The translations under genes were made by a program, and so were the position numbers. This document shows, in pieces, positions 1-64,000 of a stretch of DNA of 64,000 nucleotides. The notes under the pieces are model-generated. The model was not told the DNA's origin, searched no databases, and was given only the letters and a program-made list of their open reading frames with translations. Location of the stretch: NCBI GenBank assembly GCA_002715725.1, contig PAZU01000004.1:18580-82579 (forward strand), in the 5' to 3' direction. Position 1 is the first letter of the stretch. Each line of letters begins with the position of its first letter. This DNA is from Methanobacteriota archaeon (GTDB lineage: Archaea; Thermoplasmatota; Poseidoniia; Poseidoniales; Poseidoniaceae).

Positions 1-2
1 AA

Positions 3-308
3 ATGGATGCTTGGAATGAAGAATTGGAACCGCTTGAGAGTTTCATTCTTCCAACGGGTTCAGGTCCGATTGCAGCAATGCATCTAGCAAGGACAGTTAC
101 GCGAAGATTAGAGAGGTCAATGGTTGCAATCAAAGACGAAATGCGTCCGTTAGCTCTACAGTATGTGAACCGCCTTTCCGATTGGATTTTTGTCCTTACA
201 AGATGGACTTCAGCAAGACTGGGAGAGGACGAAACTCTGTGGACTCCAAAAGGCAAAAGAGAGGCAGGGATTGCTGATATGACTCGCAAACAGAACGCTA
301 ATCGCTAA
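3..308 (+). CDS. ATP:cob(I)alamin adenosyltransferase, PduO-type; C-terminal fragment with the 5' end outside the window
   Basis: Motifs FILPTGSGPIAAMHLARTVTRRLER and YVNRLSDWIFVLTRW match the PduO/MMAB adenosyltransferase C-terminal signature (FILPGG..LH.ARTVCRRAER ... YLNRLSD.LFVLAR). The ORF runs to the window edge. Confidence 0.7.
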   Translation: MDAWNEELEPLESFILPTGSGPIAAMHLARTVTRRLERSMVAIKDEMRPLALQYVNRLSDWIFVLTRWTSARLGEDETLWTPKGKREAGIADMTRKQNANR

Positions 309-531
309 GAGAATGAGTGAACTCTTTCAATTTTCATAAAGTTTCTGCCACCATGAAAATCGTTAGGATGCTTACCAATAACGGCAGTGACCCATAAGAA
401 ACCCATGCGAACGATGGTGTTTGGATCGGTACCCATCCGAACACCGTCGTTTCAAAGGGCCCCCTCTCGAAAATGAAAATTTCAATCACGCAATACTCAT
501 CATTATAACAAATGATAATCTGTAGATAATC

Positions 532-2265
532 ATGGATAGCAAAACGCTAGGCATGAGTTTGCTTGTTGTTTTTCTGATGGCAAGTTCAGGTGCAGTTGTT
601 CTGGTTGTTGATAACAAGATGAATGATGACATAGAGGTAGTTGAAGAAGTCGAGCAAGAAGAGGTTGAGGAGGTAGACTACCCTCCAAAGCTCCTTGTTG
701 ATTCTGAATTTAATCATAGGTGGGATGACAATAATGCAACAGCAGATGGTTTTGTTTACGATGAAATCCCTCAAACGTCAACTGTAAATGTCGTAGTTCT
801 TGATGAGAATTTCGTAACTGTAGCATCTTATGATTTATCGGTAAATGCTGATGGATATTGGCTATTTGAAACACAGTTATCAGAGCCTGGTTACTGGATT
901 CTTGATATATCTGCTACTGATGGACAAGGTCAGAATAGCGAATCCAAGAAAGTATCTCTTGAGATAACCAAACCTGTAGAAAGTGAACCGATTTTTAATT
1001 TCAGATGGGACGCCCCTACAGACAATGAAACCACTGGCACAATAAGTGGTTATGTAATTCATGAATTCCCGGAGACATGTGAAATAGAATACAGACCAAA
1101 GGACCAGAGTCCAGCTTACCACGTAGAAGGAGTTTTCACGGGTGAGTTAGGTATGTACAACATGACATTTGATACCTCCACACACAATACTGAAGGAATT
1201 TTGATAACTGAGTGTGGAATGTTTCAGAACTCCCAATATGCAGCATATGTGATCTTACCAATGCCTCCTGAACCTGTGGGTGATGGCGATAATGATGCAG
1301 TTCTTGATGATGTGGACGAGTGTCCATCAACACCTGAAGGTGAGCCGGTTTATTCGACTGGATGCTCTGACTCTGAAACCGATGATGATGGTGATAATGT
1401 CATGAATGACCGAGACCAATGTCCTTCAACTCCATCTGGTGAATCAGTAGATTATTATGGATGTTCAGATAGTCAGAAGGATGATGATTTAGATGGACTA
1501 ACAAACAATCTAGACGATTGTCCAAACACTCCGGCAGGTGAGATTGTAGATTCATCAGGGTGCTCTGATTCTCAAAAGGACGATGATGGAGATGGAGTCA
1601 CAAACGATATCGACACATGTCCCGATACTCCACCAAATACAGAAGTTAACGCAGTGGGCTGTTCACAAGAACAATCGGGCCCCCTGAAGATTTTGGCACT
1701 GCACGGTGGAGGACAGACTGCAAACGGTTTGAGGAATATGCAGGGTATTCAGGATTTGATGAGTTCATTAAGCGAATTTGAATTTGTTTTTGCTAGTACA
1801 CCTGAAAGTAATAACGTGTGGATAAGAGATCCACCGGGTGGAAAAGGAGAGCCAACAACCGATCGAGATTGGGCAGACGCATCAATAGATTATCTTGATC
1901 AGATAGTTGAGGAACAAGGTCCATTCTATGCAATCCTTGGATATTCACAAGGAGCAGCAATGATACCAGTTTATCTTGCAAACACAGAAAATACATTCAA
2001 CAGAGTGATGATGTACAATGGTTACCTACCAACAACCCACGAGGGATTGATTGACACAATTGATGAAGCTGCACCATTCTCAATTCCTGCAATGGTGTTT
2101 TCAGGAGAAAATGATGACGGATTCAAAGACTTGGCTCCCGCACTAGCAGCAAAGTTCTCGCAATGTTTGGAAGTTCACAGCCAAACTGCAGGGCATAACC
2201 CCCCATACCAAAGTGACTCTACATATAATCAGATTCTGAATTTCATAAGAGATGGAATGTCCTGA
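532..2265 (+). CDS. Secreted fusion protein: N-terminal signal/TM, four thrombospondin type-3-like calcium-binding repeats (D-x-D-x-D-G/CP...GCSDS), C-terminal FSH1-family serine hydrolase domain
   Basis: Hydrophobic N-terminus. Repeats DDVDECPSTPEGE..GCSDSETDDDGD, DRDQCPSTPSGE..GCSDSQKDDDLD, DDCPNTPAGE..GCSDSQKDDDGD. C-terminus LKILALHGGGQTANG...ILGYSQGAAM...FSGENDDGF resembles the FSH1/OVCA2 serine hydrolase fold. A TATA-like ATTATAAC sits about 25-30 nt upstream. Confidence 0.75.
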   Translation: MDSKTLGMSLLVVFLMASSGAVVLVVDNKMNDDIEVVEEVEQEEVEEVDYPPKLLVDSEFNHRWDDNNATADGFVYDEIPQTSTVNVVVLDENFVTVASYDLSVNADGYWLFETQLSEPGYWILDISATDGQGQNSESKKVSLEITKPVESEPIFNFRWDAPTDNETTGTISGYVIHEFPETCEIEYRPKDQSPAYHVEGVFTGELGMYNMTFDTSTHNTEGILITECGMFQNSQYAAYVILPMPPEPVGDGDNDAVLDDVDECPSTPEGEPVYSTGCSDSETDDDGDNVMNDRDQCPSTPSGESVDYYGCSDSQKDDDLDGLTNNLDDCPNTPAGEIVDSSGCSDSQKDDDGDGVTNDIDTCPDTPPNTEVNAVGCSQEQSGPLKILALHGGGQTANGLRNMQGIQDLMSSLSEFEFVFASTPESNNVWIRDPPGGKGEPTTDRDWADASIDYLDQIVEEQGPFYAILGYSQGAAMIPVYLANTENTFNRVMMYNGYLPTTHEGLIDTIDEAAPFSIPAMVFSGENDDGFKDLAPALAAKFSQCLEVHSQTAGHNPPYQSDSTYNQILNFIRDGMS

Positions 2266-2307
2266 TAACAAAAATTTTGTTTTATGGAGGCCATTTTAGT
2301 CGCTACC

Positions 2308-3609
2308 CTATGATTTGGCGTGGATTTTGATTACATCGCTGTCACTACATTCGTGGTCAGCACCAACTATTCTACGACTTCTTCCATCAACTGCTTTGAT
2401 GAATCCGTCTCCAAGGTCGCTGTGGACCTTGTACGCTAGGGCCTTAGCTTCAATTCCATTAGGAACTACAAATGCGTCAGGCAGAATCCTGCCTTCACTA
2501 TCTTTCCATGCGTTTTCGTCTGCTACAGGATAGACTACGACATGGTCTAGAGCATTGAATAATACATTACTGAGTAGTTCTGCAACCCCTGTTCCACCAG
2601 ACTGTGCAAGTTTATCCTTCATTGATGACAGAGCATTGATTTGAGCAGGATTTAGTTTGGATTCATCTACAATATCAAACGAATCACCACCTGGTGAATA
2701 AGAAATCATTCCTCCAGAATCCGCTCTACGTAATGCTAATTCCATATCAGCCATAGTTGGTTGAATTATCCCATTCGCTTCGATTGCATTCCAAGGAGTT
2801 CCCTTCGCAGAATCTGCTTTATTTGCTGCAATGTGAATTGGGAACAATTGGCACCTGAGGTGCAAGGCCAATGAACGGACTTTCTCTTCGGACCACATCC
2901 ATGGAGTGTCTAGGTCACCCCACTGATTTCTGAATCCATCAAGTGCCTGCAAAACGTGGGATAGAGAGGCTCCTAATCCTGTAAATCTCTCATGTAAGAA
3001 GGTGGTCAAACCTTTGTCTCCTTCAGCCTGTACTCGGCGAGATCCGCGTGACCAACCATCATCTAGTATACCATAAATCCACGAATCTAATTCCTCTGTC
3101 AAGAATGAGGTCTCTTCCTTCAAAGCTGATTCAACATCTTCTACTGCTGCAATTGGATTACCTTCTATGTCTGTTAGACCTGCTGCATCAACCACCTGAA
3201 TCAAAGCATCACAATTAGCCAAGTCGGAAAGGAATGCGTTTCCTCTTCCTCGTCCATCTGCAGCCCCAGGAACTAGTCCTGCAACATCGACTAAGAATGT
3301 TGGAACAAGGCGCACATACCCAACGCAACTGCCAGTGCGGGGCTCGCAAATACTGCCTTGTCTCGGGTCATCGTCGCTTACAGGTTCTAAGCGGCCATCT
3401 GCTTCAAGCCTCTCTCGCAAATCTTTGCACGGACAGGGCATAGGAGCAGCGATGAAAGCTACACCAACATTCGCTTCAATAGTACAAAACGGATAATTTG
3501 CAATGTCGACTTTCGCTAAAGTTGCAGCGCTAAAATAGGTCGACTTGCCAACGTTTGGCTTACCAACCAAACCAATTCGCATGGCCTCACGCCTGAGTGA
3601 TTCTATCAA
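2308..3609 (-). CDS. ychF: Obg-family GTPase/ATPase, YchF/OLA1-like
   Basis: G1 motif GLVGKPNVGKSTYFSAAT and G2 ANYPFCTIEANVGV are typical of YchF (COG0012). The true start may be the internal MRIGL at about 3582, which would reduce the 23-nt overlap with the upstream gene. Confidence 0.8.
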   Translation of the reverse strand: MIESLRREAMRIGLVGKPNVGKSTYFSAATLAKVDIANYPFCTIEANVGVAFIAAPMPCPCKDLRERLEADGRLEPVSDDDPRQGSICEPRTGSCVGYVRLVPTFLVDVAGLVPGAADGRGRGNAFLSDLANCDALIQVVDAAGLTDIEGNPIAAVEDVESALKEETSFLTEELDSWIYGILDDGWSRGSRRVQAEGDKGLTTFLHERFTGLGASLSHVLQALDGFRNQWGDLDTPWMWSEEKVRSLALHLRCQLFPIHIAANKADSAKGTPWNAIEANGIIQPTMADMELALRRADSGGMISYSPGGDSFDIVDESKLNPAQINALSSMKDKLAQSGGTGVAELLSNVLFNALDHVVVYPVADENAWKDSEGRILPDAFVVPNGIEAKALAYKVHSDLGDGFIKAVDGRSRRIVGADHECSDSDVIKIHAKS

Positions 3610-5755
3610 TCAAATCAGCCTTAGTACCGCTAGTAGTAAGGCCCATTGATTTTGCAACATCCACCAATTCAGCCTTCTTCATCTTCTTGAGTTCGGCTTG
3701 TGTTGGCGCATCATTAGACTCTTCTTCTGGTTCTTCCTCAGATTCTTCCTCGACTACTTCTTCTTCAGAAGTCTCTTCGACATCCTCTGACTCTTCGACG
3801 TAAGGAATGAATTCTATTCCCAAGGTGTTTCTAATTTCTAGAAGTGCAAGATCTAATTCTGGAAGATTGATCCTACCATCCGAGTTGATATCCATGATTT
3901 TTACCAAGTTCTCAACATCCCATGGTGGTAGGTCTGCAATATCTGCAACTCGTAGTGCATTTGCTAACTCAAACATGTCAATTTCACCAGAGTCATCTAC
4001 ATCCGCCCAAGAGAAGAATTGTGCAGTAGTTGTTCCTCTGCCACAAAGCCACTTTGTTAAAGTGACTAAATCCTCATCATAACTCACTGGGAATTCTTCA
4101 ACTTCGTCGTTGTGTAATTCAGCAGAAACTTCGATTATAGTTGAGCCGCCAGCGGATTCTTCTTCTGATTCACCGATTACTAGCGTTGTATCAATTCCAA
4201 CTCCACGTCCGAACAATGCACGGATTGTTGTTGTTCCCTCGACTAAAGTGTATGCGGAAATGTCACTTGTGCTTCCTCCACTAGAAGATTTGTTATCTCC
4301 AAATAGTAATGTCTTGACTACACTATTTGCTGCAAGAATGAATCCGATTACGATTCCATAGAATGCAAAAGCACCTGTCAATGCGAATCCGGATAGGCTA
4401 GAAGATGCATCTTCTACTCCTGCTTCAACCATTGTGTTTTCAGACCAGTCTCCCATCAAGAATAGAATTGTAGACAGTAAACCGCCTCCAATTACAAACC
4501 AAGATGCCATACCTGCAGAGCCGGTTAGTGACTTGCCTGCAGCTAGTGGATAAGAATGGAATAAAGCCGCTAGTGCAAACAGGCCTCCAACAACATACAG
4601 ATATGATGAGTTAACTGTATCTGCAACATTTGCTAGACTGCCATCACCAACCATCACATTCAATCCTGTGAAGTATCCAAGTAGTGCGAAGATTGGAAGC
4701 AGAATTGCTCCTCCTGCCGCTGCTGTTGCTCCTGGACTATCTACTACAGCACTTGCATTACCACGGATAGTGGAAAGCATGTTAGTCGATGCTGCCATTA
4801 CTGGCATTAGTCCCATAGTTACTAGAATAGCACCAATGGATTGTGTGAAGTTGTCTGCATGGGATGACTCGGTAAGGAAGAATGGAGGTATGGTGATGAA
4901 TAGCAAGAACATCGATGCCTTAGTTAGGCTACCAGACCATATTGGCTGGCCAGTAACATGAGACAATACATGGTATCCTACACCAAACATTAGAGCCAAA
5001 GGAACCCAACCTGAAGCCATGATATCAGCAACCCAAACTGTTCCTGTCCAATCTAATGTTTGACCTAAGGCACCTGCAAATCTACTGAATAGCAAAGTGA
5101 ATAGTGCCAAGATTAGGAACCAAGATGGAACCGAAATTGGAGATTCGCCACGTCCGCCCATTGTGATCAAAGAGTTGACTAGTAAACTCAGGACTAGTAG
5201 TCCAGATACCAATCCGTATAGTGCTGCTTCCTTTACTCCATATGTTAGGAAATCCCAGTGGTCTAAAACACATAGAGTCAGGCCTACTAATGCCTGTGCG
5301 GTCCATGCCATAGCAATCATCGAAGCGTTTGCTTCACTAGCAAGTTTGGAGCCAGTTGTACGAGTGTGTGCGACTAGACTTCCACCGATTAGAATAGCAA
5401 AAATTGCTGTGGTCATTGCAACTTCATTGAAGTATGCAAGAGCACTTCCATCATCGTAAGACCATCCTATGTTGGATAGTGAATCTAATGCTGCAGGGTC
5501 ATAATTATGCCAAGCGGACAGGAAGCCGGTTATAGCTGCTAAAATCAGCCAGAAGACACCGGTTTGCATCCAAGTCTTCGCACCGCAACCTTCTCTCTCT
5601 TGGAAGAGATCGGCAGCAGGGCCTGCTGCTTTTGTCAAAAGAAACATTCCGAATTGGCGTAACGGTTTGCTCATTCCACCGAACCCTTTCTGCATGTAAT
5701 GAGTAAAGAGTAGTAGGGAAACGAATAGTATTGCCGATGTTGTAAATGCAGACAT
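3587..5755 (-). CDS. Large polytopic membrane protein (about 14 predicted TM helices) with a C-terminal acidic region, two dockerin/EF-hand-like Ca-binding repeats and a terminal SAP/HeH-like motif
   Basis: Many hydrophobic segments. DVDDSGEIDMFELANAL and DINSDGRINLPELDLALL fit the D-x-N/D-x-D-G-x-I...L dockerin/EF-hand repeat. The C-terminal LKKMKKAELVDVAKSMGLTTSGTKADLIDRI resembles SAP/Rho-N (HeH). Acidic EEE-rich linker. Confidence 0.7.
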   Translation of the reverse strand: MSAFTTSAILFVSLLLFTHYMQKGFGGMSKPLRQFGMFLLTKAAGPAADLFQEREGCGAKTWMQTGVFWLILAAITGFLSAWHNYDPAALDSLSNIGWSYDDGSALAYFNEVAMTTAIFAILIGGSLVAHTRTTGSKLASEANASMIAMAWTAQALVGLTLCVLDHWDFLTYGVKEAALYGLVSGLLVLSLLVNSLITMGGRGESPISVPSWFLILALFTLLFSRFAGALGQTLDWTGTVWVADIMASGWVPLALMFGVGYHVLSHVTGQPIWSGSLTKASMFLLFITIPPFFLTESSHADNFTQSIGAILVTMGLMPVMAASTNMLSTIRGNASAVVDSPGATAAAGGAILLPIFALLGYFTGLNVMVGDGSLANVADTVNSSYLYVVGGLFALAALFHSYPLAAGKSLTGSAGMASWFVIGGGLLSTILFLMGDWSENTMVEAGVEDASSSLSGFALTGAFAFYGIVIGFILAANSVVKTLLFGDNKSSSGGSTSDISAYTLVEGTTTIRALFGRGVGIDTTLVIGESEEESAGGSTIIEVSAELHNDEVEEFPVSYDEDLVTLTKWLCGRGTTTAQFFSWADVDDSGEIDMFELANALRVADIADLPPWDVENLVKIMDINSDGRINLPELDLALLEIRNTLGIEFIPYVEESEDVEETSEEEVVEEESEEEPEEESNDAPTQAELKKMKKAELVDVAKSMGLTTSGTKADLIDRITQA

Positions 5756-5767
5756 TTCAATTCCCCC

Positions 5768-6040
5768 TTAGTCCGAAAGGACTCCTCCGACCAAATTGGC
5801 GATGATCATTCCGCAACCAACAAAAATACCGATTAAGTAATACCAAATTCCTGAGCCTCCAAGATTGTCCATGAATGGAATAATCTCGCCGATTACAGGA
5901 ACATTGTCCCAGCCAAAAATATTGCTGAACAATGCGATTAGCCCGATTAATCCTATGCTCATCATAACAAGAATTACTCGGGATGCAGATGGTTCTGCGA
6001 CTCCTTCAGACACATCGGGTAGTATCGTATTGTTGGTCAT
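5768..6040 (-). CDS. Small 2-TM membrane protein, 12 nt upstream of the polytopic membrane protein and probably co-transcribed with it
   Basis: Two hydrophobic helices. It is tightly linked to the downstream gene. Confidence 0.5.
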   Translation of the reverse strand: MTNNTILPDVSEGVAEPSASRVILVMMSIGLIGLIALFSNIFGWDNVPVIGEIIPFMDNLGGSGIWYYLIGIFVGCGMIIANLVGGVLSD

Positions 6041-6050
6041 TAAATCACCT

Positions 6051-6067
6051 TGACCCCGTAGGGGTCA
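6051..6067. terminator. Perfect hairpin TGACCCCGTAGGGGTCA downstream of the radical-SAM-like gene
   Basis: 7-bp GACCCC/GGGGTC stem with a 3-nt loop in a 72-nt intergenic gap between two minus-strand genes. No strong oligo-T tract follows. Confidence 0.3.
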
Positions 6068-6112
6068 TTTACGCCACCTATGATACGGTGATAAACATTG
6101 ACCAGCGACAAA

Positions 6113-7279
6113 TCAAGGGGAGCGTAGATGCAATAGTGCATTTCCTCGTCGATTTTTGCCCGAACCAAGTGGGATTGGCATCGCTTTATCTAACTCGATT
6201 TCTCTCTGCCAAACTTTCTTACAATCACAATCAAGACCATCCAGTTCATGGATGTCACCACTAACAGAATATCGTTCAATTGCAGCCACAACATCTCCAT
6301 CGCATGAGCCGCAATTATGGGCCCCTCTGACCTTACCGCCTGCTGTTGGATGGATGATTAGCCGGCTGATTTGATCTGCGGCTCCATTACCAGAATTAGT
6401 AGGGTGAATATCGTAGTGCACATCTTGAATCAATTGAACCAGAGACCAGAGCCATGGCGGGCGGTATTCATTTGCTCTGAACAATCTGTCAATAACAGTC
6501 CCTCTCTGAATATTCATTGGATTAACGCTGATTTCATCACTTCTTTCTGCAACATCCCTAATCCATTTTGCACCATGTACTAATGCATCCCCTTCGCTCA
6601 TGAAAGGAGGTTTAAACATAAGATAAGTCTTGATTCTTAATCCGAATTTTGCCAAATTTTCTACAGCCTTATCCCAACTCTTGATACTGAATCCTTTGTT
6701 TACATGGAATCGTAAAACTTCATCATCGTACGCCTCTAACCCTATTGCGACCGAAAATTTCGGATTGATTTTAGTTGCCCATTCTAACTTTTCTTTACTG
6801 AGTTGTTCGGTTCTACTTTCAACAACTAATTCCTTACCCATTTCATGGCAATCTCTCAACACTCGCTCCTGGAAATCTAATGGGATTTCTCTGTCTTCAA
6901 GTAAACTTCCTGAAGTGTAAACCTTCACCATTCCCATAGATTCAAAATCGTCAAATCTAGCCAATGATTTCTCCCATTGTGAGTGTAAATCTTCACTGGT
7001 GACATCGTCTCTAGTGTCGTTAAAGTATCCGCAAAAAGTACAACCGCTCGACCACCACCAATGGCAGCCTTTGGTTCTCAGAATAACGGTTAGAGCGGTT
7101 GTTGGTGTTCCATCAGCTAGCGTTTCTGGAGTGTAATATACAGTTGCAGGATCTTTAGCATCCCACGAATGTTTTCTCTCCTGCGCCCAAGGAGTATTAG
7201 CAGGAGCTTTGACCAAGTGATGGATACGAGCAGGACGTTTGTCCGACTCTCCTACCATGGTCAATTTGCCATTCGCCAT
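6113..7279 (-). CDS. Radical-SAM-like Fe-S enzyme (COG1244/TIGR01210-like; possibly tRNA/archaeosine-related)
   Basis: Cys cluster TKGCHWWWSSGCTFCGY near the N-terminus; about 390 aa, the size expected for this family. The family assignment is from memory of the motif. Confidence 0.55.
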   Translation of the reverse strand: MANGKLTMVGESDKRPARIHHLVKAPANTPWAQERKHSWDAKDPATVYYTPETLADGTPTTALTVILRTKGCHWWWSSGCTFCGYFNDTRDDVTSEDLHSQWEKSLARFDDFESMGMVKVYTSGSLLEDREIPLDFQERVLRDCHEMGKELVVESRTEQLSKEKLEWATKINPKFSVAIGLEAYDDEVLRFHVNKGFSIKSWDKAVENLAKFGLRIKTYLMFKPPFMSEGDALVHGAKWIRDVAERSDEISVNPMNIQRGTVIDRLFRANEYRPPWLWSLVQLIQDVHYDIHPTNSGNGAADQISRLIIHPTAGGKVRGAHNCGSCDGDVVAAIERYSVSGDIHELDGLDCDCKKVWQREIELDKAMPIPLGSGKNRRGNALLHLRSP

Positions 7280-7311
7280 GACTGGGCGTCTGGCTTCGCG
7301 TGTTTGAATGC

Positions 7312-8370
7312 TTACATCAAAGATTGAGTGAAGAAATCAACTATTCGAGTTTCGTATTCGTCGGTATCTGTCAACATTATAGTTTGATGTGCATCGCTTT
7401 CCATTCCTTCACCAACATCATATCTTATTATGGAATCTTTGAACCAACATGCGATTTTGCTTTCATCTCCATTTTCTAATGCTTCGTCGCACATCTGTAC
7501 ACCATGATGTACTCTGACTCTCTGGTCTTGGTTTCCATGTACGACAAACATGTGTCTGTCTCCAATCTCTGTTGCTGCATCTATTGGGAAGTGCTCAATC
7601 AAATTCTGTCCTGCAATTATCTTACCTGCAAAAATTCCTGCACCTCCTAAGAAAGTAGGATAGCCTTGGAATTCTAATTCTTCGACCACTATTGCCCCCA
7701 TGTCAGAATAACCTGATTCTAACCATATTGATTGTAATCTATCGTCTAATGTAAATGCGATTGCAGCTGTTCCTGCCCCCATTGAATTCCCATATATTCC
7801 AATTTCATCGGGATTAGCATCATGCTCATCTATTAGCCAATCAAAAACTGTAATCACGTCTACCCATTCATCCTGACCGCCAGAAACGCGGTTATCATCA
7901 ATTGACGATTCCCCGTGATCTCTCAAATCGAAGACGATGACATTGAAACCTGCATTTGCCAGCATTCCAGAAGGAAGTAGCAAAGCAGCATCTGCTTTAC
8001 AGCCCCTAATTCCGTGAACAAAAATAACCCAGGGCATAGATTCGTTTTGCTTTAGATACCAGGCTGAAAGGAAGAGTCCCTCGCCTTCTACCTCAATGGT
8101 CGCTGAATTATAATCGCTCCACCAATACTGAGATAATCCCGTCATAATATCAGAAGAAATATTTTCGGGATTTTGAGATTCGTTCAAAGGAACTTCATTT
8201 CTTAACGGTGCAAATTGTTCAGGAGTATTTTGGTCAAAATTGCCCCAACAGTCTGTATTAGTAGATGCCACATCATTGTAAACAATTGAGCCCGCCAAGA
8301 AATATCCCGTTGGCAGCAATACGATTAACATCAATAAAAATGGGAAAAATTCTCTCATTAATTTCATCAA
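7312..8370 (-). CDS. Secreted alpha/beta-hydrolase (esterase/lipase-like) with N-terminal signal/TM
   Basis: FVHGIRGC...DLRDHGES...GNSMGAG (GxSxG nucleophile elbow) with later His and Asp. Hydrophobic N-terminus FFPFLLMLIVLLPTGYFLAG. Overlaps psd by 4 nt. Confidence 0.75.
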   Translation of the reverse strand: MMKLMREFFPFLLMLIVLLPTGYFLAGSIVYNDVASTNTDCWGNFDQNTPEQFAPLRNEVPLNESQNPENISSDIMTGLSQYWWSDYNSATIEVEGEGLFLSAWYLKQNESMPWVIFVHGIRGCKADAALLLPSGMLANAGFNVIVFDLRDHGESSIDDNRVSGGQDEWVDVITVFDWLIDEHDANPDEIGIYGNSMGAGTAAIAFTLDDRLQSIWLESGYSDMGAIVVEELEFQGYPTFLGGAGIFAGKIIAGQNLIEHFPIDAATEIGDRHMFVVHGNQDQRVRVHHGVQMCDEALENGDESKIACWFKDSIIRYDVGEGMESDAHQTIMLTDTDEYETRIVDFFTQSLM

Positions 8371-9215
8371 ATCCCTCTGTAAATTATAGTAGACCCTGCT
8401 TTAACAAACTCGCCTTTAGGGTAATCCTTGTTACCATCTTCAGCACTGATTACACATGGATTAAATTTAGCCGCAGGCACTCGAACATCAACTCTGCTAC
8501 CAAGGCGAATCATTCCATACCTTTCACCTCTGCGCAAATCATCTCCTTCTGATTTCCATGGAATGATTGTACGAGCCAGTGCACCTGAAATTTGCATAAC
8601 TTCAACCAATAGGCCGTCCTCTCTATGGAACAATGTTCTCACTCTTTCGTTGTATTCACTTTCTTTTCTGAATGCAGGAAGGAATGGGCCTCTTCTCAGA
8701 CCCTTGCCTGTTCGGTGCTCCATCCGGGTAATCTTTCCAGCGATTGGAGCACGGTTAACGTGTACATCTAGTGGGGACATAAAGACGGCGATTCTCCACA
8801 CATCGGTATCTGATTCTTCTCCTTCTGGCACTGCTTCAAAGCGCTGTTCGGTAGAGAACGACAAAATATCTTCACAAGGTTCAGGATGCCACGACCCAGT
8901 GTGTTCATCTTCCTGTGCACCATCCATCTCATCTTTGGATGGTCTGCGCCCTGTTGCTCTCTCCCTCTTAACGAACATAACATGCCCATCTGCAGGTGAA
9001 ACCAGAACACCTTCATCTCTAGGAATTGGTCGATCGGGGTCTCGCCAAAAGTTAGCAAAAAATGCTGCTAACATCAGCATTAGTATTCCCAAACTGGGAG
9101 CAAGGCCGTAAAGAGGATTGACAAACCATCCAACTAGTATGAATCCGACTCCCATCAATGTAGGTGTAATTACAGGCAGAAATCCGCCTCTGGCTAACAT
9201 AGCCAAATGGCTCAC
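8367..9215 (-). CDS. psd: Phosphatidylserine (archaetidylserine) decarboxylase proenzyme, short membrane-anchored type
   Basis: SPADGHVMFV, AVFMSPLDVHVNRAPIAGKI and a C-terminal GST self-cleavage-type motif (KAGSTIIY). N-terminal TM helices. There is an inserted acidic loop. Confidence 0.8.
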   Translation of the reverse strand: MSHLAMLARGGFLPVITPTLMGVGFILVGWFVNPLYGLAPSLGILMLMLAAFFANFWRDPDRPIPRDEGVLVSPADGHVMFVKRERATGRRPSKDEMDGAQEDEHTGSWHPEPCEDILSFSTEQRFEAVPEGEESDTDVWRIAVFMSPLDVHVNRAPIAGKITRMEHRTGKGLRRGPFLPAFRKESEYNERVRTLFHREDGLLVEVMQISGALARTIIPWKSEGDDLRRGERYGMIRLGSRVDVRVPAAKFNPCVISAEDGNKDYPKGEFVKAGSTIIYRGI

Positions 9216-10175
9216 CTACTGATCGTCCTGTGAGTCTCCGGAATTTCTCCAGACGACTTCTGGCTCCTTATCTCCATCTTCAGAGGATTCATCTGTAGAT
9301 TCCTCTTCAGCTGGTGCTTCTTCAGCTGGCGCATCTTTTGCTGCGAAGTCTGATGCTGCTGCTCCTAACTCTGAACCTTTGAGGTATTTGTTTCCGTCCA
9401 TATCATAGGATTTTGCGAACTCGATGAATGCATCACGGTCAGTGATTCCATTCTTCTGCATGACTCCAACTAGGACTGATTCTGACCAATTCCATTCGTC
9501 TTCATCAGAGTCTTCGGATGTTGCTTCATCGCTAGCCTCAGGAGTGTTTTCTGATTCAACGGCTTCAATTTCTGATGCTTCTTCAAGAGTCATTTCAGCA
9601 GCACGCGCCTCGACCATTTCTTCCATTCTTTCACTGATGGCTCTGCCCATGTGCTGTGATTGCCTTTCTGCTTCTGCAGCTGCTTCAATCATCTCATATC
9701 TGCGCTTGATCGCCTTGTTCAAATCCTCGAATAATGACATGTGATCCATGTACCAATCATCTCTAGTTTGCAATTCTACAACTGCAAGTCGCAGATCATT
9801 ATCTAATTCTTCTGCAATGGAGAATACCTTGCCCAGACGGTCCTTTTCACGAGAGAACTTCTCTTCCATCTTCTGCAATTCTGGCTCTAGGTGCTCGACT
9901 TGCTTGCTGGACTTGCCCGCTTTCATCTCTAAATCGCGAATCCTTGCATCCTTTTCGGTTAGCAAGGCTTCAAGACTCTCTTTTTCGATTTCGCGCTCTA
10001 CGATTTCTTTCTCGAGAACTTCGACTTCCGCTTTAGTATCTCTCAATTCTGCTTCTTGCTGCTCATAAGCTGCATACAACTTGAGCAGACGGTCTGTTTC
10101 TTCCTCAAGTTTCTCTGTGAGTTCTTTAATTTGAGTTTCTGGAGTAATGGTTCCGGTATCAGACATTTCTCTCAC
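9216..10175 (-). CDS. Acidic coiled-coil protein, function unknown
   Basis: Long heptad-like E/K/L-rich N-terminal half and a D/E-rich C-terminus. Abuts psd (9215/9216), which suggests an operon. Confidence 0.6.
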   Translation of the reverse strand: MREMSDTGTITPETQIKELTEKLEEETDRLLKLYAAYEQQEAELRDTKAEVEVLEKEIVEREIEKESLEALLTEKDARIRDLEMKAGKSSKQVEHLEPELQKMEEKFSREKDRLGKVFSIAEELDNDLRLAVVELQTRDDWYMDHMSLFEDLNKAIKRRYEMIEAAAEAERQSQHMGRAISERMEEMVEARAAEMTLEEASEIEAVESENTPEASDEATSEDSDEDEWNWSESVLVGVMQKNGITDRDAFIEFAKSYDMDGNKYLKGSELGAAASDFAAKDAPAEEAPAEEESTDESSEDGDKEPEVVWRNSGDSQDDQ

Positions 10176-10260
10176 CTAAGGCTACGCCTTCCTCTCTACC
10201 CACATTGGTCCTACATATCAAGCCGACGCTTCATCGTAGCGCAAAATATCGTTCTGATAA

Positions 10261-11310
10261 TTATTCAATCGCGTCGGTTGCAGCAACCAATTCTCTCGCA
10301 ATACTAGTTTCTCCCATCGAATGACCTGCATCAGCAACCATGACTAATTTGCTATTTGGTAATGCTTTATGCAATTGCCATGCGCTACGAGCTGGACAAA
10401 CCATATCATATCGTCCTTGAACTATTGTGGTTGGAATCTCTTGAATCGTTGAAACATGGTTGAGAATGTAGGCTTCTTCGACGAAAATTGCATTGATGAA
10501 ATAATGGCATTCGATGCGGGCAAAAGCGACTGCGAAATCCAAATCTTCTGCTTTGTCCAAATATTCAGGATCGGGGAATAGCCTACTAGTTGCCATTTCC
10601 CATCGAGTCCACTCTCTAGCAGCAGCCCTTCTTACCTCTACGTCATCGCTTGTCAATCGAGAATAATATGCGTTGATGAAATCGTGTTGTTCATCGACTG
10701 GAATATGGTCTCTGTACGAGTCAAATGCATCTGGGAAAACATGGCTAGCGCCATCTTGGTAAAACCAGTGAAGTTCGCTTTTCCTACACATGAAAATTCC
10801 GCGTAATACCAAACTCAATACTCTCTCTGGATGATTTTGAGCATAAATCAGTGATAGAGTCGAACCCCAAGAACCGCCAAATACATGCCATTCATCGATT
10901 CCTAAATGTTGGCGTAGCATCTCCAAATCTGAGACTGATGCTTGCGTATTATTGTCTTGCAATTCGGCGTAAGGGGTTGATTTGCCACAACCTCTCTGGT
11001 CAAATTGAATGATGTCGAATTTATTTGGGTCAAAATATCTACGATATGACGGCTGACTACCTCCGCCTGGGCCACCATGAATCACAATCACTGGAATGCC
11101 GTCTGAATTGCCACTCCTCTCCCATGCTATGGTATGCAACTTGGACACCTGCAAAAATCCTGTTGAGTGGGCTTCTATTTTCGGATACAATACTTCGTCA
11201 ATACTCTGTAAGGAGATTTGCATGATGCGGGCAATGAAACCTAGATGATGTTCCTTTCGATTGAGGCATACGGTTATCGAGGGCTTCGTTTTGGAGCGAA
11301 ATATGGCCAA
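10261..11310 (-). CDS. pip: Proline iminopeptidase (prolyl aminopeptidase, S33)
   Basis: YPKIEAHSTGFLQVS...HGGPGGGS...FDQRGCGKSTP...VFGGSWGSTLSLIYAQ is the classic PIP signature. Confidence 0.85.
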   Translation of the reverse strand: MAIFRSKTKPSITVCLNRKEHHLGFIARIMQISLQSIDEVLYPKIEAHSTGFLQVSKLHTIAWERSGNSDGIPVIVIHGGPGGGSQPSYRRYFDPNKFDIIQFDQRGCGKSTPYAELQDNNTQASVSDLEMLRQHLGIDEWHVFGGSWGSTLSLIYAQNHPERVLSLVLRGIFMCRKSELHWFYQDGASHVFPDAFDSYRDHIPVDEQHDFINAYYSRLTSDDVEVRRAAAREWTRWEMATSRLFPDPEYLDKAEDLDFAVAFARIECHYFINAIFVEEAYILNHVSTIQEIPTTIVQGRYDMVCPARSAWQLHKALPNSKLVMVADAGHSMGETSIARELVAATDAIE

Positions 11311-11920
11311 AAAGGCAGCAACTGAAGTGTTCTCGCAATGGGCTCTTATCGGAAAAGATGAGGGGATGGAAAGAGGACATGCTGCTTCGGTTAAAGCAAT
11401 GCTAGAACTAGCATTGCCTAAGGTAAAATCAGAATTTTCAGCAATTGATTTGGGTTGCGGTAATGGCTGGGTTGTACGTCTGTTATCAAAAATGGGTGCA
11501 TCTCATGTTGAAGGCGTAGATGGTGCAATCGAGATGATTAAGAAGGCTCAAGAAAAGGATTCTGAACACAAATATTCTCACGGAATGTTACCGGAATGGA
11601 GCCCCGGAAGAAGGTTCGACTTAGTTCACTCAATGGAATTTCTATACTACCTTCAAGATCCTGCAGAAATGATTTCGATTATTCATGACCAATGGTTAAC
11701 CAATGGAGGGATATTGATAGCAGGTGTTGACCACTATTTGGAACATGAAGAATCCCTAACATGGCCTGAGCATGTAGGTGTGCACATGAAAACCATGCAA
11801 ATATCAGAATGGGAAGAAGCCATGAAAGTAGCAGGATTTAGAGAAATAGAAATCCATCAAGTTGCTTCTAAAGAAGGTTTTCCTGGAACCTTAGTCATGC
11901 TTGGGCGGGCTAATCATTAG
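11261..11920 (+). CDS. Class I SAM-dependent methyltransferase
   Basis: Motif I AIDLGCGNGWVV and downstream motif-II/III-like segments. The 3' end overlaps the AddA-like gene by 11 nt, convergent. Confidence 0.7.
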   Translation: MRHTVIEGFVLERNMAKKAATEVFSQWALIGKDEGMERGHAASVKAMLELALPKVKSEFSAIDLGCGNGWVVRLLSKMGASHVEGVDGAIEMIKKAQEKDSEHKYSHGMLPEWSPGRRFDLVHSMEFLYYLQDPAEMISIIHDQWLTNGGILIAGVDHYLEHEESLTWPEHVGVHMKTMQISEWEEAMKVAGFREIEIHQVASKEGFPGTLVMLGRANH

Positions 11921-14900
11921 GGTCTTCTAAACTAATATTGCCTGAAAAGAATATACACGCTTTACACACTTCTGGATTTGAGCATTGAGGTGGCTGATAA
12001 TCATCACCAACCGCCGAAATATAGCCCATCCAATCAATCAATCCTTTTAGCTCAGATTGGGTTTTTTTGTATTCTTCATCTCGCATTCGAATCATTCGTC
12101 CAGATGCTGCAACTAAGATTGCAGGCGGCAGTATCTTGCGTTGTTGCGAAACCGGTTTCTTACTTTCGTTCTCTTCTAATGCCAGGCAGTAAAGAGTCAA
12201 CTGGAAGCGATGCGCATCTAATATTTCTTTTTCAGATTCACTTTCAGCATACGGCGAATCGGTACCTGAGACAACCTGTAATGGATGTCCATCTTCGGGT
12301 GATTCTCGATTATATCCAGTTAAGCAGCCCTTGGTCTTGGCATCCACCACTTGTAGCCAACCTTGCCCAGCATTATCTCTCAAAGCCAATACAAGGTCGG
12401 CCCTTCCATCAAAGATTGTATGAACCTCCTCGATTTTCACGAGGGGTATTTCTCCTCTGGGGGACCAGCATTTTCTTTCGATTTCGTGGTTTGACTTTCT
12501 GACGAAATTAAATGGCAATTCAGTTCGCAAACCCTCTACTTTCATTTCATGAATGCTCTCGCCTTGAGTTAACTTCCCTAGTACTCCATCGTCGACTAAT
12601 TTAGCAAGATGATACATTCTAGAACGGACTCTTTTGGTCATCAGGGAATCACTGAAAGATGATTGGGCTAATACTTCATCAAAAGTATCTTCATCCAAGA
12701 GTCGATTCGGTTGAGAATTTGTCCATGTTGCATCAAGATCCTCACGTTTAGTTGCAGGGTTTGCTAAACCGATTTCCAATAGTCTATGGAAAAGTGACCC
12801 GAACTCTTGTGCTGAGGGCCAGAAATCCTCTTTTATTTTGAGTGGGATAAAATTCAGCGGTTCGGCACGCCAATTCATCCGTACCGCGAGCCAGTGTCTT
12901 CTACGACAATTCCATGCTGCATCTAATGAATGTGAAGGCAGTCCAATTTCATGGATTGCTTTTCTTGGACGAGGTGAAGGCTTGACCTCAGTTGCATTAG
13001 CTATTGCGCTAATCCTCTCCTGCCATTTTTGTAATGGTGATTTTAACGGTATTGAATCGAAACAAGAAGGGTGGTGGAAAATTGCAATTCCGTCTACGCT
13101 ATCTTCTGGTAAAAATCCATTTTCAATCAGAACGCCTGGGTCTAGTCGTAAGACATTCCCCGTTTGTTCTAAGCCCCCTTCCGACCAAGTGCTGCCTTCA
13201 TTTCCAGCCTTAATCGACGAAAAGGCTAGGCCGTCTAGGAGCATATATCCCATGTTCTCACGAGCCTGCCCTCTGCTCATTTCCAAATATCCATCTGAGG
13301 AAATGTTGGCCCCTCCGCTTGGAGTCCCAACCACGATGACACGGTCTCTTGCCCTAGTTAGAGCAACGTAGAATTGACGGCGCCTCTCAGCCATTCTTTG
13401 GCCCTCCTCCATCATTGATGCTAGAGCCCATAAGCCACTTTCGGGTTTGTCAACTCCTCTCCATGGGTGAATTCGGCCTGCAATCATTTCAGGCGTAACA
13501 AGAACATTGTCGCTAGAGGAAAGACTGGAGTCTCTAGCACCAATATTGAATAAATCGTAGAGAACTACAACTGGAGATTCTAATCCTTTTGAACTATGTA
13601 TTGTAAGTACCTTAACCGCTCCAGTGGTTGCATCTGATGTACTCTTTGGCCCGTCAGAATCTAAATCTTCTAGTTCTCTTAATCTCAATTGGGCCAAAGC
13701 TGCATCTCCGCCTTCTTTCTCCAAAATCCTCTCGAATAATGAAAGCCAATTATTGACATCCTGCCGGTCCCCCTCCCTCGGGAATGTTCTGAGTAAATCT
13801 GAGTGGTCTATCATGGTATTTATGGCACGCAGAATGTCGTTATGAGCCACTAAAGAGGCGAATTTCTCTAGGAGGTTTTTCAGCTCCACGGTTGGAACAA
13901 TGTCTGCCAAGCCTAGTATCTGGTTACCAGTTGATTCTAACAAGTGGTCATTGAGTGTTGCATCGTCTAAACCGACTAAACAAGATTGTCCAACCGCTAA
14001 AGCTGCAGCTCTATCATTGGGTGAACATGCAAGCCATAGTAAAGACATCAGAGGCTGTATTGCGGGACGTTGGAGTAGTATGCCTTGCTTATCGGCAATA
14101 GCAGGTATCCCATGTTCTTCCAAGACATTTAGGATATCGGGAATTCTACTCCTTGAAGCGACTAAAATCATGATGTCTTCCGGCAAGATTTGATGTGCCG
14201 CTCCGTCTACTTCCTTCCACGAATCATTTTTACAATCTTTAACCCGAGTTTTCTGTCCACTCAGCAGAGAAACTAGCCGCTTTGCAAGCAACTGGTTTGA
14301 GAGATCCCTATTGGTAGAATCTATGTTTTCAAAGGGATTTATTGGGACAGAAAGGTCTTCAGGAATTTCCGATACTTCAGTTCTTGCAGGTAAAATCCAT
14401 TCGAACGCCGACTCGAAATCGGACTTACGTCCCGGCAGAAGATCTTGCGCCTCAGCATGCCAAGGCCCAGGTAATGCCTGATGCCTTCTTGAAAAGGTAT
14501 CTTGGAAAATGTGATTCATTGTGTTCAGCAAACCAGGTAATGTTCGATGATTGATACGCATTTCAATATGGCCTTGAGAACGTTTGCTGATAACATCAGA
14601 ATCTACTTTAGAAGGATTATCATCATTGGCAAACAATATCCATTCTTCTCTTTTCGAGTCATCAGAAATCATCTCACTAGAACGGATAAAACCAGTTTCT
14701 TCTCCTCCTTTTCCAGGAATTGGACGAGGGTCTCTAGAACTTCCTGACTTCTTTAAATCACTAAGACGATGTTCCATAGCGGACTCATCCATGTTTATGT
14801 TACGAATTATCTCTACAGCCCTACGCATTACAGTAAGTTCTGCCTGACGGAACCGATAGATGGATTGTTTCATATCGCCCACAATACAGACCGTTGGGTC

Positions 14901-16709
14901 CCATTCTCCAGCAGGTGGCCGGAGCTCGTCGCTCTCTAAATGTCGCCTGCCCCACAAACGAGCTAAAAGACGGAAATGTTGTGGATTTGTATCCTGGTAT
15001 TCATCAATAATGAAGGCTCGATAACCACGCCTCAATTCTCGTAAAATTGTGATTCTTCTCATCAAATCTTCATGGACTTCAGATTTACCATTACAGGCGA
15101 CTATTGCCCTTGAAAGATGATCGTCTAACCATGGCTTATCTCCTATCGAATCTAATGCATCAATAACATTGGTAGGATACCAAGTGCGACATACTGCGGG
15201 ACATCTTGTTAACAGCAAGTCCTCTGCAAAGCGATGCATATCGTCATGATCAGTCACTCCTTCCTGGGATTTCAAACGAGCCAAAATCTCTTGGATTCCA
15301 TTATTTACGGTGAATAGGTCTTGAATTACTTCAATCTCTAAATCAGTAGTCAACCGCATTGCCCTATCCACTGGTAATTGAGGTAGATCCACACCGATTC
15401 TCGGGGGGTGGGCATATTGCCCTTCAACCGGTACGGGTTCGGCTATGCAAGGATTGAGTAAGAATGATGCACGGCCTATACTCCTCAAAAGTAAGCCATT
15501 TGCTGTACTCATCATTGAACGAATTGGAATAGAAAGTGCCTCTGCATTACTTGTTATCAAATTCTTTACATCTGCAGTCATTGCTTTATTTGCAGTCTTT
15601 GAAAGTATACCAGAGGGCCAGCCTTGAGAGGTAGGAGGTGATGCTCTGGACAAGGCTTTGCAATCTATTTTGTTAATTTTTGCAGCTGGCGCGATAGCAT
15701 GGGATACAAGCCATATCCACTGCAATCTCCAGATTTGTTCATCGGAATTAAGCGTGCACAGATTTTGAACATACCTGAAGCGAGTCATTCCATCTGAACA
15801 GTCTGCACCTGTAATGAAGTGGGCACCACCATCTAACCAATTGTCGACCCATTCTTCTATCAAAGTCCGAAAATCAAGATACCATGCATCCAGAATGTCA
15901 GCAGTTGGCTCTAAGAACAAATGGTCGAGATCTTCTACCAAAATATTTCTACCTTTATCTCCCATCGACCTTGCTGCTTCCTCTACGAATAACGAGCGTT
16001 TCATCAAGCCTCTGATTACCGTAGATGATGCACTCTGGCCTCCTAATCTAACAGAAAGACGGTCTCTTGCTTCTAGGAATTCCTCGATGTCTCCGGTCAT
16101 TCCGACCTCAATTGCATCTATTCCTTTCTGAAGCCGCCATGCCGTACGAATCGCTTCTTCACGAAGTAAAATACTACCTTCTTCGTCAACTTGCTCACCA
16201 CCAGGATTGTCGCAAACTAATCCTATCCATGGTGAAACTATTGATGACAAGAACGCATCGATAGTTGAAATAGGGGCGTCTTCCATTAATGAAAGAAGCA
16301 TTTCTACATCTCCTTGATCTGAAATCCTAGTGTCATGGACTCCATTGAAATCGCCTTCTGCGGGAGGTGCTGCTCTGAGAGAAGATATCAATCTTCGAAT
16401 CTTTCCTTTCAATTCAGCAGCTGCTTTTCGAGTAAATGTAATGGCTACTGTTTCAGTTGGTAGAAGACCTCTCCAATCCTTAAGAGAAGTTCTTTCAATT
16501 GCCGGGCAACGGATCGCACCCATGCCTTTGAGAGGAACACGAGCAGCAGGTGGAAGGACGCGGGTTGCTCTTTGCTTGTGTGATAATATGTGCTGGACAT
16601 AGCGATGTGCCATTACTGTAGTTTTACCGGTTCCGGCGCCAGCATCTAAAGCGATGTGTCTGTCGATATCTAGACCTAGCTTTTGAGAGTGATTTAATTT
16701 CATTACCAA
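11910..16709 (-). CDS. AddA/RecB-like UvrD-family helicase with C-terminal RecB-type (PD-(D/E)xK) nuclease domain carrying a Cys cluster
   Basis: SF1 motifs in order: I DAGAGTGKTT, Ia AITFTRKAAAEL, II FIIDEYQDTN, III VGDMKQSIYRFRQA, IV NHRTLPG, V LTIHSSKGLESPVV, VI YVALTRARDRVIVV. Nuclease: ADLVLALRD..WLQVVDAKTKG, QLTLY (QxxxY). Cys in AAWNCRRR plus terminal CSNPEVCKAC (C-x5-C-x2-C). Confidence 0.8.
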   Translation of the reverse strand: MVMKLNHSQKLGLDIDRHIALDAGAGTGKTTVMAHRYVQHILSHKQRATRVLPPAARVPLKGMGAIRCPAIERTSLKDWRGLLPTETVAITFTRKAAAELKGKIRRLISSLRAAPPAEGDFNGVHDTRISDQGDVEMLLSLMEDAPISTIDAFLSSIVSPWIGLVCDNPGGEQVDEEGSILLREEAIRTAWRLQKGIDAIEVGMTGDIEEFLEARDRLSVRLGGQSASSTVIRGLMKRSLFVEEAARSMGDKGRNILVEDLDHLFLEPTADILDAWYLDFRTLIEEWVDNWLDGGAHFITGADCSDGMTRFRYVQNLCTLNSDEQIWRLQWIWLVSHAIAPAAKINKIDCKALSRASPPTSQGWPSGILSKTANKAMTADVKNLITSNAEALSIPIRSMMSTANGLLLRSIGRASFLLNPCIAEPVPVEGQYAHPPRIGVDLPQLPVDRAMRLTTDLEIEVIQDLFTVNNGIQEILARLKSQEGVTDHDDMHRFAEDLLLTRCPAVCRTWYPTNVIDALDSIGDKPWLDDHLSRAIVACNGKSEVHEDLMRRITILRELRRGYRAFIIDEYQDTNPQHFRLLARLWGRRHLESDELRPPAGEWDPTVCIVGDMKQSIYRFRQAELTVMRRAVEIIRNINMDESAMEHRLSDLKKSGSSRDPRPIPGKGGEETGFIRSSEMISDDSKREEWILFANDDNPSKVDSDVISKRSQGHIEMRINHRTLPGLLNTMNHIFQDTFSRRHQALPGPWHAEAQDLLPGRKSDFESAFEWILPARTEVSEIPEDLSVPINPFENIDSTNRDLSNQLLAKRLVSLLSGQKTRVKDCKNDSWKEVDGAAHQILPEDIMILVASRSRIPDILNVLEEHGIPAIADKQGILLQRPAIQPLMSLLWLACSPNDRAAALAVGQSCLVGLDDATLNDHLLESTGNQILGLADIVPTVELKNLLEKFASLVAHNDILRAINTMIDHSDLLRTFPREGDRQDVNNWLSLFERILEKEGGDAALAQLRLRELEDLDSDGPKSTSDATTGAVKVLTIHSSKGLESPVVVLYDLFNIGARDSSLSSSDNVLVTPEMIAGRIHPWRGVDKPESGLWALASMMEEGQRMAERRRQFYVALTRARDRVIVVGTPSGGANISSDGYLEMSRGQARENMGYMLLDGLAFSSIKAGNEGSTWSEGGLEQTGNVLRLDPGVLIENGFLPEDSVDGIAIFHHPSCFDSIPLKSPLQKWQERISAIANATEVKPSPRPRKAIHEIGLPSHSLDAAWNCRRRHWLAVRMNWRAEPLNFIPLKIKEDFWPSAQEFGSLFHRLLEIGLANPATKREDLDATWTNSQPNRLLDEDTFDEVLAQSSFSDSLMTKRVRSRMYHLAKLVDDGVLGKLTQGESIHEMKVEGLRTELPFNFVRKSNHEIERKCWSPRGEIPLVKIEEVHTIFDGRADLVLALRDNAGQGWLQVVDAKTKGCLTGYNRESPEDGHPLQVVSGTDSPYAESESEKEILDAHRFQLTLYCLALEENESKKPVSQQRKILPPAILVAASGRMIRMRDEEYKKTQSELKGLIDWMGYISAVGDDYQPPQCSNPEVCKACIFFSGNISLEDPND

Positions 16710-19700
16710 CCACCTCTCTTAGATCCTAGGCAAGAGCCAATTGTCGGGCAATTACAGGGTATTTTCCCTGCTTCAGCATTCTCAATAACACGATTAGCTG
16801 TTGTTATCCTCTCTCTCATCCAAGCCCTAAATGGGTTTGATTCAGCGGGTGTTGACTCGCCAGGACGCCGATATTGGTTGACCAAACTTTGAGTTACAAT
16901 ACCAACCTTTGATTCACTCAACAAATCAATAAAATCAGGGTCCAATTCCACCCAAGGGTGAGTGTCGATTCCAACCTGAGTTACTCCAATTCCAATTACT
17001 CTATGACCTGGATTGCCAATTTCCCAAGCCCTTGCATAGAGGGCGAGTTGGACTTCATCGAACAGTCCTTTCAAATGACGAGCTTCTTTTCCATCATCTT
17101 TAGGGCCATCCATGGATTTGATATCTCTGATTATTACCAATTTGCTAACTGGAACATGTTGTTTCAAATTCAAATCCAAAGGAATCGTTTCGGCTTCTTT
17201 TTCTAATTCGTAATCAACCAAAACTTCGTCTACCTTATCGATGAAACCAGTTATCTTGAAACTTTTTTCTTCCGTTTCCTGTTCAGGAGAGGATGGAAGA
17301 ACAATTGTAACATTTCTATTGCTATTTACCCGGACTTCCCATTCACTAGCGATAGGAGCACAATCTCTCAATCCGAAGTCTGCTTGAATCATTCTACCAA
17401 GACGTCCACCTACAGGAATGGTTTCTTCTCCCTCTAACCAAGAGACCCATTGAGACGGAGATACGCCGATTAAATCTCTACAGCGATGAGCGGCGACTCC
17501 ATCGGCTCGCTTCATCCAGGGCGCTTTTTCCATCAACGTTTTTAGCACAACTTGCCATGCATCATTGATATCTTTTAGAGGCCCTTCAGCAAGTGTGATT
17601 GCTTGTTCAGCAATCTGTTCATCTTCCACGCCATGTGCTCGTAAAACAGCCTCTTCGACAAAGTGGACAATATTTCCTCGAGCATTTGCAGCGAGATCTT
17701 CTGGTACTTTTTCCTCCTGGCCTAATCTCAAATGACGATCAATCCAAGCCTTTCTTGGACAGAATAGCCATGCCTGTAATCTGCTTTGTGACCATATCTT
17801 TGGTAGCCTCAATGAAACTCCAGTAATTCCAGTACGCTCATCTAGAGTTTTGATACCTGTTGAAGAAGGCAATATAGGTCGAGGATCAATTCCAAGGATT
17901 GCTTTCTTTTCTGTTACTTCGCCAAGGTGGGGCCACTGTGAAGAGTCTCTAGCACTTGGGATATTATTTCGATTGGGAATCAACCTGTAATCCTTGGTTC
18001 TAATCATTTTTCCAGAGTCCTCGAAAGGGAAAATCTCCCCTACATCGAATGAAGAAATTCCTTTTCGGCGATTGTACTGGTCAGGCAATAGATCCTTCTT
18101 GACGGCCTCAAGAATAGAATTCTGATTCAAAGGTTGGCTAGTTATTTCTCGCCCTTCAATAGATGCAAGACCCGCTCTTTGGAGCTCATCTCTTGGTAGT
18201 TTACCGCTACGATGGGTCCTGACCCCGTCCGCTAACATTTCCATAGAACTTACTTTGTGAACTAAACGTAAACCGATGTCCGGAATCGTTTGCCATGACC
18301 AAGAGCGGTCTGGAGTATCTGGTTTCCAATCATTGGAATCGATGAATGAGGGTGGATTTTCTAAATTCAACTCGTCTTCATCTGTAGAAATTGTGCTAAA
18401 CCATTCTTCCAAAGGGCCCGCTGGTTCAATCCCATCTTGAAGGCTTGAATCTAGGATAACAACAGTCTTGGAACTATTGAGTAAGTGGCGAAGATGATGA
18501 CGGCCTTTTCGTAAGCCGTCATCTGGTCGATTTATTCCAAGGCGCATTCTTGACATTTCGTCTAACCATGGAACTGATGGTGACTTCATTGACCATTTGT
18601 TTGAGTTTAGTCCGCTAAGAATGAGAGTATCACTAGTCGTACCTAATGCTTGGTTCGGATTAAGTATCCTAATGCCCGTATCTGTGCCTCTTCGCGAGGG
18701 TAACTGAGTGTTGCTCGCCAAGTGTTGAAGCATTTCATAGAAGTCGTCCCCTTCAAAATCGAGTCCCATTTCTTGAGTTAATCTAGTTAAAGATTCAATG
18801 AAATATTGAAGTCCAGGAATTGAATTAGACTCTACAGAATCTCTGCCTGCTAATAATCGCCAGTCAATTTGTTCTAACAAAGAGTTGAACCAAATAATCG
18901 GGTTTTCTATTAGCTCAGGTAGAGGTAGTTCCTCTCCTGAAATACATCCAATACATTTCTGCATCGCAACCTCTCTGTCCTGTTTTGAAAGAATTGGAGC
19001 CATCCATCTCGACATTGCAGCCAGCCACCATTGGCTTTCTTCTAATGCCCGAGATTGGTCTTCATCTCCAGTAAAACGAGGAGTGGCTTGAGAAAGGGTT
19101 GAGAGCCATCTGCGAAGAGAACCTCTGCCTCCCAATATGTGAAATCCTCTAGCAATCTCTACCAAAGTTTCCGGATGTAATTTCGGTTTCCAAGCAGGAT
19201 CTGTCGGGTGTTCGAGGTTCATTACCCCCCAAGTCATTGGAAGACCTATTTGTTCAACTAAATCGGTTAAACGAGTCAATGACCATGCTTCTTCACCACG
19301 TGAGATTCCAATAATAGAAAGTATCCTTGAGACCGCTGGACTTGATGATATTGTAGAATTTTCTCCCCGCAGACGAAAACCCTGATTCTCAAGGTGAGAT
19401 GAAAGTTTTTTTCGCAGGTTACTAGAGTCTCCGTCGACTATCATTACGTCTCCTTCAACTCGAGAAAGTAAATCTCCAATGGCTGAAATACTCTGGTTTT
19501 CTGACTCTACCATAAGGTGGTATATGTTGCTATTAGAATTAGGTGACTTCCAACCTTGTTGCTGTTTAGGTATCCATACCTTATGCTCAGGGACCCAATT
19601 TGGAAGGTCTGATTGTTTTCTTACTGGATGTATATCTTCGATGTACTCCCCATGATATCCAAGGCGATGGGAACCGGGATTTACAAGTTGGTGGAGATTT

Positions 19701-20365
19701 ACTAGTTGACTTATCCTACTCATTATAGCAATCTCAACTTCGCTCAAACTGCTAGCATGATCAAGCATGATTATCCCGGACAAATCTCTAAGACTGAAAG
19801 GTATTTGGTCGGTTTCAGTTATTGCGTCTAGAACTACTCTAGCCCTTCGTGAAGGATGAGTCATCCCAGTTTTATTTTCTAACTTCTTCAACGCTTTGTC
19901 GCATGAAATTGCACCAGGGTCTTCCTCCCAGTTGTGAGGTTTAAGAAGCGAAATTATTTCTCTGTGTAATGATAAAATCCTGTGAGACCTTGAACGCGTC
20001 CAAACATTTTGAGGATTTGGCTGAAGTAGTGGAAATCCATAATCAGCGGCATGAGATGATAGAGCCTGATGCGTTAGTTCGAATGTAACACCATCGTCTT
20101 CCATAACAGCAGGTAATCGTAAATCGATATGTAACATCGATATTAATCTCTGAATTGTAAGATGGTGAGATGAATCAACAATGCCTCCACCAATCATGTT
20201 ATGCAAATCGGAAATTGTTTGCTTTCTTGATGCCTCCGTTGAATGGATAACCATCAACCGTTGGCCCGAAACAATCGCCTCTAACAACCAGTTAGGAGCG
20301 CCAACACCGGCCTCTATTGCCTCCATTGACAAAATAGGTTGTTCGGATTCATTAGCGGACATCAT
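16703..20365 (-). CDS. AddB-like partner subunit: no intact Walker A, C-terminal RecB-type nuclease with 4-Cys iron-staple-like cluster
   Basis: C-terminus: WLFCPRKAW (first Cys), GFIDKVDEV, LVIIRDIKSMDG (D..D.K), QLALYARAW (QxxxY), terminal CNCPTIGSC. No P-loop in the N-terminal region. The start overlaps the AddA-like stop by 7 nt, which suggests translational coupling. Confidence 0.7.
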   Translation of the reverse strand: MMSANESEQPILSMEAIEAGVGAPNWLLEAIVSGQRLMVIHSTEASRKQTISDLHNMIGGGIVDSSHHLTIQRLISMLHIDLRLPAVMEDDGVTFELTHQALSSHAADYGFPLLQPNPQNVWTRSRSHRILSLHREIISLLKPHNWEEDPGAISCDKALKKLENKTGMTHPSRRARVVLDAITETDQIPFSLRDLSGIIMLDHASSLSEVEIAIMSRISQLVNLHQLVNPGSHRLGYHGEYIEDIHPVRKQSDLPNWVPEHKVWIPKQQQGWKSPNSNSNIYHLMVESENQSISAIGDLLSRVEGDVMIVDGDSSNLRKKLSSHLENQGFRLRGENSTISSSPAVSRILSIIGISRGEEAWSLTRLTDLVEQIGLPMTWGVMNLEHPTDPAWKPKLHPETLVEIARGFHILGGRGSLRRWLSTLSQATPRFTGDEDQSRALEESQWWLAAMSRWMAPILSKQDREVAMQKCIGCISGEELPLPELIENPIIWFNSLLEQIDWRLLAGRDSVESNSIPGLQYFIESLTRLTQEMGLDFEGDDFYEMLQHLASNTQLPSRRGTDTGIRILNPNQALGTTSDTLILSGLNSNKWSMKSPSVPWLDEMSRMRLGINRPDDGLRKGRHHLRHLLNSSKTVVILDSSLQDGIEPAGPLEEWFSTISTDEDELNLENPPSFIDSNDWKPDTPDRSWSWQTIPDIGLRLVHKVSSMEMLADGVRTHRSGKLPRDELQRAGLASIEGREITSQPLNQNSILEAVKKDLLPDQYNRRKGISSFDVGEIFPFEDSGKMIRTKDYRLIPNRNNIPSARDSSQWPHLGEVTEKKAILGIDPRPILPSSTGIKTLDERTGITGVSLRLPKIWSQSRLQAWLFCPRKAWIDRHLRLGQEEKVPEDLAANARGNIVHFVEEAVLRAHGVEDEQIAEQAITLAEGPLKDINDAWQVVLKTLMEKAPWMKRADGVAAHRCRDLIGVSPSQWVSWLEGEETIPVGGRLGRMIQADFGLRDCAPIASEWEVRVNSNRNVTIVLPSSPEQETEEKSFKITGFIDKVDEVLVDYELEKEAETIPLDLNLKQHVPVSKLVIIRDIKSMDGPKDDGKEARHLKGLFDEVQLALYARAWEIGNPGHRVIGIGVTQVGIDTHPWVELDPDFIDLLSESKVGIVTQSLVNQYRRPGESTPAESNPFRAWMRERITTANRVIENAEAGKIPCNCPTIGSCLGSKRGGW

Positions 20366-20448
20366 TAATTCTCACCACGGGACGGGTATACTCGGCTGCG
20401 GGGGTTATTGAACCCACGCCTTGAACTTGTGAGGCAATCATTGAAAAT

Positions 20449-21387
20449 ATGTGCGCCATTAGGAATTGTATGCGAGTAAGAGCAACATGTGTAATTTTGG
20501 TTTTATTGCTTTCAATAATTCCGTCTACTAATGCTGGTTCGCCTGAAGAACTGGATAATGTCGGTCCTGTATTTGGTGGAGTTCACCTAGATGCAAATGT
20601 TTCTGGAAATAGCTCCAGCAGCCTTTCTGATTTGCCTGCAATCGTAGAAGATTATACTGCAACATGGTGTACCAACTGCGTAGATGTGGAACACGCACTT
20701 GATGACATAGCTGACGATAATCACATGCAAACATATCATTTCCACCGATTCATCGGTGAAAATGAAGACCCACTCGGCTCACAGGAAGGAGACGATAGGT
20801 GGATTGACAGATATGAGCAGAGGTTGCCTCCGACTGCTGTATTCAATGGAACCATTAGACAAGTTGGAAGTGTTCCTGATGGAGAAACACTACAAGATGA
20901 TTACAACCAAAATCTACAGAACTATCTGAGCCTAGGAATCGGTTCCTCCTCATTAGGATGGGTTGTGAGCAACGACTCGAATCCTATTGCAACTTGGAAT
21001 CTAGCAGTTGATATGTCGAATTTCCCAGAGGATAGTCACATCGAATCATCTCTTTGGATTGTTGAAGTTCTCGCATACTTCCCAGACGGTGGAAACCAAG
21101 AAGAATATTATCACAAGAGCGTGAAAACTGTTATCCAACTAGGTAACGCTACCACAGGATCCATGGAAGTTACAATGCCTACTGCATACGATGGAGATGA
21201 CTTACAAGTACACTTAATTCATGAAGTAATTCTTCCAGAACCGGAAGATGAAACTCCAGCAATTCCTCCAACAGATGACGATTCTTCAGAAGATGATGAA
21301 GACAGTGGTTTGCCTAGTATTGGCCTAGTTGCTGTACTAGCGATTACTATGTTTGCGGCCATCACTGTGCAGCGAAAGCAGCAATGA
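20449..21387 (+). CDS. Secreted thioredoxin-fold protein (WCxxC) with acidic linker and C-terminal TM anchor plus basic tail
   Basis: Signal-like N-terminus. DYTATWCTNCVDVEHALDD is a CxxC redox motif. C-terminus PPTDDDSSEDDEDSGLPSIGLVAVLAITMFAAITVQRKQQ. Confidence 0.65.
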   Translation: MCAIRNCMRVRATCVILVLLLSIIPSTNAGSPEELDNVGPVFGGVHLDANVSGNSSSSLSDLPAIVEDYTATWCTNCVDVEHALDDIADDNHMQTYHFHRFIGENEDPLGSQEGDDRWIDRYEQRLPPTAVFNGTIRQVGSVPDGETLQDDYNQNLQNYLSLGIGSSSLGWVVSNDSNPIATWNLAVDMSNFPEDSHIESSLWIVEVLAYFPDGGNQEEYYHKSVKTVIQLGNATTGSMEVTMPTAYDGDDLQVHLIHEVILPEPEDETPAIPPTDDDSSEDDEDSGLPSIGLVAVLAITMFAAITVQRKQQ

Positions 21388-22402
21388 TTCTATCGACGTC
21401 TTCATCGGTAATGTGCAAGTGGATTGCAACCCTTACTCTGTTGTAAGGCAAATCGAACATATCTACTCCATGTTCTGCTAAGGAAACTACTACATCGGCA
21501 GCAGGAATGTTGCAGTTAACGTAAACGAGATTGGATTGGACAGCATCTAAGTCTACGCTGAAATTATCCATAGCATCAATTGCTTCAGCAACCTTCCTTG
21601 CGCGAGTGTGGTCTTCTGTCAAACGTTCAACATGGTGGTCCAAAGCATGCAATCCAGCAGCTGCTAAAACTCCTGCTTGCCTCCATCCTCCACCGAACAT
21701 CTTACGCCAGCGATGTGCTTTGCTGATGAATTCTTGAGAGCCCACTAGAACTGAACCAACTGGAGCGCCTAGGCCCTTTGAAAGACAAATCGAGACCGAA
21801 TCGTAATCTCTACACATTCTTGCAACATCTACTCCAGTTGCAATTGATGCATTGAATATTCTTGCTCCGTCAATATGAGTTGCACAATCATTTGCTTTGG
21901 CCACTGCAGCAATTTCGTCTAATGCTTCCTGGGTGTAACATGCACCACCGCCTAAATTAGATGTGTTTTCAACACACACTAGAGTGCCATCTGGATAGTG
22001 TGATCCTGAGCCTTCTGCCTTGCGAATTGCCTTCTTGACCTGTTCTGCAGTCATCAATCCACCCTTGCCTTCGACCAATGAGATAGATGTGCCACAAAGG
22101 GCAGCATATCCTCCGCCTTCGTACTTGTAGATGTGAGCGGTTTTATCGCAAACGATTTCGTCACCAGGAACTGTATGTGTTCTCAAAGCAATAGCATTAG
22201 CCATTGTGCCGCTTGCTACGAAAAGTGCGGCTTCCTTTCCGAACATCTTTGCCAATCGATTTTGTAAGTCTATGACCGTTGGGTCGTCACCAAGAACATC
22301 GTCTCCGACTTCTGCTTTCTCCATCACTGCGCGCATAGCCGCAGTAGGCTGAGTTACGGTATCGCTGCGCACGTCAACGCGGTCGGACGGATACTCTCGC
22401 AT
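21362..22402 (-). CDS. ltaE: Low-specificity L-threonine aldolase (PLP-dependent)
   Basis: DVRSDTVTQPT..AMRAVM..A.VGDDVLGDDPTV..L...A..FGKEAALFVASGTMANAIAL is the canonical threonine aldolase N-terminus. Confidence 0.85.
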   Translation of the reverse strand: MREYPSDRVDVRSDTVTQPTAAMRAVMEKAEVGDDVLGDDPTVIDLQNRLAKMFGKEAALFVASGTMANAIALRTHTVPGDEIVCDKTAHIYKYEGGGYAALCGTSISLVEGKGGLMTAEQVKKAIRKAEGSGSHYPDGTLVCVENTSNLGGGACYTQEALDEIAAVAKANDCATHIDGARIFNASIATGVDVARMCRDYDSVSICLSKGLGAPVGSVLVGSQEFISKAHRWRKMFGGGWRQAGVLAAAGLHALDHHVERLTEDHTRARKVAEAIDAMDNFSVDLDAVQSNLVYVNCNIPAADVVVSLAEHGVDMFDLPYNRVRVAIHLHITDEDVDRIIAAFAAQ

Positions 22403-22424
22403 GAACAGTCCAAGCCGCTTCCAC

Positions 22425-22766
22425 TCAAAGCAGTTTCAGGTCACCGGTAATGGCGTCAACTGCTGAGCGAGGAGCTGGGCCGACACCCAATACAGTTACT
22501 GTACCAGGGGGGATTTCAGTGTGCCCTGCGTCTTTGACAAGGTCGCAGACTAGGCCTCCTTCCAGTGCTTTAGCGTATAATTGGCGCAAGTGGGCTTCAT
22601 CATCAGCACGCAACACAATCTTGCGTGCGCCTAAGTTGTTCCAGCGCTCATACAAACGGGCTGCTTTCTTTTTTGCTTTCATTGCACAATGTACTGCTGC
22701 ATGCGAACATTGCGCTGCAAGTTTACCCTTGGACAATTTTAGGTCGTCACGGGTCACTAAGACCAT
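22425..22766 (-). CDS. pth2: Peptidyl-tRNA hydrolase, archaeal/eukaryotic PTH2 type
   Basis: MVLVTRDDLKLSKGKLAAQCSHAAV...VLGVGPAPRSAVDAITGDLKLL. The ORF extends to 22841, but the internal Met giving about 114 aa is the more typical start and avoids overlap with the upstream gene. Confidence 0.8.
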   Translation of the reverse strand: MVLVTRDDLKLSKGKLAAQCSHAAVHCAMKAKKKAARLYERWNNLGARKIVLRADDEAHLRQLYAKALEGGLVCDLVKDAGHTEIPPGTVTVLGVGPAPRSAVDAITGDLKLL

Positions 22767-22776
22767 TGTAACTTCA

Positions 22777-23436
22777 CTAAGCGGTGATGACATCACTCTC
22801 ACCGCTTGCAATTGGCTCAGCCAGTTCTGCAGTTTCTTCATGCAGCAAGTTTGCTAGCCATGGTGCAATCCATACCGCACTAGCAATGCTTGCAATAGCA
22901 TGTAATGCATCGAATGGCAATCCATTCAGTAGATAGATGCCAAACTCGCCGATGGTCATTCCTACGGTGTAGATTGACAAGGAAACCCACCAATCGAACA
23001 ACACGGATGCGAAGATTGCGGTAATGATGAGGCGCTTCATAGCAACTTCATTTTGCATAACTAAGTTCAATCTCGAACCTGCAAATGCAACACCGGCCCA
23101 GCCAGTGGCTTGGAATAATGTCCACCAACCATGTGATAGTACAGCATTTGAGATCATGGTTGCCATGACTGCGAATGCCATCCCTCTACGCGCTCCTAAT
23201 GATGCACCCATCACCAAACACATCACGGTTAATGGCTGTACATTCGGGAAAGGTTCGAGCAATATTCGGCTTGCTGCTGCTGCCGCGGTAATACTTGTTA
23301 GAATCAAAATTTCACGTTTTGCCGAGTGAGTTGGTCGGCACAAAAGGAAGAAACAAATTGTAATCAAAACTACATTGACCACTAGCATTTCTACAGGGCC
23401 GAGAACTGGTCCATGCACCCCGTCGGTCATTACCAT
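22777..23436 (-). CDS. Polytopic membrane protein (about 6 TM), function unknown; possibly ECF-type substrate-capture-like
   Basis: Hydrophobic helices only. No catalytic motif recognised. Confidence 0.45.
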   Translation of the reverse strand: MVMTDGVHGPVLGPVEMLVVNVVLITICFFLLCRPTHSAKREILILTSITAAAAASRILLEPFPNVQPLTVMCLVMGASLGARRGMAFAVMATMISNAVLSHGWWTLFQATGWAGVAFAGSRLNLVMQNEVAMKRLIITAIFASVLFDWWVSLSIYTVGMTIGEFGIYLLNGLPFDALHAIASIASAVWIAPWLANLLHEETAELAEPIASGESDVITA

Positions 23437-23468
23437 GTACAGAGGTGGAGGGCTTCAAGTCTTGAACT

Positions 23469-25133
23469 TCACGCTGGTGACCAGCGTACAACCGATGCTT
23501 CGCTAACCTCTGATGCAGAAATTCCGAGTTGGGATCTTTCCCCATCAATTGTGAACTCCCAACCATCTAATTCTTCTCCATTAAATGATACAATCATATC
23601 CCCAATACTGTATGTTTGTTTCTCGATAGTTATGCCGAGTTGAATTGCAGCACTATCGGTTAACTGCTCGACATTTTCGTGCCCCTCGAGTCCGCCGATT
23701 ACTACTTCTCCACTAGGAAGTTCGAACACTACAACCTGTGTGTCTTTCCATTCTTCTGGCCAATCATCATCCCAGTCACCTGGAGAGTCGCTCAACTCAT
23801 TGACTTCTTTTGACCAAACTTCAGAAATCGAAGGTAGTGCTATTATCGAAATGACAAGAACTAGCAAAACACCCAATTTTGCTACCATTGCGGAATCTTT
23901 ACGCGACCGGAAAACAACCATGCCGATAACCAATGCAACAAGTACGATATGTTCAGGCCCAACTTGAAATGAAGATTCTTCAGAATCTGATTCAAACTCT
24001 TCCTTTCCATCAATTATTAAGGCGTGATCAGTTGAATCGAGAACCACCATCAACACGCCGGCATCGTTTCCAAAGGCCATCTCGCCACTTTCTCCAAACC
24101 CAGCACCGGCAGTAGTGTATGTGTCATGTGAGGTCGTATACATCTCAAGCTCTTGGCCTGGTAAACCTGTTGCCCATCCGCCCTCAGGAGTATTTCTTGG
24201 ATACCAAATTGAAGTGGAGTTTTGATTCGGTTGAATTGTAATTTCTCCATTAGCATGGAAATCGGTTTTTCCTTGGAATGTGCAATTAGAATCACATTTC
24301 CACCAGATTACATGTTCGCTGGTTGCGAAGAAAATGTCATTGTCGAGTTTGTAGGGAATCGCTGGCGAATATCCTTCCTCTGATAGTAACTGCTCATTGA
24401 GATAAATTTCTGAGCCGGTGTCTTTTTGCAAATGAGTAATTATCCCTGCATCAGTTTGAATCGGAGCGTGGCGAATCATTCCGTCGCCAATGGAAATATT
24501 GGTGACGTCTCCTGATTTTGAAACAATGTTTACTACGCCTTCTTCATTACCGATCAAATAACTATCACCAGTTACAGTAACTCCGTTTCTCCAACCCAAC
24601 TGTGGCAAATCTATGCGAAGGTTTTCAGTGCCATCGCTCAAACAATATCGGGATAATCCCTGTCTAGTAGGGACGACAATATCGTCACCGTCTAATGCCA
24701 TTGCTCCGGTTATTCCCCAGGTAACTACTTCGGTTTGTGCTGACCAAATTAAACTACCATCTTCGATATCTAAAGCTGTAACCTTTCCATCAGTCCAACC
24801 GATAACAATCATCTCACTCCAATTCCCGCATGTTCCATTTCCGGCTTCTACATGCATTAATGGACTCATGTCGTGATTGGTCGAGGCTGCGTTCTTGAAT
24901 CGCCAATTCTCTTGGCCTGAATACAGGTCAAAAGCGTATACATGAGGCCGGTCTTCGCCCGTCCAAAATCCTGATGTTCGAACTATGACTTGACTGTCAA
25001 CAATGAGTGGTTTTGTTGAAATATAGCCATTATCCAAATCGACTTCCCAATAATCTGTGCTTTGTTCATCAGCGACAGAGGTCGGTAGTAATATGCAAGA
25101 TAAAAGGCATAATGCAACGAGAATTCGCTTCAT
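23469..25133 (-). CDS. Secreted PQQ-like beta-propeller repeat protein with C-terminal membrane anchor(s)
   Basis: Signal peptide MKRILVALCLLSCILLPTSVA. Repeated G.V.ALD..DGSLIW-type propeller blades. Hydrophobic segments near the C-terminus. The start abuts the gatE stop (25133). Confidence 0.6.
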   Translation of the reverse strand: MKRILVALCLLSCILLPTSVADEQSTDYWEVDLDNGYISTKPLIVDSQVIVRTSGFWTGEDRPHVYAFDLYSGQENWRFKNAASTNHDMSPLMHVEAGNGTCGNWSEMIVIGWTDGKVTALDIEDGSLIWSAQTEVVTWGITGAMALDGDDIVVPTRQGLSRYCLSDGTENLRIDLPQLGWRNGVTVTGDSYLIGNEEGVVNIVSKSGDVTNISIGDGMIRHAPIQTDAGIITHLQKDTGSEIYLNEQLLSEEGYSPAIPYKLDNDIFFATSEHVIWWKCDSNCTFQGKTDFHANGEITIQPNQNSTSIWYPRNTPEGGWATGLPGQELEMYTTSHDTYTTAGAGFGESGEMAFGNDAGVLMVVLDSTDHALIIDGKEEFESDSEESSFQVGPEHIVLVALVIGMVVFRSRKDSAMVAKLGVLLVLVISIIALPSISEVWSKEVNELSDSPGDWDDDWPEEWKDTQVVVFELPSGEVVIGGLEGHENVEQLTDSAAIQLGITIEKQTYSIGDMIVSFNGEELDGWEFTIDGERSQLGISASEVSEASVVRWSPA

Positions 25134-27187
25134 TAAACATGCCTCATTATCGCTTCGCGCAATAACGCACTGACTTGTTTTCCATCAGCAGCACCACCGC
25201 ATTCTTTCATCACAACTCCCATGAGTGGGCCCATTGCACCCATACCTCTTTCCTTGACGAAATCAAGGCGATCTGCAATAACTTTCTCGACAATTTCAGC
25301 CAAGTCTCCAGTGTCTGCAGGTTTCAATCCTAATTCTTCAGCCTTAGCAGATAACTGAGCCATACTCGGGTTTTGTCCAGCGAATTCATGAATTAGTGTG
25401 GACATTCCTTCCCTAGTAACATGTCCTTCTTCTTTGGATGCTAAAACAAGAGCCATCAACCCGACATCCCCTTCATTCTCTAGCAACATTGTTGCCCACG
25501 CTTTTTGCGGGAGGCCTCCGGAATGTGAAACGAAATGATCATCCAATTCTCGAGAGAGTAGCTGTTTGCTTTGGTCTGCACTAATATCGAAATTTTCCAA
25601 TCTCTCTCGCCTCTCTGCTTGTGTCATTGGCAAATTGTTCAGAACATTTTTCCAGCGTTCTGACGAGATAGATAATGGCGGTATGTCGGTCTCAGGATAC
25701 ATCCTAGCACCGCCAGGTAAAGGCCGCATCGGGGTAGTGGTGCCATCTTCAGGAGAACCTTTACGAATCACCACATTTCGTACTTCTTGGGGTATTCTTT
25801 CGAAAGCTAGTCTAGCGCGGTTTAGCACGCTTTCCAATGCTAATTCTGCTTGCCATTGAGGCGCTAGACATAGTACAAAGGCATCGACCCCATTCAGCGC
25901 TTGCCTAGTTGCATCAACGAATTCTTGTTCGATTCCGTATGCAGGCAGTTCATCAGAATGGTAAACTCCTGCTACTCCCGCAAGTTTTGCAGCACCAGCA
26001 AGTTCCCTACCAAGCCTAGGTAATTGTGCTCCGTCAGAATCAAATTCCTTAGTTCCAATCATTCCGCTAAATCCGGGTAAGGGTAAAGCCAGCATAACAG
26101 AATTACCATCCAGCCCCTCTTTCACTCTCTTAGAACCACATTCTGCAAAGTGAGATGAAACGTCAACTAAATTGAGATGTAAAATCTTAGCAACATCGTC
26201 TTGAACAGAAGCAGATTCTTTTCTTCTGTCGTTAGGCAATATAGGTAAATCATGCAATTCCCTAAGACGATTAGCCAATCGGTAGAAATGTAACTGGCGA
26301 GCCATTTCACAACGTATGATTTTAGGAATCCATTCCAGGTCTTGACAACCTTTGATTTCTACTCTGTCGCCACACATTATTGAAACATTGAGGTCTTGTC
26401 TAATGCTCCCTAGGCCTCTTTTGACTCTTCGGGTATCTCTTAGTGTTCTGCCCAATGCAATCGATGTTTGTTTAGCATGATCTGGTGTTTTGATATCTGG
26501 TGCCGTTGCAATTTCGATGAGAGGGATTCCTAAACGGTCTAGATTCCAAGTTACGACCTCTCCATTGGATGTTAACTCGCTAGTCAATTTACGTGCAGAG
26601 TCCTCTTCTAAACAGAGTACATCAATTCCAACTGGTCCACTCTCAGTCTCTAGAACTCCTGATGTAGCAACCAATGTAGTCCGTTGGAAGCCACTTGTGT
26701 TTGAACCGTCAACCACAGTTTTCCTCATCGTCTGTAACAGAGGAACTGGGTGTGCATCCAACATTCCTGAAACGGTCAGAGAAATATCTAGTGCATCAAT
26801 ATCATGGGGTAAAGGTGGCTGTTCATCCAATTCAATGAGTCCGGCATTAGGAGATTGGCAATACACGAAGGAGCGATTTCTCCTTTCTTCGAACCTAGCA
26901 GCGACATCTACTGCTCCTCCTTCGCCACTTGAAGACCTCAACTTCCGATGGTACTTCGGCCAATCTTCAGGTAATGTATCAATTGTGATGTCGTGAAGTT
27001 CGCCCGGTTGGCGGGAATGTAATTTACCTGTTGCCAACTGTTGGTGAACTTCTATTCCACACATGAATCCAAGACCTTCTGGGTCAAGCAATGCTGGGTT
27101 TGCCACATCGCCTTCTGGTTCCATGTTCTCACCTGAAAGATTTCCTTGATATGAGCGCATCGTTTCATACAGGCTGTAGAGTATCAT
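25133..27187 (-). CDS. gatE: Glutamyl-tRNA(Gln) amidotransferase subunit E (archaeal GatE)
   Basis: GIEVHQQLATGKLH (GatB/E catalytic core), an AspRS-like insertion and a C-terminal GatB/YqeY-like helical domain. Length about 680 aa. The start overlaps the mcm stop by 23 nt. Confidence 0.8.
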   Translation of the reverse strand: MILYSLYETMRSYQGNLSGENMEPEGDVANPALLDPEGLGFMCGIEVHQQLATGKLHSRQPGELHDITIDTLPEDWPKYHRKLRSSSGEGGAVDVAARFEERRNRSFVYCQSPNAGLIELDEQPPLPHDIDALDISLTVSGMLDAHPVPLLQTMRKTVVDGSNTSGFQRTTLVATSGVLETESGPVGIDVLCLEEDSARKLTSELTSNGEVVTWNLDRLGIPLIEIATAPDIKTPDHAKQTSIALGRTLRDTRRVKRGLGSIRQDLNVSIMCGDRVEIKGCQDLEWIPKIIRCEMARQLHFYRLANRLRELHDLPILPNDRRKESASVQDDVAKILHLNLVDVSSHFAECGSKRVKEGLDGNSVMLALPLPGFSGMIGTKEFDSDGAQLPRLGRELAGAAKLAGVAGVYHSDELPAYGIEQEFVDATRQALNGVDAFVLCLAPQWQAELALESVLNRARLAFERIPQEVRNVVIRKGSPEDGTTTPMRPLPGGARMYPETDIPPLSISSERWKNVLNNLPMTQAERRERLENFDISADQSKQLLSRELDDHFVSHSGGLPQKAWATMLLENEGDVGLMALVLASKEEGHVTREGMSTLIHEFAGQNPSMAQLSAKAEELGLKPADTGDLAEIVEKVIADRLDFVKERGMGAMGPLMGVVMKECGGAADGKQVSALLREAIMRHV

Positions 27188-29279
27188 ATCCGCCAGGCCG
27201 CATCAATCTTCCATCTCTACACAATGCTTCGATGATATCTTCTGCTGTATCACGATTAATTTCCAACCTTCCCGCCTCGGTTAATACATCTGCTAGATTG
27301 ACCGTTTCGCCTGTTTCAGCGAAAATCCTCCTAACGATTTCAAGAAGTGTTCTCTCTCTATTTCGAGTAGTTGCTTTCTTTCCAGATTGAAGAGTTGTTT
27401 CGTCAAAGTTTTCACCCATCAATTCATGCCTCCAAAATCGTGTAAGTCGTATAGACCTCTCAGCGTCCTCAATAGATGCAACATTCGATAATCTGACTCT
27501 AGCAGATGCTTGGGCTAGCCTATACAATCCTTCTATTGCTCTTGCAGAGATTGAAATCGAGTCGTGATATTCTCCACCCTTTCTTCTCGTTTCAACATAG
27601 AATTCCCTAAGAGCTTCTCGTGCTTCATCTGTGAGCCTAGGATGAATAGATCTCTTTGCATAAGCCACATACTTTCTGATTAAATCACGATTAACGATGC
27701 CTTGGGATGTGTCAACCCCTTCGTACTTCGCGGCCTTTGAAGGGTCTACTTCGCTGCCTTGCTCAATCAAAATTTCTGGAGTAGATTCGGCTCGATTACT
27801 CATAATATGCTCTGCAATTAATTTGTCATGTTCCGCTGCAGGTTGGTCTGTCATCAACCAGATTACATCGAATCGGGAAATTAATGCGGGTTTGAGATTG
27901 ATTTGTTGGGTAAATGGTACCTCTGAAACGGATTGGAAGCGTCCTGCCTTTGGGTTAGCCGCTGCTAAAATTGCACACCTTGTGGATAGTGTAGCATTTA
28001 TCCCAGCCTTTGAAACAGAAATTCGTTGCTGTTCCATCGCTTCGTGCATCGAGGACCTATCATTTTCGTTCATCTTATCGAATTCGTCAATTGCAGCCAA
28101 TCCTAAATCGGCTAAAGCAAGCGCACCTGCTTCCAGAGTCCAACGTCCATCTGCAGCAGAATCTTGAACTGCTGCTGCTGTCAAACCAGCGGCTGAAGCT
28201 GACATTCCAGAGGTGAATCTACCTCGAGGTGAAATCTGAGACATGTATGACAATAATTGTGATTTAGCAACACCGGGGTCCCCCATTAGCAAAATGTGTA
28301 TGTCGCCGCGGAGTCTTGTTCCGTCCTTGGCTTTGGATGCCACTCCACCAAATAGTTGAAGCATCAATGACTCCTTTTGCCTAGGCATTCCAAAGATAGA
28401 TGGTGCTATCGATTTGGTTAGTAAATCATGGATGTCGTCTCTTCGGGCTAGTTCTTTGATTTCTCTTTCTTCTTCTTCAGAAATCTGAATTTCTTCCAGA
28501 GGAATATTTTCTCTCTGAATACTGTGGATTCTCATGAAGATATCGAAAATTGGAGTGTCTTTTCCTGATTTTCTCTGAGAACGAACGAATAGCATTCCGT
28601 TGGCAGTAACCCTGTCTCCTGGATTCAATTGACCTGCAATATCGTGTTCTGCTATGCACAAGATTCGCTCCGGCTGGACGCCTCCCCGAAGGTTTTCGGG
28701 AGGTTCCTGTAACTCGATGAATTGTGTATCGATTAGAATCGATTCCTCTACTCTTTGTACGAATTTAGTTTGGTTCTTCTTTCTACCACACCCGCCATCG
28801 ATTTCAAAACACTCTATTGGTTCAACCAATTCTTGCTCGTTGGGTTGATTGATATGACTAGAATGCCCACATGCTGCACAAACGAAAACGCCCTCGTATG
28901 TTCTTGGTAGAACTTTACCAATTTTTGTAGCAATAGCATCTACTGAAATCATAGAGCCCAAATCCTCACTACGCAATTGGCGAACTGTTCTATGTGAGTC
29001 AGGTGGTAATTCGATTATTCTGACAAAGGCTACTATTCGGGGTGCACCTAATTCAGACAATAACAAACCAAGAGCTTGGTTTGCCGCTTGAGTATTATTT
29101 TCCGGCTCTTCGATAATCGATAATGCAAAATCTGGATCAAAGGATTCTATGTCACGATAAGAGACCTCTAAAGATTGTACATCAGGCCAAGTTACCTCGA
29201 GATTATGAATCGCTTCACTATAGTTCTCAAGAAGCAGTGTTCTCCATCTTGCTGGCAGGTCAAATTCTTGAATCGTCAT
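27165..29279 (-). CDS. mcm: MCM replicative helicase
   Basis: Zn-finger CAACGHS...CFEIDGGCG. Walker A GDPGVAKSQLL, Walker B AIDEFDKM, arginine finger SRFDVIWL. C-terminal winged-helix region. No intein. Confidence 0.9.
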   Translation of the reverse strand: MTIQEFDLPARWRTLLLENYSEAIHNLEVTWPDVQSLEVSYRDIESFDPDFALSIIEEPENNTQAANQALGLLLSELGAPRIVAFVRIIELPPDSHRTVRQLRSEDLGSMISVDAIATKIGKVLPRTYEGVFVCAACGHSSHINQPNEQELVEPIECFEIDGGCGRKKNQTKFVQRVEESILIDTQFIELQEPPENLRGGVQPERILCIAEHDIAGQLNPGDRVTANGMLFVRSQRKSGKDTPIFDIFMRIHSIQRENIPLEEIQISEEEEREIKELARRDDIHDLLTKSIAPSIFGMPRQKESLMLQLFGGVASKAKDGTRLRGDIHILLMGDPGVAKSQLLSYMSQISPRGRFTSGMSASAAGLTAAAVQDSAADGRWTLEAGALALADLGLAAIDEFDKMNENDRSSMHEAMEQQRISVSKAGINATLSTRCAILAAANPKAGRFQSVSEVPFTQQINLKPALISRFDVIWLMTDQPAAEHDKLIAEHIMSNRAESTPEILIEQGSEVDPSKAAKYEGVDTSQGIVNRDLIRKYVAYAKRSIHPRLTDEAREALREFYVETRRKGGEYHDSISISARAIEGLYRLAQASARVRLSNVASIEDAERSIRLTRFWRHELMGENFDETTLQSGKKATTRNRERTLLEIVRRIFAETGETVNLADVLTEAGRLEINRDTAEDIIEALCRDGRLMRPGGYDTLQPV

Positions 29280-29346
29280 ACCAAATCCTCCAACCGGACA
29301 TATTCAGCCATTGTCGACCGCATATAATCATTGAGATAGTTCACTT

Positions 29347-29412
29347 CTTCCCCTTCATTTCCACTGGAATTAAAACGCATCATTCAACCTCCATTGGCTT
29401 CCATTGGAATAC
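29347..29412. promoter_or_regulatory. ORB/mini-ORB-like dyad repeats in the divergent mcm / esterase intergenic region
   Basis: Minus-strand reading AATTCCAGTGGAAATGAAGGGGAAG (dyad TTCCAGTGGAA plus G-string), followed by two degenerate copies of TTCCATTGG(AAT) in direct orientation. Confidence 0.4.
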
Positions 29413-29449
29413 CGCCAAGCACATTTCCTTGAAGCCCATCGCCGGTATC

Positions 29450-30409
29450 ATGCCCGAGCACTCTTTTGAACCCATCAGAGGATTTTTCGACAGATTTTCA
29501 TTTTCTTCAACAAATCTTGAAAACCAGCTTGGAGACCCCATTGAGAGAGAAGTTGTTGTACATATTCCTCCGAATACTGAAGGTCCAATGCCTTGCATCA
29601 TTTATCTTGCTCCTTTTACAGGAACTGGTTTTGCTAGAGCCAATTGGAAAGCATTTGCTGAAACACTCCCTCAACGTCATGAGAGGCTGGTAAAGGATGG
29701 GAAGATGCCCCCTAGTATTCTTGTAATGCCAGATACATTCACCAGCCTAGGTGGAAATCAATTCATTGATTCAGAGATCATGGGTAAGTGGGGCAGTTGG
29801 TTGAAAGATGACTTGCGTTCTGAACTTGATTCTCGTTATGACATCAGTGGATTTGGCCTGGTAGGGAAATCTAGTGGAGGTTATGGCGCTCTAGTTAGAG
29901 GCATGCTCGATGATTGTTGGAGTGCGGTTGCTTGCCACTCAGGTGATTGTGGATTTGAATTGTTATTTGGAATCGAAATGGCGACTACTCTTACTGAAAT
30001 TATGCCTCATGGAGGAGTAGAACAATTCTTACAGTACGTCAGGAAATCTCCTTCTTTGAAAGGTGATGACTTCCACACTTTGATGATGTTAGCCATGGCA
30101 GCAACATATAGCGATGGTACCCTCCCGGTTAATGAAAATTGCAAATTCATTGATGACAAATGGGCAGAATGGAAATCATGGGACCCGCTAACAATGATTG
30201 AGATTCATCAAAATCTACCTCCTTGCTGGATAGATGTCGGTGATAGCGACCAATACAATATCCAATACGGATTGAGACAACTCCACAAGAGAATGGCTGA
30301 ATTAGAAATTAAGCATGAATGGGAGGAATTTCCGGGAACCCATAGTGGAATTGACCACAGATTAGATCTGTCATTACCGTGGATTGCTTCTCAAATTTGC
30401 AACGATTGA
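29450..30409 (+). CDS. Putative esterase (esterase D / enterochelin-esterase fold)
   Basis: GFGLVGKSSGGYGAL nucleophile elbow. First ATG after the divergent mcm start. The track ORF from 29123 is an artefactual N-terminal extension overlapping mcm. Confidence 0.7.
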   Translation: MPEHSFEPIRGFFDRFSFSSTNLENQLGDPIEREVVVHIPPNTEGPMPCIIYLAPFTGTGFARANWKAFAETLPQRHERLVKDGKMPPSILVMPDTFTSLGGNQFIDSEIMGKWGSWLKDDLRSELDSRYDISGFGLVGKSSGGYGALVRGMLDDCWSAVACHSGDCGFELLFGIEMATTLTEIMPHGGVEQFLQYVRKSPSLKGDDFHTLMMLAMAATYSDGTLPVNENCKFIDDKWAEWKSWDPLTMIEIHQNLPPCWIDVGDSDQYNIQYGLRQLHKRMAELEIKHEWEEFPGTHSGIDHRLDLSLPWIASQICND

Positions 30410-30439
30410 GTTAATGAGTTTAGCAGGGGTGGACGTGCC

Positions 30440-31534
30440 ATGGCAGAAGGTCTAGACTATGCTGGAAGCGGCGTAGATATTGATCTTGAAGGGAGTGCGG
30501 TTGGCGCCTTGGTTGGCGCACTGTCTCTCTCTGTAAGAAAGCCAGGAACACCGGGCGCTCCGGTCGATTTGCCAGGGGGTTTTGGCGGCCTTGTCGAATT
30601 CGGCGACAATTATCTTGCATTGGCTACTGATGGAGTTGGCTCAAAATTGTCAATCGCAACCAAATTAGGACAGTGGTCTGGTGTTGGAATTGATTGCATG
30701 GCGATGAATGTTAATGATTTATTGTGCGTGGGAGCAGAGCCAATTGCATTCGTTGATTACATTGCAGTCCCTAAACCGGACCCTGAGATTCACGCCGCTC
30801 TAGGAGCCAGCCTAGCCGAGGCCTGTAGAAGGGCTAGAGTTACACTAGCAGGTGGAGAAACTGCTAGTCTCCCCGGTATTGTTACTGAATTGGATCTATC
30901 CGGTACCGCACTAGGTTGGCTAGAGAAAGGTGCAGAAATTACTGGCGCTAATCTCAAAGAAGGTGACATTCTGATTGGCCTTCCATCTTCTGGTGTGCAT
31001 TCAAACGGATACTCCCTTGTCAGAAATGTTGTTTCGCATTGTAACGCAGATTGGAATGACTCTGCTCCTTTTTCTGTTAATGAAAACAGAATTGAGAGAT
31101 TTGCTGAAGGTGATGTGACTCTGGGTGAAGTCTTCCTTAACCCGACTAGAATATACTGCGATCCTGTTGTGGATTTGATCCAAGACGGGCCATGTGCTTC
31201 CAGTGCTATTCATGCAATATGTCATGTAACAGGGGGAGGGTTGTCAAATCTGCTTCGTTTACATGACTCCTTAGGATGGCACATTAGTAATCCACTACCC
31301 GTCCTACCAGAGTTTGATTGGATTCAAGAAAACGGCAATATCGATGATAGAGAAATGTATCGAACCTTCAACATGGGTTGTGGAATGATTCTAGCTGTAG
31401 ATTCTAGTGTCGCACATACGGTTTGTGATTGGCTCGCGGAAAGAATGGATGGATGTTCGATAATCGGTTCCGTAGTTGATAATGGACGTAAGGTGACTCA
31501 TTCGAATCCTGAAGTTGTCTTTGAACACTATTGA
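30440..31534 (+). CDS. purM: Phosphoribosylformylglycinamidine cyclo-ligase (AIR synthetase, PurM family)
   Basis: GVDIDLEGSAV...GGFGGLVEF...ALATDGVGSKLSIA...GIDCMAMNVNDLLCVGAEPIAFVDYIA matches the PurM N-domain. Confidence 0.75.
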   Translation: MAEGLDYAGSGVDIDLEGSAVGALVGALSLSVRKPGTPGAPVDLPGGFGGLVEFGDNYLALATDGVGSKLSIATKLGQWSGVGIDCMAMNVNDLLCVGAEPIAFVDYIAVPKPDPEIHAALGASLAEACRRARVTLAGGETASLPGIVTELDLSGTALGWLEKGAEITGANLKEGDILIGLPSSGVHSNGYSLVRNVVSHCNADWNDSAPFSVNENRIERFAEGDVTLGEVFLNPTRIYCDPVVDLIQDGPCASSAIHAICHVTGGGLSNLLRLHDSLGWHISNPLPVLPEFDWIQENGNIDDREMYRTFNMGCGMILAVDSSVAHTVCDWLAERMDGCSIIGSVVDNGRKVTHSNPEVVFEHY

Positions 31535-31543
31535 GGGACAAAT

Positions 31544-32830
31544 ATGCAACCAGAAGGCTGGCCCGGTCATATCTGGTTAGAGGGTAGAACTTCTGTCCAT
31601 TTGAAGAATCATCAAACTCGCCCTTCACACATGCCTCGGGGCCCAGCCGCAAAAACTGGGGAAGGTTTTCTCAATCCTGCAATGGCTCCCGCAAGAACTC
31701 GCTCAGTGATGCTTCTCGCAGATGCTTTGGAAAATGAATGGTTAGTTCCCGAAGGTAAAGACGTCAGGGTCTTAGATGCATTATGTGCTACTGGAGTAAG
31801 ACCGAGAAGATGGAGAAAAGAAGTCCCTGAACAAGCAAGGTTACGAATTACTGCTAACGACCTTGATTCTGATGCATTAGCATGGGGCATGAAATCTCAT
31901 GAGACCCACCCGATTAAAGACGGCGTAACATGGATTCCTGAGCCGAGTAGATTTGAGGCGAAGCCTGAAGAAACTGTTGAAGATGGAATTCAATGGATAA
32001 ATGGAGATGCGAAGAAAATGATGGTCGAAGCACCATTCCAATGGATTGATTTGGATCCTTTCGGCTCTCCTGTATCTTTCCTAGATTCAGCCGTCCAATC
32101 TATCTCAAGAATCGGAGTGCTTGAGGTGACAGCTACCGATACCGCCGCTCTTTGCGGTTCAGCAAAAACTAGTGCTGCAAGGCGATATGGTTCAATCGGA
32201 ATTACGGATGCATACATGCATGATGATGCTACTCGAATTTTACTAGGTGTAATCGCAAGGACTGCAGCCATGCACGACAAGGCGATGTATCCTATTCTCT
32301 CACTATTTGATGGACATCACGTGCGAGTTAGTGTTCTATTGAAACGTTCCAAGGAAGTTGCCTCTAACTGGAGTGAACAAATAGGATATCGAATCAGGTC
32401 TGAACCGTACCATTTCGCATCTCACCCATCGGGTGAATTCTCGGGACCAATGTGGACTGGCCCAATATTCGATGCTGATATCGCTGGAAGGATGACTGTT
32501 GAAAGAGCGATTGAATTGTGCGCAGGTCGAGAAGAAGATTACCCTGACGACTGGACAGAACTCGACATAGAACACTCTCAAAGAGAAATTGAAAGAAGCG
32601 TTAGACATATCTCTGAATCTGCAGATTTACTTTCTGGAGAGCACCTATTGGTAGCGATTGATGCATTAGGAATTGCCGCTGGAGTTGGACAGATTCCTTC
32701 GATGAAGAAACTAAAATCTGGACTAGAAGGTAGAGGATTTAGAATGGCAAGATGTCAGATGCCCGAACCAATGTTTGCTACTGATGCTGATTGGGAAACA
32801 ATCCTCGAAGTCACAAGATTAGCCGAATGA
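31544..32830 (+). CDS. trm1: tRNA (guanine26-N2)-dimethyltransferase Trm1
   Basis: VLDALCATGVRPRRW, ITANDLDSDA, WIDLDPFGSPVSFLDSAV, LEVTATDTAALCG are all Trm1 signature blocks. Confidence 0.85.
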   Translation: MQPEGWPGHIWLEGRTSVHLKNHQTRPSHMPRGPAAKTGEGFLNPAMAPARTRSVMLLADALENEWLVPEGKDVRVLDALCATGVRPRRWRKEVPEQARLRITANDLDSDALAWGMKSHETHPIKDGVTWIPEPSRFEAKPEETVEDGIQWINGDAKKMMVEAPFQWIDLDPFGSPVSFLDSAVQSISRIGVLEVTATDTAALCGSAKTSAARRYGSIGITDAYMHDDATRILLGVIARTAAMHDKAMYPILSLFDGHHVRVSVLLKRSKEVASNWSEQIGYRIRSEPYHFASHPSGEFSGPMWTGPIFDADIAGRMTVERAIELCAGREEDYPDDWTELDIEHSQREIERSVRHISESADLLSGEHLLVAIDALGIAAGVGQIPSMKKLKSGLEGRGFRMARCQMPEPMFATDADWETILEVTRLAE

Positions 32831-33589
32831 TGGGTCAATTTCATCATCCGGTGCTGGCAACATTGTTTGTGAATTCTCGAAAACTTCGCGCACGCTATCC
32901 TCGATTTTTCTTGCATCCTCAAGAAGTGATGATAATGGAATATCAATACCTGTCAAATCTGAAACTGCTTCCACAGCCAATGCTGCAGCTCTGGCATCTG
33001 GGTACATAGGATTACAATCTGCTAATATTGCGGTTACATCTAATCCAAGGCGGTCGCCTTCTGCAATCAAATATCCTGCAATTCCGGCAACAATACCTTG
33101 TCTAACCGGTTCGATTCCGGACTTCTTCAATTTGTCACGCCCGGCAGGAGATGAACTCACACCATACAGGGAGTCATCCCTGTCATCCATATTTTCTCTA
33201 GCGACTCCATCGATAATAATCAGTTGATCAAAACCGCCCTTGGTAAACCATTCTAGTACTGTGTTAGCGAATAACACATCGCGTTCAGGGCCGAATCTAA
33301 CTTCGGCCGTGAAAACTCCTACTCCGCCTCCTTGGTAAACCCTAACAGGATGCTTAGGGACTTCGTGATGGACTAAAGCCATAGCAGGGAATTCAGAATT
33401 CAAAACAGTCCCTAGTTGATTGAGTTTCAGTTGACTAATCACATGAGATGCAGCAATCACTCCAACCATTCCTACCGTAGAAAATCCACAAATTGCGACC
33501 CCACTAGTCGTAGGATCTGCATCCTTGTGCAGCACTAAGTCGTAAGTTGCTTGGCCCGCCATATTTGCGCCTCCTATTGCCTCATTCAA
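32819..33589 (-). CDS. PAC2-family protein (proteasome assembly chaperone-like, COG1938)
   Basis: ICGFSTVGMVGVIAASHVISQL...FPAMALV pattern typical of the archaeal PAC2 family; about 250 aa. Confidence 0.6.
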   Translation of the reverse strand: MNEAIGGANMAGQATYDLVLHKDADPTTSGVAICGFSTVGMVGVIAASHVISQLKLNQLGTVLNSEFPAMALVHHEVPKHPVRVYQGGGVGVFTAEVRFGPERDVLFANTVLEWFTKGGFDQLIIIDGVARENMDDRDDSLYGVSSSPAGRDKLKKSGIEPVRQGIVAGIAGYLIAEGDRLGLDVTAILADCNPMYPDARAAALAVEAVSDLTGIDIPLSSLLEDARKIEDSVREVFENSQTMLPAPDDEIDPSFG

Positions 33590-33602
33590 AGGTATTACGA
33601 AA

Positions 33603-36600
33603 TCATTCTACGAATTCGGACCAGTCTTCATCGCCAGGATCTCTGAACCACCAAACTCCAATTTCATCCTCGTACCATTCTGTGCCATGCTCATCAACTG
33701 TAATTCCAGAGTCGTCCTCTGAGTCGTCCTCATAATGAGTTTCTGCATCTTCTTCCGGTTGCTCTTCTTCGTATTCCTCGTATTCATCTTCTTCATCGAA
33801 ATCGGAGATGATATCCGGCCTATCTGGGGAGTCGTCAACGATTGTCTTGTCTTCGAACTCATCTAATGCAACACCTACAGGAAGTGGTTTCGACACCCTT
33901 CCAGAATCTTCAACCTCGGGCTCGAAATCCAAGTCGTCTTCTTCCCAATCATCCATATCGCTATTCCTAATTCTCAAGACAATGAAAATCACTAATCCTA
34001 ATACTGCGACTCCGCCAAGACCTGCTACAATCATCATAGTGTTTCCAGATGATGAGTCGGTTGGAGTGTTTTTGGTTTGGTTTGTATTATTATCATCTGA
34101 TGGAGGTACGACCACTGGGTCTTCTCCCTTCAATGTCCATTGAACATCGAAAGTAAGAGGCTTGTCTCCGGGACTGGTATAATCGGTTGGTCCTTGTCTC
34201 AAATCGATTTGTATCAAACCGCTTAACAAACCGTTTTCAGATAAGTTTTGAAGTATTTCAACTCGAATTTCGATAGAATTTGCTTCAGAATCAGCCAATG
34301 TAAACTCGCTCTGTCCTGCAGTTGGTTCAAACAGAATGAAATCATCCCACTGTGACCAACCATCAGCTTCCAATGAAACATCGATTGTGTAGTTGTTCGG
34401 ATTCGAGATTACACAATCGAATTCTTGGTCGATGGATGGATCAATAACTATTTGTCCACAATCCAAAGTTACATCCAACATAGTTTCTGGAGTCCAAGGA
34501 GTAACGACTGTTTGATTATCTTCTGTGTCATTTTCTTCAGTTAAACTACCATACAAAACCAAGGGTATCTCTAATGAATTCGTACCCGCGTCTATCCATG
34601 TCGGACTTGTAAGATTGACAAACAATGTACCTGGTTCGGAGAATGTAACTATGAATTGCTTGAAGCCGTTACTAATTACCTCACTACCAGAATTCGATGT
34701 GCCGGTTGTATTATTGTAAGCAGTCCACGTAAATGATGCTCCTTCAAGCATCGGTTGTTGGTCTTGATAAAGAGCAACTAAATCCACCCTTACACTAGTT
34801 TCATTCTCCCAATCTAGTTCATACACAGATTCAGATGCGTCAAAGTTTGCACCAACAGTTACCGTAGTGGTTGCAGAAGTAGATGCTGCTGCAATAGGTC
34901 TGTTTTGTTCGTCACCAGCATCTCCACTGTAATTAGCCCAGAATGTCACTTCACCGCCAATGTCACCAGCAAAGGACACTAATTCTGAGAAGTCAGACAA
35001 GTTGATTGAATTCCAATCGTTCGCTATAAGATAGGAGCCTGTACTGGTTTCCATCGAGATTGTTATGGCTCCTGGAGGAGTTGTCGGGACGCCTTCAACT
35101 TCGGCTGTAACGCCCAAATTGAAAGGAGCTCCGAGTGAAGTCTCGGAACTAACATCAAGTTGAAGATTGACGGCTGAAGGGTCGTCGTTTCGAGGGTAAG
35201 CAGGCCCTACTGAAGTGACTGCAGTGGTTTTGTTTCCATATTGATCAACGGCGACAACTGATGCCCAATATTCTTCACCGTCAGTCAGATTAGAAATCAA
35301 TGTTGAATTAAGAGATGCTGAAACATTCATTATAGGATTCAGTCCAGAAATACTTGTGAATTCTGAAGTTTCGAGATATACTTCATAATTGGTAAATTCA
35401 TCTTGAGTATGATTCCAAGAGAACACCAATTCTCCTCCTTGGTCTGACTCCACATCTTCAAGTTTCAAGCCCGATATAGCGCTCGGAGGAGAAGGGTATG
35501 GGACTGTTACCTGTAATACATTGGATAGGTTTGAAGCAATTCCAAAGGTGTGAACTGAACGAACTAGATACCAATATGTAGACCCAACAGTAATGTTTGA
35601 ATCTGTACTTTGGTTATCTCTGGTTGAATTGTATACATTGATCAAGTCAACAGTTGCATTTGCAGATTCTAATCTAAAAATTTCAAACTCAACAAAATCT
35701 AATCCAAATTCAACCGGGTCATTCCAAGCGATTGAAATCAGTTCCGATGTCGCTGATTCCAAAGTCAAAGTAGGGGTAATCGGTAAGGACAAGTTTGGAG
35801 CGCCTGGGACATGGTTTGCTGCTATGTTAGTCAGCGATATGACTCCGGCTTTTGATGAGTTAACTGGTATACTTATGGTATAATTTCCAGTACCTGCAGT
35901 CATTCCTTGATTGAGAACATTTGTCAAATTGCCTGAAACATGAGGGTTAGGGTTCACATAAAAAGTACAATCATATCCAATATCCATATTGGTGAAATTA
36001 AAATCTCCGTCCCCGGTTGTTTTCATATTCATCGAATAATTTACCATAGAAATTCCAAAACCATCGACTGTTGTAGGTTGATTAGAAATCAAAACAGATA
36101 GGTCGTCCTTGATTCCATTCATATCGTCAATCATTGTTAATGGATCCAGTCCATTAGAAGAGTCACCTGCATAACCATTCCTACTCATCTCTATGTTGCT
36201 ATCTCCATCGGCATCTAACTCAATGCTATGCCAACCGCCGATGAACACTCCTCGAGAAGATTCCCCAGCCGCTACTACATGCTCAAGTACACCATCACCA
36301 TCCAGATCCATCGTAATTATCGATTTAGGAACAGACCAAGGTTCTAATTCGAGTGTCGATACTGCGCTTACATTAGTTGCGTTAATTGTTCTCAATGTAA
36401 TATTGCCTTCAATTGTAGAAGCAACGCCATCTGAGACTCCGGAATTTGGACTCATTAAATCTAAGTCTCCATCATTATCAAAATCAGCAATTGTTGAATT
36501 GAGTAAATCGATTTGCCCTTGGAATGAGGTTAGGTCCCATTTGCTTCCATCATTAATTCTGAATGCGTATCCTTGGTCGTTAAGTCCAACCATATCGATA

Positions 36601-37781
36601 TCGCCGTCACCATCTAAATCAGAAAGTATCTCACCCTGTCTAATATCATCGAACTTTGTTATTGGCCCCCCCCACATACCATTGAAATCTTGCCAAAGAG
36701 TCCAATGGCCTGTTTGGTCCATTATTAGAGCAGAAATATTCCCCGTGCCAAAGAAGTCGTCAACATATAGTGTTGACAAGCCCGCAGGCATACCTGCTGA
36801 GCCATTCATAGAAACAGACTGGTTGGAAACATAATTCAATCCAGTGGAGTTATTCCATGATTGATATGAGAGCATTCCTCCAGAATTTATCGATATTATT
36901 TCCGCCACTCCATCGGAATTTATGTCTCCTAATTCTGCGCTAATCAAGCCATTAGTAACTGATGAATTCTGTATCGGATCGTACGAAGAACCGTTAGCCA
37001 TGTGGACACATGCCATTCCAGAATTATGTGCAAATGCAACAATATCATCATCTCCATCTCCATTAATATCGCCAACAGAAATTGATGAGGCGTTATCACA
37101 AGTTTGAATTGGAGTTGAGGTGGTTATTCCACTACTTGGATTCCAATCTGCCCAAATTATTGATGTCGAAAAATTCGACTGAATGTTTGACAGGAATACC
37201 GGTTCCAGATTTCCATCGTTATCATGGTCTGACTCGATGACTTCCTGATATTCACCTATCGCATAAAATCCGCCTCCGGCTTGCGGAGAGAAACTAACGT
37301 TCAGATTAGAGGATTGAAGAACCGCTGAAGAAGGTAGCATTATCCCGGGTGCAGAAGATGTTCCTGAGTTAACACTAGAAACATACCAATCATTACCATC
37401 ATAGAATTGATTTTGATGACCGATATCTCCGTAACCTGGGCTTGCAAATTCCCATTCAAAGACTCCATCTTCATCAAAATCAATCCACACCTGCCCCGGA
37501 CTGGTATAACTTTCATCGACGCCAATCTCGAAACTAGCTGTTGTAAATGTCACATTTCTGGGAGCGTCTATCGATGCAGATGAGTTCGTAACGCCGCCTT
37601 GCAGTGCAACATCCACGGTTGCCAAGCCGCCGCTAAATGTATTGATAGTAGTAGATTCGCCAGACGCAGTGACAAGTCCAATTGGGATACATGAGCCAAC
37701 CAACAAAAGCATAACCAAAACAGGGGAATAGCGACGCATAATACCACCCGGGGGGTTTGAATGAACCTGTCGCCCCTTCAA
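33603..37781 (-). CDS. Giant (1392 aa) surface protein: signal peptide, FG-GAP/integrin-alpha-like beta-propeller repeats, Ig/FN3-like domains, single C-terminal TM and a long acidic cytoplasmic tail
   Basis: Repeats GDINGDGDDDIVAF, GDINSDGVAEIISIN, DLDGDGDIDMVGLN, DFDNDGDLDLMSPN. TM MMIVAGLGGVAVLGLVIFIVLRIR followed by a D/E-rich tail. Probable start at the internal MRRYSPVLVMLLLVG. Confidence 0.75.
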   Translation of the reverse strand: MKGRQVHSNPPGGIMRRYSPVLVMLLLVGSCIPIGLVTASGESTTINTFSGGLATVDVALQGGVTNSSASIDAPRNVTFTTASFEIGVDESYTSPGQVWIDFDEDGVFEWEFASPGYGDIGHQNQFYDGNDWYVSSVNSGTSSAPGIMLPSSAVLQSSNLNVSFSPQAGGGFYAIGEYQEVIESDHDNDGNLEPVFLSNIQSNFSTSIIWADWNPSSGITTSTPIQTCDNASSISVGDINGDGDDDIVAFAHNSGMACVHMANGSSYDPIQNSSVTNGLISAELGDINSDGVAEIISINSGGMLSYQSWNNSTGLNYVSNQSVSMNGSAGMPAGLSTLYVDDFFGTGNISALIMDQTGHWTLWQDFNGMWGGPITKFDDIRQGEILSDLDGDGDIDMVGLNDQGYAFRINDGSKWDLTSFQGQIDLLNSTIADFDNDGDLDLMSPNSGVSDGVASTIEGNITLRTINATNVSAVSTLELEPWSVPKSIITMDLDGDGVLEHVVAAGESSRGVFIGGWHSIELDADGDSNIEMSRNGYAGDSSNGLDPLTMIDDMNGIKDDLSVLISNQPTTVDGFGISMVNYSMNMKTTGDGDFNFTNMDIGYDCTFYVNPNPHVSGNLTNVLNQGMTAGTGNYTISIPVNSSKAGVISLTNIAANHVPGAPNLSLPITPTLTLESATSELISIAWNDPVEFGLDFVEFEIFRLESANATVDLINVYNSTRDNQSTDSNITVGSTYWYLVRSVHTFGIASNLSNVLQVTVPYPSPPSAISGLKLEDVESDQGGELVFSWNHTQDEFTNYEVYLETSEFTSISGLNPIMNVSASLNSTLISNLTDGEEYWASVVAVDQYGNKTTAVTSVGPAYPRNDDPSAVNLQLDVSSETSLGAPFNLGVTAEVEGVPTTPPGAITISMETSTGSYLIANDWNSINLSDFSELVSFAGDIGGEVTFWANYSGDAGDEQNRPIAAASTSATTTVTVGANFDASESVYELDWENETSVRVDLVALYQDQQPMLEGASFTWTAYNNTTGTSNSGSEVISNGFKQFIVTFSEPGTLFVNLTSPTWIDAGTNSLEIPLVLYGSLTEENDTEDNQTVVTPWTPETMLDVTLDCGQIVIDPSIDQEFDCVISNPNNYTIDVSLEADGWSQWDDFILFEPTAGQSEFTLADSEANSIEIRVEILQNLSENGLLSGLIQIDLRQGPTDYTSPGDKPLTFDVQWTLKGEDPVVVPPSDDNNTNQTKNTPTDSSSGNTMMIVAGLGGVAVLGLVIFIVLRIRNSDMDDWEEDDLDFEPEVEDSGRVSKPLPVGVALDEFEDKTIVDDSPDRPDIISDFDEEDEYEEYEEEQPEEDAETHYEDDSEDDSGITVDEHGTEWYEDEIGVWWFRDPGDEDWSEFVE

Positions 37782-38001
37782 GTGTCTTATCCTAAATTGC
37801 GGATTTTCAATAGCGATTTCCGTGAAAGAGTTTGATTTCCGTCGTGTTATTTATTTGAGTGGTTTAAATATCACTGATTATTGGCCTAAACAGGCCTTTA
37901 ATACAAACATTCACTTGGCTATAGTTGCATTCAAATCGCAAAAACGAACTAATGTAATAGTTATCAATGAATGCAAAGTCGCCGAAAATGGAGGGTCAAA
38001 A

Positions 38002-38502
38002 ATGGATGATGAAGCAAGAGTATTGATTAGAGCCGGAAATGTTGAAATCGATCTTTCAGGAGCACAAACAAGCGTTGACGAACGCCTGACTAAAGTAAGA
38101 GAAGATGACACTTGGTCAATCGCTCTTTCCAGAATCCGTAATGCTCGAGAGCGTGCTATTGAAGCAGCCGTAGAAGCTGCGAGAGAAGCCGGCCTTCCAG
38201 AGCGAGGCTCCGCATTCCGTGCGCTGATAGAAAACTGTAGCCTGATTCGTAAACCGGACCAAGTACTCGGCGCAATTCAATATCTGCGAGATGTAGAAGG
38301 TGTGAATGACAGTCCCCCTAGAGTCATAGACCAATTATTCGAAGATGCGGGATTAGAACCTCCTGGTAACCTCTCACTGTATCTAAACAGATTACGCGAA
38401 CGAGGTTTCTTGGTGACTCCGCCCTCTGCTAAAGAGAAGAATCGTTATGCAATTCTGACTCCTGAAGGAAGAGCGCATTTGGATAAGCGCAGCCGATATT
38501 GA
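38002..38502 (+). CDS. Small winged-helix-like DNA-binding protein (putative regulator)
   Basis: C-terminus LYLNRLRERGFLVTPPSAKEKNRYAILTPEGRAHLDK resembles a wHTH recognition helix plus wing. Start chosen at MDDEARV; the track ORF from 37822 runs into the AT-rich promoter region. Confidence 0.5.
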   Translation: MDDEARVLIRAGNVEIDLSGAQTSVDERLTKVREDDTWSIALSRIRNARERAIEAAVEAAREAGLPERGSAFRALIENCSLIRKPDQVLGAIQYLRDVEGVNDSPPRVIDQLFEDAGLEPPGNLSLYLNRLRERGFLVTPPSAKEKNRYAILTPEGRAHLDKRSRY

Positions 38503-38511
38503 GGTGCTAAT

Positions 38512-38934
38512 ATGGTAATGTCGGGCAGTAGTACCGACAACGAAGAGTTACCTCTGGATTGGTCATTTCAAAACCACGCTGGTGAATTACTAAGAAGAGG
38601 AAATCACCCTCGCTCGAACTTTAGACGATCTATTCTTGATAATGCTGATTTAACCGAGGGTAATTTCGTTGATTCAAATTTTAAACGCGCTTCAATGGTT
38701 GAAGCCGATCTGATGAAATCTGCATTTGATAATTGCGATTTCAGCGGAGCAGATTTACGCAAGGCCCGTCTGAACCTTTCCAATTTCAGAAATTGTTCCT
38801 TCGAAGGAGCAGACATTAGAGGAATTCGAGGCCGTTATGCTATTTGGCAGGGAACCGATTGGTGGAACGCTAAATTAGATGATGACCTTGCTAAAGTTTT
38901 AGCAAAAAAATGGCCCAAGCCCGAGGATGCTTGA
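38512..38934 (+). CDS. Pentapeptide-repeat protein
   Basis: Tandem A(D/N)LxxA(D/N)L-type pentapeptides: NADLTEGNFVDSNFKRASMVEADLMKSAFDNCDFSGADLRKARLNLSNFRNCSFEGADIRG. Confidence 0.8.
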   Translation: MVMSGSSTDNEELPLDWSFQNHAGELLRRGNHPRSNFRRSILDNADLTEGNFVDSNFKRASMVEADLMKSAFDNCDFSGADLRKARLNLSNFRNCSFEGADIRGIRGRYAIWQGTDWWNAKLDDDLAKVLAKKWPKPEDA

Positions 38935-38959
38935 AGAAGTATAGCCTCCACGGAAGTTC

Positions 38960-39373
38960 ATGGCTGTTCGTCTATCTCGACGTGTGGACTTTCCAATGCT
39001 TGACATGGCGGGCATTGCCTTCTATCCGAGGATTTACGATTTAGCTCATCGATTCTTTGAAGAATCGTGGGAAGTGATGTGTGGATTTGACTATCCCCAT
39101 ATACTTCAAGAAATGAAGATTGGATTTCCAGTCGTTGACATAAAATCAGAATTTCATTCTCCATTTAGATATGGAGATACGGTTAACGCGACGATTTGGA
39201 TTTCGAAGGTTGGAGTGAAATCCTGCACTTGGCAATACAGATTCCATAATCAAAATGATGAGTTGTTGTGGTCTAGTGAACAGGTTACTGTTTGTGTCAG
39301 TATGACAAATATGGAATCATTACCAATTCCCGCTGAATTGCGCACTGGTTTGGAGGCATGTACAAATGAATGA
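38960..39373 (+). CDS. Hot-dog fold acyl-CoA thioesterase (4HBT/YbgC-like)
   Basis: Length and pattern DMAGIAFYPRIYDLAHRFFEESW...VVDIKSEFHSPFRYGDTV match the 4HBT thioesterase family. Confidence 0.65.
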   Translation: MAVRLSRRVDFPMLDMAGIAFYPRIYDLAHRFFEESWEVMCGFDYPHILQEMKIGFPVVDIKSEFHSPFRYGDTVNATIWISKVGVKSCTWQYRFHNQNDELLWSSEQVTVCVSMTNMESLPIPAELRTGLEACTNE

Positions 39374-39986
39374 TGATGTTTCAATTCGAATGAATAACGA
39401 AGATAGTCTGGCGCCGCCTGCCTCTCTATTCGCTCCAAGGCCAGATAAAAAGGGCCCAAAGACCATCTCAATTTTGTTGATAATGGGCTCAATATTGATG
39501 CTCCTAGTAGGGTGGGGGGATTTCCAAAATTCAATGGCTGAGGATTTTCCTGATGCCGACTTAGATGCAATTTTAGGAAATTATCAGAATCAGGACATCA
39601 ATATCACAGAAGAAGAATATCAAGAATATCATGACGATGTTCGAGATGATGGTGCTTACTCTGTTCGCGGATACTCTTTGATGATTGGCGGCGCGTTGGT
39701 ATTATCAGGAGGGTTCCTTCTGTTCAGATTGGATATGCTTGGAGTGAAGCTATCTCTCGCAGGCTCAATAATTGGACTTCTTGGCGGGTTTGGCGGTACT
39801 TGGATGATGGTGCAAGTTTCTGAGAAAATGCTTCCTGAAGAGGTTACAACAATTACTGAACTAATGTCTTACTTATGTGGTGTTTGCATGTTAATGTGTG
39901 TCGCTCTCGCAGCTCTACCTTTACTCAATGCTTCTGCTAGGGCTGCGTTGAATCAAAACGTTACTCTTGTGAATGAAGAAGAGTGA
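39366..39986 (+). CDS. Membrane protein, unknown function (3-4 TM)
   Basis: Hydrophobic helices. The stop codon directly abuts the 3' end of tRNA-Arg. Confidence 0.5.
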   Translation: MNDDVSIRMNNEDSLAPPASLFAPRPDKKGPKTISILLIMGSILMLLVGWGDFQNSMAEDFPDADLDAILGNYQNQDINITEEEYQEYHDDVRDDGAYSVRGYSLMIGGALVLSGGFLLFRLDMLGVKLSLAGSIIGLLGGFGGTWMMVQVSEKMLPEEVTTITELMSYLCGVCMLMCVALAALPLLNASARAALNQNVTLVNEEE

Positions 39987-40063
39987 TGGCGGCCCCACCG
40001 CGATTCGAACACGGGTTCGTGGCTCCGCAAGCCACTGTGATATCCAGGCTACACTATGGGGCC
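39987..40063 (-). tRNA. tRNA-Arg (anticodon GCG), CCA encoded
   Basis: Minus-strand sequence GGCCCCATAGTGTAGCCTGGATATCACAGTGGCTTGCGGAGCCACGAACCCGTGTTCGAATCGCGGTGGGGCCGCCA. 7-bp acceptor stem, anticodon stem GTGGC/GCCAC with loop TTGCGGA, T-arm CCGTG-TTCGAAT-CGCGG. Confidence 0.85.
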
Positions 40064-40109
40064 TTGTAACTCGGCGACCTACCTTCTCCATTTAAGCGCG
40101 ACGGGCGCA

Positions 40110-40802
40110 TCAAACACGCCACTCGAATTGAAGCCAATTGCGTTCTTTAGCAATCGTCTTGAGCCCGCCCTCTGCATTTACTGCAACAGGATTGCCAGTA
40201 ATTGCCATAAAAAACGAATCGGCATGAGTATTTCCATAACCCCAGCAATCTGAAAGGTCGTGACCTAAACTTTCAGCATCCGCTTGTACAACTGGGACTT
40301 TTCCTTTGCGTCTAGGAACACTCCATCCCCTCTCAGAACCACTCATAATTCCCGTCATTTGTTCTGGGCCACAGCCATATACTGCATCCATTCCAAGGTG
40401 ATCAGACATCGCTTGTGCCATAGGCATTACAGTCGCCGTGACAAGTACCAAGCGATGCCCTAATTCCCGGTGCCATTCCAATCTTTGAAGTGCTTCAGCA
40501 CTAACCTTTTTCGAAAGCTTGGTCTCTACTAACTCAGCAGAATATCTCCGCAATGTTTCCCAATTGCACAATGCCAGATGGCCTCGATTCCTAGCTGCGT
40601 CATATACAGATCTTCCTCGCAATAAGTTACCAATGAACCCAAGACTCCACATGGTTGCGCCTAAAGGAATCCTCCATGGGCGCCTGCGAGATAGCATTGC
40701 AGTCAGGCTCTTTTCGCTGGAAGCATCCAATAATGTGCCGTCCAGATCAAAGTAGGCCGTAACACCACTCATGGTTACATGGCGGAGACGGTTACCCTTC
40801 AC
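40110..40802 (-). CDS. HAD-superfamily hydrolase (HAD-IB / phosphoserine-phosphatase-like)
   Basis: Motif I YFDLDGTLLD and a C-terminal GYGNTHADSFFM (GDxxxD-like motif IV). Confidence 0.7.
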   Translation of the reverse strand: MKGNRLRHVTMSGVTAYFDLDGTLLDASSEKSLTAMLSRRRPWRIPLGATMWSLGFIGNLLRGRSVYDAARNRGHLALCNWETLRRYSAELVETKLSKKVSAEALQRLEWHRELGHRLVLVTATVMPMAQAMSDHLGMDAVYGCGPEQMTGIMSGSERGWSVPRRKGKVPVVQADAESLGHDLSDCWGYGNTHADSFFMAITGNPVAVNAEGGLKTIAKERNWLQFEWRV

Positions 40803-40810
40803 ATTGTCGC

Positions 40811-41110
40811 TTAATCACTATCCTCTGGACCATATACTCGACGTCCCGCCACATGGTCCTGCCACCAGGTGAGTTGTGATTTCAAGTATCTAGGAATGAA
40901 AAAGCCTACTTTCCTCGGTGTAAGACCGTGATTTTTCAATTTTTTATCGTGGGTTAAGTGAGCAACAATTGTTTGTGCACTACAACCGGGATTTGCAAAA
41001 ACAAACCGCTTGATTTCATCTTTAAGTCGCTGCAGTCGTGCCTTTTTTTGAGTGCCTTTACCAATTGTCGGTGGTGACATAAGTGCGAAATCACAGTCAA
41101 CCCATATCAA
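40811..41110 (-). CDS. Small basic hypothetical protein (possible HTH)
   Basis: ORF only. The KKARLQRLKDEIKRFVFANPGCSAQTIVAHL segment could be an HTH. Confidence 0.35.
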   Translation of the reverse strand: MIWVDCDFALMSPPTIGKGTQKKARLQRLKDEIKRFVFANPGCSAQTIVAHLTHDKKLKNHGLTPRKVGFFIPRYLKSQLTWWQDHVAGRRVYGPEDSD

Positions 41111-41179
41111 AGACTAGGTTGAAAACCCATGAGTCCCGGCCAATGCGAGAGATTTTGAATCACCGACCTCTCGCAGGTA

Positions 41180-41542
41180 ATGGTCAACATGGTAGATTCC
41201 GTTCAAATCAAGAGAGTAGGTATTCGCGATTACCTTTCTATCGACATTGAAGTATGGATGAATAATCCCGATGATATGGATTTCAAACCTCGCACTCACC
41301 TCGCTGGAAATCGATTTTCGATTTCATCTGCGACCAATGGAAGAGAGATGGCTAGCGTCGAATTAGATGATGAGCAAATGGAGGCTGCTGAAAGAGATCG
41401 CCAAGTCGAGTTAAGAGTCAAATTTGGAGTTCATGGTATGCATGGTAAGTTAACTCATATTCACCCAATTATCGCAGATGGTAAAGCGAAGAAACTTGCA
41501 AATGCAAATTGGAAAACGGTTCAGCCAATCCAATTTAACTGA
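41180..41542 (+). CDS. Hypothetical small protein
   Basis: ORF with no recognisable motif. Confidence 0.3.
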   Translation: MVNMVDSVQIKRVGIRDYLSIDIEVWMNNPDDMDFKPRTHLAGNRFSISSATNGREMASVELDDEQMEAAERDRQVELRVKFGVHGMHGKLTHIHPIIADGKAKKLANANWKTVQPIQFN

Positions 41543-41543
41543 A

Positions 41544-42707
41544 TCATTCGTACGCTACTTCAGTCAAAATCGGAGTTAAGACTGTAATCACAATTGTTAG
41601 TGTCCAATCGTTACCTCCGTCTGGGTCTGGCGCACCTGGAATTATCGAATCAGGGTCTGCATTTTGTGCTACAACAGTCCATACCCATTCACCTTGGCCG
41701 AACCTCGCTCCGGGTTCATTGAGCAGACTCATCAAGAGTTCTTCTTCGCTGTCAGCATCATAGACTCCTTCTTCCCCTACTGGATTCAAGTTACTATCAT
41801 TCAATTCGGCCATGGTGGATTCGTTTCTAGTGATATTTCCTGGGCTAGTCTGAGCGCTGCGCCGGTGTCCATCATCGAGAATGTTTAGTGACAATGTGAA
41901 GTTATCTGGAGGTAAAACCAAATCCTGATCCAGTTCAAGAACTGCGTCATATGCCATGATTCTAACATCTAATCCAGGAGTCATGTTATCGCTCCAAGAG
42001 TCGCCTTGTGCTAGATATTCGTCATAATCCCACTCCAAAGTATTCTGAATCCAAGATACTTTGAATCGGCGAGGTTGAATAACGATAGTGAATTGCTCAG
42101 AGACGACTCCTCCTACTCTATCATCCACGGTTAAAGAACCCATTATTGACCCACTGCTTTCAGTAGGCAAATACACCATATCTTCTGTAGAATCGATGTC
42201 ATTTCTTGTGTCGCCATCACCATCACTATCTTCCAAGAAATTCAAATCCCACATGAATTCCATTGGGCCTCCTTCAGGGTCTACTGTATTTGATGCATCT
42301 AGGAGTATTATGTCTCCACTGCGAACAACATCAGGTATTGATAGATTGATTTGCGGAGCCCCATTCACTCTGACTAGGACTGTGGTCGAGTCGGTTCCTC
42401 CTTGGTCATTAGTCACTGTTAATCGGACATTGAACTGGCCTGATTCCATGAACTGATGGGACGTAAATCCTGTGATTGTGGTTGTTTCAACTCCGTCTCC
42501 AAAATCCCAGCTATAATCAGTAATTACACCTTCAATAGCATCTGATGCCCTAGCATCAAAAGTTACCTCTTCGCCTTGTTGGATTTCAGTAGGAGTGGCT
42601 GTCAGGGCTGCTCTCGGCTCAACAGTAGATTCCAAAACTCCTGTGCATCCTGTAAATAATTGAACTAACAATAGGGCCCCGATAAATAACGGCCGCTTGC
42701 TGTTCAT
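41544..42707 (-). CDS. Secreted lipoprotein-like protein with two PKD domains
   Basis: Lipobox-like MNSKRPLFIGALLLVQLFTGCTG. PKD signature YSWDFGDGVETTTITG...RLTVTNDQGG and a second MEFMWDLNF...DSDGDGDT. Confidence 0.7.
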   Translation of the reverse strand: MNSKRPLFIGALLLVQLFTGCTGVLESTVEPRAALTATPTEIQQGEEVTFDARASDAIEGVITDYSWDFGDGVETTTITGFTSHQFMESGQFNVRLTVTNDQGGTDSTTVLVRVNGAPQINLSIPDVVRSGDIILLDASNTVDPEGGPMEFMWDLNFLEDSDGDGDTRNDIDSTEDMVYLPTESSGSIMGSLTVDDRVGGVVSEQFTIVIQPRRFKVSWIQNTLEWDYDEYLAQGDSWSDNMTPGLDVRIMAYDAVLELDQDLVLPPDNFTLSLNILDDGHRRSAQTSPGNITRNESTMAELNDSNLNPVGEEGVYDADSEEELLMSLLNEPGARFGQGEWVWTVVAQNADPDSIIPGAPDPDGGNDWTLTIVITVLTPILTEVAYE

Positions 42708-42758
42708 GGCTTTCGCTTGAGTCCTTAATATCTAATTGTGTCCCTTCGGCGGACAAAA

Positions 42759-43115
42759 TTAATTTGATTCAAAATCAACTTCGGAAGGTATGTCGCCGAT
42801 TACCTCAGCGCCTTGTAATAAATCCTCAAATTCGGTCTCATTTACCGTATTCAACTGATAATTTGATTCCATTTCGTCATCGAGTAAAGCGTTTACTTCC
42901 ACATCGCCAGAATCATATTCAGGAGTTGCATCTATGGGCTCTAATTCAGTTAACTCAACTTCTGCAGATTCAAGGGCTGCAAGAGTTTCTTCGAGTAATT
43001 CTTCCTTATCCAATTCGGGTAATTCAATTGGTTGTTGGACAATTTCTTCAGGCTCTTCGACCTTTTTCTTGAACCAATCTCTGATGCCCATGTACACCTT
43101 ACGGAGCATCATCAA
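42759..43115 (-). CDS. Small highly acidic protein, unknown function
   Basis: About 30% D/E. No motif recognised. The listed start is only 8 nt from the divergent exonuclease ORF start, so one of the two starts is probably internal. Confidence 0.4.
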   Translation of the reverse strand: MMMLRKVYMGIRDWFKKKVEEPEEIVQQPIELPELDKEELLEETLAALESAEVELTELEPIDATPEYDSGDVEVNALLDDEMESNYQLNTVNETEFEDLLQGAEVIGDIPSEVDFESN

Positions 43116-43123
43116 AATAGAAA

Positions 43124-43993
43124 TTGTGTAGTGATGTTCATTTGACTCGGCCTCCAGGCTATGTCATGGTCGATGTTCTCGAGGGGCATAGAGTTCTAGC
43201 ATTTGACCTCGAAACGACCGGGATTTCAACCAATAATGACAGGATTGTCCAAGTCGCATTAATTGGAGCAGATGCAGACGGGGCCCCAATACACCACGAT
43301 ATTCTAGTTAATCCGCAAAGGCCAATTCCTCGTGATGCTTCTCGAATTCACGGAGTACATGATTCGGATGTGCGGGGCAAACCTATTTTCAAAGAATGTG
43401 CTAACGAATTATCAGAATTGATGAACGGTGCAGTTATCGTCGGGCATAATGCTAGAAGATTCGACATGCCACTTCTTCAAAATGAATTCTACAGGTGTGG
43501 TATTTCGCCACCAAAACCGTTGGTCGTTTTGGACACCTTAGAAGCGGTCAGGAGGCTTAAAATTCCGAGACCCCATAATCTCGGAGCACAATGTGCAAGA
43601 CATGGCATTGACTTGTCTAATGCTCACGATGCTGCTGCTGATGCTGCTGCTTGTTTGCTACTGTTGTGGAAAGTAATGAGAGATCACCCCTCAAGTTTCA
43701 GGCGCTCTCTACAAGAGATTGAAGAGTGGTTAATTAGTGGTGAAGTTCGCAAGGATGAGAGCGAATTAGGTAGAGCCCTTACTGACTTAGAATCCTTAGA
43801 TAATAATGGGCGAATTAGAATCGACGAGGGAGCATATATCGTTGCATTCGGTAGACACAGAGGCAAGGATTTGCAAAGTATTGAACGAGAGGACCCGAGA
43901 TATGTTGACTGGTTAATCTCAGCAAATGGTATTGAAGATGAAGCCGCAAGAGAAATTTTGCGCCAATTGGTATCAAGCATCAGGAATGGGTGA
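43124..43993 (+). CDS. DnaQ-like DEDDh 3'-5' exonuclease with C-terminal DUF3820-like extension
   Basis: Exo I VLAFDLETTG, Exo II VGHNARRFDMPLL, Exo III AHDAAADAAAC. C-terminal IVAFGRHRGKDLQSIEREDPRYVDWLIS resembles the FGKHKGK...YL.WL motif of ExoX/DUF3820 tails. Confidence 0.75.
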   Translation: MCSDVHLTRPPGYVMVDVLEGHRVLAFDLETTGISTNNDRIVQVALIGADADGAPIHHDILVNPQRPIPRDASRIHGVHDSDVRGKPIFKECANELSELMNGAVIVGHNARRFDMPLLQNEFYRCGISPPKPLVVLDTLEAVRRLKIPRPHNLGAQCARHGIDLSNAHDAAADAAACLLLLWKVMRDHPSSFRRSLQEIEEWLISGEVRKDESELGRALTDLESLDNNGRIRIDEGAYIVAFGRHRGKDLQSIEREDPRYVDWLISANGIEDEAAREILRQLVSSIRNG

Positions 43994-45118
43994 CCAGGCC
44001 AAAACATCGCACCAATGACCAACTCTCCATGTGTCTCGATTAGTCATTGCACCACCAATAAAAATTGGTCCTTGATGTCCGGTTGCAAGCAATTCTTGCA
44101 ATGCCTCTTTTCCACGCCCGTCGAAATTTATTGGCACTTGGATACCAGTCGGCATAGCTCTTCCTTCAGCGTTTGCAGGCTCGCATATTTCAGCAACACC
44201 AGAGCCGTTCAAATCATCAAAATGATGTAACAATATTACCGAATCAGAGAAGTCTTGTGTTCCCAATGTACCATTTTCTAATCGCCAATTCCACCAATAT
44301 GGACACCATGCTTTCCAATCACAGAAACCACCGCAAGACGATTGTCCCGGCGTTGCTTCCAGAGGCACTTCCGTAGGTTGAGTTTTCTCCCATGCTTTGA
44401 GCGCATCCTCCAAAACCGAATTGCCTGTTGCGGTATATCTAGTTGCATTTTCGGTATACCAGCCCTCGGTTTTGACCTGAGGTGCATTCGGATTGTTGGA
44501 TAGAAGGATATCTCTGTAAAGCAATAGTTGTCGCTGAACTTCTGGTTTCAAATTTTCACTTGGCGCCCGGCCTGTTTTGAGATCTGCTACAACCCAGCCT
44601 TGTAATTCTCCGTTCGAATCAACATCTGCAAATAGCATGTCGAGTCTGCCCATCAGTCGATTATCGCTCGTTCTTAATTCGCCTTCTACAGCAATAACTC
44701 TCGAGAGTAGATTTGTCCACATCCCTATAGTGGTTTTGAGAGGAGTTACTCCAATAACTCCAATAAATTCAAGGAGCATTTTGATTGCACCTCTCTGCAT
44801 TTTCTTCGCTTTGTCCCACTCTTTTTCTTTCCACATTGGCCTTCTTGGTGTTGCGAAGAAAACCTCTTTTTCCTCCTCCCACCTTTGTTTCAAAAATTTC
44901 TCAGCCAATTCTGGCAGCCAATGCGTTTCATCAGATTTTCGCCCGGTTAAATCTACCTGCAACAGGTCTTCGACCGAAGCGTGAACTGCAGTACCAAGGC
45001 TTGCAGCCATTCCGGCTTTTCTTGGTAATTTTTGGCGGCTTAACCAATACATGCGCGGACATGTTTCGTATCTATTCCACGCAGAAGGGGACAGTGTGTG
45101 CACCCTTGCCCCGGCCAT
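43973..45118 (-). CDS. Cas4/RecB-family PD-(D/E)xK nuclease with Fe-S Cys cluster and an extra C-terminal domain of about 120 aa
   Basis: YETCPRMYWL (N-terminal Cys motif), GRLDMLFADVD...VVADLKTGR (D..D.K), RQLLLYRD (QxxxY), CGGFCDWKAWC (three C-terminal Cys). The 3' end overlaps the exonuclease gene by 21 nt, convergent. Confidence 0.65.
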   Translation of the reverse strand: MAGARVHTLSPSAWNRYETCPRMYWLSRQKLPRKAGMAASLGTAVHASVEDLLQVDLTGRKSDETHWLPELAEKFLKQRWEEEKEVFFATPRRPMWKEKEWDKAKKMQRGAIKMLLEFIGVIGVTPLKTTIGMWTNLLSRVIAVEGELRTSDNRLMGRLDMLFADVDSNGELQGWVVADLKTGRAPSENLKPEVQRQLLLYRDILLSNNPNAPQVKTEGWYTENATRYTATGNSVLEDALKAWEKTQPTEVPLEATPGQSSCGGFCDWKAWCPYWWNWRLENGTLGTQDFSDSVILLHHFDDLNGSGVAEICEPANAEGRAMPTGIQVPINFDGRGKEALQELLATGHQGPIFIGGAMTNRDTWRVGHWCDVLAWSPIPDA

Positions 45119-45212
45119 ATGCTACCTTGCATGCTTCGACTTCAAATTGCTTGGGGTTAGTTTGAGCAAAATAGGGGGCGAGATTATACACAAGGAGGTA
45201 TGTCATCAATTC

Positions 45213-46013
45213 ATGGAAGGAGCAAAGGTATGGCTCGACAAGAGTATCGACATTGAAGATGCACTCGTAGTGTGCTGTTTTCCTAGCGTTGGGATGGTTT
45301 CCAGCGTAGTAGCGCATTTTTTGATTGATCATTTGAATTTAGAATTTGTCGGCGGAGTTGCACATCCTAAACTTCCAGCGATTTGCCTTGTTCAAGATGG
45401 TGTTCCGTTACCCGCAATAAGAGCATATGCTGGTGAGCCAATCTGTAAACTGGAAGGAGTCTGCGACAAAGTACTTCTTTTGATGAGTGAATTGATTGTT
45501 CCCGACCCTCTAGTCCACGAAATTGTAAGTTCTCTATTCACATGGTCGAAAGAACAGAATGCTGCAATGGGAATTCTAATCGATGCTTTCGCCAGGAAAG
45601 GCATGAAGGGTGGACTAAATGGGAATGAGCCTTTAGTCGAATATGAGGACACTGAAGAGGTCGATGTTCTAGGAGTTGCTGCAACACCAAAGATGGCTGA
45701 AATTCTTAAAGAAATGGATATCAAAATGTTAGAACAGGGAGTCATCAAAGGAATGACAGGGGCTATGCTAAGTGAAGGTTCCAGCCGTGGAAGAAATCTG
45801 ATGAGTATAATGGTTGAAGCAGATCCTAGATTCCCTGATGCCAGGGCTGCTGCTGTAATTATCGAGCACCTAAACAAGATGCTGCCTGTTGTTGATTTAG
45901 ATCATGAGCCGCTATTAGCCGAAGCACAGCAGTTAGAAGACCAGATTAGGAACATGATGGAAGGAGCTGATTCCGAGCCTTCCCCATCTTCAACTTCTAT
46001 GCTCTACGGCTGA
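45213..46013 (+). CDS. Second PAC2-family (proteasome assembly chaperone-like) protein
   Basis: VVCCFPSVGMVSSVVAHFLIDHLNL...PAI is analogous to the PAC2 motif of 32819-33589. A GGAGG lies 14 nt upstream of this ATG. The track ORF from 45051 is an extension overlapping the nuclease gene. Confidence 0.55.
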   Translation: MEGAKVWLDKSIDIEDALVVCCFPSVGMVSSVVAHFLIDHLNLEFVGGVAHPKLPAICLVQDGVPLPAIRAYAGEPICKLEGVCDKVLLLMSELIVPDPLVHEIVSSLFTWSKEQNAAMGILIDAFARKGMKGGLNGNEPLVEYEDTEEVDVLGVAATPKMAEILKEMDIKMLEQGVIKGMTGAMLSEGSSRGRNLMSIMVEADPRFPDARAAAVIIEHLNKMLPVVDLDHEPLLAEAQQLEDQIRNMMEGADSEPSPSSTSMLYG

Positions 46014-46499
46014 TTTGCCAACTATTGCAATTCCGATAATGAGTAATGCTATGCTAGCCCAAATTGGGAATAGCAGGACTGTTTCCTTTGGAATGAACAG
46101 TAACAAAGTTTCACTGCGAGAATATTCTCCTCCCATACCGGCCGTGATTAACATTAATCCAACTGAAACCATACCGATACAAGAGTGTCGGAAGTCCACT
46201 TCCCCTCCCCACTTTCTTCGTAGTAGAATGCCTACTGCGAGTCCTGCGGAAGCCATAGATAGCAACAGTTTGTTAGCCAAAATCGGGTTGTCAATTCCTC
46301 CGCTTGGAACTGCATTTACCCCACTAATTATTGCGAACGGGGTTGCTATCAGACCGCCGAGTAAAGCCCAATGGGCAACAGGCTCTCTCGAGATTGGGCC
46401 CTTTTTAATTGCACAAAGTAAGAATGCAACTCCAGCAAGAGCAAACATTCCAATGGTAAGTTCGGTAGAAATCACGTGAAAGGTTCCTGCAGAAATCAT
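45990..46499 (-). CDS. Small 4-TM membrane protein, unknown
   Basis: Hydrophobic helices. Sits 3' of the two secreted proteins in the same orientation. Confidence 0.45.
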   Translation of the reverse strand: MISAGTFHVISTELTIGMFALAGVAFLLCAIKKGPISREPVAHWALLGGLIATPFAIISGVNAVPSGGIDNPILANKLLLSMASAGLAVGILLRRKWGGEVDFRHSCIGMVSVGLMLITAGMGGEYSRSETLLLFIPKETVLLFPIWASIALLIIGIAIVGKSAVEHRS

Positions 46500-47596
46500 T
46501 GTTGGCCGCCTCCTGCTAAACTATCTAGGTGTTCTTGACCATAATATTCCCATTGTTCCATCGTCCAGCCCTCTGGAAGTCCGCCCTCTGGAATCGGAGG
46601 ACCGGTGGTAGGCAGGTCGACCATTGCAGGAGAAGAGCCCTGAATTCTACCAAATTGTGAGGTCACATCTTCTGTGTTGTCATACTTGCTTGATCCTATT
46701 TCTTCGCCCTTCGGCCTCTGCAAAACAACTAATCCAATGCAGAGAATTAAGAGTGCAAATCCTTGAAGATATAGTGCAAATTCGTCTACTTCCCAACCAG
46801 GTTCTTGAGCAGTAATTCTGAACCATGGAGATTGTTGTGTTGGGCCTTCACCCATCATAACTACTCTCCATTCTACTGTACCAGGATTTACCGCTGCAGG
46901 AATTGTGAATTTATTGTCGACAACTAGTATAGGCCCTTGATTGCTACCTTTCAGCTCCACAAATGCAGAATCGGTGCTTAACAATTGCAATGTAATCTCA
47001 GTCTCTTCTCCAATCGACCTAGTATTGACTGGTTCCCATTCCGGAGACAGGCGAGGAAGATTTTCTGGGACTTCGCTAACAACAACTTGCTTAGCATCAG
47101 AAATTCCAGTCATTGCTACCCCACCATTTGGAGTACCATGTTGTACTGCAAGGTATAATTCGTAAGTTCCCGGACTAGCAGGAGCACGTAGTGTCCAAGT
47201 TTTTCTGACTTCATTTTGCAAAGAAAATGAGTCGACAATTTCTACATAATTGTTAGTCCCACCATTTGGGTCTGTAACGACTTCCCATCCATCATTTCCA
47301 GGCAGATCTTTTGCGCCTTCTTCATTTACCAATAATGCTAGCCCGACCATATTATTCGAACTGACTTCAACGAAACTAACCCATGTTTCAATTTCCATCA
47401 GTAAACCAGCATAGACTTGTTCAGGATATTGAATATCTAATTCTGCATCCGATATACCGTTCGATGAAGATGATGCGTGACAAGATCCTGCGCAATCTCT
47501 AGAGCGTATGTCATCTCCTTTACCACCAGGGTTTGCAGTAGAAATTGTAGTTGACAGAATCATCAATAACAGTACTAATGCCACTTTGAATCGCAT
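46496..47596 (-). CDS. Secreted surface protein with N-terminal C-x3-C-H motif, C-terminal TM and cytoplasmic tail
   Basis: Signal MRFKVALVLLLMILSTTISTA, then RDCAGSCHASSSS. TM FALYLQGFALLILCIGLVVL. Abuts the upstream gene (47596/47597). Confidence 0.6.
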   Translation of the reverse strand: MRFKVALVLLLMILSTTISTANPGGKGDDIRSRDCAGSCHASSSSNGISDAELDIQYPEQVYAGLLMEIETWVSFVEVSSNNMVGLALLVNEEGAKDLPGNDGWEVVTDPNGGTNNYVEIVDSFSLQNEVRKTWTLRAPASPGTYELYLAVQHGTPNGGVAMTGISDAKQVVVSEVPENLPRLSPEWEPVNTRSIGEETEITLQLLSTDSAFVELKGSNQGPILVVDNKFTIPAAVNPGTVEWRVVMMGEGPTQQSPWFRITAQEPGWEVDEFALYLQGFALLILCIGLVVLQRPKGEEIGSSKYDNTEDVTSQFGRIQGSSPAMVDLPTTGPPIPEGGLPEGWTMEQWEYYGQEHLDSLAGGGQQ

Positions 47597-50047
47597 TCAA
47601 TCCCTCCTCGGAATGAATGAAAATATCACACCAGTTAATCCGACCAGCAACAAAATTATGCTGAAAATTAATCCTGCAGTATCGCTAGGCCCAGGGGATT
47701 CGGGAACTACATTTGAACTGACTTCGACTGAATCTGATGAAGTTGCCAAACCCGTCAGCGGCGGAGGAATCTGGCCCTCAACAACTGCCACTACAATATA
47801 GGAATGCTCGCCTTCCAACGTAGGAGAATGACGGTATTCTAGATTGGAGGTGGTACCTAGGAGTTGTTCATTGTGGAATACCGCCCACCCATCTGCAGTT
47901 GTACCATCAGTATCTTGTTTCCATGTAATAATTACATCACTGCCTTCCAATTTAGCTTCTACATCCTCTGCAAACGGAGGTTCTACTCCTTCAAAAGTTT
48001 CCGAATAAACATCGTGCGCACCTAAATCATCAATCACTTTCACTTGCAGATTCAAATATTCTGACATTGGAGTTGTGAAAGTCATTCCATTATGCATCAC
48101 TGTACCATCAATACTCCAAATTGCATTTACTACCGAACCATCAATATCTGTAGAATCCATTGCGGAAAAAGTAGCATTTACTCCACTGATTAGGGATTCT
48201 GGAGCGGTGATGCTCGCAGTTGGGGCTGTGTTTGAAATCGTGAAATCAATTGTCAAAACAGGCCCATCGTCCTGACCATCGTTTGGAGTAATCATTGCGG
48301 TCCATACATCTCCTGCGCCCAATTTACTTTCAGAAATTGTGCTTCCGTTTTCATCGGTCATGAATCCGTTTCTCATCCACTGCCATGAAACTACGACAGT
48401 ATCTCCATTAGCATCATCAGATTGAATTTGAGGGCTCAGAGGCACCAGAGCACTCTGAGATAATGGCCCTTCATAGGAGAGGGTTGGTAATGAATTGGCA
48501 ATTTGCACAGTATCGCTCAATGTGTTGGAATAAGCCATTTCATCATCATATACAGATAGGGTCAGAGTCAAAATATCTCCAGTTAGGTCCCAGGTCTCTG
48601 AGGTGGAAAGCGTGTCTCCGTCTACATCAGATGCTTCATAGGAATAAGTTGCTTCAGTATCGAAGAATACGGTTTCTTGATCGATGTTCAATTCATTCAA
48701 TACTGGGGCTGTGTTTTGAATAATTACAGCGCTACTTTCCATCCAATCTGAATATACAACTCCATCAGTAACTCTGCACCTCACTGTCCAGGATTCTCCC
48801 TTTTCTGTGTAAAATGAAGATAATGTTGATGATAAAATTGCGCCGTTTGTTGCAGGCCAATCCCATTCGTAGGTCAAAGCATCATTATCAGCATCAGTAG
48901 CTTGCGCTGTTGCTTGTAAATCATCTATTGTCGTGAACGGACCTCCGGAGATGGATACGCTTACCATTGTTGGAGGGGTATTATCGCTACCAATTGTGAC
49001 GTCTTGCGTTGTAAACCACTCGCTGTCTATCTCCCCATCGTTGACTCTGATCTTAGCATACCAAACATCTCCATCTCGAATTGCAACGGAAGGTATTGTC
49101 GTATCACCATCAAAAGCTGAAACCTTGGAACCGTCTACATACCATTCTGTACCGCTGACTGTTACGATATCATTATCCGCATCTGAAGATAAGTGAATTA
49201 GCGTTAAATCATCTGATTCCAAAGCATCTGTTGGAGTGATTTCTGCCGAATTAACGAAAGGAATCGAGTTCACAACAACTAGGCTCGATGAATGTACAGG
49301 ATTACCATCGTCTGTTCCATCGCTTGGAGTGACTGTAACATTCCAAGACTCTCCTTTAGAAGTCAAGGATGACGGAACAGTAGTCTGATCATTTCTAGAT
49401 GATTCTAACATTCCATCTTTGTACCATCTAATCATGGTTCCAGATTCTGAATCTCCATCAGAATCTTGGAAAGTATATGTCAAATTTAGCGTATCCGTAG
49501 TTACTGGATTCGCTGGGCTCAAAAGCACCGAAGATGCTGATGGAGGATTGTTAGACGGCGGCGTACCGCCTTCGGGTACTGTGATTGTCGTATCGCCCCA
49601 AGTATCTCCTCCAGTACCTCCATTGCCATTTGCTTCAACCGCTGAGAGGTCGAACTGTACAGAGCCTGAACCTGCGGAAGGTGCTGTCCAATCTACGCTC
49701 CAACTGCGGTAACTGTTCGTGGTGTGTGTTGCGCTGTCTGCCGCAGAGTTCACCTTCACGGCCATAATTCCAACACCACCTGTTGATAATGTACCTTTGT
49801 TGGCATCTAAACTAAATCCGCCATTACCAGATCCACCACCACTAACTGAAATCTGTAAAGTGTATGTAGTCCCAGGATTATATGACGCTGGTTGGCCGCT
49901 CATTGACACAGTTACTACATTGTAACCATGACAGTTGCATCCGCTACTACCGCGGTTGTATACTCCATTACTATATCCAAATGATGTTGGAACAGTTGAT
50001 GCCAGCAAAATAGACACTAACAGAAGTGATGCCAACTTCAGACGCAT
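47597..50047 (-). CDS. Large (816 aa) secreted protein with tandem Ig/cadherin-like repeats, N-terminal C-x-C-H motif and a C-terminal TM-basic sorting-like signal
   Basis: Signal MRLKLASLLLVSILLASTV, then SSGCNCHGY. Repeated W..DG.....T..........W.V.V..DG blocks. C-terminus SDTAGLIFSIILLLVGLTGVIFSFIPRRD. Confidence 0.65.
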   Translation of the reverse strand: MRLKLASLLLVSILLASTVPTSFGYSNGVYNRGSSGCNCHGYNVVTVSMSGQPASYNPGTTYTLQISVSGGGSGNGGFSLDANKGTLSTGGVGIMAVKVNSAADSATHTTNSYRSWSVDWTAPSAGSGSVQFDLSAVEANGNGGTGGDTWGDTTITVPEGGTPPSNNPPSASSVLLSPANPVTTDTLNLTYTFQDSDGDSESGTMIRWYKDGMLESSRNDQTTVPSSLTSKGESWNVTVTPSDGTDDGNPVHSSSLVVVNSIPFVNSAEITPTDALESDDLTLIHLSSDADNDIVTVSGTEWYVDGSKVSAFDGDTTIPSVAIRDGDVWYAKIRVNDGEIDSEWFTTQDVTIGSDNTPPTMVSVSISGGPFTTIDDLQATAQATDADNDALTYEWDWPATNGAILSSTLSSFYTEKGESWTVRCRVTDGVVYSDWMESSAVIIQNTAPVLNELNIDQETVFFDTEATYSYEASDVDGDTLSTSETWDLTGDILTLTLSVYDDEMAYSNTLSDTVQIANSLPTLSYEGPLSQSALVPLSPQIQSDDANGDTVVVSWQWMRNGFMTDENGSTISESKLGAGDVWTAMITPNDGQDDGPVLTIDFTISNTAPTASITAPESLISGVNATFSAMDSTDIDGSVVNAIWSIDGTVMHNGMTFTTPMSEYLNLQVKVIDDLGAHDVYSETFEGVEPPFAEDVEAKLEGSDVIITWKQDTDGTTADGWAVFHNEQLLGTTSNLEYRHSPTLEGEHSYIVVAVVEGQIPPPLTGLATSSDSVEVSSNVVPESPGPSDTAGLIFSIILLLVGLTGVIFSFIPRRD

Positions 50048-50094
50048 GTACCCCTACTATGTTTGGATGTGTTTTTAGTATCATGTGTTAATCG

Positions 50095-52107
50095 TCAGAA
50101 TTCAAACAGTGTCTTGGGTCCTTTTTTCGGTTCTGAAATCTTGTTGAACAATTTTTCTTCGCTCCAAACCTCAACATTCAGAGATTCTGCCTTTGCTAAT
50201 TTACTTCCTGCTTTCTCCCCTGCTACCAAAATATCGAGGTTGCCGCTCACGCTTCCAACTACCTTTCCACCTGAATTCTTGATTGCAAGTGCTATTTCCT
50301 TGCGAGGGCGAGAGAGTGAACCTGTAATGCAGAATGATTTGCCATCGAATACTCCTGTTGCAGATTCCGCTTCATCGGTTATTGTAATGATTTCAGACAA
50401 ATCGTCAATCAAACTTCTGCGTTTCTTGATTCCATCTCTAAAAATCGCAGCGACTTTTTCACCAATTCCCTCTATTAATGTAAGTTCATCAATCTCTCCT
50501 TCATCAACCCAAAGAAGCATTTTTTCCATTGAAGTGAAATGTTGAGAAATTGTCGTAGCCACCTCTGGCCCGATTCTTTCTATCCCTAGCGCATGAAGGA
50601 ATCTTGCTAGATTCAAATTCCTTGTTTTATCAAGTTCCTCAAGTACATTGTACGCACTTTTATCACCCATTCTTTCCAAATTGGAAATTTGTGAATGACT
50701 CAATCTATACAAATCTGCGATTGTTTTGACCAAACCATTATCCAGCAATGCTTCGATTAACTTCTCTCCAATTCCATCCATTTCTAGGGTTCTGCACCAA
50801 TAGGTCAACGCTCGTGCGGTTCTTGCATCGCATTCTAACGACATGCACCGCAAAAAGGCACCTTCCATTACCAAGTCTCTGCCGCATGCAGGACAATCTT
50901 TCGGAATCTGAATGCTCTGGATGGATAACTCTGCGCTGAATATCCTCCCATCAGCATGATTTCGGTTCTGCATATCACTTAATGACGCTTCACCCAAATT
51001 TTCAATGATTTTAGGGATCACATCACCTCTTCTAGTGATTTTCACCTTGTCGCCTATCTTGATACCTAGCCGTTCCACTTCACCAACATTATGCAAAGTC
51101 ACGTTTTCTACCGTTACTCCGCCAACCATTTGTGGGGCTATTCTTGCTACTGGAGTCACAGCACCGGTTCTTCCGGTCTGCCAATCTACTCCTAATAATA
51201 CGGAGTGTGCTTCTTGCGAAGGAAATTTCCATGCAAGGGCCCAACGAGGATGGTGGGCGGTCATTCCGAGATTTTCTCGCTGTTCTAAATTATCTAATTT
51301 GAATACAATTCCGTCTATTTCATATTCGTAAGTCGCTCGTTTAGCGCCCCATTTCGCAGTGTATTCAATCATCTCTTTTTGCGGAGTGTCGGAAGAAAAA
51401 ATCTCCCATGGAGCAGGTTCAATTCCAACTTCTTGTAGCCATGAAAGTAATTCGCTATCGTTTACCGTATCTGGACTTTCATTTGGGAATTTGACATCGT
51501 ATGCACAAAAAACCAAATCTGAAGCATCGGCCTTTCCATCCCCGTGTTTTTGCCTCAATGCCCCAGAGCACAGATTACGAGGATTTGGTGAAACTTCTCT
51601 GTATTTTTCTTCAAATACAGCTAGTGGCATAACCACTTCTCCACGCACATGACAATCAACAGGTGAATTCAATCTAGTTGGAACATTGGCTACCAGTTTG
51701 GCATTCAGTGTAACATCTTCTCCTCTCTCGCCACTGCCCCTTGTGGCTGCCCTGTAGAGGTTGCCTGCGACATATTCCAAAGATAGTGCAGACCCATCCA
51801 GTTTAGGTTGTGCGAGATATCTTTTGCCACCGAAAGTAGATTGGGTTACAAAGTGGATTATGTCATCATCTGAAGTCCCCTTATCCAATGAACGCATCGG
51901 GAACATGTGCTCGACTTTTTCAGTACCAGGAAGTGGTTCGGGGCCCACTTCGTGTAATACTGCATTGTTGGGATCCAACTCTTTCAATTCATCCCAAAGA
52001 GCGTCAAACTCAATATCCGAGATTTCAGGAGCGGAGTGATTGTAGTACAATTCTCGATGATATCTCACCGCATCGGCCAGATACTTGATTCGCTCTCCTC
52101 CGGCCAT
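50095..52107 (-). CDS. ligA: NAD-dependent DNA ligase (bacterial LigA type)
   Basis: N-terminal Ia domain YHRELYYNHSAPEISDIEFDALWDEL. Adenylation motif KLDGSALSLEY. OB fold, Zn finger CPACGRDL...C..EC, HhH region and C-terminal BRCT (GKSFCITGSL...LDILVAGEKAGSKL). Confidence 0.9.
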   Translation of the reverse strand: MAGGERIKYLADAVRYHRELYYNHSAPEISDIEFDALWDELKELDPNNAVLHEVGPEPLPGTEKVEHMFPMRSLDKGTSDDDIIHFVTQSTFGGKRYLAQPKLDGSALSLEYVAGNLYRAATRGSGERGEDVTLNAKLVANVPTRLNSPVDCHVRGEVVMPLAVFEEKYREVSPNPRNLCSGALRQKHGDGKADASDLVFCAYDVKFPNESPDTVNDSELLSWLQEVGIEPAPWEIFSSDTPQKEMIEYTAKWGAKRATYEYEIDGIVFKLDNLEQRENLGMTAHHPRWALAWKFPSQEAHSVLLGVDWQTGRTGAVTPVARIAPQMVGGVTVENVTLHNVGEVERLGIKIGDKVKITRRGDVIPKIIENLGEASLSDMQNRNHADGRIFSAELSIQSIQIPKDCPACGRDLVMEGAFLRCMSLECDARTARALTYWCRTLEMDGIGEKLIEALLDNGLVKTIADLYRLSHSQISNLERMGDKSAYNVLEELDKTRNLNLARFLHALGIERIGPEVATTISQHFTSMEKMLLWVDEGEIDELTLIEGIGEKVAAIFRDGIKKRRSLIDDLSEIITITDEAESATGVFDGKSFCITGSLSRPRKEIALAIKNSGGKVVGSVSGNLDILVAGEKAGSKLAKAESLNVEVWSEEKLFNKISEPKKGPKTLFEF

Positions 52108-52138
52108 GAATATACACCTATGCCAAGGGCTATCAATG

Positions 52139-52642
52139 TCACGAAAATTCTAATCCTAAAAGTTCGACATCCGGCAATGGACAACGCGTCATAATTGCAT
52201 GTGTTAGAATACGAATATGGATTTCTGCAACTACATGGACTACACTCTGAAACATGTGACCAGCGTGGACATTATTGTCATCATCAGACCAGCAGCAATG
52301 AATATGTGTGAACGCTTTACCATCTTGTGTCCTAGCTATATTGCCCGATAAACTCACCAACTCAGAAGGAGAGGTTAGTTGCCTACGTATGTACACGCCG
52401 TCTTCATTCATGTAGCCGTACAATGTATCCCTAGTTCTCCCAATACCGCTAGTAATCGCTGCAGCATCAAATTCTACTTCGTCTGCAAGTCTTTGTAGAG
52501 ATGCGTGGATTTCGTCACCTGAGTCGATTCTGACAAACAGGTCTTCGCCGCTACGAGTCCATTCCATGACCGTAGCGATTGGTTGGGACTCAATTATGGT
52601 TATCTCATATTTTAAGCACGGTTTGGAGACGAGCATTCTCAT
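52139..52642 (-). CDS. PPC/DUF296 domain protein
   Basis: SGIGRTRD..L..Y......GVYIRRQL....ELVSLSGNIAR...GKAFTHIHCCWSDDDNNVHAGHM matches the PPC (DUF296) pattern including the His pair. Confidence 0.55.
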   Translation of the reverse strand: MRMLVSKPCLKYEITIIESQPIATVMEWTRSGEDLFVRIDSGDEIHASLQRLADEVEFDAAAITSGIGRTRDTLYGYMNEDGVYIRRQLTSPSELVSLSGNIARTQDGKAFTHIHCCWSDDDNNVHAGHMFQSVVHVVAEIHIRILTHAIMTRCPLPDVELLGLEFS

Positions 52643-52664
52643 ACTTCATGCCCCTAGCCCAAGC

Positions 52665-54437
52665 ATGAGTGAGGGGGGACCGTTCAGGAGATTGTTACGA
52701 TACATGTCTCCGCATAAAGGAACGATACGCCTCGCAACACTATGTTCTGTGCTAAACAAGATATGGGATTTAGCACCTCCTTTACTAATCGGTTTGGCAG
52801 TAGATGTAGTCGTACAAAGAGAGGAATCTTTTCTCGCTGGATTTGGAGTTGTGGATGCCTGGCACCAACTGATTCTACTGTCTGTTTTGACTTTCATCAT
52901 ATGGGGATTGGAGTCTCTGTTCGAGTACTTTTACGGTATATTGTGGAGGAATTTGGCCCAAACTGTTCAACATGAGTTGCGATTAGAAACCTTCAGTCAT
53001 GTGCAAAAACAAGGAATGGGGTGGTTCGATGAGAGACAAAAGGGAGATATTCTGGCTATCCTAAATGATGATATCAATCAGTTAGAACGATTCTTAGACA
53101 AGGGTGCTAATGACCTGTTACAGGTAACTACAACTGTGATTGTAGTAGGTGCTGTATTCCTTGCAATCTCATGGAAAGTTGCACTATTCGCAGTACTTCC
53201 GATCCCTGTTATCATTTGGGGGTCTTTCCTCTATCAGAGAAGTTTAGAGCCAAGATATGCCGAAGTTCGTAACACTGCTGGCAGATTAAACGCCTTGCTA
53301 GAAAATGATTTATCCGGCATGTCAACTATTCAATCGTTCACTGCGGAAGAAAGAGAATTGAAGCGTGTTGAAGACTTGAGTAATGAATACAGAAATGCCA
53401 ACAAGAAAGCTATCAGATTATCTGTGGCTTTCGTACCAATGATTCGAATGGCGATTCTTTGTGGCTTTACTGCAACGCTGTTACTCGGAGGATGGTTGAC
53501 TCTTGAAGGAGTGTTGGCTATTGGGGCATACTCTGTCCTTGTTTTCATGACTCAGAGATTACTATGGCCGCTAACCCGCTTGGGAGAAACGTTTGATCTC
53601 TATCAAAGGGCTATGGCTTCATCGACAAGGGTGTTGGATGTTCTTTCTTCGCCAACTGAAATCATGCAGGGTGATTTCAAACCAAATCATGAGGATATTG
53701 CAAGTTCAGATATCAAATTGAAAAATGTAAGTTTTGCATATACTGGTCGGGAAAAAGTATTCGATAAACTCGATTTGAATATCAAATCTGGAGACATAAC
53801 TGGAATTGTTGGGGCGACAGGGTCTGGAAAAACTACTCTGATTAGACTGCTACTAAGATTCGCAGAACCCAGTGAAGGAAGTATCGAATGGGCAGGAAAA
53901 TCTCTTCCTGATTGGGACCTAGAAAAATTACGCTCATCGATGTCGTTGGTAGACCAGCACATTACACTATTTCCAACCACTATTATGGAAAATATACGAT
54001 ACGGTAAACCAGATGCTTCGGATGAAGAAGTCAAGGCTGCTGGTCTAGTTGCGGAAGCATCTACCTTCATCGAAGAGTTACCAGATAATTGGGCCACTCT
54101 AGTGGGTGAAGGTGGGCATCGATTATCCGGCGGACAAAGACAACGTCTAGCAATTGCAAGAGCAGTGCTAAAAGATGCCCCTGTTCTAATCCTGGACGAA
54201 GCAACCTCTGCTGTTGATAATGAAACCGAAGCGGCTTTACAGCGCTCAATTAGTAAAATTTCTAGCGATAGGACTGCAATAATTATCGCTCACAGATTAT
54301 CAACAATCCGAAATGCTGAGAGAATAATTGTACTTGAAAATGGCAACGTTATTGAAGACGGCACGCATGAAGACTTAGTCGAAAAACGGGGCACTTACGC
54401 TCGCATGTGGGCAGTACAAACCGGAATGAAAATGTGA
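52665..54437 (+). CDS. ABC exporter, fused permease-ATPase (MsbA/multidrug-type half transporter)
   Basis: Six N-terminal TM helices. Walker A GATGSGKTTL, signature LSGGQRQRLAIARA, Walker B LILDEATSAVD, H-loop IIIAHRL. Start taken at MSEGGPF, after the stop of the upstream gene. Confidence 0.85.
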   Translation: MSEGGPFRRLLRYMSPHKGTIRLATLCSVLNKIWDLAPPLLIGLAVDVVVQREESFLAGFGVVDAWHQLILLSVLTFIIWGLESLFEYFYGILWRNLAQTVQHELRLETFSHVQKQGMGWFDERQKGDILAILNDDINQLERFLDKGANDLLQVTTTVIVVGAVFLAISWKVALFAVLPIPVIIWGSFLYQRSLEPRYAEVRNTAGRLNALLENDLSGMSTIQSFTAEERELKRVEDLSNEYRNANKKAIRLSVAFVPMIRMAILCGFTATLLLGGWLTLEGVLAIGAYSVLVFMTQRLLWPLTRLGETFDLYQRAMASSTRVLDVLSSPTEIMQGDFKPNHEDIASSDIKLKNVSFAYTGREKVFDKLDLNIKSGDITGIVGATGSGKTTLIRLLLRFAEPSEGSIEWAGKSLPDWDLEKLRSSMSLVDQHITLFPTTIMENIRYGKPDASDEEVKAAGLVAEASTFIEELPDNWATLVGEGGHRLSGGQRQRLAIARAVLKDAPVLILDEATSAVDNETEAALQRSISKISSDRTAIIIAHRLSTIRNAERIIVLENGNVIEDGTHEDLVEKRGTYARMWAVQTGMKM

Positions 54438-54496
54438 GATTTTGTTTCTAGAAAAAATACATCTTATTATATGGAAACCAACATGGCATTAAACTG

Positions 54497-55306
54497 ATGA
54501 AATCTTCTAACCTAACTAGAACATCGAGCCTTTTGATATTGGGAACACTTGCACTGCTAACCATAAAGACAGTGTCCGCAGAAGATGCGGATGCGGCATT
54601 AGATACGACCGATATGGTCGCTGTATCTTTCTGGCTTGCAACCGCTATGATGCTTGCATCTACAGTGTTCTTCGTTCTTGAGAGAAATAACGTAGACGCA
54701 AAGTGGAAAACATCCATGACCGTTGCTGCACTTGTTACAGGTGTCGCATGGTACCATTACACTTACATGCGTGAACACTGGTCTGTAACTACAGAATCGC
54801 CTCTGGTATTGAGGTATGTAGATTGGTTGATTACCGTTCCTCTACAAGTTTCAGAGTTTTATCTGATTTTAGCAGCAGTAGGTGTAGCAACAGCAGCACT
54901 GTTCTGGAGATTGTTCGCAGCTTCAATTGTCATGTTAGTATCTGGATTCCTTGCAGAATCTGAAGCACACATCGGCTGGATAAGCAAAGATATGGTTTGG
55001 CCATTGTTCGTTCTAGGAGTTGCAGCATGGGTCTACATCATGTATGAGATCTGGAAGGGAGAAGCTAAGGAAAGTGTCAGCAAAGCTAGCGATGGTACAC
55101 AATTTGCTTTCAAAGCAATGGCATTGATTCTAACAGTTGGCTGGGCAATCTACCCAATTGGTTTCGTCCTCGGTCAGCAGTATGACAATACTGATGGATT
55201 GAACATATTGTACAACATCGCCGATGTAGTCAACAAGACCGCATTTGGAATGATGGTATGGTATGCAGCAACCATGGACACCAAAGCTTCCTCATCCGAG
55301 GAATGA
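54497..55306 (+). CDS. Proteorhodopsin (H+-pumping, DTE motif), Gln at spectral tuning position 105 so predicted blue-absorbing
   Basis: RYVDWLITVPLQVSEF gives D97/T101/E108 equivalents with Q at the 105 equivalent. Schiff-base lysine in NIADVVNKTAFG. Seven hydrophobic helices with an N-terminal signal. TATA-like TTATTATA about 27 nt upstream. Confidence 0.85.
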   Translation: MKSSNLTRTSSLLILGTLALLTIKTVSAEDADAALDTTDMVAVSFWLATAMMLASTVFFVLERNNVDAKWKTSMTVAALVTGVAWYHYTYMREHWSVTTESPLVLRYVDWLITVPLQVSEFYLILAAVGVATAALFWRLFAASIVMLVSGFLAESEAHIGWISKDMVWPLFVLGVAAWVYIMYEIWKGEAKESVSKASDGTQFAFKAMALILTVGWAIYPIGFVLGQQYDNTDGLNILYNIADVVNKTAFGMMVWYAATMDTKASSSEE

Positions 55307-55849
55307 TCATTCTTCTTCTTGAAGGATTGTGACTATCAGACTTGCTGCTCTATCGAGTGCATTTCTGTCGCCGCCAAGGGGTAGGGGTCCGAAAGGGCCC
55401 CACCCCTTGCGCAACAACATTATTCTCTTTCTCGGCTGTTTCCTAGCCAGTTTCAATCGATTCCATTCATATCTCTGACCATCCGCAAAAAGATGTGTGT
55501 TAGTAATCGCATATCGCTTAGGTATCAACAGCGATATCAAGTGAATTGCTAGCAATATATCCCATATCCATACCCAAATTATCGGCGTATCAGATAACTC
55601 AGCTAGCATCCATGGAAGTACCATCATTGCCCCCATGGTCAGCAAATTTGCCCATTGGCGTGACACTTCTTGTGATTGATTAGATTCCCAAGCAAAGCCA
55701 CCATTAGGTAACTCTCCAAGTTCAGGTATGTCCATCCTTTGGCGGCCTAACCACCAAGCATCCCATGCAACGATTATTGCTAGAACTGCAACACAAAACT
55801 GAGCCATTGTTTCTGGATCTGGTAATGCGCTGGTAAATTCCGCCATCAC
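55307..55849 (-). CDS. Membrane protein of unknown function (4 TM)
   Basis: Hydrophobic helices. Not a Blh-type carotenoid oxygenase (no His-rich motifs). Confidence 0.45.
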   Translation of the reverse strand: MMAEFTSALPDPETMAQFCVAVLAIIVAWDAWWLGRQRMDIPELGELPNGGFAWESNQSQEVSRQWANLLTMGAMMVLPWMLAELSDTPIIWVWIWDILLAIHLISLLIPKRYAITNTHLFADGQRYEWNRLKLARKQPRKRIMLLRKGWGPFGPLPLGGDRNALDRAASLIVTILQEEE

Positions 55850-58800
55850 TGCACGTCCTGCTTCCTACGCATCAGCATGAACGCTGCTGCTCCAAGGAAA
55901 ATAAGAACAAATAACACAGTTCCAATAGAACTACTCTCTGAGTCTTCACCTGAACTGGTTCCTTCCGAGATGTCTGGAATCCCGTCTCCATCATCATCCG
56001 GGTCTACGGTAAGCCAGGTTGTTACTCCTAATGGGCAGTGTAAGTCATCGGGCTGTCCGTCATTATCTGTGTCAATACTAGCGCATGCGTCGTAAGGCCA
56101 AGCATCTCGAACGTCCAATGAGCCATCATTGTCATCATCGGTATCATAGATATCTGGCCCGCAATACAAGTTTTCTTCCTTATCAAACCAGGTTTCGGAA
56201 TTGCAAGTTAAAGTCCAATCTTCATCTGAATCTAAAAGAGTAATTTCGAAGCTAAGTGAATCGCTAGAGGTTTTACCTTGTGTATCGGTGACATCTAGCG
56301 ACAGAACATAGAATCCCGCAGGAAGATCTGTAATGTTATTCCACTCGCCCGAAAGTTGCATCATTTCGGTTTGACCAACTACTACACTCCATACAATATC
56401 TAAATCTGCATTGGCATCTAGGTCATCACTAATTACCGCTCTAATCTCAATAGGTAAACTTTCCATAATTCTAAATCCATCATCTGGAATAATAATCTCT
56501 ACTTCGGGTGCTTGATTGCCAATCATGTCAACTTGAATGACATCGCCTTCGCTAATCCCAAAGAAAAAGTTAGAATCTGTATCTGGCAAATTTTGTGCTG
56601 AAGCAATGACTCTAACCGATGAGAAATCTCGCTCTCCTGTATCATCTACAACCTTTGTTGGTAACGCTATTTGTATACTGCTTCCTTGTGCAGTTCCGGT
56701 CCAATAATCTTCCACTTCAAGGAACAGGTTTGCTTCTTGAGAATTTCCATCAAGTCTTACGTCGAAGATGTGCGTAGACCATGTTCTGATTTCTCCAAAT
56801 GATGTAGATTCCGATGTTGGTGAAACATCATACAAGTTGGCTGTAGCAGAGTCTACGTCAACTGAGCCATTTAGCGTTCCATCATAAACCATAATTGAGG
56901 CCCCATCGCTAGATATAGCAACTAATGATTCGATATCAACATCCATTAGAATCATCGGCGCCGATTCTCCATCAGTGTGCAAATCTACTCCCTTTGTACA
57001 GGAAGAGATTGTAGAATCGGAAACGACTAGAGATGCTGAAGCTCTGCCATGATGTGCAGTAATACCAGTTCCACTTCCTCCACAATCAATATTCAAGTTC
57101 GACAAACTACCTGCAGAATTATCCAAATCAATAGCAGGGGCGCCATTGATACTGACAGTGTCGATGATAATCTCCCGGTTATCAGTGCCATTCAAAGAAG
57201 TCAGGTTTAGTTCATTCATTTCGAATCCATCTAGATTATTTACAACTAAGTCTGCTCCATCAAGGTTCGATAAGTGGCCTTCCACAGCACCTAAACTAAC
57301 CGTGTCCGTTACAGTCAATCCATCAATCTCCATACCAACTCCCTGTGCCCAAATTGCATCTGAATGGCAATTTTGCATATCCACATTTTCCATAACTATT
57401 GAAATCGAACCTTGAGACTCGAAGCAGTGTGATGCTGAATCGGTGAAGGTTGTCGATGCTATGTGCAAGGTTCCTTGAGCCGAATTAGTTGTACGCAATA
57501 GTGGCTCCGCACTACTCGAGCGCGCTAGAGATGAATGACTGAATACTACATCAGCATCTCCGTTAATTGTCATTAATGGTGAGCCTTCTACCAAACTAGT
57601 TCCCAAAATCTGTACTGAAGTTTCAGCATTATCACCGACTAATAATCCTCCCCATCTCGCTCCTCCTCCCATTGATGAGATTGTTGAGAAGCCAGAGTTG
57701 AAGGTGCCTTCAACAGTAATTGTTACTTGATCAGCGATGCGTAAATGTGCACCATCGTTGACTGTCATTGTTTCGCCTTGTGGTACAACCAAATCGCTTG
57801 ACAGATGATATGGGCTCCACAATTTTTCAAGAATTAGCCACTCGTCTAGAGTGCCGCCATCAATTGTAGATGCAATGAATGTGTGCTCCATAGAACTCGA
57901 TGTGTCCCATGCCATCAAATCGGTAATCTGCCCCCATTGCATTTCTACTTGCATTAGCCCCGTCGTAATTGTTCCACTAGAATCTACGCGCAAAGCAGTA
58001 GTTGATTTGCTAGCCTCGCCGTTAGAATCCGTAGATACGCTTTGTCCATCGATTGTTACTGTTGCGCCTTGAACAGCATCTCCTTTGTCAACAACTGAGA
58101 CATGTAGGGTGTTTACTATTTCCAGTGATGCCCCCCCTCCTACGCTTACGTTTGAAACACTACCCGAGTTGATTGTAACTTTGCAGGAATTATCTAATTG
58201 AACATCGCCAACGATATGCAAATGATACAACGTGATGTCGCTTTGACAGGAAGTCCACAGAACGTCTCCATTTATTGTTAGATTAGAACTCATTGAATCG
58301 CTAAACAGGCCTGAATGGGAAACCACATCTCCGTAGAATTGTGAATCTATTCCCTCGAAATCCCCTAATGTGTTCACTGTTAAGGATGCAGTTTCAGGGA
58401 TCTCTAAACTAGTATGCTGGAGAATCAATTGAGCATTGGATGCAATTGTAATGTTTCCTCCAGCAGTGTGCGGGGAGCCATCTTCAGTTGGGCCCAGAAC
58501 TACTACAGAGCCAGCACCAAGAACCCAATCTCCTTGTGGCATTATTGGAACTTGCATTGTGTGAGAACCGCCTTGAATACCCGTTGGAGAGGATAATGCG
58601 CCAACTCCTGCATATGTTGCAGTAATTTGTGAGCCACTTTCACTAACAGGCAGTACTGCACTTCCGCTGTTTGCTGTTCCGCTAAATCCTAGAACTTGCC
58701 AATCTGCATCGACTGGGTTTCCTGTTAAATCTTCAAAATTGATTGTCATCTCCCAAAGACGGTTGTTGGTAGTTGTAGCCAAATTGAGAGTTTGGCTAGT

Positions 58801-60444
58801 TCCATAATTTAGAATTCCATCCCCGGTTGAATCTGAGTTTAGATTGCTTGCGGATGTCCAAGACCAGACTGTAACTTCGGATTCCGAATCTATGACTCCG
58901 GCTTCCTCGTGGAAACTTGACGACCAAGTTCTCAATACTGCACTAGATGAAACCATTACCAGTCCATTATCGGATACTCGTGTTTCCAAGGAATCTGAAA
59001 CATGGATTGATGAAGAGCTACTATACAATCCCTGTTCACTAGAATCCAACAACGTCAAATCGTCGGATTGTAAAACCGATTCGTGTACCAGCATGCTATT
59101 TGCAAACCCGCTTACTGAAATTTCTTCAGCATCGATATTGCACCACCAGGATTCGATTCCCGTGCTACCGGATTCAAATTGATTGAATGGCATGTTTATG
59201 TGTAAGTCGGAGAATGTGTGTGCTCCTTGAAGAATGTCAATTCCTTTTTCTCCGCCCGTCGAAATGTTAACTACAACAGAGTCCAGAGTTGTTGCTGAAA
59301 TTCCAGAAAAGGATAATCCAAGTCTATCGGATTCAAACAGCGAATCTGTAATCGATAGAGTCCCAGTACCAGAGGCCTTGAGTGCAGAATCTGATGCTTC
59401 TATTTGCGTTGAAGTTACGATGTAATCCCCGCTACCAGCAAGTGCCATACCAATCCACGGAGCATCATAGGAATTCATGCCCGAAGAAAACTGTCCTGTC
59501 AAAGAAATATTCGATAGAGTTACAGTTCCTGATGTCCTCAAATCGATGGGCGTCTCAGGGCTATTTGCGAAGAAGGCGGCATCTGAAATTGTCAAATCGC
59601 CAGCAGACCATGAGTTAACCAATCTCTCACCAGACATATCTATGTTTGATACAGTGAATCCTGTCGAGTCGACAGATACGACTGCATTGGCGGATTCTCC
59701 CTCCATTCCGTCTACGTCACCAGTAACTCCAGAAGATATTGTGAGGGCATTTCCAACCCCTGTTGTGAACTCTAATTGTTCTACATCAGCAGTACCTCCA
59801 GTCAATGCAATACCAACGCCAGCATTACTGAATGAAGCATCTGATAACACCATATCACCACTAGAATGAATTCCTCCTGAAACATCATCGATAGTTGCTG
59901 CTGTGATGTCTAAATTACCTGTTGAGCGAATCCCGTCGTGATCAACATGGCTAATGGTTACACCATCGATAGTTGCAGAACCATCAACTTCGATTCCTAT
60001 CAAGCAATCCTCGATTGCTAGAGATTTTGCTGTTAATGTACCATCAATAATCATACAAGATTTTGCGTTTGAGATTGTTACATTATCAAGAGTTGCACTG
60101 CCAATTGAGGTTATGGTCAGTGCATCCCACACTCCCGCATTGTGAGAGCCTGGGCCTGTTGTTTGGATTGAAGACATAATTGTTGCATTGTTTGCAATTA
60201 AAGTTCCCTCTACTTCCATCCAATAGTTCTGCATGTCAATTGTTGTACCTGGTTTGATTGTTAGAGTGGTACCGTGTGAAACCGTATAATTCCCAGTCAT
60301 CGTATGGTTTCCTGATAGGTCAACATCTTGTGTTGTTACCGTATCATTTGCGATTACCACCGACAAAGAAGAGAGGGTGATTAAGGCTGCTAGCAACAAA
60401 GAACGGATTCTCATATTGGCATGTAAAGCCTCATCTACCATCAA
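55846..60444 (-). CDS. Giant (about 1530 aa) surface protein with right-handed parallel beta-helix repeats, C-terminal TSP3-like Asp-rich repeats, TM and basic tail
   Basis: Signal MRIRSLLLAALITLSSLSVVIA. Long G/S/T/N/D-rich beta-helix-like repeats. DTDDDNDGSLDV...DTDNDGQPDD...DPDDDGDGIPD. C-terminus SSSIGTVLFVLIFLGAAAFMLMRRKQDVQ. Confidence 0.75.
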   Translation of the reverse strand: MMVDEALHANMRIRSLLLAALITLSSLSVVIANDTVTTQDVDLSGNHTMTGNYTVSHGTTLTIKPGTTIDMQNYWMEVEGTLIANNATIMSSIQTTGPGSHNAGVWDALTITSIGSATLDNVTISNAKSCMIIDGTLTAKSLAIEDCLIGIEVDGSATIDGVTISHVDHDGIRSTGNLDITAATIDDVSGGIHSSGDMVLSDASFSNAGVGIALTGGTADVEQLEFTTGVGNALTISSGVTGDVDGMEGESANAVVSVDSTGFTVSNIDMSGERLVNSWSAGDLTISDAAFFANSPETPIDLRTSGTVTLSNISLTGQFSSGMNSYDAPWIGMALAGSGDYIVTSTQIEASDSALKASGTGTLSITDSLFESDRLGLSFSGISATTLDSVVVNISTGGEKGIDILQGAHTFSDLHINMPFNQFESGSTGIESWWCNIDAEEISVSGFANSMLVHESVLQSDDLTLLDSSEQGLYSSSSSIHVSDSLETRVSDNGLVMVSSSAVLRTWSSSFHEEAGVIDSESEVTVWSWTSASNLNSDSTGDGILNYGTSQTLNLATTTNNRLWEMTINFEDLTGNPVDADWQVLGFSGTANSGSAVLPVSESGSQITATYAGVGALSSPTGIQGGSHTMQVPIMPQGDWVLGAGSVVVLGPTEDGSPHTAGGNITIASNAQLILQHTSLEIPETASLTVNTLGDFEGIDSQFYGDVVSHSGLFSDSMSSNLTINGDVLWTSCQSDITLYHLHIVGDVQLDNSCKVTINSGSVSNVSVGGGASLEIVNTLHVSVVDKGDAVQGATVTIDGQSVSTDSNGEASKSTTALRVDSSGTITTGLMQVEMQWGQITDLMAWDTSSSMEHTFIASTIDGGTLDEWLILEKLWSPYHLSSDLVVPQGETMTVNDGAHLRIADQVTITVEGTFNSGFSTISSMGGGARWGGLLVGDNAETSVQILGTSLVEGSPLMTINGDADVVFSHSSLARSSSAEPLLRTTNSAQGTLHIASTTFTDSASHCFESQGSISIVMENVDMQNCHSDAIWAQGVGMEIDGLTVTDTVSLGAVEGHLSNLDGADLVVNNLDGFEMNELNLTSLNGTDNREIIIDTVSINGAPAIDLDNSAGSLSNLNIDCGGSGTGITAHHGRASASLVVSDSTISSCTKGVDLHTDGESAPMILMDVDIESLVAISSDGASIMVYDGTLNGSVDVDSATANLYDVSPTSESTSFGEIRTWSTHIFDVRLDGNSQEANLFLEVEDYWTGTAQGSSIQIALPTKVVDDTGERDFSSVRVIASAQNLPDTDSNFFFGISEGDVIQVDMIGNQAPEVEIIIPDDGFRIMESLPIEIRAVISDDLDANADLDIVWSVVVGQTEMMQLSGEWNNITDLPAGFYVLSLDVTDTQGKTSSDSLSFEITLLDSDEDWTLTCNSETWFDKEENLYCGPDIYDTDDDNDGSLDVRDAWPYDACASIDTDNDGQPDDLHCPLGVTTWLTVDPDDDGDGIPDISEGTSSGEDSESSSIGTVLFVLIFLGAAAFMLMRRKQDVQ

Positions 60445-60508
60445 TACATTGCTTCCGAGTCTCCTACGGAGACTCTTTTTTCAATACACTTAGAATAATC
60501 CCAGGCAG

Positions 60509-60583
60509 TGGGCCTGCCCAGATTTGAACTGGGGTCTGACGGCCCCCAGCCGCCAAGTATAGGCCAAGCTAACCCACAAGCCC
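60509..60583 (-). tRNA. tRNA-Pro (anticodon GGG), no encoded CCA; D-stem atypical
   Basis: Minus-strand sequence GGGCTTGTGGGTTAGCTTGGCCTATACTTGGCGGCTGGGGGCCGTCAGACCCCAGTTCAAATCTGGGCAGGCCCA. Good acceptor, anticodon (GGCGG/CCGTC, loop CTGGGGG) and T arms (CCCAG-TTCAAAT-CTGGG). The D stem has two non-Watson-Crick pairs. Position downstream of rpoN matches the conserved archaeal synteny. Confidence 0.55.
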
Positions 60584-60605
60584 TTGCCTGGGGAATCTGA
60601 TTCGA

Positions 60606-60815
60606 CTAAGCTCGCTCGCGAGGTGCACTGAAAGGTGCAACTTCACTGATCAAGTCGATGTGTGAAACAAACATTCGGCGGCAACAATAGAGGTCAAATC
60701 CAAGTTCATCAAGGGCCGTCATTATATCGGTACCCGCTTCTTTCTTTTCATTGAATTCTTCCCACTTATGTGCGATAAGACTGCCACAACTAAAACAACG
60801 TACTGGAATAATCAT
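60606..60815 (-). CDS. rpoN: DNA-directed RNA polymerase subunit N (Rpb10)
   Basis: MIIPVRCFSCGSLIAHKWEEF...YCCRRM is the canonical RpoN zinc-ribbon signature. Confidence 0.9.
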   Translation of the reverse strand: MIIPVRCFSCGSLIAHKWEEFNEKKEAGTDIMTALDELGFDLYCCRRMFVSHIDLISEVAPFSAPRERA

Positions 60816-60820
60816 CTAAA

Positions 60821-61258
60821 TCACCTGTAAGACTTCTGCTTCTTTCGGCGAGCACCACGACCGAGCTGGTGTTTTGGTTCCTTTCGACGAGGGTCGTTAA
60901 CCAGTAGACTGCGATCAAATCGCAGGTACTCGTCACGTAGTTCCTCATCGAGTCCTTCTGCACCACCATTGTAATGGACTAGGCCACGAGCAATTGCAGT
61001 TCGAATTGCATCGGTCTGACCCATAACTCCACCACCATGTGTTAGAATATTAATGTCTACCTTGGATAAACGGTTCATTGCATCAGCAATAATCAGCGGC
61101 TCCATTGCCTTACGGCGAGATAGAGCAGGTTGCATGATTTCAATAGGTTCGCTGTTAACTCGAACTCTTCCCTTTCCAACCTTGACAGTTGCACGAGCAA
61201 CTGCGGTCTTACGCTTACCTGATGTGTGTACGACTTTCTTACCTTTGCGAGCCATCAC
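60821..61258 (-). CDS. rps9: 30S ribosomal protein S9 (uS9)
   Basis: GKRKTAVARATVKVGKGRVRVN...GGGVMGQTDAIRTAIARGL...GRGARRKKQKSYR. Confidence 0.9.
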   Translation of the reverse strand: MMARKGKKVVHTSGKRKTAVARATVKVGKGRVRVNSEPIEIMQPALSRRKAMEPLIIADAMNRLSKVDINILTHGGGVMGQTDAIRTAIARGLVHYNGGAEGLDEELRDEYLRFDRSLLVNDPRRKEPKHQLGRGARRKKQKSYR

Positions 61259-61743
61259 TGCTCACCTCCGTTCCATCGGTGTGCTGGTGCGCCTAGGTTA
61301 GCGCTAATCTCTCCCAAGCGAACAAATCGCTGAGGAAGAGGGCGTCGAATCTTGCTGTCATCACCTGCTTCGTGACCTTCTGGAAGGTCTCCTGACAAGT
61401 GGCTAGGGCAGCCGATTTCGACACGAAGATTGCGAAGTGCACGACGTCCGCTACTCTTTGCTTGGTAAGGCAACATGCCTCTGACTGTTCTCTTAAGAAT
61501 CATATCAGGCATTCTAGGGAAATATGGTCCCTTGCGAGCATGGTTTAGCGCATACTTATCGTGATAAGTAGCGAATACTGAAGTTGGTTTGCCTGAAACG
61601 ACAGCCTTCTCAGCATTTACAATAACCACTTGGTCACTGTTACCAGCACGAGTGCTCTTCAGAAGAATATCTGCAACTGTACTAGCCAAACGGCCTAGGA
61701 CAAGTCCATCGGCATCATAGACGAATGTCTTGCTATCAACCAA
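61255..61743 (-). CDS. rpl13: 50S ribosomal protein L13 (uL13)
   Basis: DADGLVLGRLASTVA..LL.....VVIVNAEKAVVSGK...RTVRGMLP signature. 4-nt overlap with rps9. Confidence 0.9.
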   Translation of the reverse strand: MVDSKTFVYDADGLVLGRLASTVADILLKSTRAGNSDQVVIVNAEKAVVSGKPTSVFATYHDKYALNHARKGPYFPRMPDMILKRTVRGMLPYQAKSSGRRALRNLRVEIGCPSHLSGDLPEGHEAGDDSKIRRPLPQRFVRLGEISANLGAPAHRWNGGEQ

Positions 61744-62101
61744 GGATGTACACCCCCGATCCGTTTGGGTTTTCGTTCATTAGTTCAGCAAGCGAAAGGA
61801 CTCTGCCTCCTGCTGCCTCAATTTTCTCACGGGCTCCTGCGCTGACACTGTATGCGGCGACGTCGTGCTTGGCTGAAACTTCACCACTGCCGAGCAACTT
61901 GCCTGGAACGAGGACTGTTACGCCCTCGGGGCAATGGCGGCTCAAACGGCTTAGGTTAGGTTGCGCCCAATTACTACGGCTCTTAGAAAGGCGTAGCGCG
62001 ACATCTCGCCACAGAGGTGCGCCGGTCTCGCGAGACTGTGCCTTCAAATCGCCGATTAAATCGACTAGATTTGGGTTTGTCTTGCTTACGGGTTTACTCA
62101 T
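61736..62101 (-). CDS. rpl18e: 50S ribosomal protein L18e (eL18)
   Basis: MSKPVSKTNPNLVDLIGDLK...VLVPGKLLGSGEV..K..VAAYSVSAGAREKIEAAGG. Start taken at the internal MSKP, giving about 120 aa; the ORF extends to 62140. Confidence 0.85.
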   Translation of the reverse strand: MSKPVSKTNPNLVDLIGDLKAQSRETGAPLWRDVALRLSKSRSNWAQPNLSRLSRHCPEGVTVLVPGKLLGSGEVSAKHDVAAYSVSAGAREKIEAAGGRVLSLAELMNENPNGSGVYILG

Positions 62102-62211
62102 ATGACTCACTCGATGCTTTAGAAGCAAGTCGCCGACCAACCACCCTGTTATGAAGGCACCGACGCGGCCAATCTCCTCTTCGCGCCGTAGTTGACCGCT
62201 TTTGCGAGATT

Positions 62212-62685
62212 TTAATCGAGTAAAATATCGCCTTTAGCATCTAGCAGTTCAACGGTTAATCCTGCTGCTCTAGCCTGGACAAGAATGTCGTTGTGAAGAG
62301 TATCTGAAAAGTCATCAAGTGCCTGCAAAGAGGTAATCGATGCGACATCGGTGAGTTGGTCTATCAAATGGTTTAGCACACAAGAGACCCCATACGCTTG
62401 ACCTGCTCTAAACGCATGATCTACTCCGCCAATCTCGGGGTCTTCAGCTTTCATTCGCAACATTACCTGTTGTGAATAAGCAACCAATGCGCCATAAATC
62501 GATTCGATGATTTGTGCCGCCTCTAAATCCGTAAGCAATAACTGGGCATTCGACAACGCCGCTCGCACCGCAGAACCATAGATTCTGTGCGCTTCAATCG
62601 TATTCATTCCTTCTTGCATCATCGCTTGGTCGATGAGAGTCTTCCAATCGCTCATAGTGCACCCACAGAGGACTAGACTCATCAA
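62212..62685 (-). CDS. Hypothetical protein upstream of the r-protein operon (not RpoD-like)
   Basis: ORF of 157 aa with no recognised motif. Sits at the position where rpoD is often found in archaea. Confidence 0.4.
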   Translation of the reverse strand: MMSLVLCGCTMSDWKTLIDQAMMQEGMNTIEAHRIYGSAVRAALSNAQLLLTDLEAAQIIESIYGALVAYSQQVMLRMKAEDPEIGGVDHAFRAGQAYGVSCVLNHLIDQLTDVASITSLQALDDFSDTLHNDILVQARAAGLTVELLDAKGDILLD

Positions 62686-62746
62686 CCCTACGCCGACGAA
62701 TGGGCAAAGTCGGGATAACCCCCGACTTTGCCCTAAAGCCGATTAT

Positions 62747-64000
62747 TCAAATCTTGAAATTTGAATTGTCTTCGTTTTCGTCGATACCTGCCTGCTTGAC
62801 AGTACCATCTGCTGCTACGAATTCTCCAGCCTTGGTAAGGCCGCCATACAATTTAGCATCATGTTCCTCTGTACGAGTAATCATTCCGCCATCGCCAAGA
62901 GCAAGTGCAAGGCTCTTCGTAATCTCGTTCAGAGTTGCAATTGCTCGATCACGGTGGCTTGGGCCAATCTCGTGGTCTGAATAACGTGCTTCTTCGAAGA
63001 TTGCGATGAATGCATCCAACTGGTCTGCAGGGACCATGTGGAATGCTCCACGAACTGCGCTCTCGAATTCACGTGTGGTTTCGTAAACCTTCTTCATGAA
63101 TCCATGTCGGCGGAAGTGCTTGACTAACTGCTTGTAACAATCGAAGATGATTGCGATGTATTCGTTTGCAGCTTGTAACTGTAGCATTGTATCGGTTAGT
63201 ATACCGCGCAATGCTTCAACTTGGCGTCTTGCTACAACTCGTTGATAGTACATGACTCCAGCGACCAATGCTCCTAGTAGAACAATAACCAGCGCCATAA
63301 TTGTGGTCGGAGTAAAGATCCCGTCACTTTGGTCACTGACCTTTGCCTTCATGTAATGTACTTCGTGAGTAATGTTGTCACTAGACTCTGCGAAGAATGT
63401 GGAACCAGGGTAGTAAGCCTTGATTCTCCAATCTCCCGAACATGGTTCTCCTTCACAAGTTCTACCGGAGAAAGCCCAATCGAATGATGCAACACCTTGT
63501 TCGTTGGTATATGATTCATTACGGCCTTCTACAACCCATTCCATCGAATCGGAGTCCCAGTATTCTCTGATGAAGAATATCTCTTCGTTCTCAACCGCCA
63601 GGTCTAGCCTATCGCGCAATAGTGCGATTTCTCCGTAAACATTGTCATTGGTATCCAAACCATTGTTGTTGACATATGACCAAGAGGTCTTCACCTGTAG
63701 ATCGACTCTGCTCCTTACAAGAACTACAATATCCATGTGTGAACCATTCAATACATTGCTAGTATCCTTATCACATCCGCCTGGAACGTTGATGTCTGGC
63801 TCAAACGCAACTCTTAGCAATCTGAATCCTTCAAGTTCTCCGCCAGTTGTTTCAACTCCCTTCAAACCAGGGTTTTGACTCGGATCTCCACTGAACCATT
63901 CAACCATTCCATCGGATTCTCTTGTGTAGATGCTCGATAGAGGGCGTACGTTCTTCTGAGGGTCGAGATAAATATTCAGACACTTGCCTCCAACATATTG
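62747..64000 (-). CDS. Membrane protein with extracytoplasmic N-terminal region, one TM and a C-terminal DUF4129-like domain; 5' end beyond the window
   Basis: The reading frame stays open from 63907 to the window edge. TM IFTPTTIMALVIVLLGALVAGVMYY. C-terminal REFESAVRGAFHMVPADQLDAFIAIFEEARYSDHEIG resembles DUF4129 tails seen in MoxR/DUF58-type operons. Confidence 0.5.
   Translation of the reverse strand, partial: QYVGGKCLNIYLDPQKNVRPLSSIYTRESDGMVEWFSGDPSQNPGLKGVETTGGELEGFRLLRVAFEPDINVPGGCDKDTSNVLNGSHMDIVVLVRSRVDLQVKTSWSYVNNNGLDTNDNVYGEIALLRDRLDLAVENEEIFFIREYWDSDSMEWVVEGRNESYTNEQGVASFDWAFSGRTCEGEPCSGDWRIKAYYPGSTFFAESSDNITHEVHYMKAKVSDQSDGIFTPTTIMALVIVLLGALVAGVMYYQRVVARRQVEALRGILTDTMLQLQAANEYIAIIFDCYKQLVKHFRRHGFMKKVYETTREFESAVRGAFHMVPADQLDAFIAIFEEARYSDHEIGPSHRDRAIATLNEITKSLALALGDGGMITRTEEHDAKLYGGLTKAGEFVAADGTVKQAGIDENEDNSNFKI

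What the first reader, a model, noticed from the sequence alone, without database searches (positions are those of the whole stretch)
11910..20365. AddAB/AdnAB-like two-gene helicase-nuclease module in an archaeal genome, with Cys clusters in both nuclease domains
Two overlapping minus-strand genes (7-nt overlap) encode a 1599-aa SF1 UvrD/Rep helicase fused to a RecB-type nuclease, and a 1220-aa partner with no P-loop but a C-terminal RecB-type nuclease with 1+3 Cys. All helicase motifs I-VI are present in canonical order in the first protein. That is the bacterial AddA/AddB layout. Archaea normally use Mre11-Rad50/HerA-NurA for end resection, so an AddAB-type machine here points to horizontal acquisition or an unrecognised archaeal lineage of these enzymes. 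The A-like subunit also carries a C...C-x5-C-x2-C cluster, which canonical AddA lacks, hinting at a variant with iron-staple domains in both subunits. AddAB/RecBCD-like complexes also act in phage restriction, so a defence role is conceivable.
Basis: partly seen in the sequence, partly recalled or inferred. Interest (0 to 1): 0.7.

Follow-up and report, generated by a model that had tools for sequence, protein, structure and literature searches.

The report
Divergent AddAB helicase-nuclease in marine archaea
Two overlapping genes in a Marine Group II (Poseidoniales) archaeon encode a very divergent version of the bacterial AddAB DNA-break-processing machine, kept across the whole order and unusual in carrying an iron-sulfur-type cysteine cluster in both nuclease domains.

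Summary
Two co-oriented minus-strand genes, B at 16703-20365 and A at 11910-16709, encode an AddB-like and an AddA-like protein.

- **A subunit:** it has all SF1 helicase motifs plus a RecB-type nuclease. Its closest solved relative is AddA (E 8e-32, against 3.5e-16 for RecB).
- **Context:** the surrounding genes are archaeal (MCM, GatE, archaeal ribosomal proteins, proteorhodopsin).
- **Conservation:** 261 GTDB species genomes encode a B relative, and the 80 best loci are all Poseidoniales. A follows B in all 78 loci where this can be seen. The housekeeping gene neighbourhood is also conserved.
- **Cysteine clusters:** B keeps 1+3 Cys in 72 of 72 full-length homologues. A keeps 1+3 Cys in about 90%, with coordinated losses and one ligand swap. 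That pattern argues for a real metal site, which canonical AddA lacks.
- **Not new as a category:** haloarchaeal plasmids carry canonical AddAB-like pairs, and Cromie (2009) already suggested transfer of addAB into archaea.

It is a new variant of a known kind. A defence role has no support. The origin and the relation to Mre11-Rad50/HerA-NurA remain untested.

The parts
16703..20365 (-). addB-like gene (1220 aa). It is the upstream gene of the pair.
18296..20365 (-). B residues 1-690: helicase-like (RecA-fold) N-terminal region with the motor motifs lost. The P-loop position reads LMVIHSTEASRKQ (37-49). A Walker-B-like IIMLDH lies at 198-203.
   Evidence: No GK[ST] in the protein. pLDDT is mostly 80-93 here. 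The model aligns with the AddB, AdnA, UvrD, Rep and RecC helicase folds. The sequence family of this region is confined to about 311 representatives, and every named one is Poseidoniales.
16706..17803 (-). B residues 855-1220: RecB-family nuclease domain with catalytic H901, D1043, D1081-x-K1083 and Q1106..Y1110.
   Evidence: All these residues are invariant in 19-26 homologues. Pfam PDDEXK_1 and cas4 hits.
17759..17761 (-). B Cys869 (CPRKAW helix): the first ligand of the putative [4Fe-4S] 'iron staple'.
   Evidence: Invariant. The motif CPRxx[WF] is present in 72 of 72 full-length homologues. hhalign places it on the Cys of haloarchaeal AddB-like proteins.
16730..16756 (-). B C1204-x-C1206-x5-C1212: the three C-terminal cluster ligands.
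   Evidence: Invariant. The spacing is CxxCx5C in most homologues and CxCx5C in the query clade.
11910..16709 (-). addA-like gene. The longest ORF is 1599 aa from TTG. The probable start is the ATG at 16703, giving 1597 aa.
   Evidence: ORF. Pfam UvrD-helicase, UvrD_C and PDDEXK_1 matches. NCBIfam hits to recB and addA at 90-121 bits. The family profile's best match among solved structures is AddA 3u44_A, E 8e-32.
16701..16709 (-). Gene junction TTGGTAATG. The B stop codon TAA overlaps the A start ATG by 1 nt (7 nt if the TTG is used), which implies translational coupling.
   Evidence: Sequence read directly. A abuts or overlaps the end of B in 78 of 80 related loci.
13290..16709 (-). A residues 1-1140: SF1A (UvrD/Rep-type) helicase motor with motifs Q, I, Ia, II, III, IV, V and VI. 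Compared with AddA it has about 175 extra residues between motifs I and III and a roughly 70-residue loop after motif III.
   Evidence: Motif positions. Motif residues invariant. Collinear HMM alignment to AddA residues 26-52, 434-450 and 471-888.
11913..12947 (-). A residues 1255-1599: RecB-family nuclease domain with H1308, D1438, D1456-x-K1458 and Q1503..Y1507.
   Evidence: Residues invariant. The AF2 model has pLDDT 80. Its Foldseek matches are the AdnA, AddB and AddA nuclease domains and the Cas4-family proteins ACE1, Cas4 and Exo5.
12906..12908 (-). A Cys1268 (CRRRHWL helix): the first ligand of a second putative metal cluster.
   Evidence: Present in about 90% of homologues. Its loss is always accompanied by decay or re-arrangement of the C-terminal Cys.
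11955..11984 (-). A C1576-x5-C1582-x2-C1585: the three C-terminal cysteines.
   Evidence: Read from the sequence. Most other clades carry CxxC-x9-C at the same place. hhalign aligns this segment with the C-terminal Cys of B.

Best explanation
The two genes encode the subunits of an AddAB-type heterodimeric helicase-nuclease that processes double-stranded DNA ends. This is a single-motor, dual-nuclease design.

**Shown here**
- A carries a complete SF1A motor and an intact RecB-family nuclease.
- B has an AddB-like fold: a helicase-like body without ATPase motifs, followed by an intact RecB-family nuclease.
- Both nuclease domains are bracketed by 1+3 cysteines in the AddB/Cas4/Dna2 'iron-staple' arrangement.
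- The genes are translationally coupled in the order B then A.
- The pair is a vertically inherited core feature of the Poseidoniales.

**Inferred by analogy with Bacillus subtilis AddAB**
- The complex binds a blunt or nearly blunt DNA end.
- The A motor translocates 3'->5' on one strand and unwinds the duplex.
- The A nuclease cuts the 3'-terminated strand and the B nuclease cuts the 5'-terminated strand.
- The dead-helicase body of B scans the 3' strand and may respond to a Chi-like regulatory sequence.
- The product is a 3' overhang for the archaeal recombinase RadA.
- The Cys clusters bind [4Fe-4S] and staple the nuclease domains.

Degradation of linear foreign DNA would be a by-product of this activity, as it is for RecBCD and AddAB.
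For: **A subunit**
- Pfam finds UvrD-helicase, UvrD_C and PDDEXK_1.
- The RecB and AddA models are the best NCBIfam hits.
- The family profile hits AddA 3u44_A at E 8e-32. The next hits are RecB at 3.5e-16, then AdnB and UvrD at about 1e-15.
- All motor and nuclease residues are invariant.

**B subunit**
- It has no P-loop.
- The AF2 model has pLDDT 75.
- Foldseek ranks five AddB chains first, at E 2.5e-18 to 1e-17 over about 1240 columns. AdnA follows at 3.6e-12, AddA at 7e-11 and RecC at 8e-10.
- 15 of 19 members hit TIGR02786 AddB.
- The profile-profile alignment to haloarchaeal AddB-like proteins is collinear and places Cys1, His and the GxIDxVD motif in register, but the statistics are weak (E 0.002).

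**Pairing and inheritance**
- A lies immediately downstream of B in 78 of 80 loci. The other two are cut by contig ends.
- The same pairing holds in the most divergent members.
- 261 GTDB species genomes encode a B relative, and the 80 best loci are all Poseidoniales.
- The neighbourhood MCM-GatE-...-PTH2-lyase-x-B-A-hydrolase-x-PSD is conserved.

**Metal sites**
- B has the full Cys set in 72 of 72 full-length homologues.
- In A, 56 of 62 species-level genes have the full 1+3 set.
- The losses in A are coordinated. Both segments are deleted in the P0048-53 clade. In P0062, P0067 and P0070 the N-terminal Cys is replaced by Ser or Asn and the C-terminal Cys have decayed.
- In P0058 and P0063 the N-terminal Cys is lost while the tail gains a fourth Cys (CxxCxxCx6C).
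- B keeps its cluster in lineages where A has lost its own.
Against: - Sequence similarity to curated AddA and AddB models is far below the equivalog cut-offs: A scores 119 bits against 708, and B scores 30 bits against 486.
- The N-terminal 850 residues of B find no bacterial AddB among the best 150 of 311 hits in 1.84 billion representatives. B also finds nothing in the PDB by sequence. The AddB assignment therefore rests mainly on a predicted structure of medium confidence, with TM-scores of only about 0.4.
- No heterodimer, ATPase, nuclease or Fe-S evidence exists.
- No Chi-like word emerged from the 64-kb window.
- RadA, rather than RecA, would be the downstream partner, and AddAB-RadA coupling is unknown.
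Confidence: 0.78

Rival explanations
1. The pair is primarily an anti-virus or anti-plasmid defence module. It would be a helicase-nuclease that destroys invading linear DNA, like the UvrD-Cas4 fusions found next to restriction-modification genes or the GajB-type helicases, rather than a repair enzyme.
For: - A gives weak hits to GajB UvrD-helicase models in PADLOC.
- UvrD-Cas4 fusions occur in defence contexts in bacteria and mesophilic archaea (PMC5704561).
- RecBCD and AddAB are known to degrade phage DNA (established knowledge).
Against: - The PADLOC hits cover only the generic helicase core, and B has no defence-family hit apart from a marginal Cas4 match.
- The pair sits in a conserved housekeeping neighbourhood across the whole order. 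No methyltransferase, restriction or other defence genes lie nearby.
- It is present in essentially every lineage sampled rather than patchily.
- No copies were found on viral contigs.
Confidence: 0.1
2. The two proteins act independently. A would be a stand-alone UvrD-Cas4-like helicase-nuclease and B an unrelated large PD-(D/E)XK nuclease that merely shares an operon with it.
For: - The N-terminal region of B has almost no sequence similarity to any characterised protein.
- Stand-alone UvrD-nuclease fusions exist.
Against: - Adjacency with overlapping stop and start codons is strict in every locus that can be assessed, over 29-100% sequence identity.
- The predicted fold of B is the AddB fold over its full length, not just a nuclease.
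- An AddB HMM hit lies in the helicase-like region of B in 15 of 19 members.
Confidence: 0.07
3. It is an AdnAB-like (two motors, two nucleases) or RecBC(D)-like machine rather than an AddAB-like one.
For: - AdnA and RecC appear among the structural matches of B.
- The AdnA nuclease is the top Foldseek match of the A nuclease domain.
- RecB is the top NCBIfam hit of A by 2 bits.
Against: - B has no Walker A and no helicase motifs, whereas both AdnA and AdnB have motor domains.
- B keeps a complete catalytic nuclease motif set and 4 Cys, which RecC lacks (established knowledge).
- No recD-like gene is adjacent.
- AddB outranks AdnA by about 6 orders of magnitude in E-value and RecC by about 8.
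- AddA outranks RecB by 16 orders of magnitude with the family profile.
Confidence: 0.03
4. The genes belong to a bacterial contaminant or a mis-binned contig.
For: Two of the 80 related loci carry bacterial MAG labels, Flavobacteriales and Verrucomicrobiales.
Against: - The same contig carries MCM, GatE, archaeal-type ribosomal proteins, PTH2, PAC2 and Trm1.
- Synteny with MCM and GatE is conserved across the related loci, including a 1.5-Mb and a 3.0-Mb contig.
- GC content is uniform.
- The bacterial labels are best explained as mis-binned MAG contigs.
Confidence: 0.01

Closest known systems
Bacterial AddAB (Bacillus subtilis AddA/AddB; PDB 3U44, 3U4Q, 4CEH-4CEJ)
   Same: - The operon order is addB then addA.
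- A has an SF1A motor plus a RecB nuclease.
- B has a helicase-like but motor-dead body plus a RecB nuclease with 1+3 Cys.
- AddA and AddB are the best sequence and structure matches.
   Different: - A is about 365 residues longer: roughly 175 extra between motifs I and III, a 70-residue loop after motif III, and about 118 extra in the C-terminal part.
- HMM scores are 6 to 16 times below the family cut-offs.
- B lacks even the Walker A motif that B. subtilis AddB retains (from memory).
- A carries a 1+3 Cys cluster, whereas in canonical AddAB the Fe-S cluster resides in AddB only (PMC3378879).
- The host is an archaeon, so the recombinase is RadA.
Haloarchaeal plasmid AddAB-like pairs (e.g. 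Halobacterium salinarum R1 PHS3 OE_RS12980/12975; Halapricum desulfuricans pHSR-Est01 HSEST_RS14050/14055)
   Same: - They are archaeal.
- The layout is the same: a PD-(D/E)XK protein upstream of, and overlapping, a UvrD-helicase protein.
- B has C...CxxCx5C.
- A shares 23% identity with the window's A over the helicase (E 6e-21).
   Different: - They are much closer to the bacterial families. A scores 340-357 bits on addA_alphas over nearly its full length, and B scores 58-75 bits on the addB models.
- Their sizes are canonical: 1211-1237 aa for A and 1018-1062 aa for B.
- Their A nuclease domain has no cysteines.
- They are plasmid-borne rather than part of a chromosomal core.
- The window's B gives no tblastn hit to them, and profile-profile similarity is weak.
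Mycobacterial AdnAB
   Same: - It is a heterodimer of two helicase-nuclease fusion proteins.
- AdnA is the second-best structural match of B and the top match of the A nuclease domain.
   Different: - Both Adn subunits keep motor domains, whereas B here has none.
- No Fe-S clusters are reported in AdnAB (from memory).
RecBCD
   Same: - RecB combines a helicase with a nuclease.
- RecC is a dead helicase that scans for Chi, and it is a structural match of B (E 8e-10).
   Different: - There is no RecD partner here.
- RecC has no active nuclease and no Cys cluster.
- RecB scores 16 orders of magnitude worse than AddA with the family profile.
UvrD-Cas4 fusion proteins and Cas4/Dna2/Exo5 'iron-staple' nucleases
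   Same: - The A nuclease domain has the Cas4-type 1+3 Cys arrangement.
- It matches the ACE1, Cas4 and Exo5 structures and weakly matches the cas4 HMM.
   Different: - The described UvrD-Cas4 fusions are stand-alone or sit next to restriction-modification or Dcm-Vsr genes.
- Here A is strictly paired with an AddB-like partner in a housekeeping context.

Membership tests
AddAB helicase-nuclease | Two adjacent, co-oriented genes (addB-addA) that are inherited together | tested here: met
   The stop and start codons overlap. A follows B in 78 of 80 loci, and the other two are cut by contig ends. The same pairing holds in the most divergent members.
AddAB helicase-nuclease | AddA: a complete SF1A (UvrD/Rep) motor followed by a RecB-family nuclease with catalytic D / DxK / QxxxY | tested here: met
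   Pfam hits. Motif positions. The residues are invariant. AddA is the best solved relative, at E 8e-32.
AddAB helicase-nuclease | AddA reaches the curated equivalog score (TIGR02785 at 707.65 bits or TIGR02784 at 860.75 bits) | tested here: not met
   A scores 119.3 and 90.5 bits. The haloarchaeal pairs also fall below the cut-offs, at 300-357 bits. These models were built on bacterial clades.
AddAB helicase-nuclease | AddB: a helicase-like fold without motor function, followed by an active RecB-family nuclease | tested here: met
AddAB helicase-nuclease | AddB reaches the curated equivalog score (TIGR02773 at 903.7 bits or TIGR02786 at 486.5 bits) | tested here: not met
   B scores 30.2 bits on TIGR02786 and has no hit to TIGR02773. 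15 of 19 members do give a significant sub-threshold hit.
AddAB helicase-nuclease | AddB nuclease domain bracketed by 1+3 Cys that bind a [4Fe-4S] cluster | tested here: inconclusive
   The sequence pattern is met in 72 of 72 full-length homologues. Metal binding itself cannot be tested with these tools.
AddAB helicase-nuclease | Stable A:B heterodimer with ATP-dependent unwinding and dual-strand degradation | not testable with these tools
   The tools fold single chains only. No biochemistry is available.
AddAB helicase-nuclease | Regulation by a Chi sequence recognised in AddB | tested here: inconclusive
   A k-mer over-representation and skew scan of the 64-kb window gave no candidate beyond the effects of codon and strand bias. 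A complete genome is needed.
AdnAB | Both subunits carry helicase motor motifs | tested here: not met
   B has no Walker A and no GK[ST].
RecBCD | RecC-like subunit without catalytic nuclease residues, plus a RecD SF1B helicase subunit | tested here: not met
   B keeps all the nuclease catalytic residues. The neighbouring genes are a secreted CxxC protein and hydrolases, not a helicase.
UvrD-Cas4 defence-associated fusions (Hudaiberdiev et al. 2017) | Stand-alone gene, or next to Type III restriction-modification or Dcm-Vsr genes | tested here: not met
   A is always paired with an AddB-like gene in a conserved housekeeping neighbourhood.

The most novel reading that the evidence does not exclude
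Poseidoniales carry an ancient, lineage-specific branch of the AddAB family in which both nuclease domains are iron-staple (Cas4/Dna2-type) Fe-S domains. This could be the ancestral state left by the duplication that produced AddA and AddB. The A cluster would then have been shed repeatedly, perhaps under the iron scarcity of the surface ocean. This enzyme, rather than Mre11-Rad50/HerA-NurA, would be the main DNA-end resection machine feeding RadA in the most abundant planktonic archaea. It might have its own Chi-like control sequence.
Probability: 0.25. Interest if true: 0.75.

Novelty: new variant of a known kind. Interest (0 to 1): 0.52.

Why it matters
Reviews and current papers still state that RecBCD and AddAB are absent from archaea (for example the 2026 preprint read). 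End resection in archaea is instead attributed to Mre11-Rad50 with HerA-NurA.

Here an AddAB-type machine is a conserved core gene pair of an entire archaeal order, and that order dominates surface-ocean archaeal plankton. The databases name the two proteins only 'UvrD-helicase domain-containing', 'PD-(D/E)XK nuclease family' or 'hypothetical'.

**What it opens up**
- It offers a natural experiment on how a bacterial-type resection enzyme works with an archaeal recombinase.
- It is a version of AddAB with putative Fe-S clusters in both nucleases. Natural lineages that lost or rewired the A cluster are useful for asking what the iron staple is for.
- It bears on CRISPR spacer acquisition and on recombination-driven gene replacement, such as the proteorhodopsin 'overwrite' proposed for this group.

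**Limits**
- AddAB-like pairs already exist on haloarchaeal plasmids, and archaeal addAB was noted in 2009.
- Nothing here is biochemical.

Tried and rejected
1. **Sequence search of B against the PDB.** Neither the single sequence nor the 19-sequence profile gave a hit at E<=10. The AddB link needed structure prediction and HMM sub-threshold hits.
2. **Full-length B profile in the representative search.** The search was re-run with the N-terminal 850 residues. It returned only 311 hits, with no bacterial AddB among the 150 listed. The 161 weaker hits were not shown.
3. **Global hhalign of the A and B nuclease domains.** It failed. A local alignment gave E 6e-4 with Cys1, His, QLxLY and the C-terminal Cys in register.
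4. **Chi search.** Words of 6 to 8 bases scored by maximal-order Markov z-score and strand skew in 64 kb gave top z of 2-3.5. The skewed words (for example CCATCAA, 25 versus 1) are explained by their sub-words and by the minus-strand gene bias. This was rejected as evidence.
5. **Defence hypothesis.** PADLOC gave only generic helicase hits. No viral copies were found. There are no neighbouring defence genes.
6. **A third subunit.** The conserved divergent neighbour at 20449-21387 is a secreted, membrane-anchored CxxC protein. The gene at 9216-10175 encodes an acidic coiled-coil protein. Neither is plausibly part of the machine.
7. **Extent beyond Poseidoniales.** The most divergent B (P0225, on a 71% GC, 3.0-Mb contig) found only itself in the homologue search, so the taxonomic limits of the family were not extended.
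8. **Literature.** No paper links Marine Group II or Poseidoniales with AddAB, RecB, Mre11 or Rad50. Cromie 2009 and Yeeles 2009 are not held, so which archaea Cromie listed could not be checked.
9. **Cys-Cys distances in the models.** These could not be measured because model coordinates are not exposed.

Full report
**1. Observation**

B is the upstream gene.

The junction reads GGT TGG TAA TG AAA. An ATG at 16703 therefore overlaps the TAA stop of B by one base and is preceded by GAGAGGTGG. The nearest homologues are called at 1597 aa. The likely A protein is therefore 1597 aa, and the '7-nt overlap' is the upper bound given by the longest ORF. Either way the genes are translationally coupled.

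A contains the SF1 motifs Q, I, Ia, II, III, IV, V and VI in canonical order. Pfam finds UvrD-helicase, UvrD_C, UvrD_C_2, AAA_19 and PDDEXK_1, all above the gathering score. B has no Walker A of any kind, and PDDEXK_1 is its only Pfam domain. The cysteines are as described: A has C1268 + C1576-x5-C1582-x2-C1585, and B has C869 + C1204-x-C1206-x5-C1212.

**2. The host is an archaeon of Marine Group II (order Poseidoniales)**

The same 64 kb encodes the following:
- MCM at 27165-29279
- GatE at 25133-27187
- archaeal/eukaryotic-type L13, L18e and S9 at 60821-62140
- PTH2, PAC2 and Trm1
- a proteorhodopsin at 54497-55306

GC content is even across the region. A protein identical to B is deposited as 'Euryarchaeota archaeon' on a 90-kb contig. 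The named homologues of both proteins are 'Candidatus Poseidoniales', 'Poseidoniaceae' or 'Thermoplasmatota archaeon'. Contamination is excluded.

**3. Conservation and inheritance**

A scan of one genome per GTDB species found 261 genomes encoding a relative of B. The 80 best loci are all Poseidoniales from both families, Poseidoniaceae and Thalassarchaeaceae. Two carry obviously mis-binned bacterial labels.

In 78 of these 80 loci the A gene starts within a few bases of the end of B, on the same strand. In the other two the contig ends right after B. The same pairing is seen for the most divergent B proteins, at 29-35% identity, and on a 3.0-Mb, 71% GC contig.

The surrounding genes are conserved too: MCM, GatE, a PQQ-repeat protein, DUF6580, PTH2, a beta-eliminating lyase, a divergent secreted protein, then B and A, then an alpha/beta hydrolase, a coiled-coil protein and phosphatidylserine decarboxylase. 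This is a stable housekeeping region, not an island. No copy was found on viral contigs.

The pair is therefore an old, vertically inherited core feature of the order. If it came from bacteria, that happened before the order diversified.

**4. What A is**

NCBIfam places A nearest RecB (121 bits) and AddA (119 and 90 bits), ahead of PcrA, UvrD and Rep. All scores are far below the equivalog cut-offs of about 700-860 bits.

Against the sequences of all solved structures, a 21-sequence family profile hits B. subtilis AddA at E 8e-32. RecB follows at 3.5e-16 and UvrD1, AdnB, UvrD and PcrA at about 1e-15.

The alignment to AddA is collinear. It shows where the roughly 365 extra residues lie:
- about 175 between motifs I and III (an enlarged 1B region)
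- a loop of about 70 residues after motif III
- about 118 in the C-terminal part

The motor residues and the nuclease residues (H1308, D1438, D1456-A-K1458, Q1503..Y1507) are invariant in homologues down to 41% identity.

**5. What B is**

By sequence B is nearly an orphan:
- It has no PDB hit, even with a profile.
- It has no plasmid hit.
- An exhaustive HMMER search with its N-terminal 850 residues against 1.84 billion representatives found only 311 proteins. The full-length ones are all about 1130-1375 aa, and every named one is Poseidoniales.

Three lines of evidence nevertheless identify it as AddB-like.
1. 15 of 19 family members independently hit the AddB model TIGR02786 (best E 7e-8) in the helicase-like region (residues 530-637 of the window protein). 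8 of the 19 hit cas4 in the nuclease region.
3. Profile-profile alignment with haloarchaeal AddB-like proteins is collinear over 363 columns. It puts the first Cys, the His motif and GxIDxVD in register, though with weak statistics (E 0.002, probability 12%).

The position of the P-loop is occupied by an invariant, non-nucleotide-binding sequence (LMVIHSTEASRKQ), so B is not a motor. Its nuclease residues H901, D1043, D1081-I-K1083 and Q1106..Y1110 are invariant.

**6. The cysteine clusters**

B has the motif CPRxx[W/F] and a C-terminal C-x(1-2)-C-x5-C in 72 of 72 full-length homologues. This is the AddB/Cas4/Dna2 arrangement, with one Cys before and three after the nuclease core (PMC3378879).

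A has an equivalent C-x-R-R-x-W-L helix plus three C-terminal Cys in about 90% of homologues. At species level the count is 56 of 62 complete genes. The spacing of the C-terminal trio differs between clades. It is CxxC-x9-C in most and C-x5-CxxC in the clade of this window.

The exceptions are informative:
- One clade (P0048-P0053, L027) has deleted both the N-terminal Cys helix and the C-terminal tail.
- In P0062, P0067 and P0070 the N-terminal Cys is replaced by Ser or Asn, and the C-terminal Cys have decayed to one or none.
- In P0058 and P0063 the N-terminal Cys is lost but the tail has gained a fourth Cys (CxxCxxC-x6-C).

Coordinated loss and ligand replacement are what a four-ligand metal site predicts. 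Where A has lost its cluster, B keeps its own. The most divergent pair (L084) has both clusters, so the two-cluster state is probably ancestral for this family.

The model of the A nuclease domain (pLDDT 80) matches the AdnA, AddB and AddA nuclease domains and the Cas4-family proteins ACE1, Cas4 and Exo5. It does not match the RecB nuclease. A local profile alignment of the A and B nuclease domains puts the four Cys of each in register (E 6e-4).

In canonical AddAB the Fe-S cluster is in AddB only. The haloarchaeal AddA-like proteins examined here have no Cys at all in their nuclease domain. Actual metal binding was not, and could not be, tested.

**7. Mechanism proposed**

*Shown.* The module has one motor subunit with a nuclease. 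It has one motor-dead, AddB-fold subunit with a nuclease. The two genes are coupled, and all catalytic residues are under strong conservation.

*Inferred from the B. subtilis AddAB paradigm.* The heterodimer loads on a DNA end. A pulls the 3'-terminated strand through (3'->5' translocation). The nuclease of A cuts that strand, and the nuclease of B cuts the 5'-terminated strand. The helicase-like body of B may recognise a regulatory sequence on the 3' strand that switches the enzyme to making a 3' tail. That tail would be handed to RadA.

I put about 0.78 on the AddAB-type assignment. I am less confident about the physiological emphasis on recombinational repair and fork rescue as opposed to degradation of foreign DNA, which is not an exclusive alternative.

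**8. Rivals**

- **Dedicated defence system.** This is unsupported. PADLOC gives only generic GajB/UvrD helicase hits, there are no defence neighbours, the pair is universally present, and there are no viral copies.
- **AdnAB or RecBCD.** These assignments fail on defining features. B has no motor, B has an active nuclease with Cys, and there is no RecD.
- **Independent action of the two proteins.** This is unlikely given the strict coupling and the AddB fold.

**9. Relation to what is known**

Searching A against plasmids gave an unexpected result. The best hits are haloarchaeal plasmid genes annotated only as 'UvrD-helicase domain-containing protein'. In Halobacterium salinarum R1 PHS3 and Halapricum desulfuricans pHSR-Est01 these genes are preceded by an overlapping 'PD-(D/E)XK nuclease family protein' gene.

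These pairs are canonical AddAB-like:
- A is 1211-1237 aa and scores 340-357 bits on addA_alphas over nearly its full length.
- B is 1018-1062 aa and hits the addB_Gpos, addB_alphas and rexB models.
- B has C...CxxCx5C, and A has no nuclease-domain Cys.

In Halapricum the pair sits next to a Rad50-like ATPase and an Mre11/SbcD-like exonuclease. This recalls the addBA-sbcDC arrangement that I remember for B. subtilis.

A 2010 paper states, citing Cromie 2009, that addAB genes may have been transferred 'even into the archaea'. I also recall, from memory only, that Cromie's abstract mentions an 'unexpected identification of archaeal addAB genes'. The paper itself is not held. Archaeal AddAB is therefore not a new category, although recent work still says that RecBCD and AddAB are not present in archaea.

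I found no paper that mentions such a system in Marine Group II. The Cas4 phylogenomics paper describes UvrD-Cas4 fusions in mesophilic archaea, but as stand-alone or restriction-modification-associated genes.

The new elements here are these:
1. The pair is a chromosomal core pair conserved across a whole, ecologically dominant archaeal order.
2. It is extremely divergent. HMM scores are three times lower than those of the haloarchaeal pairs for A, and the B N-terminal region is unique to the lineage.
3. The A subunit is enlarged.
4. There are Cys clusters in both nuclease domains, with natural loss and rewiring variants.

**10. Verdict**

I file it as a new variant of a known kind, of moderate interest (0.52).

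The open points are:
- origin, meaning ancient transfer or an old lineage
- whether Poseidoniales also have Mre11-Rad50/HerA-NurA, which cannot be tested with a 64-kb window and the scans left
- complex formation
- Fe-S binding
- any Chi-like control; the k-mer scan of the window was uninformative

Noticed in passing
L085 (Halapricum desulfuricans pHSR-Est01) 1-9523; L086 (Halobacterium salinarum R1 PHS3) 2506-9190: Haloarchaeal plasmids carry canonical AddAB-like gene pairs that are annotated only generically. The A protein scores 340-357 bits on addA_alphas. In Halapricum the pair lies next to a Rad50-like ATPase and an Mre11/SbcD-like 'DNA repair exonuclease'. 26 plasmid records matched A, most of them haloarchaeal, with a few from cyanobacteria.
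   Followed up: partly
window 43973-45118 (-) and 43124-43993 (+): A stand-alone 381-aa Cas4-like PD-(D/E)XK nuclease matches PF12705 over its full length (E 4e-22). It has its own CPRMYW + C-x3-C-x5-C cysteines, making it a third iron-staple-type nuclease in the window. It is convergent with an RNase T/DEDD-type exonuclease gene, and their 3' ends overlap by 21 nt.
   Followed up: partly
window 50095-52107 (-): A bacterial-type NAD-dependent DNA ligase LigA (TIGR00575, 559 bits, above the 444-bit cut-off) is encoded in this archaeal genome. It is a second bacterial-style DNA-repair or replication enzyme near the AddAB-like pair.
   Followed up: no
L084 (ENA ERZ26167216 ctg495766, 3.0-Mb contig); L081: A 71% GC, 3.0-Mb contig carries the same MCM-GatE...B-A...PSD-radical SAM synteny, with a very divergent B/A pair that keeps both Cys clusters. 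L081 is 64% GC. Its B protein found only itself in the homologue search, so it may come from an unsampled high-GC relative of Poseidoniales.
   Followed up: partly
homologues P0058, P0063, P0062, P0067, P0070, P0048-P0053; loci L027, L031, L034, L046: There are natural variants of the A-subunit Cys cluster. They include complete deletion, decay of all ligands after loss of the N-terminal Cys, and replacement of the lost N-terminal Cys by a fourth Cys in the C-terminal tail (CxxCxxCx6C).
   Followed up: yes
window 55846-60444 (-) and 33603-37781 (-): There are two giant ORFs. The 1532-aa one has no Pfam or NCBIfam match at all. The 1392-aa one has FG-GAP and fibronectin-III repeats and is probably a surface protein.
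   Followed up: no
window 54497-55306 (+): A proteorhodopsin gene (Bac_rhodopsin, E 2e-44) lies next to an ABC transporter. This is typical of photoheterotrophic Marine Group II.
   Followed up: no
window 60508-60583 (-): ARAGORN calls a tRNA-Pro(GGG) here. The Rfam gathering-threshold scan reported only the tRNA-Arg at 39990-40063.
   Followed up: no
window 20449-21387 (+): The divergent neighbour of B is conserved beside it in 68 of 80 loci. It is a secreted, C-terminally membrane-anchored protein with a thioredoxin-like WCTNC motif and no Pfam family. It is probably unrelated to the helicase-nuclease.
   Followed up: partly
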